A stretch of DNA of 64,000 nt. Source: Macrostomum hystrix. Taxonomy: Eukaryota > Animalia > Platyhelminthes. Shown here piece by piece: positions 1 to 64,000 of the stretch. The stretch is taken from assembly GCA_950097015.1 (NCBI GenBank), contig CATNEN010000039.1, positions 2,294,001 through 2,358,000 on the forward strand. Reading direction: 5' to 3'. The notes under the pieces were generated by a model. It worked only from the letters and a program-made list of their open reading frames with translations. It did not search any database and had not been told where the DNA came from. A program made the position numbers and the translations under genes. How positions within the stretch are numbered: position 1 is the first letter of the stretch; each line of letters starts with the position of its first letter.

Positions 1-580
1 CTTACTGTCTGACAGCGTCCACTGTCCTTCAGCCTGTGTGTCTGACAGCGTCCACTGTCCTTCAGCCTGTGTGTCTGACAGCGTCCACTGTCCTTCAGCC
101 TGTGTGTCTGACAGCGTCCACTGTCCTTCAGCCTGTGTGTCTGACAGCGTCCACTGTCCTTCAGCCTGTGTGTCTGACAGCGTCCACTGTCCTTCAGCCT
201 GTGTGTCTGACAGCGTCCACTGTCCTTCAGCCTGTGTGTCTGACAGCGTCCACTGTCCTTCAGCCTGTGTGTCTGACAGCGTCCACTGTCCTTCAGCCTG
301 TGTGTCTGACAGCGTCCACTGTCCTTCAGCCTGTGTGTCTGACAGCATCCACTGTCCTTCAGCCTGTGTGTCTGACAGCATCCACTGTCCTTCAGCCTGT
401 GTGTCTGACAGCGTCCACTGTCCTTCAGCCTGTGTGTCTAACAGCGTCCACTGTCCTTCAGCCTGTGTGTCTGACAGCGTCCACTGTCCTTCAGCGTGTG
501 TGTCTGACAGCGTCCACTGTCCTTCAGCGTGTCCTTCAGCCAGCACCTCCTGTTGTTCAGCCAGCACCTCTTGTCCTTCA
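1..580. repeat. 33-bp minisatellite
   Basis: (GTGTGTCTGACAGCGTCCACTGTCCTTCAGCCT)n. Confidence 0.95.
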
Positions 581-718
581 GCTAGCACAGTTTAAGTTAT
601 TCAGTAAAGACAAAAATGTATTCTTGTTTTTCAGTTTTTACAATGTACTTTTTTTATTTACATCAATGCCAGATAGCAATTACTGGATATGTAAGAGGCA
701 CAGGCAGGTCAGGGCGGG

Positions 719-1948
719 TTATATCTCGTCCGGGTCGCTGATCACGGTGCCGTCTGGTCGAGTCAGAGCACAATGACCTGCGGCTACATGCAAGTCGGTT
801 CCGTCCGCTGCCGACCTGGACGCATTGTCTTCGCTGGTTGAATCGACAAATTCGATGTCCAGTTGTTCGTCTTCATTCGACCGATAGCCATTCGCAGCCT
901 CGGTGTTGGCTCTGGCAGCCGAGGACGTCAGGAAGAGTTCCGGCGTCTGCCGCTGCAGCCTTCGCCGCCTTCGCTTCCGTCGCCAGCGGACAAAGAGGAC
1001 AGCCACGATGATGACTAGCAGCAGCAGCAGCGTCGGCAGCAGCACAGCCAGCGCGATTTCGGAGCTGCGCAATCCGTCCCCGTCAGCATCATCGTCGTCT
1101 CGTCGTCTGTGACTGGCTGTCGCTGTGTTGCAGGCGATGGTCGCTCGCGTGACCAGGTCAGCCACAGACAGGTAGACTCGCCAGACGGCCTCCGGGTCGC
1201 CCGAGGAGCTGGCCGAAGCCGCAGCCACCTCGTGCATCACCAGCTGCTGCAGCGCCACGCCAAGCATGTTGCGCCAGAGCGGTCGCAGCTTCACGCAGTC
1301 TCGCAAGCTTATCGGCAACGAGCCGTTGTCGCTGCCGCCTCCAGACGGATCAGGCAGCGGAGCCAGTCTGGCGTAGAACACGCCGAACGAGTCCAGCTCC
1401 CGCCGAGCCTGGGCCGAGTCGATCGCCAGCTGTCGGACAAAGTCCATGAATGCGCCGGAGAACACGTTATAGGTGTCGAAGGCCACGTCCTGGTAGCTGG
1501 ACGATGTCGAAGATGGCGCCGAATGTGGCAGCGCTGCAGTCGCGGACGCAGCGCCTGAGATGCTGAGCTTCACGTCGGCCTTGAGGCAGTCCAAGGCGGG
1601 CAGCAGGCCGCCCAGGGTGGGGTCGGGGCAGCAGAGGTCGAAGCAGCCCGTGCCGGCCGGCCGGGCCAGCCAGCGCTTTGCGCAGGTGGCTGCTTCGCCC
1701 AGCTGCGGCCGCAGACGCAGGTTCAGCGCGGCTATCCCGCTGGCAAAGTCTGCCGCTAAAGAGGCCGCTTCGCTGCGGTCTTCTGACTTGGAGTCTGCCG
1801 CAGCCACGGCCGCCAGGGTTTGTGCCAGGCTCCGGTGCAGGCTGCTGAAGTTGCAACCGGAGCCGCATATGTCGGCCAGGCTGATGGCGTTGCAGTCGGA
1901 GAACGCTGCCGCGGTCAGCACTAGCAGCAGCAGCGGCCGCGGCGGCAT
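719..1948 (-). CDS. Uncharacterised single-pass type I membrane protein (409 aa)
   Basis: ATG 1948 follows a pyrimidine tract and AG; signal peptide MPPRPLLLLVLTAAAFS; Cys-containing ectodomain; TM IALAVLLPTLLLLLVIIVAVLFV followed by a polybasic stop-transfer segment. Confidence 0.75.
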   Translation of the reverse strand: MPPRPLLLLVLTAAAFSDCNAISLADICGSGCNFSSLHRSLAQTLAAVAAADSKSEDRSEAASLAADFASGIAALNLRLRPQLGEAATCAKRWLARPAGTGCFDLCCPDPTLGGLLPALDCLKADVKLSISGAASATAALPHSAPSSTSSSYQDVAFDTYNVFSGAFMDFVRQLAIDSAQARRELDSFGVFYARLAPLPDPSGGGSDNGSLPISLRDCVKLRPLWRNMLGVALQQLVMHEVAAASASSSGDPEAVWRVYLSVADLVTRATIACNTATASHRRRDDDDADGDGLRSSEIALAVLLPTLLLLLVIIVAVLFVRWRRKRRRRRLQRQTPELFLTSSAARANTEAANGYRSNEDEQLDIEFVDSTSEDNASRSAADGTDLHVAAGHCALTRPDGTVISDPDEI

Positions 1949-3234
1949 TACTGTACAGAAGAAAAGAGGAACAGAGAAGCCAAGAATAATCAAGCCAGGT
2001 TTTATGAAACAGCTCGCGCGGTGGTAAATACCGTTCCTGTACAGCTTGGAGCAGCGAGCGATGCTGGGCAAAGATAGCCTTTATGCTGCCCATTTCTCAG
2101 AGCACCTCCCTCCGCCCCGTGAGCACACTCTGCGAGCGTATCTTCGGCTTTCGTCTCCCAAGGTGAAAGACGCTCCACCTTAATAAGAAATTATTTTATT
2201 CTGTCTTCTAAGAATTGTGTGCTGCACTGTGGCTTGACTGAGCACAATGCATTCTCAGCAGTGAGTTTCTTCTAGGCTGAGTTATTCTAAAATCGTCTCA
2301 TTGCTTACTTGCACTCTGTGCCCCATTTGCCATATAAATACGACTCGCACGCCTGCGAATCTAAATGACGTCTGGAGTTCGATCCCAGCCCACGAGAAAC
2401 TATTTGTGTCTTCAGTTCACCCAGCTTCAAAAGATGTGCCTAGAAACTTACTGTTCGTTAACACGGATCAGCGCTGACTTGATTGGCATGAAACTGACAC
2501 GTAGGCTGAACAATTCCCTAATACCACACCTGTCTGGCCTACTTGCTAGAGACAGACTGAAAACGCGAGTTCTGCTTTCATAAAAGCCTGCATGCAAAAT
2601 CGGAAGTTCAGTTCCATTTCGCTCAATCTGTTTCTGCCCAATAAAATTGTCTATTTCTCTCATTCTCTCTCTGCCTCCCAGTTCTCAAGTGCGAACTCGG
2701 CCCCAATGGTTGAGTATGGCTTCCTCTTCCTTGCATCTCCGTCCAGATTGGGAGTCTTGAATTCAGGGCGAGGAGAACTGTTCTCAGGCCTAGCGACTGC
2801 TCCGTCCAACCCGAGCCAGATCCGTGCAGCACTCGAAATAGAAACTCAAACGAAGGCGACGGACCACCAATTATGGGACCTGCTACAGTGTGCGTGTGTG
2901 AGTGTGTGTAAGTTCCCCATTCAAAGTTATCCGCTTGTTAGCCTACGTCCCTAGGACTCAAGTTTGCCTACAGTGAAGGAAGAGTGAGATGTGTGTGGTG
3001 GTGGTGGTGTAGTTATGAGCACAGCTCAGGATAGAATAGATGTGAGCAGCTCATGGGCCAAAAAAAGTCAAAACCAGAACTTTCGCTTCTTCCTTCCTTT
3101 TTTGATTGATAAGTTTGCTAAAAAACTTTGTAGGCTCGCACCAAAACTGGCTTTTCTGTTTAGCAATGTGCGGATCTGCCTACTCTGGATAAGTAGTAGG
3201 TTAGGCTTTGATTAGGGCCAGTGGGATAACGGGA

Positions 3235-3608
3235 GCCATGAAGGGATGACAGCGGGTGCCATGAAGGGATGACAGCGGGTGCCATGAAGGGATGACAGCG
3301 GGTGCCATGAGGGGATGACAGCGTGTGCCATGAAAGGATGACAGCGTGTGCCATGAGGTGATGACAGCGGGTACCATCAAGCGATGACAGCGAGTGCCAT
3401 GATGGAATGACAGCGGGAGCGATGAAGGATGACAGCAGGTGCCATGAAAGGATGACAGCGGGTTCCATGAAAGGATGACAGCGGGTGCCGTGAAGGAATG
3501 ACAGCGGGTGCCATGAGGGGATGACAGCAGGTGCCATGAAAGGATGACAGCGGGTGCCATGAATGGATGACAGCGGGTGCCATGAAGGGATGAATAGCAG
3601 GTGCCATG
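3235..3608. repeat. 23-bp minisatellite
   Basis: (GCCATGAAGGGATGACAGCGGGT)n. Confidence 0.9.
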
Positions 3609-3852
3609 ATTTCACCCGCTGTTACCATTGGTATCATGGAATCATGTTTCCTGTTGTTGTTAGAAAACAAATATATACTTTTTGCGTGAAGTTTCAGGGT
3701 TATTTTCTAAGAAAGCATTTATTTACTTAAGCATAAAAGCATAAAAGGAATGATTTCTTTAATCACGTAGACACGCTGACAAATCATCAGCACAAGCACT
3801 AGACAAATGCAGAGTTGATTTTTTGTTGGTTAAAAGTACATATTCGATGCAG

Positions 3853-6800
3853 TCATGCGCGATTCAGGGATTCCAGCGGCTGGGACAGCGGCGCCTGTCG
3901 CTTCCTAGCCGGCACCTTCAGCGTCCCGTCGGCCTCGAACTCCTCGTCGATGGTCTCCACCGTCAGCGCGTCCGAGGAGCAGTAAACATTGACTCCACCG
4001 CCGCTGCCGACAACAAAGCCTCCTTGCCGTACTTGAAGTCCATCCCGATCCTCGTCAGGCTGTTGTGGTGGCTGCTGCTGCTGCTGCTGAGGCCCGCTCT
4101 CGTGTCGCAGCCGGGCGGATGCGTTGAGCTGCTTGGAGCTGAGGCAGCGCTGCAGGTCCGTGCTCGACGCAGCCAACCGATTCAGCTGCTGCTGCGAGCT
4201 TCGCAGCTGCTCGCCCAGCCGGTTGATCTCCGCCTGCTGCGCCGCCACCAGCTGCAGAATGTTGTCCGGCACAGCCGCCGATGAGGAAGGCGAAAATGTT
4301 GGCGAACGCTGGTTCGGCAACGGCTTCGTAGCCATGACGGGCGAAGCTGTCGCGGTCGCGAGGCCACGGCTGACTAGCTGGTGTTGACGAACGCTGTGGA
4401 ACGAGTGCCGGCCGGGTTGGTCGCGATTGAAAAACGAGCCTCCGCCAGCACCGGCGCCAGCACCGCCCCTGCTGCTGCTGCTGCTGCTGCTGCCGTTGCC
4501 GCCGACTACTCCGGTGTTGATTCCGACACCCTGTGAGCCGAAGCCGTTATTACGACGCCCGCTGCCGCTGATGAGCGGCGAGTACTCTGCATCAGTGTAG
4601 ATTGAAGGCGAAGGCCACGAGGCGTCAGCGCCTCCCGCCAGGGTCGCCGTAGCTGATGCTGAAGCGACAACGTCAGCTGGGGAGAAGCCGCCGATGGTGA
4701 ATTGCTGGCCGAGAGAATGCGCGGACAACCAGCCTGCGGTGCCGTCCACGGGGACTGCTTGGCGGAAAGTGGCGGGTGCTCAAATGCCATTTTACATATT
4801 TTTATTCGTATCATTTATTTTACTATTTGCTGGTTCTCTACTGTTAGTAGGCAACTCAGCGTATAAGTACCGACAAATCTAGACTCTGTGATTGAGGTTA
4901 GCGTGTTGCGAAACATCGGGGCTTTGCTGTAAGCTCGTTGCTAAATTTACTCACTTGTAAGCTCAACATCTCGCCGTTTCTGATGCCTTCTCCTGCAGTA
5001 GCAGCTTAAGAGTCCGCCGATCAGACATGCCAGCAGCAGCACAATGGCTACAGACAAGGAGACAGCGAGCACGTGACCTAGCGTGATTGGCCCGTCTGGA
5101 ATGAGGAGAAATGGCCAGCGATAGAGCTAAAACTAGAGCTTTGTTGTACCTTCACTGCACCTGACTTAAACTTCAGTTCTCTGCCCCCATCACCCTGTCC
5201 TCTCTCCCCATCACCCTGTCCTCTCTCCCCATCACCCTGTCCTCTCTCCCCATCACCCTGTCCTCTCTCCCCATCACCCTGTCCTCTCTCCCCATCACTC
5301 TGTCCTCTCTCCCCATCACCCTGTCCTCTCTCCCCATCACCCTGTCCTCTCTCCCCATCACCCTGTCCTCTCTCCCCATCACCCTGTCCTCTCTCCCCAT
5401 CACCCTGTCCTCTCTCCCCATCACCCTGTCCTCTCTCCCCATCACCCTGTCCTCTCTCCCCATCACTCTGTCCTCTCTCCCCATCACCCTGTCCTCTCTC
5501 CCCATCACCCTGTCCTCTCTCCCCATCACCCTGTCCTCTCTCCCCATCACCCTGTCCTCTCTCCCCATCACCCTGTCCTCTCTCCCCATCACTCTGTCCT
5601 CTCTCCCCATCACCCTGTCCTCTCTCCCCATCACCCTGTCCTCTCCCCCCATCACCCTGTCCTCTCTCCCCATCACCCTGTCCTCTCTCCCCATCACCCT
5701 GTCCTCTCTCCCCATCACTCTGTCCTCTCTCCCCATCACCCTGTCCTCTCTCCCCATCACCCTGTCCTCTCTCCCCATCACCCTGTCCTCTCTCCCCATC
5801 ACCCTGTCCTCTCTCCCCATCACCCTGTCCTCTCTCCCCATCACCCTGTCCTCTCTCCCCATCACCCTGTCCTCTCTCCCCATCACCCTGTCCTCTCCCC
5901 CCATCACCCTGTCCTCTCCCCCCATTACCCTGTCCTCTCCCCCCATCACCCTGTCCTCTCCCCCCATCACCCTGTCCTCTCCCCCCATCACCCTGTCCTC
6001 TCCCCCCATCACTCTGTCCTCTCCCCCCATCACTCTGTCCTCTCTCCCCATCACCCTGTCCTCTCTCCCCATCACCCTGTCCTCTCCCCCCATCACTCTG
6101 TCCTCTCTCCCCATCACTCTGTCCTCTCTCCCATAAATCTGTCCCCTCTCGATTCTCTCTTCTCAAACTGTCTTCCTTATCTTCCTCATCCTGTCTCCCC
6201 CATTTCACCATCATCTGATCCTATCCATGCTACTAACCCCTAATCTCCCTAGCCTCATCAGTTTTCTGTCGATTTCCCAAATACTCTTGTTCGTCTTACA
6301 ATGCTTCGACAAAGCAAGCTCACATATTTTCATTCGAAACCAGTCGTCAGGTGATTCAATTGACGAAGCCGAAGTCGTTGCCATGGTTACAGTTGCTAGG
6401 CCTGCGCCCATGTGCTCTGTGCAGATGTGTTTAATTTGATAATAATGAAACCACGAGACACAGAGAGAATGGGGGGCTTGTTGCAGGTTTTGATTTAGAG
6501 CTTCGGACTTCTAAACGAGAGGTTGCGAGTTCGAGTCAGCTTTTTGTGTCAATGAGTAAGACACCCAACTCCCTAATGCTTTAGTTCGGTAATGGGAAGT
6601 GAGCAATCACAGGTATCAAGCCCTCCTCTCACTTGTTCCAGAATTAGACGTTGTCAGCAACCGCAGCGCTTCCAAAGTTGTCAACTCTCTCGCCTTTGTA
6701 GTTGTTTCGCTAGCCGTGGTCGCCGTCGTCCTTGTCAACGCTGTCAACATCGTCACCGGCGTCACCGTGACGAGGCTGACCGCGCGTAGCAGCATGAACT

Positions 6801-7191
6801 GGCAGGTGTAGTTGCCGATGTGTTTCTGGCTGACGTTTGAGAAGTCGTACTCAATCGTCACTTCCTGACTATCCGACGGTGGCAGAAGCCGACGCTGCAG
6901 CTCGCAGCTGGCCGACGTCAGCTCCGGGATGCTCGCCGCGCTGGGTGGTCGTCGGCAATCTTCAAAGCAGGGGACAGGCGGCCAGAGTCCGGTCAGCAGC
7001 GGACAGGCCAGCCGAAGGGCCAGACCCGACGGACCGGTGGCGCTGCAGCGAAATCGCAGGCTGCCACCGGCTACGAGGTTCACGGAGCTCGGCCCGCCCT
7101 CCAACGTCTGGGCCGCCGCGCCTGCCGCTGCTGTCAGAACTATCAGCAGCGCCAGCTTGACCCCGAATGGTCTAGAACAGGCGGCGCTCAT
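3853..7191 (-). CDS. Ig-domain single-pass membrane protein; exons 7191-6633, 6401(or 6416)-6324, 5095-4955, 4754-3853; ~559 aa
   Basis: Signal peptide; Ig-like motifs [12 protein letters not shown] and [12 protein letters not shown]; Thr-rich stalk; TM exon [30 protein letters not shown] (not in the ORF track). All introns phase 1 GT-AG, total 1680 nt. Confidence 0.75.
5184..6134. repeat. 21-bp intronic minisatellite
   Basis: (CCCCATCACCCTGTCCTCTCT)n. Confidence 0.95.
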
Positions 7192-7639
7192 CGTTCGCCC
7201 AGAATTCGCCAGCTCGGCTTTTGTTTTGTTAGTCTGTTGAGCAGGCTTTAGCAGCCAGACACTGGGCTAACACTGAGCTTTTGTTTAAAATCTTGAAAAG
7301 TATTTGTCTCTCTACCTCTTAAATTGTTCTCACAGCCCGACCCACGTCACATCTCTCTGCCTCACTTACCGTCTCTCACTGTACAATGGTTAAAGCATGG
7401 AATAAGCAAGCCATAGTTGGGCATCAGTTTTTCAGCTCGGCCTTGTTTGATTTAAAATCTGCTTGACGATTAAAAGTATTAAGCTTTTTTCACGTTTTAA
7501 TGCAGTTTCTGCATCAATTAGCACGAGAATTGCAAAATAAATAACTGACTCAAAATTTTCTTGACAACCGACCAAATGGCTGTTGTAGCCATTGAAGGTC
7601 CAGCAGTTCGTCTAGATAAATTTTAGGTGACGACCAAAG

Positions 7640-7925
7640 ACGGAGATGATGCAGGCACATTCGGGTGACATGCTGACAAATTTTGAAAGCCTGGCAAGGC
7701 CGCACTGAGGCGCAGTGCTAATTAGTGTATAGGGTGTACGAAATACACTAGCTTTAATAGGAAAAATCTGACTTTCTGCCAGAATCATTGAATATCTCGA
7801 CGGTCTGGAGGTCTGGCGACTTGATTCTTGTTTCAGAAGATGCGCAACAAAAATTTGGCCCGGTTCTTCAGTTTCGTGTGATTACCTTGCTCCGTTCGGG
7901 TGCAGTAAAAATTGTCAGGGGGAAT
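7640..7925. repeat. Dispersed ~290-bp repeat, copy 1
   Basis: CGGAGATGATGCAGGCACATT...GATTCTTGTTTCAGAAGATGCGCAACAAAAA...TTGTCAGGGGGA also at 42748-43035. Confidence 0.75.
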
Positions 7926-8249
7926 CCCCCGCTTGGTAGTTCTAGTTAATTAATTACTCGTAAAATAAAATTGTTTTGTAGATTGGACATCCAGAAAACG
8001 CTGTCTTTTTATCGCATTTTATAATCGGAACGTGAAAAATAATCAGTTCAACTTTTATCCGAATTTGGTTCGGCCGAGTCGATATTATATAACTTTTCAA
8101 GCGATTGTTGTGCACATGGGTTTGTCAACTTTGTCTTGTCTTAGCAATTATGTGGTCATTTTTTATTACCACACGCTTATTTTCTTCTCGACACCAAATA
8201 CCAAATAAATTAACAGTGCCAGTGACCCGCTATGTTCTGATTGGTTGGA

Positions 8250-8458
8250 GGTTTGTCAGTCTGCCCCAAACCAAACTGGTGTGATTAGGAATGAGGAGGG
8301 GTTTTGGGGGGTTTGAAAGCCTGCCCAAAACCAAACTTGTGTGATTAGGAATGAGGAGGGGTTTTGGGGGGTTTGAAAGCCTGCCCAAAACCAAACTTGT
8401 GTGATTAGGAATGAGGAGGGGTTTTGGGGGGTTTGTCAGTCTGCCCAAAACCAAACCT
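8250..8458. repeat. 60-bp tandem repeat, ~3.5 copies
   Basis: GTGATTAGGAATGAGGAGGGGTTTTGGGGGG at 8281, 8341 and 8401. Confidence 0.9.
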
Positions 8459-9145
8459 GTCTGAGCCAGCATGAAGGTCTGGGGTAGTTTGCTTATCAAT
8501 AACAGCCAATTAAAAGTACGAGTGCAAATCCTTATTTTTTCACATAAACAGCTTATCAGTTAACTCCTTCGGGCCCTGGAGCGGGGCCCAGGAGCCCCGC
8601 TGATTTACTTCTCACTGAACAGTTTGTATTAGACTTTACCAGTTAAAACATCTGAGGCTAGCCAAAATTTGAAGCCGAGTGTGTCATTGCCGCAAAAGCA
8701 GTAATTTTCGACTGTTTTATTACTAGCGCAGTCTTCTATTCAAAGTTATCATTTTATCTTTGAAACCATTCGCTGTTTTCGCCGTTACCAGTGGCAGGTG
8801 TTTTTTAAAACAAGGGTTGTACTCGTAAATACATCTCTGCTATTAGAGGCCATTTAAACTGTGCTCCCGTTTTCCTAACTTAACTGCTAGTCAAACTGGA
8901 GTTCTGTTTCAGTGCAAATTGTTTATGACCCACCTCCTTTGAGTTGTTTCTTGTTTCTTGCCTTTGAATTTCTTGCCTAGTCATAAATGCTATTCAGTTG
9001 AGGCATTAGGGATAGCGCTAGTTTTGCGTGCTTTACAACAGAAGCTGTGACCTAAACCGTTTTTGCTAATTTTAACTTTAAAGGACAGAATGTTCAACCC
9101 GGATCGAGATGCCTGTCCGAAATGATACCAATGTCACCAGGATAT

Positions 9146-9419
9146 CCAGTTTAGCGCCACTGACTCCCAGTTAAGCGCCACTGACTCCCAGTTAAGCGCC
9201 ACTGACTCCCAGTTTAGCGCCACTGACTCCCAGTTTAGCGCCACTGACTCCCAGTTTAGCGCCACTGACTCCCAGTTTAGCGCCACTGACTCCCAGTTTA
9301 GCGCCACTGACTCCCAGTTTAGCGCCACTGACTCCCAGTTTAGCGCCACTGACTCCCAGTTTAGCGCCACTGACTCCCAGTTTAGCGCCACTGACTCCCA
9401 GTTTAGCGCCACTGACTCC
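9146..9419. repeat. 21-bp minisatellite
   Basis: (CCCAGTTTAGCGCCACTGACT)n. Confidence 0.95.
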
Positions 9420-9424
9420 TATTT

Positions 9425-9630
9425 GACATTCATTTGGGACGAAATCGGAGAGAGACGGCTTCGTGGCTTGTCGTGCAATTTACGCCCTTTAGGGCCAACC
9501 CCAAGGCACAGTGAGAGTGTAATACTGCCTGACGATAAGAAAGACAGGGCAGAAGTACACACTTTGTGTGAGTGTGTACCTGGGTACACACGGAATGGGC
9601 AGAATTGCCTCTTCGCTAGCTAGGGTCTTC
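9425..9630 (+). mobile_element. SINE copy, opposite orientation
   Basis: Reverse complement of the family core (GCTTGTCGTGCAATTTACGCCC...GGGCAGAATTGCCTC). Confidence 0.65.
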
Positions 9631-10250
9631 TATACTGTCACCAAATGATGTGCCCACAGCCCTCCTGCAATTTATTGCCTTTTTTATGCCCATGGCTTCA
9701 GAAAAGTTCTCATTACTCCGTACAGTTTGAGTTGATATAGAAATTCTCAATGCAAAGTCAGCAGAAGGCATCTGCAGGCCTCAAGTAAAAACAATTTAGT
9801 CGAGCCCAGCTGTTTGCAAACAGACTTTGCGCAGAGCTAGAATGCATTTTTTCATTATTACATCGCCTTCTAACTTTTGTACACTCTGACGCAGACATTC
9901 AGACACCGAGTGACACTCGGTAGCCCGCCCTCGCACAGCCCTCTAAAGTAGTTCTGTACTGCATGCTGCTCATCGTGAGAAAGGAATTTGGTCTACAGAG
10001 AAGCTAATGAAGGCTGGGGCCCCCGAGACCCACTCCGATCCGTCACTTGCACTGTTTGCTAAAAATGAACGGTTGGCAATGTCCAGCAGCCCACCTACGC
10101 ACCGCGCCACTCGAACAGAACTACTTTATTAATCACATAGAGTAGAAAACGTTTGGAATTTAACAGTTTACTATTAGTAGAAAGAATGCATGTTCAAACT
10201 TTTTTTGTCACCGTAACCGAGAAAGCCAAAAACCAAAAACCCGACCAAGT

Positions 10251-10976
10251 GCCACTGACTCCCAGTTTAGCGCCACTGACTCCCAGTTTAGTACCACTGA
10301 CTCCCAGTTTAGTACCACTGACTCCCAGTTTAGTACCACTGACTCCCAGTTTAGTACCACTGACTCCCAGTTAAGGGCCACTGACTCCCAGTTTAGTACC
10401 ACTGACTCCCAGTTTAGTACCACTGACTTCCAGTTTAGTACCACTGACTCCCAGTTTAGTACCACTGACTCCCAGTTTAGGGCCACACTGACTCCCAGTT
10501 TAGTACCACTGACTCCCAGTTTAGTACCACTGACTCCCAGTTTAGTACCACTGACTCCCAGTTTAGTACCACTGACTCCCAGTTTAGTACCACTGACTCC
10601 CAGTTTAGCGCCACTGACTCCCAGTTTAGCGCCACTGACTCCCAGTTTAGTACCACTGACTCCCAGTTTAGTACCACTGACTCCCAGTTTAGTACCACTG
10701 ACTCCCAGTTTAGTACCACTGACTCCCAGTTTAGTACCACTGACTCCCAGTTTAGTACCACTGACTCCCAGTTTAGTACCACTGACTCCCAGTTTAGTAC
10801 CACTGACTCCCAGTTTAGTACCACTGACTCCCAGTTTAGTACCACTGACTCCCAGTTTAGTACCACTGACTCCCAGTTTAGTACCACTGACTCCCAGTTT
10901 AGTACCACTGACTCCCAGTTTAGTACCACTGACTCCCAGTTTAGCGCCACTGACTCCCAGTTTAGCGCCACTGACC
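10251..10976. repeat. 21-bp minisatellite, same family as 9146
   Basis: (CCCAGTTTAGTACCACTGACT)n. Confidence 0.95.
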
Positions 10977-11496
10977 CCCCCGCCTGATTGCACCTGACCA
11001 CACCTTGATTCGTGGGCTGCGTATCTTTGGGGGTGGAATTATATTCGCATAATCTCGATTTGAGCTCACGGGAGCAGGTGAGCAGTGCAGAACCGCAAGC
11101 CTTCTTTCCACGCAGAAGCTGAGCAGATGCATGCCGAGCAATCGGATGGATTGCGATCAAATTTTCGACAACAGCACCCACCCCAGCGCCTGCAGTCCTT
11201 TGAGCTGCGTGCAATTTGGACTGCATCTCGGCCCCCGCCTTCTCAGCTTGCGGCCTCAGTCTGAGAGAACCTGGCGTGACAAAGCGGCTTGGCTTTCAAC
11301 GAGCGGTTTCGGCACGTCTAATTAAAGGCCCGCTGCCGACTGAGCTGGATCTAGGTGTCACATTCGCTTGCAACACCTGCTCAGCTCCGCTTTGATGCTT
11401 GTTCCAATCAGTTTTTCTGCCTACTTCGAAGGACAAATCTCGCATCTTACAATTAGGAGATTTTGACGTTTCGGAATTGTGAAGCTTCCGAATTGT

Positions 11497-14400
11497 GGAG
11501 ATTCTGAAATAGAAAGATTCTGAATTGGGAAGATTCTGAATCGGGAAGATTCTGAATTGGGAAGATTCTGAATTGGGATGATTCTGAATTGGGAAGATTC
11601 TGAATTAGGAGGATACTGAATTGGGAGGATTTTGAATCGGGAAGATTCTGAATTAGGAAGGTTCTAAATTAGGAAGATTCGGAATCGAGAAGATTCTGAA
11701 TTAGGACGATTCTGAATCGGGAAGATTCTGAATTAGGAAGATTCTGAATTGGGAAGATTCTGAATCGAGAAGATTCTGAATTGGGATGATTCTGAATTGG
11801 GAAGATTCTGAATCGGGAAGATTCTGAATTGGGAGGATTCTGAATCGGGAAGATTCTGAATTGTGAAGATTCTGAATTGGGAAGATTCTGAATCGGGAAG
11901 ATTCTGAATTAGGAAGATTCTGAATTGGGAAGATTCTGAATTAGGAAGGTTCTAAATTAGGAAGATTCTGAATCGAGAAGATTCTGAATTGGGAAGATTC
12001 TGAATTGGGAAGATTCTGAATTGGGAAGGTTCTAAATTAGGAAGATTCTGAATCGAGAAGATTCTGAATTGGGAAGATTCTGAATCGGGAAGATTCTGAA
12101 TCGGGAAGATTCTGAATTGGGAAGATTCTGAATTGGGAAGATTCTGAATCGAGAAGATTCTGAATTGGGTAGATTCTGAATCGGGAAGATTCTGAATTGG
12201 GAAGATTCTGAATCGGGAAGATTCTGAATTGGGAAGATTCTGAATCGGGAAGATTCTGAATTGGGAAGATTCTGAATCGAGAAGATTCTGAATCGGGAAG
12301 ATTCTGAATTAGGAAGATTCTGAATCGGGAAGATTCTGAATTGGGAAGATTCTGAATTGGGAAGATTCTGAATCGGGAAGATTCTGAATTGGGAAGATTC
12401 TGAATCGGGAAGATTCTGAATTAGGAAGATTCTGAATCGGGAAGATTCTGAATTGGGAAGATTCTGAATCGGGAAGATTATGAATTGGGAAGATTCTGAA
12501 TCGAGAAGATTCTGAATTAGGAAGATTCTGAAATAGGATGGTTCTAAATTAGGAAGATTCTGAATCGGGAAGATTCTGAATTAGGAAGATTCTGAATTGG
12601 GAAGATTCTGAATCGGGAAGATTCTGAATTGGGAAGATTCTGAATTGGGAGGATTCTAAATCGGGAAGATTATGAATCGGGAGGATTCTGAATTGGGAGG
12701 ATTCTGAATTGTGAAGATTCTGAATTGGGAAGATTCTGAATTGGGAAGATTCTGAATTATGAAGGTTTTAAATTAGGAAGATTCTGAATCGGGAAGATTC
12801 TGAATTGGGAAAAGTCTAAAATAGGAAGAATCTGAATTAGGAAGATTCTGAATTAGGAAGATTCTGAATTAGGAAGATTCTGAATTAGAAAGATTCTGAA
12901 CTGGGAAGATTCTGAATCGAAAAGATTCTGAATTGGGAAGATTCTGAACTGGGAAGATTCTGAATCGGGAAGATTCTGAATTGGGAAGATTCTGAATTGG
13001 GAAGATTCTGAATTGGGAAGATTCTGAATCGAGAAGATTCTGAATTGGGAAGATTCTGAATCGGGAAGATTCTGAATTGGGAAGATTCTGAATCGGGAAG
13101 ATTCTGAATTGGGAAGATTCTGAATCGGGAAGATTCTGAATTGGGAAGATTCTGAATCGGGAAGATTCTGAATTGAGAAGATTCTGAATCGAGAAGATTC
13201 TGAATCGGGAAGATTCTGAATTAGGAAGATTCTGAATCGAGAAGATTCTGAATTGGGAAGATTCTGAATCGAGAAGATTCTGAATTGGGAAGATTCTGAA
13301 TCGGGAAGATTCTGAATTGGGAAGATTCTGAATCGGGAAGATTCTGAATTGGGAAGATTCTGAATCGGGAAGATTCTGAATTAGGAAGATTCTGAATCGG
13401 GAAGATTCTGAATTGGGAAGATTCTGAATCGGGAAGATTCTGAATTGGGAAGATTCTGAATCGAGAAGATTCTGAATCGGGAAGATTCTGAATTGGGAAG
13501 ATTCTGAATCGGGAAGATTCTGAATTAGGAAGATTCTGAATCGGGAAGATTCTGAATTGGGAAGATTCTGAATTGGGAAGATTCTGAATTGGGAAGATTC
13601 TGAATCGAGAAGATTCTGAATTAGGAAGATTCTGAAATAGGATGGTTCTAAATTGGGAAGATTCTGAATCGAGAAGATTCTGAATTAGGAAGATACTGAA
13701 TTGGGAAGATTCTGAATCGGGAAGATTCTGAATTGGGATGATTCTGAATTGGGAAGATTCTGAATTGGGAGGATTCTAAATCGGGAAGATTATGAATCGG
13801 GAGGATTCTGAATTGGGAGGATTCTGAATTGTGAAGATTCTGAATTGGGAAGATTCTGAATTGGGAAGATTCTGAATTATGAAGGTTTTAAATTAGGAAG
13901 ATTCTGAATCGGGAAGATTCTGAATTGGGAAAAGTCTAAAATAGGAAGAATCTGAATTAGGAAGATTCTGAATTAGGAAGATTCTGAATTAGGAAGATTC
14001 TGAATTAGAAAGATTCTGAACTGGGAAGATTCTGAATCGAAAAGATTCTGAATTGGGAAGATTCTGAACTGGGAAGATTCTGAATCGGGAAGATTCTGAA
14101 TTGGGATGATTCTGAATTGGGAAGATTCTGAATTGGGAGGATTCTAAATCGGGAAGATTATGAATCGGGAGGATTCTGAATTGGGAGGATTCTGAATTGT
14201 GAAGATTCTGAATTGGGAAGATTCTGAATTGGGAAGATTCTGAATTATGAAGGTTTTAAATTAGGAAGATTCTGAATCGGGAAGATTCTGAATTGGGAAA
14301 AGTCTAAAATAGAAAGAATCTGAATTAGGAAGATTCTGAATTAGGAAGATTCTGAATTAGGAAGATTCTGAATTAGAAAGATTCTGAACTGGGAAGATTC

Positions 14401-14512
14401 TGAATCGAAAAGATTCTGAATTGGGAAGATTCTGAACTGGGAAGATTCTGAATCGGGAAGATTCTGAATTAGGAGGATACTGAATTGGGAGGATTTTGAA
14501 TTGGGAAGATTC
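11497..14512. repeat. 16-bp satellite with higher-order duplications
   Basis: (GGGAAGATTCTGAATT/C)n. Confidence 0.95.
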
Positions 14513-15165
14513 GACATTTGCGGTGTTTAAAGTTCAGAATTATTTTCAGCTACAATATTTTATTTCGCCAGTCGCAGAAGCTAAAAGTAAAATATTCGTT
14601 CGCATTTCCCAATGCAGTGTAGATCGTTTCAATTGATTACCTAGAACGGAGAATGTTTGAGCGAGAATTACTTACTGAACCCATTAAGAAAAGTTGGTGA
14701 AAGCGAATTTGATTTCTACTCGACCTATCGACTCAAACGGCTACTGAACTGTGTCGAATTGAATTTCAATTTTAGGGCAGAAATTAAAACGGGGCAAAGA
14801 ATGCTCGCTTGAGTCACGTGACCGATTGCAGGATTCCAGTTGGTCAGCCAATCCACGACAGTTTGCCTTGCCCCAGCCGTTGTTGAAAAATTGCTTGGTC
14901 AGGTCGGACCGATTGTGCTCTGGAACCATTTTCCCAAGCTGGGGAATCTGCTAATTGTGGCCTAGAAGCAGGAAATCACTTTTCAGATTTTTCTGCTCAG
15001 CCTGTATCTTTGAGTCTGCTCAGACAATGGAATTGTCGGCTCCGAAGCAGCAATTGTCAATCAGTGAGACTTGGCGGACAGACTGCTCACACCTGACTGA
15101 TCAGCTGCTGAGCTGACTCCACCGATAACGGGTAGGTATGTGCTGCAGATAGGAGAACCAGAACA

Positions 15166-15933
15166 GGGTGAGGGAGTGGGCAGAGTGAGGAAATGGCAGA
15201 GAGTGAGGGAATGGCACAGAGTGAGGGAATGGCAGAGAGTGAGGGAGTGGGCAGAGTGAGGGAGTGGGCAGAGTGAGGGAATGGCAGAGAGTGAGGGAAT
15301 GGCAGAGAGTCAGGAAATGGCAGAGAGTGAGGGAGTGGGCAGAGTGAGGGAGTGGGCAGAGTGAGGGAATGGCAGAGAGTGAGGGAATGGCAGAGAGTCA
15401 GGAAATGGCAGAGAGTGAGGGAATGGCAGAGAGTCAGGGAATGGCAGAGAGTGAGGGAATGGCAGAGAGTGAGGGAATGGCAGAGAGTCAGGGAATGGCA
15501 GAGAGTGAGGGAATGGCACAGAGTGAGGGAATGGCCGAGAGTGGGGGAATGGCAGAGAGTGAGGGAATGGCAGAGAGTGAGGGAATGGCAGAGAGTGAGG
15601 GAATGGCAGAGAGTGAGGGAATGGCAGAGTCAGGGAAGGCGAGAGGGACTGACGGAGTGGCGAGAGGGACTGACGGAGTGGTGAGAGGGACTGACGGAGT
15701 GGTGAGAGGGACTGACGGAGTGGTGAGAGGGACTGACGGAGTGGTGAGAGGGACTGACTGAGTGGTGAGAGGGACTGACTGAGTGGTGAGAGGGACTGAC
15801 GGAGTGGTGAGAGGGACTGACTGAGTGGTGAGAGGGACTGACTGAGTGGTGAGAGGGACTGACTGAGTGGTGAGAGGGACTGACTGAGTGGTGAGAGGGA
15901 CTGACTGAGTGGTGAGAGGGACTGACGGAGTGG
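15166..15933. repeat. Compound 18-bp and 21-bp minisatellite
   Basis: (GAGAGTGAGGGAATGGCA)n then (GAGAGGGACTGACG/TGAGTGGT)n. Confidence 0.93.
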
Positions 15934-16039
15934 TAAGAGAGGTAAAGCAGAGATTGAATCATTCAATTGAAGCCTAGGTAGCTGTTTCAGCTGTTCGCAG
16001 AAACACAGAAATCACACCTAGCCCGATTGGGCTACATGT

Positions 16040-16260
16040 ACAGCCAGTCGCGTAGCCGCAGCATTACACGGCGCTTCCAAAGGCTTGTACATCTGTTCAG
16101 TCCGTGGACAGCTGATGCTGGTACCCATTTTACAGCCGGGTGACCTGAAGCCCTACGGAATTACGTGTCTTACTCAAGGACACAAATTGTCTCCGCTGGC
16201 CTGAGATTCGAACTCCCGACCTCTCCGTCAGAAGTTAGAAATGTTTAAAACTGGGCCGCA
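16040..16260 (-). mobile_element. Second SINE-like family fragment (related pieces at ~6490-6590 and ~41660-41710)
   Basis: GTGTCTTACTCAAGGACACA...GATTCGAACTC; reverse complement similar to 6526-6565; CTGTTCAGTCCGTGGAC shared with 41686. Confidence 0.4.
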
Positions 16261-18161
16261 ATCCTCCTCCCTACCAAGCAGTTCGAAGCCATGATCCAGA
16301 TTCGACCCTCTTTCAAGGGCAAAGTATAAGAGTGCTTTTGTCTCGTTGTATCGGTTCTTAAATAAGAGAAATAGCATTTACTGCTGAGTAAGTAGCCAAT
16401 CATTTGTACCTGTGCTTGTGGTCCATCAGGCCACTTGAAGCTGTTCCACTAGCAGGTTGTCTAAGCAGCCCAGGCGAGCCTCTTATTCTATTACAATTCT
16501 GTGTTGGCTGCGCACATTTCTGGGCCCTGGTTTTCCATCCCTATATTCGGTGGACTTTGGCATGGCCGAATTGGATGCGGTGGATTTCTGTCATTTTCTA
16601 GGTGGGTCGTGACGTGCGCAGCCGCAATCACTGCAGTGCCGCCCTCACAGCGTGCTTAATTAAGTCTGCGACTTGAATAAACACGCAGCGGCTGAGGCTT
16701 CACTCGGCTTTCTAATTCTAAGGTTGTTCTTGTCATAGTTTGATGGTCATTGTCCAATCACACTCTGGTCATAGTCTGATGGTCATTGTCCTATCATGTT
16801 CTGGTCATATTATGCTGGACATTGTTCAATCAATTTCTGGTCATAGTTTGATTATGCGTTCTGGTCATTGTCTAATGACATTCTGGTCATGTTCTAATGA
16901 CATTGTAGAAACGGTACAATGATTCTGTAACTGGCAAGTTGCTGTAGAATCGAGGTCGTGGAAAGCACAATAAATCTTTGGGGGAGTTGCAAAATGGCCT
17001 GGGATTTTTTTAGAATGAAATTCCCCCCTAGGCTTAGCGTCTGGAACAGGGAAATGAAACAAAGGGAGAACAGTAGAATATTGCAGCATCTTCCGCAGCA
17101 GTGTAGCTGTCATCCGCAATCTGGCTTCCCCAAGATGCAGCCGCCCTCCTCCTTGCGTCCACCTGCCCGCCAACCCCGCGGCCCGCCTGCCCGCTAATTC
17201 CCGCGTCTCATTCGCCAGCTCAACCCTTGTCCTTATCCCCTTTCTTAGCGAAATCCCAGTCCCGCTATTCGGCGATGCAAACACAAGGGAGGCGGCAAAG
17301 TGACTCGCGAGTTGAGCACGGGGCGGCTGGGGATGCGACCTGGGGGAGGACGAGCTCAAGGGACACGCCACCCTCTTGTCCGGTGATTCGCTAAGGATAT
17401 ATTTGTGAGGACGTTCGGGGCAGGCTGCTGACATCCACGGCTCTACCTTTTGCCGCCGCGCAGATCAGCCAGCGTGCCAAGGTGAGTGTCTTGTTGCTGA
17501 CTCTGTTGCTATGCGACAACACGGGTAAGTAGGCCAGATGAGCTCAAGAATTTCTCCTTGTCCTGAATTGAATTTGAGTCTAGCAGAGTCCGAGACTCTC
17601 GGAACTCTCCTGATCTGACAGATAGGGACTTGGAAGTTCTCAGCTGCGATTGTTGGGTGTCGGAGCAGGGATGCTTGCTGCTGCTGCTGCTGCTGCTGCT
17701 GGCCTCATTAAGCTAATCCTCTTGTCGCCAAGTCCCATTATCGAGTTATACTATGCGATGGAGGCAGAGAAGGCTTGTGCCAGCGCCTAAGTTGTAGCCA
17801 AGGCGGGACTGAGCACTTCAAAGGCCGTCCTTGTTTCATTCTGCAGCTGCAGCTGGCCCAGCTGGCACCGCGTGGTGCTCGGCGTGCTCAGGCCCCGCCC
17901 CGCCCCCAGTCTGTCTTTGAGCCTGAAGTGCAGCTTCCGCGCCAGTCAGAAACTGGGCCATTCGCGCGGCAATTCTCGTCTCAGCGCACGCGATACGTTT
18001 GGGAGGTGAGGGACAGTAGGCTGGATAAGCCCGCAGCTGCTGCTCAATTTTTGAGCTCAGAAAGGAGACCAATATGAAAATATTGCTGGAATTTGCGGAA
18101 GATTAGCAGGAAAAAAGCCTTAGCCCGCAATCATGCCCGCTCTTCAATAGAGGCACCGCAT

Positions 18162-19275
18162 TTGTCCTTCAACCCAGCCTTGTCCTTCAACTGGCAACCC
18201 AGCCTTGTCCTTCAACCCAGCCTTGTCCTTCAACCCAGCCTTGTCCTTCAACCCAGCCTTGTCCTTCAACCCTGCCTTGTCCTTCAACCCAGCCTTGTCC
18301 TTCAACCCAGCCTTGTCCTTCAACCCAGCCTTGTCCTTCAACTGGCAACCCAGCCTTGTCCTTCAACCCAGCCTTGTCCTTCAACCCAGCCTTGTCCTTC
18401 AACCCAGCCTTGTCCTTCAACCCAGCCTTGTCCTTCAACCCTGCCTTGTCCTTCAACCCTGCCTTGTCCTTCAACTGGCAGCCCAGCCTTGTCCTTCTAC
18501 TGGCAACCCAGCCTTGTCCTTCAACTGGTAACCCAGCCTTGTCCTTCTACTGGTAACCCAGCCTTGTCCTTCTACTGGCAACCCAGCCTTGTCCTTCTAC
18601 TGGCAACCCAGCCTTGTCCTTCTACTGGCAACCCAGCCTTGTCCTTCTACTGGCAACCCAGCCTTGTCCTTCTACTGGCAACCCAGCCTTGTCCTTCTAC
18701 TGGCAGCCCAGCCTTGTCCTTCTACTGGCAACCCAGCCTTGTCCTTCTACTGGCAACCCAGCCTTGTCCTTCTACTGGCAACCCAGCCTTGTCCTTCTAC
18801 TGGCAACCCAGCCTTGTCCTTCTACTGGCAGCCCAGCCTTGTCCTTCTACTGGCAACCCAGCCTTGTCCTTCTACTGGCAACCCAGCCTTGTCCTTCTAC
18901 TGGCAACCCAGCCTTGTCCTTCTACTGGCAACCCAGCCTTGTCCTTCTACTGGCAGCCCAGCCTTGTCCTTCTACTGGCAACCCAGCCTTGTCCTTCTAC
19001 TGGCAACCCAGCCTTGTCCTTCTACTGGCAACCCAGCCTTGTCCTTCTACTGGCAACCCAGCCTTGTCCTTCTACTGGCAACCCAGCCTTGTCCTTCTAC
19101 TGGCAGCCCAGCCTTGTCCTTCTACTGGCAGCCCAGCCTTGTCCTTCTACTGGCAACCCAGCCTTGTCCTTCTACTGGCAGCCCAGCCTTGTCCTTCTAC
19201 TGGCAGCCCAGCCTTGTCCTTCTACTGGCAACCCAGCCTTGTCCTTCTACTGGCAGCCCAGCCTTGTCCTTCAAC
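18162..19275. repeat. 18/25-bp minisatellite
   Basis: (CAGCCTTGTCCTTCAACC)n grading into (CAGCCTTGTCCTTCTACTGGCAACC)n. Confidence 0.95.
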
Positions 19276-19804
19276 CGGAAGCCTTGCATTTCAACCTACA
19301 GCATGGTTGGCTCCGCAGAAGGCCCAAGCGGAAGTCGTCCCCAGGTTTAATTTCGCCAGATGTCGCTGCGTCTCCTGAAGGCAGAAGTAGCCCCGGATAA
19401 AGTGCAGCCTGAGTCTGATGAGCTCAAATTACCCAGCAAAAATGACTGCCTTTATTAGCATCTGGGAGGCCCGGGCTCCCTCGTGACCTGTTTTCCAGTC
19501 GTCTTACTCTAGTTCTTCTCCTAGTAGCAGCAGCTCCAGTAGCTTCAAATTCTGCCAGCCCCCGGGGGATCGAACCAACGGCGCATTGCCATTGCCAGCT
19601 ACGTCGCTGTCCTCGTCTTGGCTTGACTGCTGAACCACCGCTCTGATACTTCATGGGATTACTTCAGCGCGAGAGCATACTTGGTGAATGGCACTCGGTT
19701 TTACGACAATTAATTAGCGATGAGACTAGGAATGCTTAGAAAAATACTGGATCATTTTTTCGGCTGTTTCTAGCATTTCATCAATCGATCAGTATATTTG
19801 GACG

Positions 19805-20065
19805 ATTCCATCATTCCATCAATGATCCATCCGCATTTTCGTTCGATTCCATTATTCCATCAATGATCCATCCGCATTTTCGGTCGATTCCATTCCTTCC
19901 ATTAATCGATTCATATTTTCGGTCGATTCCATTCCTTCCATTAATCGATTCATATTTTCGGTCGATTCCATTCCTTCCATCCATCTCTTCATATTTTCGG
20001 TCGATTCCACTCCTTCCATCCATCTGTTCATATTTTCAGTCGATTCCACTCTTTCCATCAATCAA
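19805..20065. repeat. ~39-bp tandem repeat
   Basis: CATATTTTCGGTCGATTCCATTCCTTCCAT... repeated. Confidence 0.8.
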
Positions 20066-20719
20066 TCAACATTTTGGTCGATACTATTCTTCCCACTACT
20101 CAAACTGTCAGTTTTCAACATATCCCATCTGTACTCCGCTCTAGTATTTCGTTATTTATCCAATCCAACATTTCAGTTTCTTTCGGCAGATTCTGCCCTC
20201 GACCTTGGTTAGTATTTCAGCGGATTCCGTCATTTCTTGAATCGGGAAGGTCATTTTATCGCGTCTAGCTAAAACCATGAAATTTGCAGCTGTGTTTACT
20301 CTTTGTCCGGCATAGCGTGATCTTGAGCCTAGTCAGAACTCACAGATAAGAAATGTCAGGTGATACGACCCGCACTCCGCCATTTTGTGAGATGGTGAGA
20401 CTGAGTCCTCATAAGTCCAACCTTTTTAAAAGTTGGGCAGCCTCGCTCTTCACTTATCATTTTACGCATTTTAGTTCCCCTATATATTGAGTATTGAGAT
20501 GCATTGAACATGCATATAGCAATAAAATGCCTCATTTCAATGTACTAAGCAAACTACTGTAAGTAGACTAAAATAACCAAGCTAGCCTGATTCAGAAAAT
20601 AGAATAAAATATGCTTTAAGAGGCTTGAACTCTTGTTCCTGATCACGGATCGTGAGGGGGGAGTTCTAGCTTAAGAACTCCCTGATTTATTTTTTGTTCT
20701 TGTCCTGAGACTAATAAGA

Positions 20720-21306
20720 CTGGTTCTAGGTTTAGAATTCCTTGGCATCTAGTTCCTGTCCTGGGATCAATAGAAGTGGTTCTAGGTTTAGAATTCCTTG
20801 GCATCTAGTTCCTGTCCTGGGATCAATAGAAGTGGTTCTAGGTTTAGAATTCCTTGACATCTAGTTCCTGTCCTGGGATCTATAAAAGTGGTTCTAGGTT
20901 TAGAATTCCTTGGCATCTAGTTCCTGTCCTGGGATCAATAAAAGTGGTTCTAGGTTTAGAATTCCTTGGCATCTAGTTCCTGTCCTGGGATCAATAGAAG
21001 TCTTTCTAGGTTTAGAATTCCTTGGCATCTAGTTCCTGTCCTGGGATCAATAAAAGTGGTTCTAGGTTTAGAATTCCTTGACATCTAGTTCCTGTCCTCG
21101 GATCAATCAATAGAAGTGGTTCTAGGTTTAGAATTCCTTGGCATCTAGTTCCTGTCCTGGGATCAATAGAAGTGGTTCTAGGTTTAGAATTCCTTGGCAT
21201 CTAGTTCCTGTCCTCGGGTTAATAGAAGTGGTTCTAGGTTTAGAACTCCATGACCTAGCTACTCTTGTCCTGGGGTCGATTGGAGCAGGTTCTAGGTTTA
21301 GAGTTC
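20720..21306. repeat. 56-bp tandem repeat
   Basis: (TGGTTCTAGGTTTAGAATTCCTTGGCATCTAGTTCCTGTCCTGGGATCAATAGAAG)n. Confidence 0.93.
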
Positions 21307-22221
21307 CATGAAGATGTGTTGCGCTGGCTGTCACGCAATATTTTGGAGTCTAGGTGAAACATTTAGGGGATTCTGGGGAGGGCAGAGAGAGGGGGCAATG
21401 TCCCTCGGTTGGTACCTGGCAATCTGCACTCCCGCTAGGGAAGCGGGACAGGGAGACACGGGGGCTGCTGCTGCCGCATAGGGCATGCTGGCTTCGAAAT
21501 GCCACTGCAGCAGACTGTGTGTGTGTGTGTGCGTGGAGAATGGGATTAGGGAGGCCGGGGCGCCCAGTCTCGATGGCTCTCTGTCTTCCAGACACTATTG
21601 ATTGCCCGGCACGCATCGCGGAGGGTTGAGGCTCGAGTTTGCCGCGATCTGCGCGCACCTTTACCGAGAATTGTTTGCCCCAGTTTCACCTATTGGGGAA
21701 CGGCAGCCGGCCCTGGCCTTCAATCCCGGCCAGCCACCCACCCCACCCCAGACCCTCCGGGCCAAAAACCGCATCTGCAAGTCATCGAGCGCTTCTTACA
21801 TTTCCATGGCTGCCTTCAGAGACCCTAAAACTCTTGCTGCAGACATTGTGGGAGACTGCCGCTGCCGCTGCTGATGCTGCTGCTGACGCTGCATCGCCAC
21901 GTTTGGAATACTCTCCTAGTTGCGAGTGCATGGCCACATGCTAATGCTTTCTGTGTGCGTGTGTGTGTGGGGCTACAGCTGACTGAGGGTTGCAATAAAG
22001 CAAAAAATATTGCTTGAAAGCGGATATCGGCTGGTATTGAAGAAATGGGAGCCTCTGTTAGCTGGGCCAGCCGCAATCTGAATATTTTTAATGCTGTTGT
22101 TACATTTATTGCCTGCCTTTAAAGTTTTAATCTATGAAAGTACCAACTAAAATTCGCTTTTTTACTAGAAAACTATCTGGATGCACTTTATGTCTCCCCA
22201 TTCCTCTTCACTCTCTTCCCT

Positions 22222-24011
22222 TCACTCCCTCACTCCCGAGTCACTCCCTCACTCCCGAGTCACTCCCTCACTCCCGAGTCACTCCCTCACTCCCCAGTCA
22301 CTCCCTCACTCCCCCAGTCACTCCCTCACTCCCCAGTCACTCCCTCACTCTCCCAGTCACTCCCTCACTCCCCAGTCACTCCCTCACTCTCCCAGTCACT
22401 CCCTCACTCCCCAGTCACTCCCTCACTCCCCAGTCACTCCCTCACTCCCCAGTCACTCCCTCACTCACCAGTCACTCCCTCACTCTCCCAGTCACTCCCT
22501 CACTCCTCCAGTCACTCCCTCACTCCCCAGTCACTCCCTCACTCCCCAGTCACTCCCTCACTCCCCAGTCACTCCCTCACTCCCCAGTCACTCCCTCACT
22601 CCCCAGTCACTCCCTCACTCTCCCAGTCACTCCCTCACTCCCCAGTCACTCCCTCACTCTCCCAGTCACTCCCTCACTCCCCAGTCACTCCCTCACTCCC
22701 CAGTCACTCCCTCACTCCCCCAGTCACTCCCTCACTCCCCAGTCACTCCCTCACTCCCCAGTCACTCCCTCACTCCCCAGTCACTCCCTCACTCCCCAGT
22801 CACTCCCTCACTCCCCAGTCACTCCCTCACTCCCCCAGTCACTCCCTCACTCCCCCAGTCACTCCCTCACTCCCCCAGTCACTCCCTCACTCACCAGTCA
22901 CTCCCTCACTCCCCCAGTCACTCCCTCACTCCCCAGTCACTCCCTCACTCCCCCAGTCACTCCCTCACTCCCCAGTCACTCCCTCACTCTCCCAGTCACT
23001 CCCTCACTCCCCAGTCACTCCCTCACTCCCCAGTCACTCCCTCACTCCCCAGTCACTCCCTCACTCCCCAGTAACTCCCTCACTCCCCCAGTCACTCCCT
23101 CACTCACCAGTCACTCCCTCACTCCCCAGTAACTCCCTCACTCCCCCAGTCACTCCCTCACTCACCAGTCACTCCCTCACTCTCCCAGTCACTCCCTCAC
23201 TCCTCCAGTCACTCCCTCACTCCCCAGTCACTCCCTCACTCCCCCAGTAACTCCCTCACTCCCCCAGTCACTCCCTCACTCACCAGTCACTCCCTCACTC
23301 TCCCAGTCACTCCCTCACTCCCCAGTCACTCCCTCACTCCCCAGTCACTCCCTCACTCCCCCAGTCACTCCCTCACTCACCAGTCACTCCCTCACTCCCC
23401 AGTCACTCCCTCACTCTCCCAGTCACTCCCTCACTCACCAGTCACTCCCTCACTCTCCCAGTCACTCCCTCACTCCCCCAGTCACTCCCTCACTCCCCAG
23501 TCACTCCCTCACTCCCCAGTCACTCCCTCACTCACCAGTCACTCCCTCACTCTCCCAGTCACTCCCTCACTCCCCCAGTCACTCCCTCACTCCCCAGTCA
23601 CTCCCTCACTCACCAGTCACTCCCTCACTCCCCAGTCACTCCCTCACTCCCCAGTCACTCCCTCACTCCCCAGTCACTCCCTCACTCCCCAGTCACTCCC
23701 TCACTCCCCAGTCACTCCCTCACTCCCCAGTCACTCCCTCACTCCCCAGTCACTCCCTCACTCCCCAGTCACTCCCTCACTCCCCAGTCACTCCCTCACT
23801 CCCCAGTCACTCCCTCACTCCCCAGTCACTCCCTCACTCACCAGTCACTCCCTCACTCTCCCAGTCACTCCCTCACTCCCCCAGTCACTCCCTCACTCCC
23901 CAGTCACTCCCTCACTCCCCAGTCACTCCCTCACTCCCCAGTCACTCCCTCACTCACCAGTCACTCCCTCACTCCCCAGTCACTCCCTCACTCCCCAGTC
24001 ACTCCCTCACT
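22222..24011. repeat. 19-20-bp C-rich minisatellite
   Basis: (CAGTCACTCCCTCACTCCC)n. Confidence 0.95.
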
Positions 24012-24825
24012 ACATCGATAGAATCAGGTGAAGCGGAATTCGAGTCAGAGTTATTTTCGGAGATCAGAGGCATGCGGGTTATTCAGAGCTGCATGCCAGT
24101 TCTTTAGGTCGACCTGCAGGGCCCCAATGCTGAAGCTGAAGAATCAGAAAGAAAACGAAAGATAAAAAGCGGCCTGGATTTCAGTATTGAGATGGCTCAA
24201 CTATTCGGGGCCGATGCACATTTTCTTGTCTGAGATTGACTCTGTCCCCGATCGGCTCGCTCGCTAACTGTGGGATTATCTTCCCATCGTCGCTGAGGGG
24301 CGCGGAAGCAGGCGGGGTGGGGAGTGGGGAAGTAATTGCAAAGCCAGTTTTGCTTGTCTCCGAACTCGCATAGTTTCCCAGCCTCTTTAACAAAGCTGGC
24401 GGATGGGTGGGGAGTCACATACAGGCGCTGAGATGTGGGGGGGCCGGCTGGCTGTGAGTTATAAAGGCCGACTGCTGCACAGCGCGCATGCCAACAACTC
24501 GTGGGAGCGCAAGATTTGCCAGCAAATCCCCGCAAAACAGGAAAAGGAGCAGAGGCTTAAGCGCTGGGTTGCTCACTTTTATTGCCTCATCGGCCCATTG
24601 TGAGGCGGAGTACAGCGGGTGCGCACTCGGCGGGTAGTCTGAAGCTCAGGACTCGGAGATTGAGCACACTGAGCACATTAAGCATATCACTTGAAAGTTA
24701 CAAGTTCCAAAAGAAACATTTTCTCTGGGATTTTTCGGCCTACTTGGCTACAGGTTCTAGATCTTGAACTCCCAGAACTCTTGCTCCTGTTTAGAGCTTA
24801 GAGGTTTAGAGCTCCTTGAATACAC

Positions 24826-25350
24826 TGTTAAAGAGTTCAGTTAAAGAGATGCTATTCTAGGTTCTAGGTTTAGAAGTCCGTGAATACATTGTTAAAGAGT
24901 TCAGTTAAAGAGATGCTATTCTAGGTTCTAGGTTTAGAAGTCCGTGAATACATTGTTAAAGAGTTCAGTTAAAGAGACGCTATTCTAGGTTCTAGGTTTA
25001 GAAGTCCGTGAATACATTGTTAAAGAGTTCAGTGAAGAGATGCTATTCTAGGTTCTAGGTTTAGAAGTCCGTGAATACATTGTTAAAGAGTTCAGTAAAG
25101 AGATGCTATTCTAGGTTCTAGGTTTAGAAGTCCGTGAATACATTGTTAAAGAGTTCAGTGAAGAGATGCTATTCTAGGTTCTAGGTTTAGAAGTCCGTGA
25201 ATACATTGTTAAAGAGTTCAGTGAAGAGATGCTATTCTAGGTTCTAGGTTTAGAAGTCCGTGAATACATTGTTAAAGAGTTCAGTAAAGAGATGCTATTC
25301 TAGGTTCTAGGTTTAGAAGTCCGTGAATACATTATTGAAGAGTTCAGTAA
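24826..25350. repeat. 63-64-bp tandem repeat
   Basis: GTTAAAGAGTTCAGT...CTAGGTTCTAGGTTTAGAAGTCCGTGAATACATT, ~8 copies. Confidence 0.93.
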
Positions 25351-26074
25351 AAAACGCCATCTAGTTCTAGATTTTGAAATCCTTGCCTAATTGAGCTCTC
25401 TAGTACTTCTTCCAGGTCACCCAAGCACTGATTCCTCACCTAGTTATTGAGCTGGTGAATCGAAGAATCAGGTTTAATGTACCTAAACAACTGACATTTG
25501 GCAACAGATTTCCTTCAAAAGAAGGACAGGTGCGTGGTAGTTCAGAGCAATGAGAGCATTACTCATAGAAACCCTGGCCAAAGCAGAGGGAGAAGTAGAG
25601 ATAGAATGTGCAAATTGTGCACTTAGTCCCAGTCATTAGCTTTGGCAGCGAGGACATGTAGTTCACTGCAGTCAGGGCGGGCAATTCTCTGCGTGCAGCC
25701 CTCCCGCGGGACAAAAAGGTAATAATGGGGGTCAGGCGGGCTGCCCCACCCCAGAGTGCGGAAGTTGATCTGAAGGAGGAGAGCGGACTGGGGTGGGCAG
25801 GCGATTTCGGGCGCCAAAACTGATATTGCGCGTGTCCAGCGCCACCCCTCCTCCGTCCATGCTTCCCCTGCGCCAGGGAGTGCAGAACAAAACAGTGCAG
25901 GCGGCCTCTGATTGGCTCGCCGCGCCATCCATTTCAGGCCGGAGCGGACGTCTGAGGCTTCGCTCCTCGCATTCGCTCAGTCAATCGGCGGCCAGCCAAC
26001 CTCCCGCCACCACACTTTCGCCCGGGCACGCACGCCCGCCCACCCCGCCTCCGCGGCCCAGAGGCACACTTTTC

Positions 26075-26169
26075 ATGGATTTGTGCCGTAGCCAGAGCCG
26101 AATCGGGCGAATCAACGACAACAGCCGCCATTGCAATAGGAGTAGCAGCGCCAGTGGCGGACAGCAACA

Positions 26170-26207
<38 letters not shown>

Positions 26208-26616
26208 CGGCGAACAGTGACATCCGCGAATGCCCACAGGGGCAGCAACAATCGCAGTCAGTTTGCACGCAGGTCAAGAAGCAGCAGCAGCAGCAGCAGC
26301 AGCTCACCAGCAGTAGCAGGAGGAATGCAACACCGCCGCAGCGGCTGCAGCGTTTGCGTCAACGTCAAAGCGGCGCGTCTGTAGCGTCAGCCTCGGGAGT
26401 CAGCGCGACCTCCTCGGGTCCGCCAGCCAACGACCTGATGTCGGTGGCAATGACAGCTCTGCTGGCGCAGAGCCAGCAGCAGCAGCAGCAGAGGCGGTCA
26501 GGCGCTGCTCGGCAGGTGCGGACGGAGCCGAGAGACCGTCGGCCGAACCGAGTTTTGTTCTGTCTGTCAATCAACAATCCCGTGCGCAAGGTCATCATTC
26601 GACTGGTCGACTGGAA
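26075..26616 (+). CDS. Cav1 first coding exon (N-terminus, polyQ, pre-IS1)
   Basis: Ends [24 protein letters not shown]|gtgagt, the typical pre-IS1 segment. Possible acceptor ttcag at 25937. Confidence 0.8.
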
Positions 26617-29600
26617 GTGAGTTGGCATGACATTGCTTACTGTGGCTGAGCTTCTTGGGTCACTGTCTTGGACCAGAGTTGCTCAGCCCTTGAAACTTTG
26701 ACTAATGTACTTTTAGATAAATGTGGCAATGTATATTTATAAAAACAAATTTCAACCTTATAGGATTCCACTAAAATGGGATCATGTCCCTAAAAGTAGG
26801 ATGATGTAACAATTGATATCACTAACAAGAGATCATGTCACTAATTATCACTAAATGATGGTTTAGTCAAAAAGCCTTTTCATACTTCTTATGCGAAAAA
26901 ATAAGTGTTGTTATTTGCCTATGTCCGAGGACACAGGACACATGTCCATGGACATAGGCCCACAGTTCGATAGTGCCTGGGAGCTCTGGAAAGGACTGCT
27001 TCAGGTGCATTAATTTCTTGTTTTCGAAAATTCTGCGGCTGCAAGTGACCGCATAATTTGATGGGAGATTTTTCCGCAGAAAAATCCGCCGCATGGAAAA
27101 ATGGGGCCAAGAAATCGGAGAGAAAATGACCACTGGCTGAGGCGCAGATAACGCCGTGGCGAGTTTCAAATCCCACCCACTCTCGTTCCCATCGGCCTTG
27201 ATTGGCAGCAAGGTCTCTCCCTGAACCCGAACTCTTGTGCCACCGCCGGAATAGGAGGTGGGCGAGATTCCCAAAGTCCCACTTCAAGTTATAGGACGAA
27301 ATTAAATCAGGTGCTGCTGCTGAACTCAAATCTACTGAGCACAGCCGCCCACACAAACTGCTGCACTTTTTACCGACTTCCAATTTAACTTTGCGCACGT
27401 CTCACATTCAAAGATTCATAACTCTGATTCCTAGATCTGTCACTCTGATTCCTAGATCTGTCACTCAGATTCCTAGATCTGTCACTCTGATTCCTAGATC
27501 TGTCACTCTGATTCCTAGATCTGTCACTCTGATTCCTAGATCTGTCACTCAGATTCCTAGATCTGTCACTCTGATTCCTAGATCTGTCACTCTGATTCCT
27601 AGATCTGTCACTCTGATTCCTAGATCTGTCACTCTGATTCCTAGATCTGTCACTCAGGCTCCTAGATCCGTCACTCAGGCTCCTAGATCCGTTACTCAGG
27701 CTCCTAGATGCGTCACTCAGGCTCCTACATCCGTCACTCAGGCTCCTAGATCCGTCACTTAGGCTCCTAGATGCGTCACTCAGGCTCCTACATCCGTCAC
27801 TCAGGCTCCTAGATGCGTCACTCAGGCTCCTAGATCCGTTACTCAGGCTCCTAGATGCGTCACTCAGGCTCCTAGATGCGTTACTCAGGCTCCTAGATCC
27901 GTTACTCAGGCTCCTAGATCCGTTACTCAGGCTCCTAGATCCGTTACTCAGGCTCCTAGATGCGTCACTCAGGCTCCTACATCCGTCACTCAGGCTCCTA
28001 GATCCGTCACTCAGGCTCCTAGATCCGTTACTCAGGCTCCTACATCCGTCACTCAGGCTCCTAGATCCGTCACTTAGGCTCCTAGATGCGTCACTCAGGC
28101 TCCTAGATGCGTCACTCAGGCTCCTACATCCGTCACTCAGGCTCCTACATCCGTCACTCAGGCTCCTACATCCGTCACTCAGGCTCCTAGATCCGTCACT
28201 CAGGCTCCTAGATGCGTCACTCAGGCTCCTAGATGCGTCACTCAGGCTCCTACATCCGTCACTCAGGCTCCTACATCCGTCACTCAGGCTCCTAGATCCG
28301 TTACTCAGGCTCCTACATCCGTCACTCAGGCTCCTAGATCCGTCACTCAGGCTCCTAGATGCGTCACTCAGGCTCCTACATCCGTCACTCAGGCTCCTAC
28401 ATCCGTCACTCAGGCTCCTACATCCGTCACTCAGGCTCCTAGATCCGTCACTTAGGCTCCTAGATGCGTCACTCAGGCTCCTACATCCGTCACTCAGGCT
28501 CCTAGATGCGTCACTCAGGCTCCTACATCCGTCACTCAGGCTCCTACATCCGTCACTCAGGCTCCTAGATCCGTCACTTAGGCTCCTAGATGCGTCACTC
28601 AGGCTCCTACATCCGTCACTCAGGCTCCTAGATCCGTCACTTAGGCTCCTAGATGCGTCACTCAGGCTCCTACATCCGTCACTCAGGCTCCTACATCCGT
28701 CACTCAGGCTCCTACATCCGTCACTCAGGCTCCTAGATCCGTCACTCAGGCTCCTAGATGCGTCACTCAGGCTCCTAGATGCGTCACTCAGGCTCCTAGA
28801 TCCGTCACTCTGATGGCTGCCATCTGTGACGGAGCCGACTTCGGGCCACAAAGCTGACCCGTGCACTGCTCCTGCCTCTCCGCTTTCAATTCTTTCTTTC
28901 TCCGCCGCTGCGCAATCAATTTCCTAGCCTCATCTATCGATCAAGCTCTCCCTTCTAGCAGTCCGCGAACCCGGCCTTCGCCTCACCCACTGTCGGAGCC
29001 CCACCCCCTCCATTCATCTGTGCTCCCACATCTCCTTTTCTGCTCAAAACGTCTTTCGTTGCTAGCGGGTTCTGATTAAATCCAGCCACGCCGGCCGTGT
29101 CATCTGTCTGTAGGTGGGTCTTAAGCTCTAATGTAGCTCAACCAATTACCTTACTCGAATACTCATCTGATAGACACCACAGCCTAAACGGATCGACACT
29201 ACAGTGTCATTCCAGACACTCCAGATCATCATCCTACTAAGAGTCCAATCCTGAATCCCAATCCCGAATCCCAATCCCAAATCCCAATCCCAAATCCAAA
29301 TCCCAAATCCAAATCCAAGATCCAAATGCAAATCTCAATCCCAAATCCAAATCCCAAATCCAAATCCCAAATCCAAATCCCGAATCCAAATCCCAAATCC
29401 AAATCCCAAATCCAAATCTTAAATCCAAATCCCAAATCCAAATCCCAAATCTAAATCCCAAATCCAAATCCCGAATCCAAATCCCAAATCCAAATCCCAA
29501 ATCCAAATCCCAAATCTAAATCCCAAATCCAAATCCCGAATCCAAATCCCAAATCCAAATCCCAAATCAAAATCCCAAATCCAAATCCCGAATCCAAATC

Positions 29601-32600
29601 CCAAATCCAAATCCCAAATCCAACTCCCGAATCCAAATCCCGAATCCAAATCCCAAATCCAAATCCCAAATCCAAATCCCAAATCCAAATCCCGAATCCA
29701 AATCCTAGATCCAAATGCAAATCTAAATCCCAAATCCAAATCCCAAATCCAAACCACAAATCCAAATCTCATATCCGAATCCAAAGTGCATTCAAAACTT
29801 CATCCACAATCACGTTAAAAAGCAATCTAGAAGCAATCGAGAATCACAGAACACAAACACTAATCTCAAACAATTTCACTAACGAATACGAATTACAATT
29901 GCACTGGCACCTGGTCCAAAGCGTCTTTACAGTTCTTAATCAGTAATAGACCAATTTAAAAGTACAAATTTGTCCTTTTATATAAAGTACGCATTTAGCT
30001 CATTCCGCAATTTGATCGATTACGAACGCAGTCGGCAGTCGCCTGTGCTCTGGCCAATTGCTTGGAAATATTTCCCCTTTGAACCCTTCAGTCAGAGCTG
30101 CCTGCGGCCTCTTGGACTTGATTTATCGCACTTTATTGGTCTAAGTCCTGCTTGAGCACATGGAACTTGAACTCTCACAATATTCCCGTGCTCATCTCCC
30201 CTACCTATCCTTGCCTATCTCAGCCAAAGTACCTTAAACAGATTTTCCTAACCCGAGTATCTCAACCTGAACATCTCAGCTTGATTATCTCTACGTGATT
30301 ATCTCAGCCTGATTATCTTAGCCTGATTATCTCTACGTGATTATCTCATCCTGATTATCTCAACCTGATTATCTTAGCCTGATTATCTCTACGTGATTAT
30401 CTCATCCTGATTATCTCAACCTTGATTATCTTAATCTGATAATCTAAACCTGATAATCTAAACCTGATTATCTCTGAGTGATTATCTCAGCCTGATTATC
30501 CCAATCTGATTATCGCAGTCTCATTATCCCAACCTGAAAATTTCAACATGATAATCTTAATCTTATAATATCAACTTGATTATCTCAACCTGATTATCTC
30601 AACCTGATAATCTTAGCCTGATAATCTAAACCTGATAATATCAAACTGATTATCTCAACCTGATTATCTCAACCTGATAATCTCAACCTGATTATCTCAA
30701 TCTGATTATCTCAACCTGATAATCTCAACCTGATTATCTTAACCTGATTATCTCAACCTGATAATCTTAATCTGATAATCTAAACCTGATTATCTCAGCC
30801 TGATTATCTCAATCAGATTATCTCAGCCTGATTATCTCAATCAGATTATCTGTGCCTGATTATCTCAATCAGATTATCTCAGCCTGATTATCTTAATCAG
30901 ATTATCTCAGCCTGATTATCTTAATCAGATTATCTCAGCCTGATTATCTCAATCTGATTATCTCAGCCTGATTATCTCAATCAGATTATCTCAGCCTGAT
31001 TATCTCAATCAGATTATCTCAGCCTGATTATCTCAATCAGATTATCTCAGCCTGATAATCTCAATCTGATTATCTCAGCCTGATTATCTCAATCAGATTA
31101 TCTCAGCCTGATAATCTCAATCTGATTATCTCAGCCTGATTATCTCAATCAGATTATCTCAGCCTGATTATCTCAATCAGATTATCTCAGCCTATGTACA
31201 ACTAGATAGATGCAGTTTCACTAATCCCAAAAGCAGCTTTCGACACCCTGCACATTCAGATAGCGATTGACGGGGACTCTTGTGTATTTTTGATTGTCAC
31301 AGAAAGCTAGTCCAAATAAAAACAGTTGAAAGCTGTCAAAGAAATGAATGGCTTAAGTTTCAGGGGCTTGACTTATGGCCTGGAAACATGGGTCGCCGGC
31401 TCTGCCACAGCAAGGGCCGGCAGCGCCAGAGACAGGGAAAATATCTCCAATTTCCACTTGCCGACAGGCCGGACACCGAAGTCCCCAGCCGGTTCGCCCC
31501 ACCCTCCTAGAAGAAGAATGAGGAGGACAGAAGAAGTGCCGCCGGCCCTGCAGCTCATTGCCTACCCCAGTGGGCCGGGTGGGCAGGCGGGTTGTGCGGT
31601 GGACCATTTTTTCTCCGCTAAGCTCAAAAAAAATTTTGACTTCCCTCCCCAGCCGGTCTCCGTCGTCCTTACGCCGGGCCGCCGTTCCGCTTCGCAGAGA
31701 AGAAAATGTGCAGACAGGCGCGGGGAGGGCGGGAATAGTCGGAAGTTCCAAGCAATTCGCTCTCTCCTCCGCCCCACCCCTGGCCCAGAAGCGGCAATCG
31801 CGACCGTTTACACTGGCTTCAAAACGGTTCAGCCGCGGCCATTTTCTCCCAGTTGATAAGAACTTTCAAACCGAATCCCCCAGTTGTCCGAGCTTGGAAT
31901 ATGGCCAAGAGTCGTAGCTGGGGTGGCCGTCAGTGACCTCGCGTCTTCCCAGCGGTATTTGTAGCTACGTAATATTATTCATCAGCATTACCTCGAATTG
32001 TTCTTCTTCAGCGGATTCTTCTTACATCCTTTCTTCTCTTCTTGTTGCACAATCACAGAGTGCTCGGCCCTGCGCTGCTCAAAACCTATCACATGTCTCA
32101 CCAGCTTTACGTGTCATTCTGTCATTACCTGTCACTCTTTTTCTTTAACTGTCACTCTCTGTCATTAACTGTCACTCTTTATCATTACCTGTCACTGTCA
32201 GTGTCAGTCAGTAATTAGAGATCCGTCATTACCTGTCGCTTTCTGTCACTCTTTGTCATTACCTATCATTCTTGTCATTACCTGTCTCTTTTTGTCATTA
32301 CCTGTCACTCTCTATCACTCTGTCATTACCTGTCACTCTCTGCTCTGTCACTCTGTCATTAACTGTCATTATCTGTCCCTCTGTCATTACCTGTCACTCT
32401 CTGTCACTCTGTCATTACCTGTCATTATCTGTCCCTCTGTCATTACCTGTCACTCTCTGTTATTCCCTGTTACCCTGTGTCACCTCTGTATCACTATCTG
32501 ACATTTTGTCACATGCGTTTCATTTTCTGTCATTATCTGTCACTCTGTCACTCTGTCACTGTCACTCTATGGCACTCTGGCACTACCCTTGAAGCTGTTT

Positions 32601-35600
32601 GATACTTTTCGGCCACCGCCTGCCGTGAGGAGATATCCAGGAAAGTTGCAAGCCAATGCACAGAATGAAGCACGGAAGACTGGCTAAGGCGGAAGAAAGC
32701 TTCATTCGGAGAAAATGATCAGACAAGAAATTCCAAGGCCTTCCAACAGCCGCCCTGGAGTAGCATCCGGACCCCATTAGATTAATTGACTTATCTCCAC
32801 ATCCCATTTATCCCAGTACCTTTCTCCCCCCAGCTATACTCGCGAAGCCATCGGCTCGCACCCCGGCTCAGCGTTAATTAGGCTCCCAGAGTTGGGGAAG
32901 GGGGCTATGGCCTCCCACTCGCCTCCTCGTCAGTCGGTACTTTACCCACATGCCAATCTGATCAGGTAGTCGCCACTCCAGTACCTGCTCTGCTCACCAT
33001 GCAGTTATTTGTGCTCAAGTTGAAGATCTTCAGCAGATTATCTCATCATCGTTTATCTCATCATCGTTTATCTCATCATCGTTTATCTCTCGATCTATTC
33101 TCTCACAATCGTTTATCTCATCATCGTTTATCTCTCGATCTATTCTCTCACAATCGTTTATCGTATCATCGTTATCTCTCGATCTATTCTCTCACAATCG
33201 TTTATCGTATCATCGTTTATCTCTCGATCTATTCTCTCACAATCGTTTATCGTATCATCGTTTATCTCTCGATCTATTCTCTCACAATCGTTTATCTCAT
33301 CATCGTTTATCTCTCGATCTCTGCCACTGCAAGGGCCGGCAGCGCCAGAGACAGGGAAAATATATATTTCCAATTTTCAGTTAGATCTCAGTTAGAGATC
33401 TGTCAGTCTCTCACAATCGTTTATCTCACCATAGATTTTCTCCCGTTTATCTCACAGGCTTGCTCAGGTCACACTTCGTTTGTCATTTCTGTCTAGCCAC
33501 ACAATCCTATCATGCCTGTATCACTCTTATCATTCCGAGCAATGCCCTTCTCAACGTCAGTATACTACTACATATTTAATTTTATATATTTCCAAGTTCA
33601 GTGAGGACCAAACCTTTATTTCGACAGCTAGGAAAAATTTGGCTCAAGCAATACGGCATTTATTTTTGCATCTGAGTATATACTTGTACTCGTGGTACTC
33701 AATGCTTGTGTATCTAAAAGTAAGGCCTTATAAAACAAACACTGCAAACTTTCAGACCCTTCGAAGTGATCATCCTACTGACCATTTTTGCCAACTGCGT
33801 GGCCCTGGCCGCCACAACGCCATACCCCGAGTCCGACTCCAACGATGTGAATGCGTTTCTTGTGAGTAGATTGGCCTTCAAAGCAATACGAGAGATCCGT
33901 CAGTTAGAGATCCGTCAGTTAGAGATCCGTCAGTTAGAGATCTGTCAGTTAGAGATCCGTTAGTTAGAGATCTGTCAGTTAGAGATCCGTCAGTTAGAGA
34001 TCCGTCAGTTAGAGATCTGTCAGTTAGAGATCTGTCAGTTAGAGATCCGTCAGTTAGAGATCTGTCAGTTAGAGATCCGTCAGTTAGAGATCTGTCAGTT
34101 AGAGATCTGTCAGTTAGAGATCCGTCAGTTAGAGATCTGTCAGTTAGAGATCTGTCAGTTAGAGATCCGTTAGTTAGAGATCTGTCAGTCAGAGATCTGT
34201 CAGTTAGAGATCTGTCAGTAAGAGATCTTTCAGTTAGAGAGATCTTTCAGTAAGACAGATCCGTCAGTTAGAGATCTGTCAGTTAGAGATCTGTCAGTTA
34301 AAGATCTGTCAGTTAGAGATCTGTCAGTTAGAGATCCGTCAGTTAGAGATCTTTCAGTTAGAGATCTGTCAGTTAGAGATCTTTCAGTTAGAGAGATCTT
34401 TCAGTAAGACAGATCCGTCAGTTAGAGATCTGTCAGTTAGAGATCTGTCAGTTAGAGATCTGTCAGTTAGAGATCTGTCAGTTAGAGATCCGTCAGTTAG
34501 AGATCTTTCAGTTAGAGATCTGTCAGTTAGAGATCTTTCAGTTAGAGAGATCTTTCAGTAAGACAGATCTGTCATTTAGAGATCTGTCAGTTAGAGAACT
34601 GTCAGTTAGAGATCCGTCAGTAAGCGATCCGTCAGTTAGAGATCTGTCAGTAAGCCATCTGTCAGTAAGCGATCTGTCAGTAAGGGATTTGTCAGTAAGA
34701 GATCTGTCAGCAGAGGGATTTATTCAGTCATTCTGTTGTTTTACCCGCAGGAGAAGCTGGAGTTGGTGTTCACGGGCATATTCACAGCCGAGTGCTGTCT
34801 CAAAATCATCGCCCAGGGCTTCGTGATGGACCAGAATTCGTACTTGAGAAACTTCTGGAACGTGCTCGACTTTGTGATCGTGGTGATCGGCCTGATCAGC
34901 ATCCTGCTGCAGCGAGTCGTATCTCCCAACACGCTGGACATCAAGGCGCTGAGGGCCTTCCGAGTTGTCCGGCCACTTCGGCTCGTGTCCGGCATGCCGA
35001 GCCTCCAGGTGGTGCTGAACTCAATCATGAGGGCGATGCTGCCACTGCTGCACATTGCCCTGCTGGTGCTGTTCGTGATCCTCATCTATGCCATCATTGG
35101 CCTGGAGATGTTCTCTGGAAAACTGCATGGCGCCTGCTACAGCCAGGACCATGTCACCCAGCTGTGTGAGTGCCCTGGAGTGACTGCCCTGGAGTGACTG
35201 CTCTGGAGTGACTGCCCTGGAGTGACTGCCCTGGAGTGACTGCCCTGGAGTGACTGCCCTGGAGTGAGAGTCCTGGAGTGAGAGTCCTGGAGTGACTGCC
35301 CTGGAGTGAGAGACCTGGAGTGAGAGTCCTAGAGAGTGAGAGTCCTAGAGTGAGAGTCCTAGAGAGTGAGAGTCCTAGAGAGTGAGAGTCCTAGAGTGAG
35401 AGTCCTGGAGTGAGTGCCCTGGAGTGAGAGTCCTGGAGTGAGAGTCCTAGAGAGTGAGAGTCCTAGAGAGTGAGAGTCCTAGAGAGTGAGAGTCCTAGAG
35501 AGTGAGAGTCCTAGAGAGTGAGAGTCCTAGAGAGTGAGAGTCCTAGAGTGAGAGTCCTAGAGAGTGAGAGTCCTAGAGAGTGAGAGTCCTAGAGAGTGAG

Positions 35601-38600
35601 AGTCCTAGAGAGTGAGAGTCCTAGAGAGTGAGAGTCCTAGAGAGTGAGAGTCCTAGAGAGTGAGAGTCCTAGAGAGTGAGAGTCCTAGAGAGTGAGAGTC
35701 CTAGAGAGTGAGAGTCCTAGAGAGTGAGAGTCCTAGAGAGTGAGAGTCCTAGAGAGTGAGAGTCCTAGAGAGTGAGAGTCCTAGAGAGTGAGAGTCCTAG
35801 AGAGTGAGAGTCCTAGAGTGAGAGTCCTAGAGTGAGAGTCCTGGAGTGAGTGCCCTGGAGTGAGAGTCCTAGAGAGTGAGAGTCCTAGAGTGAGAGTCCT
35901 AGAGAGTGAGAGTCCTAGAGAGTGAGAGTCCTAGAGTGAGAGTCCTGGAGTGAGTGCCCTGGAGTGAGAGTCCTGGAGTGAGAGTCCTAGAGAGTGAGAG
36001 TCCTAGAGAGTGAGAGTCCTAGAGAGTGAGAGTCCTAGAGTGAGAGTCCTAGAGAGTGAGAGTCCTAGAGAGTGAGAGTCCTAGAGTGAGAGTCCTAGAG
36101 AGTGAGAGTCCTAGAGTGAGAGTCCTAGAGAGTGAGAGTCCTAGAGTGAGAGTCCTGGAGTGAGTGCCCTGGAGTGAGTGCCCTGGAGTGAGAGACCTGG
36201 AGTGAGAGTCCTGGAGTGACGAGAGTGAAGGGGAGAGGAGAGGGAATTAGAGGAATATGGGAGAGGAGAGGGAATTAGAGGAAAAGGGGAGAGGAGAGGG
36301 AATTAGAGGAAAAGGGGAGAGGAGAGGGAATTAGAGGAAAAGGGGAGAGGAGAGGGAATTAGGGGGAAAGGGGAGAGGAGAGGGAATTAGAGGGAAAGGG
36401 GAGAGGAGAGGGAATTAGAAGAAAAGGGGAGAGGAGAGGGAATTAGAGGAAAGGGGGAGAGGAGAGGGAATTAGAGGAATAGGGGAGAGGAGAGGGAATT
36501 AGAGGAATAGGGGAGAGGAGAGGGAATTAGAGGAAAAGGGGAGAGGAGAGGGAATTAGAGGAATAGGGGAGAGGAGAGGGAATTAGAGGAAAAGGGGAGA
36601 GGAGAGGGAATTAGGGGAAAGGGGAGAGGAGAGTGAATTAGAGGAATATGGGAGAGGAGAGGGAATTAGAGGAATAGGGGAGAGGAGAGGGAATTATGGG
36701 AAAAGGGGAGAGGAGAGGGAATTAGAGGAAAAGGGGAGAGGAGAGGGAATTAGAGGAAAAGGGGAGAGGAGAGGGAATTAGAGGAAAAGGGGAGAGGAGA
36801 GGGAATTAGAGGAATAGGGAGAGGAGAGGGAATTAGAGGAATAGGGGAGAGGATAGGGAATTAGAGGAGAAGGGGAGAGGAGAGGGAAGTAGAGGAAAAG
36901 GGGAGAGGAGAGGGAATTAGAGGAAAAGGGGAGAGGAGAGGGAATTAGAGGAATAGGGGAGAGGAGAGGGAATTAGAGGAAAAGGGGAGAGGAGAGGGAA
37001 TTAGGGGAAAGGGGAGAGGAGAGTGAATTAGAGGAATATGGGAGAGGAGAGGGAATTAGAGGAATAGGGGAGAGGAGAGGGAATTATGGGAAAAGGGGAG
37101 AGGAGAGGGAATAAGAGGAAAAGGGGAGAGGAGAGGGAATTAGAGGAAAAGGGGAGAGGAGAGGGAATTAGAGGAAAAGGGGAGAGGAGAGGGAATTAGA
37201 GGAATAGGGAGAGGAGAGGGAATTAGAGGAATAGGGGAGAGGATAGGGAATTAGAGGAAAAGGGGAGAGGAGAGGGAAGTAGAGGAAAAGGGGAGAGGAG
37301 AGGGAATTAGAGGAAAAGGGGAGAGGAGAGGGAATTAGAGGAAAAGGGAAGAGGAGAGGGAATTAGAAGAAAAGGGGAGAGGAGAAGGAGAGTGAAAAAT
37401 CTGGTGGCAGTTGCCACATATTTCAACAGAATAACAGACAACGGCTAGCTAAAAACTGCATGACGAGATGGCGTGATAGTCTAAAAGAGGCCCCGATGTA
37501 GTCAGGGTAACTTTGTCACGCTGAAGCAGTGATGCGATGTTTTATAGCGGAGACTTTCAACTCCACTCCGGATTAGCTGCTCCGGTTGTTTTATTGGCAA
37601 AGGAAACTTTTGAGAAGAGAGTACCTTAGTATTCGATTGAGCTGGAATTCAAGGGCCTTTTCCCCAGTTTGGAGTAACTTTAAGCTTTGAGTTGAGTCTG
37701 CAGGAGAATCTGCTCACTGAAAAGTTAGCTGGTTAGCTATCTCAAGAGGGTATAAAGAGGAGTTGAATTGTGCCCCAGGATCAGGGGAGTCGGAGAACAG
37801 GCCGAGGCTTAACCTCTACCGATCTGTGCTTTTAGCTGCCAGCAGAGGACTAGCGGCTTCATCCAAGCAGTCAATCAGAACACGCTCGCCTCCGCCTGAG
37901 TCAGTTGTTCTTAATCTGTGCTCGGGGATTCCTCTCGAGGCAATTCTGCTCATTTCGCTGACTCCTGAGCACACACAAACAGATACTGTCCGCAGGCACT
38001 CACTCACACAATGGTGCACATCTGCCCTGACTTACTCATCGTCAGGCAGTGTACACTTTCACTGTGCCTTGGAGGATGGCCCTAGAAGGGCGTGAATTGC
38101 GCGACTAGCCACAAAGGTTTCTCACAGCGGCTGCGCCGAAAATGAATGAGACTTCGATGCGGAATCGAGCTCAGGGACCTGAGGCAAACGCACTGGATTA
38201 AGATTCCTGCAGAAAACTAAAAGCAAATAGATCTGCGCATCCTGTTTAATAGTTTACTCAGTTGGGATAACCAAGGCAAGTCAGGACCTTCCCAGAATTC
38301 CCTTTCCTCTTGCTCTCCCGCTTTCATTTCCCCAAAGCCCAGCCTAGAAAAGGCCACAGTGAATGTAGCGGCACCAAATGCTGCGGCATGAAAGGGCAGC
38401 GAAGCAAAGCAATACGGAAAGATTCAAAGACGGGAGGAACTATCGTAGAGAGGGTCCGCCTGCCCGTGTCTGGCGATCGTACCGGCTGGCAGAGACGTCA
38501 GAAAGCCAGGCCGCCATCGGCGTGGAATGGCGGGCGGCTGACTAAGAGGGGCCGGAGAAACGCACTGACTATCCGGGCACCGGTGGCTGACTGTGCGCCA

Positions 38601-41600
38601 AGCACTTTCCATTTTTCATTTCCGGGCAAACCCGGCCTTCTTTCTTTCTATCGCCACTGCCCCGGATTCGGCGGTGGCACGACGCATTCATTGCCAGCAG
38701 CATCTGCCCTTTTGTACAGAGTGTTCCATCTTCCCCCGTGCCATCACTAATGATGCCCAGCCGGCTGCTGTGAACAAAGTGCCCCACCACGCAGTCGTTC
38801 GCTCTCGCAAGTCAATAACAACAGATCCTGTGGGGAAGGGGGTCGGCCTCGCCATGTTCGATTGTGAGATTTCCCAGGTTGTGAGGCCTGTTAGACAAAC
38901 TAAAATGCTTCTGGTAATTGTCTGAAAAAGCCGTCATCGAGACAGTACCCGGTTCAAGCTTGCGGTATGGATTGTTTCCATAGCAATAACGGGCATGTCA
39001 GTTGTAAGATGTGTGCTTGAGTTACCACCTCATAGGCTGCAGGTAGGCTGTACCTAATTAAAGTGTTAGCACCGACGAAAGCTAGTATTATTAGTCTTAC
39101 CTGGGGGAAAATATCTCGAGCACAGGCTTTAGTCTCACTCATTGAGTTAAAATGAACAAACAAGTTTTTGTTTTCAGTGAGTCGCGATTCGTGAAAATTG
39201 AATGAATCCAAATGATGGCAAATTCAGCGCAACCGAAATCTATTTCCCGAATATCGAGCAAGCTCTCTTCCAACTACTCAGGGGTCATCCAAGACAATGC
39301 GCGACCCTGCGACAGCCGCCGGTTCGAGGAGGTGAAGGGCTGGAACTGCTCCAGCAGCAATGAGAAGTCTGGCGACGACAACACCAAGTGGACGTGCTTC
39401 GACGCAAATCCATCCGATAAGGACTGGATCCCCAAGCCGGGAATAGATCAGCGATGGCAAGGCCCAAACCAAGGCATCACCAACTTTGACAACATCGGCC
39501 TGGCCATGCTGACGGTGTTCCAGTGCATCACAATGGAGGGCTGGACGCAGATCATGTACTATGTGACTGACAGCATGGGTCCTGAGTTCGCCTGGGTGTA
39601 TTTTATTAGTCTCATCATTCTCGGCTCATTCTTTGTCATGAACCTGGTGCTTGGTGTTCTCAGCGGGTGAGCATAAGCCAGATTGTTGCGTGCACGTGTT
39701 TGATACACGAGTCCACACTTGCGACAGTTCACAATGAACTATTGCATTCCCAAATTCGCAGAGAGTTCTCTAAGGAGCGCGAGAAGGCCAAAAAGAAGGG
39801 CAAGTTTCACAAGCAGCGAGAGCGAATGAAGTTTGAAGAGGACTACAACGGCTACATGGAGTGGATCCTGACGGCTGGTGAGCTCTATGCGCTGCTCAGT
39901 CTGCTGAAACCCGCTGATTGGCTGGCGTTAGATAATAATAATAATATTGATAATATTTGCAGGAGGGCTGCGGGCAGTGGCACATCATTTGGTGACACTA
40001 GACCCGCAGCCAGCGAGGAGGCAATTCTGCCCATTTCGCTGACTCCTGAGCACACACGCACACAGATACTGTACGCGGGCATACGCTCACACAGGTGTGT
40101 ACATCTGCCCATGACTTTCTCATTGTCAGGCAGTGTACACTGTCACCGAGCCTTGGAGGTTGGCCCTCAAGGGCGTAAATTGCACGACAAGCCCACAAGC
40201 CTTCTCTCCGCGGCTGCGCCCCAAATAAATGTGGCCTCGCCGTGGAAAATCGAACTTAGGGACTGTGGTGCGAGAGGCAAACGCGATAACCGCTCTGCCA
40301 CCGACCCCCTGGCGTTAGATAATTTTGTCTCTTTTTTAGACCGGGACCTTCCAACCTCCGCAAGCTGATTGGCTGGCGTTAGATTTTTTCGTCTCTTTTT
40401 CTCAGACCGTGACCTCCCGAACTCCGCAAGCTGATTGGTTGGTGCACTCAACATCGTCAACCCATAGATTTGTGCCCCTCCCCTGAGCCAGACCCGGACT
40501 TTCTTCTAGGCAGTACGAAGGCTAATATACCATTAAATAGTAGATACCTTGACTGCAATCTAAAAAATGTTTACTGAGGTGCTCCCGAAAAAACTTTCAG
40601 AGGATCTATCCGACGACGAAGGCGACGAGGAAGAGGAGGAAGGCAGAAGTGAGTGAAACTGAAATTAGTGTCAATTTTGTTCCTTGGGAATTCATTATCC
40701 ATGGCTGTACATTACTTCCTGTAACATCGTTCCCGTCCCTAATTGGGCGATTACTTGTCATTTCGAAAAGTTGCCCGCTTGTTGATGAAGCGCAAAGATG
40801 CGAAATCCAATTGCAGATCATCACTCGCCAACCCGTCAGGGTACGCAGCTAGCCCACTTAAGGAGGCATTGCTAAATTCAGAGATAGGACATTGAGAGTT
40901 TTTCGTTGAAAATTTTGATTTAGAAATTACTAACAATTTTCGTTCGATTGTTGCCCAATCGAACAGAAACAGCTGTGGGTAGCAGCAGCAGCAGCAGCAG
41001 CAGCTAGTCGCCAGTCATTGTTCATCGCCATTGTTCGTAGCCACGCGGCAGTTCCCGATTTGCACTGAACTATTGAGTTTTTGTTTTGCACCGAAAAATC
41101 TTAGTTTTCAGTTGTTTTCGTTGCTAACAGTAGAGATTTAATTTGTTGCGGATTTAACTATAGGTACCAGTAGATCACTGTAACTCGCATGAGCCAGTGC
41201 AATTTAACCTTTTTAACTGGTAAAAACGGTTTATCGTTACAATCGGCTTGATTGAGTCATTTATGATTCAAGCATTCCTTTCAAGATGGAGTCAGGACGC
41301 ATAGCCTGTTAGAGATGGACTGCGCTGATCATTGCGATTCTCATTAAACAAAAAAAAAAACATTTTCATGAGCGATTTCACTCCGTGAAGTTTATTTTGC
41401 TTTTTCGAAGTTCCCATCCCAGAATAACGCGCAGAATCTTGCAGAGCTCAGTTTTTCTGGAAAACCTGTCTCCTCTCGCTTCGCAGGTAATGACCCAGCT
41501 GATTCAGTAGCCGCTGACCCAGCCATTAAGGCCATCCGAAGGCGTCGAAGACGCATTAGAAGTGAGAACTCAGAGCTCTAAACCTCATTGCCGGAAAGCA

Positions 41601-44600
41601 TAACTGGTTCTTAGTCTCAAACAGAGCATAGAAATTAAACCTCACACCTAGTCCCAGCTATTGCGCGGCGCTAAGGCTGTGTACAACTGTTCAGTCCGTG
41701 GACTGGGGTGGCCGCCGAACCGACCCTAATTTCTAACCCAAATGAGTCTGTAGATCGATGCTTATAGAGAGGCTTATCGCCGCAGCACTTTACAAATATA
41801 GGCCGGACTGTTTTAACTCCCGCATTGCGCGCATTGACACCACCGAGTCACACGCACTAGTTCGCACTGCAGCACTCTAGCCTCACCCAGTTACACACAA
41901 CCGCAGGTCAGAACTGCGGCAAGCTCAAGGCTGCTAACTTTTCTGTTGGGCTGAACGAGTTACGAATATGTCAGTCTTTAACGAGTTTTTTTTCCGGAGC
42001 CTGAGTTTCTCAAACAACAGTCGAACAGACAATTAGTCATAATATTAGACTTTTTAAATAAATGGTAATACTGTTAGAGATTTCCTCCATCATGCTTAGC
42101 TTTTAGAGTTCAGCCTTAATTTCTACTATCAGTGCTTTCTTTTGTTCTCCTGTGGACTCAGTTGGCTGTGTATCCAGATGTTGTCTTATAGAGCTTGGTT
42201 TCTGGGGTCGGCAAGCCAAAGCTACTAATTGAGCTCATTCTAATGTACCGGAGTTCAAAGGCGTAAATGTTTTGCTGGAAATGGGGCAAGTAAACTACTC
42301 GTATTAATTTCTCCCAATGAGTTTATTCGGCAATGCATGTTCCGTAAATGCTAATTACAGTTGTGCACAAACGACTTCATAAATATACGAGTAGATTGCC
42401 TGCACTTTAGTTTTCAGAAGAATCATGGTCCAGGAAGTTAATATGCTCAATTAAATGGCTCAAAATGGCTCAAATTATTTTTTGCTTTCGCAGAAAACAT
42501 GCCAGATGAGTCCGACACGAACGAAAAGAATGAGGAGGGCACCAGCTCGAATCCGGAGGCGGGTCAGCACGGAATTCTTCACACAATAACGTGAGCCGCT
42601 GACTAGACATAAGCAGTAGGACTACCAAGCCATTTTACCGCCCGTAAATCCAACGGCGGAATTCCTGCCCCCGGACTTTGCTGAACCCGAACGGAGCAAC
42701 GCAAGCTAATGAAACCTGTATCCATGAAAATGCTTGACCAGCGAAGTCGGAGATGATGCAGGCACATTTCGGTGATGTGCTGATAAAGTTTGAAGGCCTG
42801 GCAATGCCGCACTGAGGCGCAGTGCAAATTCGTATATAGAAGGGTATAATATACAGTGGCTCTTATGCGGCAAACCAGACCTTCGGCCAGAACCATTGAA
42901 TATCCCGGCGGTCTGAAGGGCTGTCGACTTGATTCTTGTTTCAGAAGATGCGCAACAAAAAGTTGGCCCGTGTTCTTGAGCTTCGTGTGCTTTCGTTGCT
43001 CCGTTCGGGTTCAGCCAAAATAATTGTCAGGGGGATTTGGTAGTTCTACTGTTAAAGTTCACTGCGTTGAATGTCCCGATGGTCTAGGCATTCGTCAATG
43101 ATTGTCCCGGAGTTTCCACTGTACTCGAAGCATTCTCATTTTTACTTTCAGCCGCGCCTTCCACAAGTGGAACCGCCGCTGCCGCCGGTTCTGCCGCCGC
43201 TGCGTGAAGTCTCAGGTGGCCTACTGGATCATCATTGTGCTGGTCTTCCTCAACACCGTCGTGCTCGCCACTCAGTTTTATAACCAGCCGCCCTGGCTTG
43301 AGAACTTCCAGAACAAAGCCAACTACGCATTTGTCGCCATGTTCACCTTCGAGATGCTGCTGAAAATGTACTCGCTCGGCATTCGCACCTACTACAGCTT
43401 CTTGTTTAACAAGTTCGACTTCTTCGTTGTTGTCGCTTCTCTAACTGAGGTGGCCCTGACTGAGACGAATGTCATGCCTAACTTGGGCATCTCTGTGCTC
43501 AGGTAATTGTTCCCTATTTTAAGGGAATTTATGCATTGCCAAATATTTCTGCATGTCTCGAACAGAACTTCAAACTGCTGAATTTAGTCCCGTGACACGA
43601 GGCTCCGACATTCCTTCCACCCAGGTGCGCACGTCTGCTGCGCGTCTTCAAGGTCACGCGCCACTGGAGCTCGCTCAGGAATCTCGTGGCGTCGCTGCTG
43701 GCATCGATCAAGAGCATCGCCTCGCTGCTGCTGCTGCTGTTTCTCTTCATTGTGATCTTCGCGCTGCTCGGCATGCAGCTGTTTGGCGGAAAGTTCAACT
43801 TTGAAAACACGGACAAGCCGCGCAGCAACTTTGACTCGTTCTGGCAGTCGCTCATCACAGTGTTCCAGGTTCGCATCCTGAAAGTACTTTTAAAAGAATG
43901 ACAGTCTGACAGTCTGTCCCTGCTCGTGTTTGGCCCTGACTCAATCTAAATTCTGAAATTACAGCACTTTCAGGAACTGATTTTAATGATTTCAGATCCT
44001 CACTGGCGAAGACTGGAACATGGTCATGTACGACGGCATAAACAGCAACGGCGGTGTTGGAAGCGTGGTGGGTATCCTCGTGGCCTTCTACTTTGTCATC
44101 CTGTTCATCTGCGGCAACTACATCCTGCTCAACGTCTTCCTCGCCATCGCCGTGGACAACCTGGCCGACTCGGACAACTCTGAGGACGAAAAGAAGGAGA
44201 CGGACGAAGAGCAGGAGAAGAAGGACGGCGAGGGTGGCGGCGAGCCGGTAGACGGCGCAGCTGAGCCCGGAGAGGGCGGCGAAGATGGCGACGGCAACAA
44301 TGTCGACGGGATCGCAGCGGAGAACTTACGAGGTATGCATGGTTCGGGGTGTCTGACTGCCCCACTGAAGTCCTGAGCTCAAAACCGCTGGGAGGCCTCA
44401 TTTATTTTTTTAGCGCAGCCGCGGAGAGAAGGCTTGGGGCTTATCGCGCAGTTTGAAATTTTATCCCGCGAGGGCCAAGCCAAAGACACAGTGCAAGTGT
44501 ACATAGACTCTCTGACCATCAAAGGTCACGGCAGATGTACACCTGTGGAGTGTGTGCCATTGTGAACTGTCGTAGAATGGAATCGATACAGAACTGATGA

Positions 44601-47600
44601 GAGCTCGAAAATTGGCGCCATTCACCTTTGACAGCCGGCGGCATAGAGCGAAGCATTCGCCTCGACCTCGGCACAGTCGATGTTGACGTCGATAACCATC
44701 GAATGCCGCCGCTCGGCGAGGAGCCAGAAGGCGGCGATGGCGACGACTCCGAGGCCGAGGAGACACCCGTGACAACGGCCAGGCCGCGCCGCCTCTCCGA
44801 GCTGAATATCAAGGAGAAGATTCGGCCGATCCCGGAGGCCTCGTCGCTATTCGTTTTCAGCAGCACCAATCGGTTTCGAGTGCTGTGCCACCGGATCTGC
44901 AACCACTCTTACTTTGGGAGCGTGGTGCTTGTCTGCATCCTGGTTAGCAGCGCCATGCTGGCTGCCGAGGAGCCGGTCAACTCGCAAAACGTCAGGAACA
45001 AGGTGCGCTTCTCCCTGGGGCATTTCGAAAGGGACATTCATTTAACTGTGGATGATTGTGACTGTGGAGTGTTTGTGATGTACATCTTAGTGTGTGTGAT
45101 GTACATCCGAGTGTGTGTGATGTACATCTTAGTGTTTGTGATGTAGATCCTAGTGTGTGTGATGTAGATCCTAGTGTTTGTGATGTACATCCGAGTGTGT
45201 GTGATGTACTTCCTAGTGTTTGTGATGTACATCCTAGTGTTTGTGATGTACATCCTAGTGTTTGTCATGTACATCCGAGTGTTTGTCATGTACATCCGTG
45301 TGTGTGTGATGTACATCCTAGTGTTTGTGATGTAGATCCTAGTGTGTGTGATGTAGATCCTAGTGTTTGTGATGTACATCCGAGTGTGTGTGATGTACTT
45401 CCTAGTGTTTGTGATGTACATCCTAGTGTTTGTGATGTACATCCTAGTGTTTGTCATGTACATCCGAGTGTTTGTCATGTACATCCGTGTGTGTGTGATG
45501 TACATCCTAGTGTTTGTCATGTACATCCGAGTGTGTGTGATGTACATCCTAGTGTTTGTGATGTACGGGCTAAACTGACCTATAATATTTTACAAACGTA
45601 AAACCTTTTCAGATCCTCAACAATTTTGACTACTTCTTCACAACGGTATTTACTTTAGAAATCATTCTCAAGGTAAGTTCCTTTTAAAACTTTTTACTTA
45701 AGTCAAAACATAATGTGACTGCATTTACATGTTTCTTTCTTATTATAAAATTCGTTCGCTTTTTTTCACGCTTATTTCAGGACTGATTAATTGATTGATT
45801 AATTGATTTTAACAGAGGTCATAAGTTCTCATCCTGTGGCGTGGCCGCATTTAGTTTTTTTTATGCCATACTCATTCTTACTCTGCAAGGCGGATATAAT
45901 GATTGCTACTGTTAGTAGTGTATGGAGGATGAGAATGCAGCAGTTGAAATCGCGCTGATTACTGTTAGATTTGCACCAGAGCTCGGTACAATGACAGTCT
46001 CGGTGCGGTAACACCCCCGCCGCTTTCAGGTCACAGCCTACGGCCTCGTGCTGCACGATGGTTCCTTCTGTAGGCAGGCATTCAACCTGCTTGACATCCT
46101 GGTTGTGCTCACAAGCCTAGCGTCATTCTTTCTTGAGTAGGTGGCACACAATAGCTGAGTTTAGAGTCATTCAGGCATTTCTGTTGTGTCCGCGTAATCC
46201 ACGATTTGTTTTATTTCACTCTTCTCTGAGGCTGCGGTCTTTCTCGACTAAAGAATCTTAATTTTCCGCTATTTTAATTAACTAATATAATATAAAAGCT
46301 CTTAACGTAAGCTGTACTGAACTCCGAAAATGAATTACAGAATCCCGAATCTTAATGTACAGAATCCCGAATCTAAATGACAGAATACCGAATCTGTATG
46401 ACAGAATCCCGAATCTGAATGACAGAATCCTGAATCTGAATGACAGAATCCCGAATCTCAATGACAGAATCCCGAATCTGAATGACAGAATCCCGAATCT
46501 CAATGACAGAATCCCGAATCTGAATGACAGAATCCCGAATCTGAATGACAGAATCCCGAATCTGAATGACAGAATCCCGAATCTCAATGACAGAATCCCG
46601 AATCTGAATGACGGAATCCCGAATCTCAATGACAGAATCCCGAATCTCAATGACAGAATCCCGAATCTGAATGACAGAATCCCGAATCTGAATGACAGAA
46701 TACCGAATCCATAAGAATCCTGAATCTGATTGACAGAATCCCGAATCTGAATGACAGAATCCCGAATCTAAATGACAGAATCCTGAATCTGAATGACAGA
46801 ATCCCGAATCTGAATGACAGAATCCGGAATCCATAAGAATCCTGAATCTGACTGACAGAATCCCGAATCTGAATGACAGAATCTCGAATCCATAAGAATC
46901 CCGAATCTGAATGACAGAATCTCGAAATCCATAAGAATCCCGAATCTGAATGACAGAATCTCGAATCCATAAGAATCCCGAATCTGAATGACAGAATCTC
47001 GAATCCATAAGAATCCCGAATCTGAATGACAGAATCTCGAATCCATAAGAATCCCGAATCTGAATGACAGAATCTCGAATCCATAAGAATCCCGAATCTG
47101 AATGACAGAATCTCGAAATCCATAAGAATTCGGAATCTGAATGACAGAATCCCGAATCTGAATGACAGAATCCCGAATCTGGATGACAGAATCCTGAATC
47201 TGAATGACAGAATCCTGAATCTGAATGACAGAATCCCGAATCTGGATGACAGAATCCCGAATCCATAAGAATCCCGAATCTGAATGACAGAATCCCGAAT
47301 CTGAATGACAGAATCCCGAATCTGAATGACAGAATCCTGAATCTGAATGACAGAATCCTGAATCTGAATGACAGAATCCCGAATCTGGATGACAGAATCC
47401 CGAATCCATAAGAATCCCGAATCTGAATGACAGAATCCCGAATCTGAATGACAGAATCCCGAATCTGAATGACAGAATCCCGAATCTGAATGACAGAATC
47501 CTGAATCTGAATGACAGAATCCTGAATCTGAATGACAGAATCCCGAATCTGGATGACAGAATCCCGAATCCATAAGAATCCCGAATCTGAATGACAGAAT

Positions 47601-50600
47601 CTCGAATCCATAAGAATCCCGAATCTGAATGACAGAATCCCGAATCTGAATGACAGAATCCCGAATCTCAGCTATATAAAAGAGAATCCGTATTAAAAAA
47701 ACCCTGAATAAAGTTATATTTTAAAACGGTGAAGTAATTATGTAATTATGTTAATTAAGAAACATTTCTTCTAATCTATCTATAAATCTAAAATCAGAAA
47801 ACCCAGCACTACTCTGTAGCAGTTGTGCTCACAATTTGTTTATACCCACCTGTGTAACATTTGTTTAATTAACTTCGCTATAGTAACTTATAATTTTCTT
47901 ATCACATTGTGTTGATATCATAAAGAAATCTCACGACAATTAATCATTTTGGTTTTGTTTAGTCCTAATTGATTTGCTCTGTTTTTGGTTGTAAAAAATC
48001 AGCACTGACATTGTAATTAATAGCTCTAGTTCGCATTGTGTTGCTAGCACAGCTCATGCAGCGCGTTGTCCTTACTCAACTCGTGCCTTAAATTGCAACA
48101 GGTGGTCACATATGGCCTAATCCTGCACAAGGGTTCCTTCTGCAGGTCCCGGTTCAACCTGTTGGACCTGCTGGTTGTGTTTGTTGCCCTGATTTCTCTG
48201 TTCTCGCCGTGAGTGTTCAGTGAAACAGCCGCAGCAGTGAATGAAAGCTCTTGTTATTGCCCGTTGCTACAAACTTTTGACAGCTTTTAATGCGTCAATA
48301 GCTGTGATGTGAGGCTGCAGAACAGGGCCTGCACGAGTTCGTACCTTTTCGTTTTTGAATGAATAGAAATTTCAATTGCGTTAAATTTAAGTAAAACTGA
48401 AATGCAGTACAAAGACCTATTAAACTGTACAAAGACCAGGGGGTATTTTAAATACCCAAAATACCATAGCAGTTTTTGTTCTTGACGTAGAATGACTTTG
48501 GAAGTCAGTTCATAAGTAAAGGGCGGAAAACTTTGATCCATATGGTGGACTTTCAAAAAAATCGGTCGTTCAGTTTTGGAGCCATCGTGAAGTAGGCCAT
48601 TGGTATTCGAAGTATCCTCGTGGTCTCTTCCCAGGGAGACAAAAAGCGTGCTCTTTCAAAAAGATGTGCCAATGTAGGCTCTGTTGAGAATGCGTTTTGC
48701 TTGCAGATTTTGTGGTGACGGTGAGACGGTCTGTTTAAATGACATCAATTATTTGAGTTCAATAGAAGAAAACTAGTTTTGCTTGCTCGGATTAGGCAAT
48801 GCTTGACAGTCTCAGGTGTAATTCCATCGGGTTGAACAACAGAAAGTAACTGCTCAAAGAACTATTATAGTACCACTCTTGTGAGTGAAATCTGAGCAAA
48901 GTTTTCTACTAGGAGTCGCATTTATTTGCTTGCTATTCATGCAGTCCGACAAATCGTCAATGTAATTTCGCTAGAACCCCTGAATGCAGTCCTGAGATGT
49001 GAAAGAAAGAATGCTTTTAAATGTTTTGCTCTATTTTTGTTGCCAACCCACAGCTCGGAAACTTTTTCCGTGGTGAAGATTCTGCGCGTGCTGCGAGTCT
49101 TGCGACCTCTGAGGGCCATCAACAGGGCCAAGGGGCTCAAGGTGAGCAGGGCTTACAGCTCATCTTTACAGCTCTCGGCTAGGCATTCTTAGCTCACCGC
49201 AAACTTTGAGAACTGCAACAACGATTATGTACAAGGGAGCATTCTAAGCACTGATTGATGATTTCGTGACACCCATTCTGCTGACCTTCAAGCACATGCA
49301 GGCACATACTCTCTCAGGTGTGTACATCTGCCCTGACTTTTCATTGTCAGGCAGTGTACACTTTCACTGTGCCTTGTGATTATCTCTCATAGACGACGAG
49401 CCCCCAAGTCTCCTCTCCGCGGTGACGTCTCAAATTAATGTAGTCCCGCCGCGGATTCGAGCTTAGGTGCCTGAGTAGGACCCGTTTTCGCAGCAGCACT
49501 CTGCACAGCCTTCCAAACATTGAGCATTATTCTCCTTTCATCCAGCACGTGGTCCAGTGTGTGATCGTGGCGGTGAAGAGCATCGGAAACATCATGCTCG
49601 TCACCTTCCTGCTTGAGTTCATGTTCGCCGTCATTGGGGTGCAGCTGTTCAAGGGCAAGTTCAGCCATTGCAACGACCGGTCCAAGTCAACGCCGGCTGA
49701 ATGCCAGGGCAAATTCATCGTCTACAATGACAATGACATTACAAAGCCGAAAGCTGAGGACAGAAACTGGAAAAATTCTCCTCTGAACTTTGACAACGTG
49801 GCCAACGCAATGCTCTCATTGTTCGCAACGTCCACTTTCGAGGGCTGGCCTACGTAAGTGACTGCCAGTTGATTGCGGATCCGTATTCGAGATTAAAGAT
49901 GAAAAAATCACTGCGAGAATTTCGCACCCCCGATTCCAGTCTGCTGTACACGTCCATCGACTCGGACTTGGAGGGCCATGGCGGCACCTACAACAACAGG
50001 CCCCTGATCGCCATGTTCTACATCTGCTACATCATTGTCATCGCCTTCTTCATGGTCAACATCTTCGTAGGCTTTGTGATTGTCACATTTCAGCAGGAGG
50101 GTGAGCAGGAGTACCGAAACTGCGAGCTGGACAAGAATCAGGTGAGAAATCGATCAGTTCCGTTTGATTTTCCTGTAGGCATGCCAAGTCTCATTCCGTT
50201 TGGACTAGCTTTTCACTATCTCATTATCGGGACCGCGAAAATTTTGCAAACCCCTGAACTGCTTTGAAGTATTTCAAAGACTAAAATTCGTACAGTTTTG
50301 AAAGTAAAATTTCAATGCCCTGTATCAATAATGCGCAATATATATGTTTGTTTATACTGTTGTATAGCCAATGCCATGGCAGGCCAACTGACCCTGTTTA
50401 ATCAGACTGGACAGATTAAACAGTCTGCGTGACTGAACCCAAAGCCAATCGAAGTAACTGTGGATATATCGGTCCGCGTTACCTGTACCAACTGTTGCTC
50501 AGATGTGGCATGACGGGTCGCATGTGGATTGGACGCCGTGGCAGACAATCCCTGAGCTATTTCCCCGCTATAAATGTGTCGAGCTTAGAATCCTTGCGCG

Positions 50601-53600
50601 ACGGGCAACTGTTTGTGCCTTGCGAGCTCTCGGATACAGCAATTCTGAAAGCAATCTAGCAATGTTGTCCAAGCCGCTGCATCCTGTGCTGCTAATCTTG
50701 CTCCTGCTGCACCTGTCGCACCTGCTGTCGGCTTTCTACCCTGATGCGGACGATATGAACATGGACTTCCTGAAGAAGGAGGACTCGAACGCTGGGCCGG
50801 ACATGCAGCGCATGATGCTGATGAACACGGAGGACCCGAAGCTGCGCGCGGAGGCGGAGGAAGCTTTCCAGGAAATCCTCCGCGCCCGCCGGCTCAGCAA
50901 GCTACAGGTGTGCCGGCGCGAATGCGTCAACGAGCACGAGGCGGCGGCCGAGTTCGCCAGCTGCAATGCCAGGTGCGAGGCCACTCAACCGCCTGGCGAG
51001 TACGAAGAGCTGCGAACTCTGCATGGCTCCTCAGACTCTGCGGACGTCAAGAAGCCTGTGGATGAGAAGGCCGACAAAGTCGAGAAGAAGAGTGGTGACC
51101 ATCCAGCGAAGAAGCCTAAAGACAGTGGAGAGCTGTAGTACTCTCACATACAGTCTGCTTCTTTGTTACACCGTACTCTATAATGGACCACTTAAGAAGC
51201 AATTCAAAGCTACTTGCCTTGTCTATCATGCTGGAACTTTAGCTTAAAATCATTGACGCGCTGTTGATGGAAACCACACTAACAATAAAGTGTTAAATTT
51301 ATTCACTGTTGTTAAAAAATAAAAAGTTTAAATTAAAAATGAATGAACACCAAAATTCTTATTTCGGTTCCGGAAAAATAGTGGAGAAATATATTTTATG
51401 ACTTGACTTCGCCCCGCTCTAGACAATTAGCCGCTGCGCAGCACCTCCAGGGCGCACAGTCGTCCAGGTGCACCCATCACTCCACCACCCGGGTGGGCAC
51501 CGCTGCCGCACAGGTAGAGGCCTGCAACCGGGCTGCGATAGTCGCAGAACTCCGGAGTTGGCCTCATAAAGTATAGCTGGTCGAGCGACATTCCACCGTG
51601 GAAGATGTTGCCGCCAGTCAGGCCGAACGTATCCTCCAGGTCCTGAGGCGTGAGCAAATCGCTGCCCAGGACGGAGGCGGAGAAGCCGGGCGCATAGTCG
51701 TCAATGCATTTGAACACGGTGGCCTTGTAGCGCTCTTTGTCCTCTGGTGTCCAAGGCTTACCGTGCAGCAGCTTGGGTGTGTACTGGGTGAATAACTGTA
51801 CCACGTGCGCACCTGGTGGTGGAAAGAGTTCGCATGGCTTTAGGTTTGGGATGATTACTCGTGTGACAAACGACAGTCTGTGTTAGGGTATTAACTTATC
51901 AACCGTTAAAAGGGCCCATTTGTACCTTTAGGCGCAATACTGTCGTCCAAAGATGAAGGGACAGTCATCTCGATCACAGGCCTGTCAGCATAGCCACCTT
52001 GCAGGCAAGCCCTGTAGGCAGCGTCAATCATTGAGCAGTTGTCCGAGTTCAGGTGAATTGTGCCGTGAAAGTGGTCGGGGCACAACCCAGTGTTGGTGGT
52101 CGGATTGGGATCAGCCAGAAAATTAGGCAGGTGAGACACGGCGACATTGATTTTAGTTACAGGTGAAGCGTAGTCAATGCGACGTACGCTGGCCAAGAAA
52201 TCGTCAGGTAGGCAGCCTGGCGGCAGCAAGTCTTCAAATGTTACCTTTGGCGTCGCGTTAGACAGTACCACTGGGGCATCAACCTCGCTGCCGTCGGCTA
52301 GAACAACACCTTCCGTCCTACCATTGGCTACCTTGACTTGCGACACTGCGGTGTTGGTGAATATCTTGACGCCTGAAAGGGGGGGCAGTTGTGTTAAACA
52401 TTGATTCTTGGCAATTAATTAATTAGACTACTAGTTAGTAATCTCGTAAGTAGTCCACAAGTCTACGTCGTAGTTACATTATTGCAGCTATTCATTCTCA
52501 AAAACACTTGAGAGCAGTTGGGGTTCTTATAAATGCGTCGCCCAAAACCGCCTGTCGATGTTGCACTCACCCCTAGACTCGCCGCTCCTAGCAATGGCCT
52601 TGCTAACGGATCCCATTCCACCCCGCACGTAGCCCCAAGCGCCGGGGATATTGTTCACGCCGCCCATCACGTGATGCAGGAGCACGTAGCCACTGCCAGG
52701 CGTGTCCGGACTGATCATGGCGCCGATGACGCTGTCCGTGGCCAGAGTGGCCTTCAATGGTTTGCTCTCAAACCAGCGATCCAGAATTCGAGTGGTAGGC
52801 GCGGTCAGGAGCTCGTACAGCTGCAGAAGTTTTGGCCCGAGCTCCAAGGCCATTTGGTAAAGGGGCTTGACTCGCCTGAGCTCGCTAGCCTTGGCGCGTA
52901 GTCCGCTTGCAGCCAGCATGCGGTGCAAATTGAACGGCGGGTTGTCCAGCAGGGGCTCCAGGCTCGCAGCCAGACGGCCCATGTAGTCCTCGTAGCGGAA
53001 GTACTGATCCGCGTCCCGGGGCGAGAACGCTGCGATAGACTTGTGCGTCCTGCCGTGGTCTCGACCGAGCAGGAGGGAGCGGGCTCCCGTTTTGGAGGCC
53101 GGCTGCAGGAGCGGCGTGTAGGAGCTGGGATCGCGGGTGTAGACCACTAGGCCGTGCTGATCCAGCTGCAGGTCGGCTGCCACCTTCGGGCGCAGCAAGC
53201 TCAGCACGTACGAGCAGCGGCTGAACTTGAAGCCGGGCACAATCTCTTCAGTCACGGCGGCGCCACCAATGACGGGTCGGCGCTCAAGGACGCAGACTTT
53301 CTTACCTGCACCGGCCAGGTAGGCAGCCGCCACGAGTCCATTGTGCCCGGCTCCAATCACAGCGCAGTCGTATCGACCGGCCGGACTTGATTTCGCAGCG
53401 CAGAGAAGCCGCTGATGTTGTCCATGAATTTGAAGCAAGTATTGCCTCAGCAGGCTTCGAGTACCGTGCATTGCTTAGAAAGTCTTGCAGTCCAAAGCAA
53501 AGCTTCTGCAATGTTTGCATTTGGGTCTCCTCTGACAGCGTTGTCAACATGCGCCCAGGGCAAGAAAGCCTGTTTATAACATGAGGGGGGTGGTTTGCAG

Positions 53601-56600
53601 TTTAGGCAGCTTGAAATGCGGTGAGTGAACAGTCTCCATTGTGCACCCTGGATCCAGCCCCAGACTGAGGGTTCGCCTCTAAATTACTGCTGCAGCCCTT
53701 CCTTCAGTGCAGCTATCGGGCAGCGTGTTGGTGTGCAATCGCATTGGCTTATCGTTTCGTGTGACTGTAGGGTTAAATTATTATTTATTGGACGATCGAT
53801 AAAGAGGACAGTAGATCCAGCCCAATTACCCGCCTGTGTGTCATTGCTAGCAGTGGAAAAGCGAGTCAAAGCCAGGGGTAGCTTTCCAGAAGTGAAACAC
53901 AATATTTATTCAAATTTTATATGCGCTAATTTCCTTAATCCAGATTTCAAAGTCAGGTTGCAAGGCGTGCAGTTCAGTAGACTACAATAGCCGCGTACAA
54001 TGAACTGTACGCAGTGGGGCCGCCACATGCCCAGCCAGGCTCACTCAAGAGCTGACGCGAGCACTCAGGTGAAGAAAGTAGAAATTGCTTCGCATTGTTC
54101 TGCCCAAGTAAACCCATCAGGCCATCCACATGGGCTGTGCGCAGCTGGCGGGGCGGGGGGGGGGCGTTCACCCTCCGCTCTGCTCTTACATCCAATTGCC
54201 TCCGCCAATTTCTGTTTCTCTCCACCCCAAGGCGTCCTCCAAAGCCCTGCTCAAATTACTCTAAAAATAGAAAGTATATAATAAGAGAAAACTTTCCCTC
54301 GGCCACCCAAGCTATCCGCAAGCCTGTACTGCATGCCGAAGCCAACACTTACACACAGAAAATGCATGTGTGAGTAATTCCAGCAGAGTTAGGTGCGAAG
54401 GACCGCTTTGCGAGCGACTCGACTGCGAATTCCGTTAAAGCTCCTGCATTGCATTAAAAAAACGACTGAAAGAACGAAGAACTAAGGACTGCGCAAAGGC
54501 AACCAGAGCAGGAGGCGCACAAAGGAGAGCAGATTTCCAAGCGCACCTCACTCCGAAAGACTCACTTCCTGCCTTCCCCTGCTGCCTACCTGTTTATCGA
54601 GCGCGTGAGCGCTAATAAGCGACACTCGCGGAAAACTCTACCTGCGCCCTCCGTGCCGTTCATATAATCGCCTCCTCCCTCAGCCTACCTGTGCGCGATA
54701 GAGAGACGCAGAGAGGTCGCAGAGAAGCGAAAAAGAACGCATAGACTTGTGGACTGCGAGCCCGGCTCGCAAAGACTTCTCAGCCTTCGCAGCATGCGGC
54801 CCTCGCAACGTCCCTGCTGGCTATTCGCCCTGCTAGCACTGCTAATCCAGTCCGTTGCTGCCAACATCGCTACATTCAATGTCAGCGACATCACTAAATG
54901 GACTCGCGCCAACGCCACCGGAGTCCCAGTCGGCCTCGTCACAGTCTTTGAGCTGCGAACTTCGCATCCGGGAGGTTCAGTCTGGGGGCTGTTCGGATTA
55001 TCGACCGATAATTCCAGCGACATTATCTACTTGAAGATCGGCCTGACAGGCCCGAATTTGACACTCGATGGGTCTTTCATCAACAGCCCGCGCCAAATCG
55101 CTGCCAATGTCACTGATGGCAGATGGCACTCAGTGAAAATCCACCTATATGCTAACACAAGCAGCTCAACTGTCAGCGTGGATGGTATTAGCCAGCTGCA
55201 ATGGAACGCACATTCATGGACGCTAATTAACTGGACAGTCATGACCTTCGGTGGCGTCAATGGTTCTGATGGACTTCGCGGTTGCCTTGCAAATGCGAGC
55301 GTTACTAGAATCTTCAACAACGATGTACTCAACGCGACCTCAGTAGTCGAATTTTCGGGGACAGTGAATGCCACTGCCTGCATAGAGGACCCATGTCTCT
55401 GCGCTAACGGTGGCTCGTGTCTGCCCAGTCCGCGGTGGAACCTGCATTCTGGCTGCAATTGCACTGGGACAGGCTTCGGTGGTGATTTTTGCCTAGTCGC
55501 CAAAGATTTTTGTAATGCAAGTGGCAGTGGCGGCGACCCGTGCTCCGGTCACGGCCACTGCATCAGCATCGCCAAAAACGAGACATTTATCTGCAACTGC
55601 ACCGATGGCTACATTGGTTCTAACTGCTCAACTCCTCCAGCGACGATCCCGAGTTCCACGACGATGCCAACGCCGACAACGACACCGACACCGACAATAA
55701 CCACATTGTCAACAGCGAGACAGCCTGCGACTCCGGCGCCGCAAAGTGACACCCGTCTGGTCGTCGGCCTCGTGGTTGGTCTGCTGCTGCTGCTGCTGGC
55801 AGGCACCGGGGCCGGCCTGGCGTTCAAGATTGTGCGCGACCGCCGGAAAGACTCCGGCGTCTACAAGCCCTACGACAGGGAGGTCGGTGGCGTCAAGTCC
55901 GGCCAGCGCAGTGCGCAAGACATCCTCAGACCGCCAAATGAGGAGAGGCTGATCTGAGCACGCAGGTGCTTGGGGCGGTTGTCTCGATTGGCCAGTGCAG
56001 ATCAGCTAAACCCTTTGTACTTTTAGCATGCTGATGTCAGCGATGAGTCATTTATCGTGCCTCAAAGAGATCCAGACTCAATCCTCCTTCGGGGCATTTC
56101 CCTACTCAATTTTTTGCCCTCTCTCTGGGTCGGCAATCCGATCAGAGGAAATTGCGAATTTCACCCAGATGAGACTCGCTTGACAGGCGCTCAGACCCTT
56201 GCGCTTATCGGATTAAATTGGTCGTTGCCTGCTCTCCTTCAAACCTCCAAACTAGATTCGCATTCGCATTATCAATAAAATGAAATGGCTGAAGTGCTAA
56301 GGATTCCATGCAAGCTGGGCGCATGAAATGCGCAGCGGCGGTTCAAGCAATCTCTGCTCATTCCTATTTTTCTTTCTCACGCATTCACGCATCCATTGCG
56401 CACTTTCTACAGATTTGTGTAATTTTTAAGACGATTTGCTTCAATCACAAGTAGCAATTTTTGTAAACCATCAAGCTAGTATTTTCGTAAGCATATTGTT
56501 CAACAAAGCATCACGGCTAAATCCAGTGTCAAAAGTTTTCTAAATTTGCACATAAAGGTCAGCACTTTGCTTTTAGAGAAGGTATTTAGGCTAGGTATTT

Positions 56601-59600
56601 ATTTTAATTCCTAAGTAAAGTGCTCTTGTCTTCACCTCTAGGGCAAATATACTAGCAAATATAATGTACCAAGTCTGCGAAAAACAGTTAATCTAGAGAC
56701 TTTTTTCTTTTGACAAATCAGCAGGCCACACAGTCAGCTTGACGAGACCATTGCTAGCGGCATGGCTAGCATATCGCCTTATACAAGCTATCGTAGTAAA
56801 ACATGTGTATAATTTGCAAGAGAATAATTTAGTGATACTAGACCCACAGCCAGCGAGGATGCAATTCTGCCCATTTCGCTGACTCCTGAGCACACACGCA
56901 CACAGATACTGTACGCTGGCACACGCTCACACAGGTGTGTACATCTGCCCTGACTTCCTTATCGTCAGGCAGTGTACACTGTCACTGTGCCTTGGATGTT
57001 AGCCCTCAAATGCGTAAATTGCATGACAAGCCCCAAATGAATGTGGCCTCGTCGCGGAATCGAGCTCAGTTTTCAATCCCAAAAATCTAATCTCAATCTT
57101 TAAACGTTCTCCCATCTCCCGATCTCACGCAGCGCAAATGCATCGAATTCGCGCTCAAGGCGAAGCCCATCAGACGGTACATACCTCAGCAGCGGCTGCA
57201 GTACAAAATCTGGTGGTTTGTCACATCGACACCATTTGAGTATGGAATCTTCCTGCTCATCATGCTCAACACGATCGCCCTGGCCATGAAGGTTCGCCTG
57301 AAAAATGTTTCATTTTTATCAGTGATTTGCAAAGGAACGATTAGTAGCAACATATTAATAGGGCTTGTTGTGCTCAAACTATTTCTGCAGTTTGAAGGCC
57401 AACCAGAGACTTACAGTTCGGTGCTGGACTACTTCAACATGCTCTTCACTGTCATCTTCACTATTGAATTCATACTCAAGCTAGTGGCTTTTAGTTTTAG
57501 GGTGAGTTGTTTGGAAGTACGGTTGAGTATTCTCTGTACAACTTTCCGTTTAAAATATTACCTATTGATCAAATTTATCATTTAGAATTACTTCAGCGAT
57601 CGTTGGAATGTGCTGGACTTCATCATTGTGTTGGGCTCGTATATCGACATCATCTCGAGCAAGTTTGCGGTGAGTGCTCGGCCAATTAAACCCCACTGGT
57701 GAAGCAGTTTTCTTTACTCCGCTCGAGTCACACAGTGCCACTGTTTTTTTAACAACCAACTAACTGAACTCACGATGCAAGTATCGATTCGCCAACTGAT
57801 AAAATCTCTCTTTGTCTCTTTTTCGGCTCCAGTCTTATAGTATTTCAGAGCCTGCACTACCGCCACTTCACACGGCTGCATTTGACGCTGACAAACATGG
57901 CCATACTCACGTATGCCACAGCAATGCTCCACTAAAATGCTCACTTTTTTTACTGTTTCATAACTGTGCCCTATGCCGCGTCATTTGAGCCGGAGGAGTG
58001 AGCTCAGATTCGGATCGAAACGCTTCTTGACGCTTCTCTTTCTAGACGTTGTCATTTTTGTGCCAATTAAGAAACCGTAGCTTCACTTCTGTTTCGACGG
58101 AGCACGTTGGCAATTTAGTTGACGCAGTTTTTTTCTAGTGCACAAAATCTATGTAGTCACGTGCCACCTCAATGATCCTTATTTAGCTTTCAGTCCTATC
58201 GAGTTGAAAGATCTGCTATGAAAATTGTTTTGCGAAAATTGAACTCAAGGTTTCAATTTATCTTCTACTACACGTAGCGAGCACGTAATTTAGTTCTGAG
58301 ACTAGTCTGATCACCAGTTTGAGGATACACGTTTCTTGTGTTTAGACACCGCAATGTTGTACCTAAATCTCACTTACATTTTTACTGTTGATCCTTGATT
58401 TGAATTTGAATTTTCGGTTAAAAGAGTCGGGGACCTTCATTCAATCGTGTTCCCTAGTTAGTCCATGAAGTCAGAACCTCCAGGATCGTGCCACTGAAGT
58501 TGACCCTGAACTCGCTGTCCACGAAGTTAGTGTCCTGAAGTCGGAGTCCCCCGAACGTGCCGAAGTCGGCACGCGTCTATTGGAAGAGATACCTAGAGCT
58601 CATGATATTGACTTATGTTATCACTTGATACCTATTCCGTGGTACCTAGATTTAATACTTAGGTGTGTTCACTGATGTCGATAAATAGCTCGTACGAGCT
58701 GCCTTCAAAACGCAACCAACCCGCCAACTTCAGACAAGCAAGGCGACAATTTCCATCGGGTTCTTCCGCCTGTTCCGAGCAATGCGACTAGTGAAGCTTT
58801 TGAATAGGGGCGAGCATCTTAGAACTCTGCTGTGGACCTTCATCAAGTCATTCCAGGTGATTTGTTCATAGTGTTCTTAACGAATAATATAATTTCCAAC
58901 ATACCGAATAGACGCGCTCTTTCTGAGAAGAGTGAGAGTGAGAAGAACGAAAAACTGCCCTAACCAAAACATCCTCTAACACGACTAAAAAACATCATTG
59001 AACATTCCTACTTAAGCGTCCTCTGACATGCCTGCCAAAGCGTCCTCTGACACTCCTACCAAAGTGTCCTCTGACCCTTCTACCAAAGCGTTCTCTGACC
59101 CTTCTTCCAAAGCGTCCTCTGACCCTTCTACCAAAGCGTCCTCGAACACTCCTACCAAAGCTTCCTCGGACACTCCTACCAAAGCGTCCACTGACCCTTC
59201 TACCAAAGCGTCCTCGGACACTCCTACCAAAGCGTCCTCTGACATTCATACCAAAGCGTTCTCGAACACTCCTACCAAAGCGTCCACTGACCCTTCTACC
59301 AAAGCGTCCTCTAACACGACTACAAAAACATCATTGAACATTCCTACTAAAGCGTCCTCTGACATGCCTACCAAAGCGTCCTCTGACACTCCTACCAACT
59401 ACCGACTACCAACTACCTCTGACCCTTCTACCAAAGCGTTCTCTGACCCTTCTTCCAAAGCGTCCTCTGACCCTTCTACCAAAGCGTCCTCGAACACTCC
59501 TACCAAAGCTTCCTCGGACACTCCTACCAAAGCGTCCACTGACCCTTCCACCAAAGCGTCCTCGGACACTCCTACCAAAGCGTCCTCGAACACTCCTACC

Positions 59601-60663
59601 AAAGCTTCCTCGGACACTCCTACCAAAGCGTCCACTGACCCTTCCACCAAAGCGTCCTCGGACACTCCTACCAAAGCGTCCTCTGACATTCATACCAAAG
59701 CGTTCTGACATCTTCTGACCATCCTACCAATGTATCCTACTAAGCCTAAAAAGCACAGGCATAAGACTCATCACGCATGCTGACCGCCCGCCTAAACTTT
59801 ATCTGCCTCCCTCAGGCCCTGCCCTACGTCGCCCTGCTAATATTGATGCTATTCTTTATCTACGCCGTCATCGGCATGCAAATGTTCGGCAAGATCCAAC
59901 TGTCGGTGGAAACAGAGATTAATCGCAACAATAATTTCCGCACATTCTTCTCGGCCACGCTGGTGCTATTCCGCTCGGCCACTGGCGAGTCATGGCAACA
60001 GATTCTGTTGGACTGCGTCAGTGGTAGGTGCATCTGTTGTTCTCCTTGTTTGTATTTGCTTTTTACGAGCTATCGATAAATTTATTAATATTATTTTCCA
60101 ACAGTATCGAAAATTTTTTTCGCTAACTAAAAAACTGATTTTTACTCATGAAACCAATGACAAAGCGAAAATGCGTCTCTCAGTGCTGCTTCTGCGACCC
60201 TTACTGTCTGTCTCAGAAAGTGAGCGAGCATCGCCATGGGCGGTCGAGACGCCCCCCCTATAGGGACAATTGTCTAACACAGCGCGCATTTTCAGACCCA
60301 CTCAAGGTGAAGTGCGAATTGTCCTCACCGGACAAAGCCAAGTCGCGGCAGCCGTCGAGGCAGCAGCCGGAGTCGTGTGGAAGCTCCATCGCATATCCAT
60401 ACTTTATCAGCTTCTACATGCTGTGCTCATTCCTGGTGAGTTTTGAAGCCGCTGAGCAGAACTTTACTCACGTAATCTCCCCCCGCCACTCCCATTCCCT
60501 TTTGCAACTCCAACACGAAAACGTAGCCGAGATAAAGTGCGACTCTACCAGCGACGCCTACCAGGAATCGAAAAAAAGCAACAAGAGCAATACGGAACCC
60601 AGCTGCCAGCAGCTTATCGGATACCCCTATTTTATCTCATTCTACATCATCTGCTCCTTCCTG
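26075..60663 (+). CDS. Cav1: L-type voltage-gated calcium channel alpha-1 subunit (Cav1 / CACNA1C-D / egl-19-like), multi-exon, 3' end beyond window
   Basis: Four S1-S6 repeats with S4 motifs ([60 protein letters not shown]). Pore loops CITMEGW/ILTGEDW/STFEGWP/SATGESW give EEEE. Cav1-type IIIS6 and III-IV linker ([28 protein letters not shown]|[12 protein letters not shown]). All exons GT-AG and phase-compatible. Start codon uncertain (ATG 25859 or 26075). Confidence 0.96.
27420..28810. repeat. 21-bp intronic minisatellite
   Basis: (TCACTCTGATTCCTAGATCTG)n grading into (TCACTCAGGCTCCTAGATCCG)n. Confidence 0.95.
29245..29785. repeat. 13-bp minisatellite
   Basis: (AAATCCAAATCCC)n. Confidence 0.9.
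30275..31193. repeat. 14-bp minisatellite
   Basis: (CTGATTATCTCAAC/GC)n. Confidence 0.9.
32112..32570. repeat. Degenerate TGTCA repeat
   Basis: TGTCATTACC/TGTCACTCTC units. Confidence 0.75.
33037..33320. repeat. 15/45-bp tandem repeat
   Basis: TCATCGTTTATCTC and TCGATCTATTCTCTCACAATCGTTTATC units. Confidence 0.8.
33756..33861 (+). CDS. Cav1 exon, IS1
   Basis: ttcag|A CCC TTC GAA: [19 protein letters not shown]...AFL|gtgagt; 106 nt. Confidence 0.93.
33891..34710. repeat. 15-bp minisatellite filling a Cav1 intron
   Basis: (AGAGATCT/CGTCAGTT)n. Confidence 0.95.
34751..35165 (+). CDS. Cav1 exon, IS2-IS5
   Basis: cgcag|[20 protein letters not shown]...HVTQL-T|gtgagt. Confidence 0.95.
35166..36220. 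repeat. 14-17-bp minisatellite starting at a splice donor
   Basis: GTGAGTGCCCTGGA grading into (GAGTGAGAGTCCTAGA)n. Confidence 0.93.
36228..37385. repeat. 28-bp purine-rich minisatellite
   Basis: (GAGAGGAGAGGGAATTAGAGGAAAAGGG)n. Confidence 0.95.
37935..38190 (-). mobile_element. SINE copy (same family as 39937-40308)
   Basis: Shared core GCAATTCTGC.CATTTCGCTGACTCCTGAGCACACAC...GTCAGGCAGTGTACAC. Confidence 0.7.
39282..39666 (+). CDS. Cav1 exon, domain I turret, pore loop and IS6
   Basis: [24 protein letters not shown]...[10 protein letters not shown]|gtgagc. Confidence 0.93.
39762..39877 (+). CDS. Cav1 exon, I-II linker with AID
   Basis: [40 protein letters not shown]|gtgagc. Confidence 0.93.
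39937..40308 (-). mobile_element. Full-length tRNA-derived SINE with target-site duplication
   Basis: On - strand: A box TGGCAGAGCGG (40300-40290), B-box-like GTTCGATT (~40255-40248), (TTA)n tail. Direct repeat CTGGCGTTAGATAAT at 39922-39936 and 40309-40323. Confidence 0.75.
40601..40648 (+). CDS. Cav1 48-nt I-II linker exon
   Basis: tttcag|[17 protein letters not shown]|gtgagt; phase 1/1; completes the AID terminal E. Confidence 0.8.
41487..41561 (+). CDS. Candidate Cav1 75-nt cassette exon in I-II linker
   Basis: Pyrimidine tract ctgtctcctctcgcttcgcag|[25 protein letters not shown]|gtgaga; symmetric phase 1/1, no stop. Confidence 0.5.
42494..42590 (+). CDS. Cav1 I-II linker exon
   Basis: tttcgcag|[16 protein letters not shown]...ILHTI-AC|gtgagc; supplies the required phase 1 to phase 2 bridge. 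Confidence 0.8.
42748..43035. repeat. Dispersed ~290-bp repeat, copy 2
   Basis: Similar to 7640-7925. Confidence 0.75.
43152..43502 (+). CDS. Cav1 exon, IIS1-S3
   Basis: [30 protein letters not shown]...LGISVL-AG|gtaatt. Confidence 0.95.
43625..43868 (+). CDS. Cav1 exon, IIS4-S5
   Basis: [25 protein letters not shown]...SLITVFQ|gttcgc. Confidence 0.95.
43996..44332 (+). CDS. Cav1 exon, domain II pore loop and IIS6
   Basis: [14 protein letters not shown]...[13 protein letters not shown]...|gtatgc. Confidence 0.95.
44370..44560 (+). mobile_element. Degenerate SINE copy, opposite orientation
   Basis: GCGCAGCCGCGGAGAGAAGGCTTG...GGCAGATGTACACCTGTG matches the reverse complement of the core. 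Confidence 0.5.
44635..45002 (+). CDS. Cav1 exon, II-III linker and IIIS1
   Basis: [34 protein letters not shown]...LAAEEP...RNK|gtgcgc. Confidence 0.92.
45068..45566. repeat. 21-bp intronic minisatellite
   Basis: (TGTACATCCTAGTGTTTGTGA)n. Confidence 0.93.
45613..45672 (+). CDS. Cav1 60-nt exon, IIIS2
   Basis: ttcag|[20 protein letters not shown]|gtaagt. Confidence 0.92.
46030..46136 (+). CDS. Cav1 mutually exclusive exon A, IIIS2-S3 loop and IIIS3
   Basis: ttcag|[37 protein letters not shown]|gtaggt; 107 nt. Confidence 0.88.
46338..47669. repeat. 21-bp minisatellite between mutually exclusive exons
   Basis: (GAATCCCGAATCTGAATGACA)n. Confidence 0.95.
48102..48208 (+). CDS. Cav1 mutually exclusive exon B, IIIS2-S3 loop and IIIS3
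   Basis: aacag|[37 protein letters not shown]|gtgagt; 107 nt. Confidence 0.88.
49054..49141 (+). CDS. Cav1 exon, IIIS4
   Basis: [29 protein letters not shown]|gtgagc; 88 nt. Confidence 0.95.
49290..49475 (-). mobile_element. SINE fragment
   Basis: GTGTGTACATCTGCCCTGACTT...GTCAGGCAGTGTACAC core. Confidence 0.6.
49546..49853 (+). CDS. Cav1 exon, IIIS5 and pore loop
   Basis: [16 protein letters not shown]...NFDNV...STFEGWP-AC|gtaagt. Confidence 0.95.
49940..50141 (+). CDS. Cav1 exon, IIIS6
   Basis: LLYTSIDS...[16 protein letters not shown]...CELDKNQ|gtgaga. Confidence 0.95.
50662..51138 (+). CDS. Small secreted protein (158 aa) with CxxxC...CxxxC motif, nested in Cav1 intron
   Basis: Signal peptide [24 protein letters not shown]; GC3-rich coding style; TATAAA 50569-50574; AATAAA 51284. 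Confidence 0.75.
   Translation: MLSKPLHPVLLILLLLHLSHLLSAFYPDADDMNMDFLKKEDSNAGPDMQRMMLMNTEDPKLRAEAEEAFQEILRARRLSKLQVCRRECVNEHEAAAEFASCNARCEATQPPGEYEELRTLHGSSDSADVKKPVDEKADKVEKKSGDHPAKKPKDSGEL
51427..53471 (-). CDS. PYROXD2: Pyridine nucleotide-disulphide oxidoreductase domain-containing protein 2 (phytoene dehydrogenase-like); exons 53471-52571, 52372-51926, 51812-51427; 577 aa
   Basis: FAD motif [20 protein letters not shown]; [17 protein letters not shown]; [11 protein letters not shown]; GGMGSVS; [10 protein letters not shown]; [19 protein letters not shown]. Basic N-terminus resembles a mitochondrial presequence. Splice phases 1/1. Confidence 0.93.
54794..55957 (+). CDS. crb: Short Crumbs-family protein (signal peptide, LamG-like domain, 2 EGF, Thr/Pro stalk, TM, GxYxP and ERLI tail), 387 aa, intronless
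   Basis: LamG motifs VTDGRWHSV and GLRGCL; EGF repeats CLCANGGSC and PCSGHGHC...[14 protein letters not shown]; tail [10 protein letters not shown]...[10 protein letters not shown]; AATAAA 56274. Confidence 0.85.
   Translation: MRPSQRPCWLFALLALLIQSVAANIATFNVSDITKWTRANATGVPVGLVTVFELRTSHPGGSVWGLFGLSTDNSSDIIYLKIGLTGPNLTLDGSFINSPRQIAANVTDGRWHSVKIHLYANTSSSTVSVDGISQLQWNAHSWTLINWTVMTFGGVNGSDGLRGCLANASVTRIFNNDVLNATSVVEFSGTVNATACIEDPCLCANGGSCLPSPRWNLHSGCNCTGTGFGGDFCLVAKDFCNASGSGGDPCSGHGHCISIAKNETFICNCTDGYIGSNCSTPPATIPSSTTMPTPTTTPTPTITTLSTARQPATPAPQSDTRLVVGLVVGLLLLLLAGTGAGLAFKIVRDRRKDSGVYKPYDREVGGVKSGQRSAQDILRPPNEERLI
56835..57069 (-). mobile_element. SINE copy, truncated
   Basis: Near-identical to 39997-40255 with an internal deletion. 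Confidence 0.75.
57133..57291 (+). CDS. Cav1 exon, III-IV linker and IVS1
   Basis: cgcag|[18 protein letters not shown]...[19 protein letters not shown]|gttcgc. Confidence 0.95.
57391..57501 (+). CDS. Cav1 exon, IVS2
   Basis: [37 protein letters not shown]|gtgagt. Confidence 0.94.
57586..57669 (+). CDS. Cav1 84-nt exon, IVS3
   Basis: [28 protein letters not shown]|gtgagt. Confidence 0.93.
57833..57910 (+). CDS. Candidate Cav1 78-nt cassette exon in IVS3-S4 linker
   Basis: ctgat branch-like motif and long pyrimidine tract ...ctccag|[26 protein letters not shown]|gtatgc; phase 0/0. Confidence 0.5.
58734..58856 (+). CDS. Cav1 exon, IVS4
   Basis: [41 protein letters not shown]|gtgatt. Confidence 0.94.
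58963..59710. repeat. 24-bp intronic minisatellite
   Basis: (CCAAAGCGTCCTCTGACACTCCTA)n. Confidence 0.9.
59816..60023 (+). CDS. Cav1 exon, IVS5 and pore loop
   Basis: [25 protein letters not shown]...[19 protein letters not shown]|gtaggt. Confidence 0.95.
60296..60435 (+). CDS. Cav1 mutually exclusive exon A, domain IV extracellular loop and IVS6 start
   Basis: ttcag|[10 protein letters not shown]...[22 protein letters not shown]|gtgagt; phase 1/0. Confidence 0.88.
60527..60663 (+). CDS. Cav1 mutually exclusive exon B, domain IV extracellular loop and IVS6 start
   Basis: cgtag|[12 protein letters not shown]...[22 protein letters not shown]|gtaagg; phase 1/0. Confidence 0.82.
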
Positions 60664-60824
60664 GTAAGGGGAGGCGTCGGATGCGGAATCGAACCCGCAC
60701 GGCATCGACTTGCGATTGCTTTTAACCCACAACCCTCTAGTTCAGTTCTCAGAAGCTTTTTTTCATCTGGATTTTACCTAGCAATGGTATTTTGAGGATG
60801 CTGATACTTGGGAGGCTAGTCCAT

Positions 60825-63800
60825 CTAGTGTATCGAAATCAAGTATGTCGAAATCAAGTGCGTCGAAATCTAGTTTGTCAAAATCTAGTTAGTCGAAATC
60901 TAGTTTGACAAAATCTAGTTTGTCGAAAAAAGTGTGTCGAAAACTAGTTTGTCGAATTCAAGTGTGTCGAAATCTAGTTTGCGGCAATCTAGTTTGTCGA
61001 ATTAAAGTGTATCGAATTCAAGTTTGTCGAATTAAAGTTTGTCGAATTCTATTTTGTCTAAATCAAGTGTGTCAAAATCAAGTTTGTCGAAATCAAGTTT
61101 GTCGAAATCTATTTTGTCGAAATCTATTTTGTCAAAATCTAGTGTGTCAAAATCAAGTTTGTCGAATTATTGTGTCTCAAAATCAAGTGTGTCGAAATTT
61201 AGTTTGTCGAAATCAAGTTTGTCGAAATCTAGTTTGTCGAAATTTAGTGTGTCGAAATCTAGTTTGTCGAAATCAAGTTTGTCAAAATCTAGTTTGTCGA
61301 AATCAAATTTGTCGAAATCTAGTTTGTCGAAATCTAGTCTATCGAAATCTAGTTTGTCGAAATCTAGTTTGTCGAAATCTAGTTTGTCGAAATCTAGTTT
61401 GTCGAAATCAAGTTTGTCGAAATCTAGCTTTTCGAAATCTAGTTTGTCGAAATCAAGTTTGTCGAAATCAAGTTTGTCGAAATCTAGTTTGTCAAAATCA
61501 CGTGTGTCGAAATCTAGTTTGACAAAATCTAGTTTGTCGAAAAAAGTGTGTCGAAAACTAGTTTGTCGAATTCAAGTGTGTCGAAATCTAGTTTGTGGCA
61601 ATCTAGTTTGTCGAATTAAAGTGTATCGAATTCAAGTTTGTCGAAATAAAGTTTGTCGAGTTCTAGTTTGTCTAAATCAAGTGTGTCGAAATCAAGTTTG
61701 TCGAAATCTAGTTTGTCGAATTCTAGTTTGTCGAAATCTAGTTTGTCGAAATATAGTTTGTCGAAATCAAGTGTGTCGAAATCAAGTGCGTCGAAATCTA
61801 GTTTGTCAAAATCTAGTTTCTCGAAAAAAGTGTGTCGAAAACTAGTTTGTCGAATTCAAGTGTGTCTCAATCAGGTTTGTCGAAATCAAGTTTGTCGAAT
61901 TCAAGTGTGTCGAAATCTAGTTCGTAGCAATCTAGTTTGTCGAATTAAAGTGTATCGAATTCAAGTTTGTCGAAATAAAGTTTGTTGAGTTATAGTTTGT
62001 CTAAATCAAGTGTGTCGAAATCAAGTTTGTCGAAATCAAGTTTGTCGAAATCAAGTTTGTCGAAATCAAGTTTGTCGAAATCTATTTTGTCTAAATCAAG
62101 TTTGTCGAAGTCTAGTTTGTCGAAATCTAGTTTGTCTCAATCAAGTTTGTCGAAATCTAGTTTGTCGAAATCAGGTTTGTCGAAATCAAGTTTGTCGAAT
62201 TCAAGTGTGTCGAAATCTAGTTTGTAGCAATCTAGTTTGTCGAATTAAAGTGTATCGAATTCAAGTTTGTCGAAATAAAGTTTGTTGAGTTCTAGTTTGT
62301 CTAAATCAAGTGTGTCGAAATCTAGTTTGTCGAAATCAAGTTTGTCGAAATCAAGTTTGTCGAAATCAAGTTTGTCGAAATCTATTTTGTCTAAATCAAG
62401 TTTGTCGAAGTCTAGTTTGTCGAAATCTAGTTTGTCTCAATCAAGTTTGTCGAAATCTAGTTTGTCGAAATCAAGTTTGTCGAAATCTAGTTTGTCGAAA
62501 TCTAGTTTGTCGAAATCTAGTTTGTCGAAATCTAGTTTGTCGAAATCTAGTTTGTCTCAATCAAGTTTGTCGAAATCAAGTTTTGTCGAAATCTAGTTTG
62601 TCGAAATCTAGTTTGTCGAAATCTAGTTTATCGAAATCTAGTTTGTCGAAATAAAGTTTGTCGAAATCTAGTTTGTCTCAATCAAGTTTGTCTCAATCAA
62701 GTTTGTCGAAATCTAGTTTGTCGAAATCTAGTTTGTCTCAATCAGGTTTGTCGAAATCAAGTTTGTCGAAATCAAGCTTGTCGAAATCAAATTTGTCGAA
62801 ATCTATTTTGTCGAAATCTAGTTTGTCGAAATCTAGTTTGTCGAAATCTAGTTTGTCCAAATCTAGTTTGTCGAAATCTAGTTTGTCTCAATCAGGTTTG
62901 TCGAAATCAAGTTTGTCGAAATCTAGTTTGTCGAAATCTAGTTTGTCTCAATCAAGTTTGTCGAAATCTAGTTTGTCTCAATCAAGTTTGTCGAAATCTA
63001 GTTTGTCTCAATCAAGTTTGTCTCAATCAAGTTTGTCTCAATCAAGTTTGTCGAAATCTATTTTGTCGAAATCTAGTTTGTCTCAATCAAGTTTGTCGAA
63101 ATAAAGTTTGTCGAAATAAAGTTTTTCGAAATCAAGTTTGTCGAAATCAAGTTTGTCGAAATCAAGTTTGTCGAAATCAAGTTTGTCGAAATCAAGTTTG
63201 TCGAAATCAAGTTTGTCGAAATCTAGTTTGTCGAAATCAAGTTTGTCGAATTCAAGTTTGTCGAATTAAAGTTTGTCTAATTCTAGTTTGTCTAAATCAA
63301 GTGTGTCGAAATCAAGTGCGTCGAAATCAAGTTTGTCGAAATCAAGTTTGTCGAAATCTATTTTGTCGAAATCTAGTTTGTCTCTATCAAGTTTGTCTCA
63401 ATCAAGTTTGTCGAAATCAAGTTTGTCGAAATCAAGTTTGTCGAAATCAAGTTTGTCGAAATCTATTTTGTCAAAATCTAGTGTGTCAAAATCAAGTTTG
63501 TCGAATTATTGTGTCTCAAAATCAAGTGTGTCGAAATTTAGTTTGTCGAAATCAAGTTTGTCGAAATCTAGTTTGTCGAAATTTAGTTTGTCGAAATCTA
63601 GTTTGTCGAAATCAAGTTTGTCAAAATCTAGTTTGTCGAAATCAAATTTGTCGAAATCTAGTTTGTCGAAATCTAGTTTGTCGAAATCTAGTTTGTCGAA
63701 ATCTAGTTTGTCGAAATCTAGTTTGTCGAAATCAAGTTTGTCGAAATCAAGTTTGTCGAAATCTAGTTTGTCAAAATCACGTGTGTCGAAATCTAGTTTG

Positions 63801-64000
63801 TCAAAATCACGTGTGTCGAAATCTAGTTTGACAAAATCTAGTTTGTCGAAAAAAGTGTGTCGAAAAATAGTTTGTCGAATTCAAGTGTGTCGAAATCTAG
63901 TTTGTGGCAATCTAGTTTGTCGAATTAAAGTGTATCGAATTCAAGTGTGTCGAAATCAAGTTTGTCGAAATCTAGTTTGTCGAATTCTAGTTTGTCGAAA
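60825..64000. repeat. 15-bp satellite, intronic, runs off window end
   Basis: (GTTTGTCGAAATCT/AA)n. Confidence 0.95.

What the first reader, a model, noticed from the sequence alone, without database searches (positions are those of the whole stretch)
50142..57132. Three complete genes nested in a single Cav1 intron, two on the host strand
Seen: Cav1 splices in phase 0 across 7 kb (CELDKNQ|gt...ag|RKCIEF). Inside are a secreted-protein gene (+), 3-exon PYROXD2 (-) and mini-Crumbs (+). The two + genes have TATA-like and AATAAA signals. Unlike many other Cav1 introns here, this one has no large satellite array. Known: nested genes are usually single and antisense. Inference: Cav1 transcription must pass two sense polyA signals (51284, 56274), so it needs polyA suppression, mutually exclusive tissue expression, or release of the nested mRNAs by SL trans-splicing.
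Basis: partly seen in the sequence, partly recalled or inferred. Interest (0 to 1): 0.8.

Follow-up and report, generated by a model that had tools for sequence, protein, structure and literature searches.

The report
Three genes inside calcium-channel intron
A flatworm calcium-channel gene carries three transcribed genes inside one 7-kb intron that is spliced out whole; each likely has its own promoter, and the layout (intronless on the host strand, spliced on the other) is the usual one for nested genes, so it is likely ordinary.

Summary
Real, but ordinary in kind. The window is from a Macrostomum flatworm. The Cav1 junction 50141|57133 (GT-AG) is in 4 of 4 runs laid, from 2 studies. Both halves match one M. 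lignano paralogue (89.6% and 89.8%). All three nested genes are transcribed. No spliced-leader tail is seen, so release by trans-splicing is unlikely. M. lignano accession order suggests the nest is conserved. The two same-strand genes are intronless and the spliced gene is antisense, the Drosophila pattern. Multi-gene nests are common in Drosophila (461 of 833 pairs), so 'usually single' is wrong. Satellites are absent mainly because 76% of the intron is transcribed. How Cav1 passes the sense polyA signals is untested; general protection of internal introns is likeliest. One run and one M. lignano gene-name link hint at a sense RNA ending inside the intron, which would give a three-repeat Cav1.

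The parts
49940..50141 (+). Cav1 exon (repeat III S6 to start of III-IV linker), 202 nt, donor CAG|GTGAGA
   Evidence: 58/67 aa identical to M. lignano Mlig000393
50142..57132 (+). Cav1 host intron, 6991 nt, GT-AG, phase 0
   Evidence: joint in 4 of 4 runs; M. lignano models also break at this position
57133..57291 (+). Cav1 exon (III-IV linker, IV S1), 159 nt
   Evidence: 51/53 aa identical to Mlig000393
50142..50267 (+). 41-codon read-through frame into the intron; would end a truncated three-repeat Cav1 if the intron is not spliced
   Evidence: one contig of run X2 enters the intron from the exon; M. lignano equivalent is 9 unrelated residues
50569..50574 (+). TATAAA before nested gene 1
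   Evidence: contigs start at 50577, 50610, 50619
50662..51138 (+). Nested gene 1: intronless, 158 aa, predicted signal peptide, conserved RARR/RAKR site, twin CX3C helical hairpin, terminal -EL; no family
   Evidence: 68% identical to M. lignano Mlig017802
51284..51323 (+). Two sense AATAAA (51284, 51318), 3' end of gene 1
   Evidence: contigs end at 51279, 51308, 51386
51427..51812 (-). Nested gene 2 (FAD oxidoreductase, CrtO/phytoene-desaturase-like; PYROXD2 by recall), exon 3
51926..52372 (-). Nested gene 2, exon 2
52571..53471 (-). Nested gene 2, exon 1 (coding part)
53573..53578 (-).
   Evidence: contigs start at 53540, 53533, 53525
54275..54280 (+). TATATA(A) before nested gene 3
   Evidence: contigs start at 54327, 54329
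54794..55957 (+). Nested gene 3: intronless short Crumbs-like protein, 387 aa (signal peptide, LamG, EGF, Thr-rich stalk, TM, 40-aa tail with G-x-Y-x-P-x3-E and ERLI)
   Evidence: 56% identical to M. lignano Mlig032429g1
56274..56279 (+). Proximal AATAAA of gene 3
   Evidence: contigs run past it in 3 of 4 runs
56658..56663 (+). AATATA, candidate distal polyA signal of gene 3, T-rich tract about 40 nt downstream
   Evidence: contigs end at 56664, 56678, 56685; inferred
56824..57069 (.). High-copy dispersed repeat (partial copies near 39984, 37937, 9588, 44558 and elsewhere in the window)
   Evidence: (summed depth over 5000 in 3 of 4 runs); no Rfam match

Best explanation
The 7-kb stretch is a true Cav1 intron that is spliced out whole and holds three transcribed genes, each likely started from its own TATA promoter and likely ended at its own polyA signal, while the Cav1 polymerase likely reads through those signals by the ordinary protection of internal introns. 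Shown: splice junction, transcription of all three genes, two antisense introns, no introns in the two sense genes. Inferred: own promoters (TATA at contig starts), conservation in M. lignano (accession order), and tolerance of the nest because the same-strand genes offer no splice sites to capture the Cav1 donor. Untested: how the polyA signals are ignored in the host transcript (U1-type protection, no terminal-exon definition), and whether different cell types lessen the conflict.
For: Junction in 4 of 4 runs, with 151-162 letters on the short side in three and 27 in the fourth. Halves 89.6% and 89.8% identical to Mlig000393 versus 74.6/80.0 and 75.0/76.2 to two paralogues. TATAWA 8-54 nt before contig starts for all three genes, joint chance 4e-5 to 6e-4 by background, window chosen after seeing the data. 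Coverage drops to zero between genes in 3 of 4 runs. M. lignano PAA65284/65286/65287 share a 253,392-nt contig and PAA49883/49885/49886 form the same series; PAA49886 stops in this very intron. Same-strand nested genes are single-exon in 72.5% of Drosophila cases versus 37.4% (PMC3814207). None of 6 strong sense U1-like sites lies inside the two sense mRNAs (post hoc).
Against: No U1-like site of 7/9 or better lies within 1 kb upstream of any sense polyA signal; the true donor is 1.14 kb and 6.1 kb away, against a median protective range of about 500 nt quoted for Drosophila. So local telescripting is not supported by the sequence. Run X2 covers 50112-56678 without a gap, which separate genes alone do not explain. 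Contigs give no strand, start, end or level. Neither border is bridged by 31 letters. The M. lignano layout rests on accession numbers, not coordinates, and its oxidoreductase was not retrieved.
Confidence: 0.72

Rival explanations
1. The nest is a leaky or regulated stop for Cav1. A real share of Cav1 transcripts is cut at a nested polyA signal, giving an mRNA for repeats I-III plus 41 residues, so nested-gene activity tunes channel output, as at mouse host/nested loci with premature host polyadenylation.
For: In X2 a contig enters the intron from the exon (starts 50112) and cover is continuous to 56678, where gene 3 ends, while the intron's last 38 nt show no cover and the spliced contig runs unbroken through the acceptor. 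In M. lignano the Crumbs-like and secreted models share the prefix Mlig032429, and prefixes mark same-strand 95% clusters, which hints at one sense RNA over both. Model PAA49886 ends inside this intron. Precedent: PMC11694760 passage, PMC3192792 abstract.
Against: Seen in 1 of 4 runs; strand unknown; nascent pre-mRNA, antisense read-through or some genomic DNA would look alike. The read-through tail is not conserved (41 versus 9 residues). A model that stops at a large intron is a common annotation break. Spliced Cav1 is present in all 4 runs.
Confidence: 0.17
2. The two sense genes are released by SL trans-splicing from a longer sense precursor (the Cav1 pre-mRNA or an operon-like unit).
For: About 30% of M. 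lignano genes are SL trans-spliced and 15% lie in operons (PMC8629364). A TTCCAG matching its acceptor motif lies at 54378, just after three upstream ATGs in the gene 3 leader. The shared Mlig032429 prefix.
Against: No such motif before gene 1, and about one is expected by chance in a 470-nt leader. Contigs of both genes align over their whole length, start at non-AG positions and run unbroken through the candidate acceptors (255 loose ends and 1643 pieces were not shown). TATA boxes sit at the starts. The sense genes are 3 kb apart and split by an antisense gene, outside the paper's operon rule. Cleavage of the Cav1 precursor would destroy that Cav1 transcript.
Confidence: 0.06
3. The three genes lie elsewhere and were assembled into the Cav1 gap by error, helped by the dispersed repeat near the 3' border, or the halves belong to different Cav1 genes.
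Against: Halves match one paralogue equally and are joined in 4 of 4 runs. The independently assembled M. lignano genome gives neighbouring accessions in the same order in two copies, with a model breaking in the same intron.
Confidence: 0.04

Closest known systems
Drosophila nested/including gene structures (Lee and Chang 2013, PMC3814207; Assis 2016, PMC5174743; passages read)
   Same: Small genes in a large intron of a long host; several per host (461 of 833 pairs in complex nests, up to 13 per host); same-strand genes intronless, intron-bearing gene antisense.
   Different: Flatworm; two of three genes on the host strand (about 29% of fly pairs are same-strand); expression divergence between host and nested genes could not be tested here.
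Mouse host/nested loci with premature host polyadenylation (Wood 2008 and Cowley 2012, seen only as cited in PMC11694760) and human nested-gene interference (PMC3192792, abstract)
   Same: A promoter-bearing gene inside a host intron, with the risk of host transcripts ending in the intron.
   Different: There premature host polyadenylation was measured; here it is a hint from one unstranded run. No imprinting is implied.
Multi-gene introns such as human NF1 (OMG, EVI2A, EVI2B) and Drosophila dunce (both recalled, no call)
   Same: Three or more protein-coding genes in one intron.
   Different: By recall the NF1 trio is all antisense and the intron far larger; here 76% of a 7-kb intron is filled.
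M. lignano SL-resolved operons (PMC8629364)
   Same: Close genes in a genus with abundant SL trans-splicing.
   Different: Genes alternate strand, each has a TATA box at its contig start, and no leader tail was seen.
Short Crumbs proteins (mammalian CRB3, C. elegans CRB-3 and EAT-20; PMC4359734 passages)
   Same: Type I membrane protein with FERM-binding Y10/E16 and C-terminal ERLI, small ectodomain.
   Different: Keeps one LamG and EGF repeats (387 aa); tail 40 rather than 37 aa; R7 is Ser; single exon; M. lignano has a second Crumbs-tail gene (Mlig013136).

Membership tests
Intron-nested genes | Host exons on both sides belong to one gene and are spliced across the inner genes | tested here: met
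   Joint in 4 of 4 runs; both halves match Mlig000393 at 89.6% and 89.8%
Intron-nested genes | Inner genes are complete, lie wholly in the intron and are transcribed | tested here: met
   ORFs 158, 577, 387 aa with contig cover; orthologues of two in M. lignano
Intron-nested genes | Physical continuity of the intron in genomic DNA | tested here: inconclusive
   No border bridged by 31 letters; indirect support from M. lignano accession order
Intron-nested genes | Inner genes have their own transcription starts | tested here: inconclusive
   TATA 8-54 nt before contig starts for 3 of 3 genes; contigs cannot prove a start
SL-resolved operon (Macrostomum) | Adjacent same-strand genes within about 1 kb, not interrupted by an antisense gene | tested here: not met
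   Sense genes about 3 kb apart with an antisense gene between; rule
SL-resolved operon (Macrostomum) | Spliced leader on the 5' end of the mRNA | tested here: inconclusive
   No leader tail on any listed contig, none broken at an acceptor; contigs are weak for this and the loose-end table was cut
Host gene with intronic polyadenylation at a nested gene | Polyadenylated host transcripts ending in the intron | not testable with these tools
   Only unstranded contigs; hint in 1 of 4 runs
Cav1 (L-type) alpha1 | Best relatives are L-type alpha1 subunits; repeats collinear | tested here: met
   Top hits are named as L-type, muscle or type-D calcium channel alpha1 where named; 20 HSPs along PAA65287 residues 62-1551
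Crumbs family | C-terminal ERLI PDZ-binding motif | tested here: met
   Ends PPNEERLI in both species
Crumbs family | FERM-binding motif with Y10, P12, E16 | tested here: met
   Aligned to 4wsi_X (E 0.6, weak alone); Y10, P12, E16 kept, R7 not
Crumbs family | Large ectodomain with many EGF repeats and several LamG domains (canonical Crumbs) | tested here: not met
   One LamG and one Pfam EGF hit (15 Cys in all) in 387 aa; short members exist
Crumbs family | Apical localisation and binding to Stardust/PALS1 or Par6 | not testable with these tools
   No experiment available
PYROXD2 | FAD-binding Rossmann fold with CrtO/phytoene-desaturase-like body over about 580 aa | tested here: met
   Three exons tile NF045689 positions 3-251, 259-404, 427-536 of 563, far below its curated cut-off; 577 aa
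PYROXD2 | Orthology to animal PYROXD2 | not tested

The most novel reading that the evidence does not exclude
The nested polyA signals act as a built-in switch on an L-type calcium channel. When the inner genes are active, part of Cav1 transcription ends inside the intron and yields a three-repeat Cav1 (I-III plus 41 residues) that cannot conduct and could suppress full-length channels. A conserved flatworm gene nest would then couple an epithelial-polarity gene and a peptide-precursor-like gene to calcium-channel dosage.
Probability: 0.13. Interest if true: 0.65.

Novelty: new member of a known kind. Interest (0 to 1): 0.3.

Why it matters
As it stands it is a clean flatworm example of a rule known from flies: same-strand nested genes are tolerated when they have no introns. 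It is compact (7 kb, three genes, two or three sense polyA sites) and likely conserved in M. lignano, which has transgenesis, so it is a handy locus for testing how a host transcript ignores functional polyA signals 1-6 kb from its splice donor. It also warns annotators that Cav1 models break at this intron. It would matter more only if the truncated Cav1 transcript proves real and regulated.

Tried and rejected
No whole genome is held for the window, so frequency of nesting in this genome was not measured. No holder is on record as RNA; the four runs laid were treated as cDNA because they lack three canonical introns on two strands. No Rfam match in the intron at E<=1. Gene 1: no Pfam or NCBIfam family, no Atlas hit, model pLDDT 61 with 3 sequences, no Foldseek hit at E<=0.001 (best, E about 1-4, are plant helical-hairpin peptides), no relative in metagenome contigs. 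Ten other non-repeat ORFs (six in Cav1 introns, four upstream) gave no Pfam hit above cut-off, and the six intronic ones none at all; this is not a full search for other nested genes. Mlig000393, 017802, 032429 and 007680 were not found in the supplements of PMC5816591, PMC8662610, PMC12801592 or PMC7806878 (files may be cut or use other ids); those of PMC8629364 and PMC5946080 could not be read and could hold SL or expression status. Earlier scan notes: nothing. The first paralogue comparison mixed intron into downstream HSPs and was replaced by the exon-wise one, which used 19 exons (the second alternative exon and one short repeat-III exon left out; three exon ends approximate). Rejected: lack of satellites as a signal, since transcripts fill 5323 of 6991 nt and three other introns of 841-2616 nt also lack large arrays. 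Rejected: AATAAA count as evidence by itself. Depths were not used to rank genes.
Full report
Organism and host gene. Two nested proteins have as their only close relatives Macrostomum lignano proteins at 56% and 68% identity, so the window is from another Macrostomum. No whole genome is held. M. lignano Cav1 PAA65287 (Mlig000393g1) maps collinearly from about 26.2 kb to 60.7 kb of the window. Exon 49940-50141 ends CAG|GTGAGA and exon 57133-57291 follows an AG, in phase 0. Over 19 exons the part before the intron is 903/1008 (89.6%) and the part after 238/265 (89.8%) identical to Mlig000393, against 74.6/80.0% and 75.0/76.2% for two other M. lignano Cav1 genes. The halves belong to one paralogue. 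The exon sizes around the intron (202, 159, 111, 84 nt) match those I recall for human CACNA1C, so the intron is probably ancient and the genes moved in; this is recalled, not tested.

Transcript evidence. Twelve runs hold the stretch, none on record as RNA. I laid four (X2, X3, X4, X7; two studies), all as contigs. All four show the joint that skips 6991 nt at GT-AG, and both CT-AC joints of the antisense gene, so they behave as cDNA. Gene 1 is covered by ungapped contigs 50610-51386, 50619-51279 and 50577-51308; gene 2 from 53533, 53540 or 53525 down to about 51371; gene 3 by 54327-56482 (plus 56479-56664) and 54329-56685. In X3, X4 and X7 cover is zero in the bins between the exon and gene 1 and between genes 2 and 3. 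These spans fill 5323 of 6991 nt, which largely explains the missing satellite. Six of the nine other introns of 800 nt or more have an array over 500 nt, three do not.

The three genes. Gene 1 (158 aa) has a predicted signal peptide, four cysteines in a twin CX3C hairpin and no family. Gene 2 is 901+447+386 nt, 577 aa without stops, with GT-AG introns of 198 and 113 nt; its exons tile a CrtO-like profile in order. 'PYROXD2' fits by recall, but no call gave the name. Gene 3 (387 aa) has LamG and EGF hits and a tail that aligns to Drosophila Crumbs (E 0.6), keeping Y10, P12, E16 and ERLI, the residues named in PMC4359734 and PMC3564977 (passages). It is a short Crumbs-like protein.

Promoters and ends. 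The joint chance is 4e-5 to 6e-4 depending on background, with the window chosen afterwards. The listed contigs align from first to last letter, start at non-AG positions and pass unbroken through candidate acceptors. The M. lignano acceptor motif YTNCAG (PMC8629364, parts 1-2 of 4 read) is absent before gene 1 and occurs once in each other leader, about chance. SL release is therefore unlikely though not excluded. Sense AATAAA are at 51284, 51318 and 56274; three is not above chance. Gene 3 contigs pass 56274 by about 400 nt in 3 of 4 runs and end by an AATATA at 56658, a likely second site.

Conservation. In M. lignano the Crumbs-like, secreted and Cav1 proteins are PAA65284, 65286, 65287 on a 253,392-nt contig and PAA49883, 49885, 49886 in a second copy (Crumbs-like and Cav1 on a 77,714-nt contig). 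PAA49886 and a UniRef model end by reading into this same intron, and another model starts just after it. This is the window's order and makes misassembly unlikely. It rests on accession numbers, not coordinates, and the middle accession (the expected oxidoreductase) was not retrieved.

How it likely works. Three independent genes sit in a spliced intron. The two on the host strand have no introns and the spliced one is antisense. In D. melanogaster 71% of nested genes are antisense, and same-strand ones are single-exon in 72.5% of cases versus 37.4%, read as selection against mis-splicing (PMC3814207, passages). 461 of 833 pairs are in complex nests (PMC5174743, passages), and mammals show only a slight orientation bias (PMC11694760, abstract and first third of Results). 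Tissue exclusion and SL release do not remove it, because the Cav1 polymerase still copies the signals. The likeliest answer is the ordinary protection of internal introns (U1 telescripting, PMC4889658 passages; no terminal-exon definition). Against this, no U1-like site of 7/9 or better lies within 1 kb before any sense signal, and the true donor is 1142 and 6132 nt away. The step is inferred.

The open lead. In X2 one contig starts at 50112, runs into the intron, and cover continues to 56678. The intron's last 38 nt are uncovered and the spliced contig crosses the acceptor unbroken. In M. lignano a Crumbs-like model and a secreted model share the prefix Mlig032429; prefixes come from same-strand 95% clustering (PMC5730564, section 31 and passages). 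Both fit a sense RNA that runs through the nest and stops at gene 3, which from the Cav1 promoter would encode repeats I-III plus 41 residues. Premature host polyadenylation at nested genes is known in mouse and human (passage; abstract). But this is 1 of 4 runs and unstranded; nascent RNA, antisense read-through or genomic DNA would look similar; and the tail is not conserved. That truncated channels suppress full-length ones is recalled. I give the regulated form 0.13.

Literature. Three searches listed no paper on this locus or on nested genes in Macrostomum; they cover open-access PMC and bioRxiv only. Four supplements lacked the gene ids and two could not be read; the unread ones may hold SL or expression status.

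Verdict. Observation confirmed with small corrections; interpretation partly supported. A new member of a known kind; interest 0.30.

Noticed in passing
window 46030-46136 and 48102-48208 (+): Two 107-nt exons in the same phase encode the same Cav1 segment (III S2), a likely mutually exclusive pair. The first is 35/35 identical to Mlig000393; the second is closer to paralogue Mlig000343 (27/35 versus 22/35), so the pair may predate the paralogues. Vertebrate Cav1.2 has such a pair (exons 21/22; recalled).
   Followed up: partly
window 56824-57069; also near 39984-40260, 37937-38174, 9465-9628 (-), 44483-44559 (-): A dispersed repeat of about 250 nt, 74-91% alike among copies, with very high summed depth in the runs; no Rfam match. 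Possibly a SINE- or MITE-like element.
   Followed up: partly
window 50662-51138: The 'secreted' protein looks like a precursor: conserved RARR/RAKR site before a CX3C-X12-CX3C helical hairpin. Both species end in -EL after unrelated tails, so ER retention is an alternative to secretion (motif readings recalled).
   Followed up: partly
window 51280-51390: Genes 1 and 2 converge tail to tail; their contigs overlap by 16 nt in X3 (51371-51386), and AATAAA hexamers sit back to back on both strands (51284 +, 51298-51303 -, 51318 +).
   Followed up: no
window 54327-54793: The Crumbs-like gene has a leader of about 470 nt with three upstream ATGs (54333, 54362, 54366).
   Followed up: no
P0145 / P0178 (M. 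lignano Mlig013136): A second M. lignano protein with a Crumbs tail, probably a fragment of the long Crumbs, so the nested gene is likely a short paralogue.
   Followed up: partly
window 55181: One contig of run X7 leaves the window sequence here with 255 unrelated letters; single contig, possibly chimeric.
   Followed up: no
window 719-2080 (-), 3853-4779 (-), 6616-7266 (-): Long ORFs upstream of Cav1: a 453-aa frame with a likely membrane segment, a low-complexity 308-aa frame, and a 216-aa frame with a weak Ig match.
   Followed up: no
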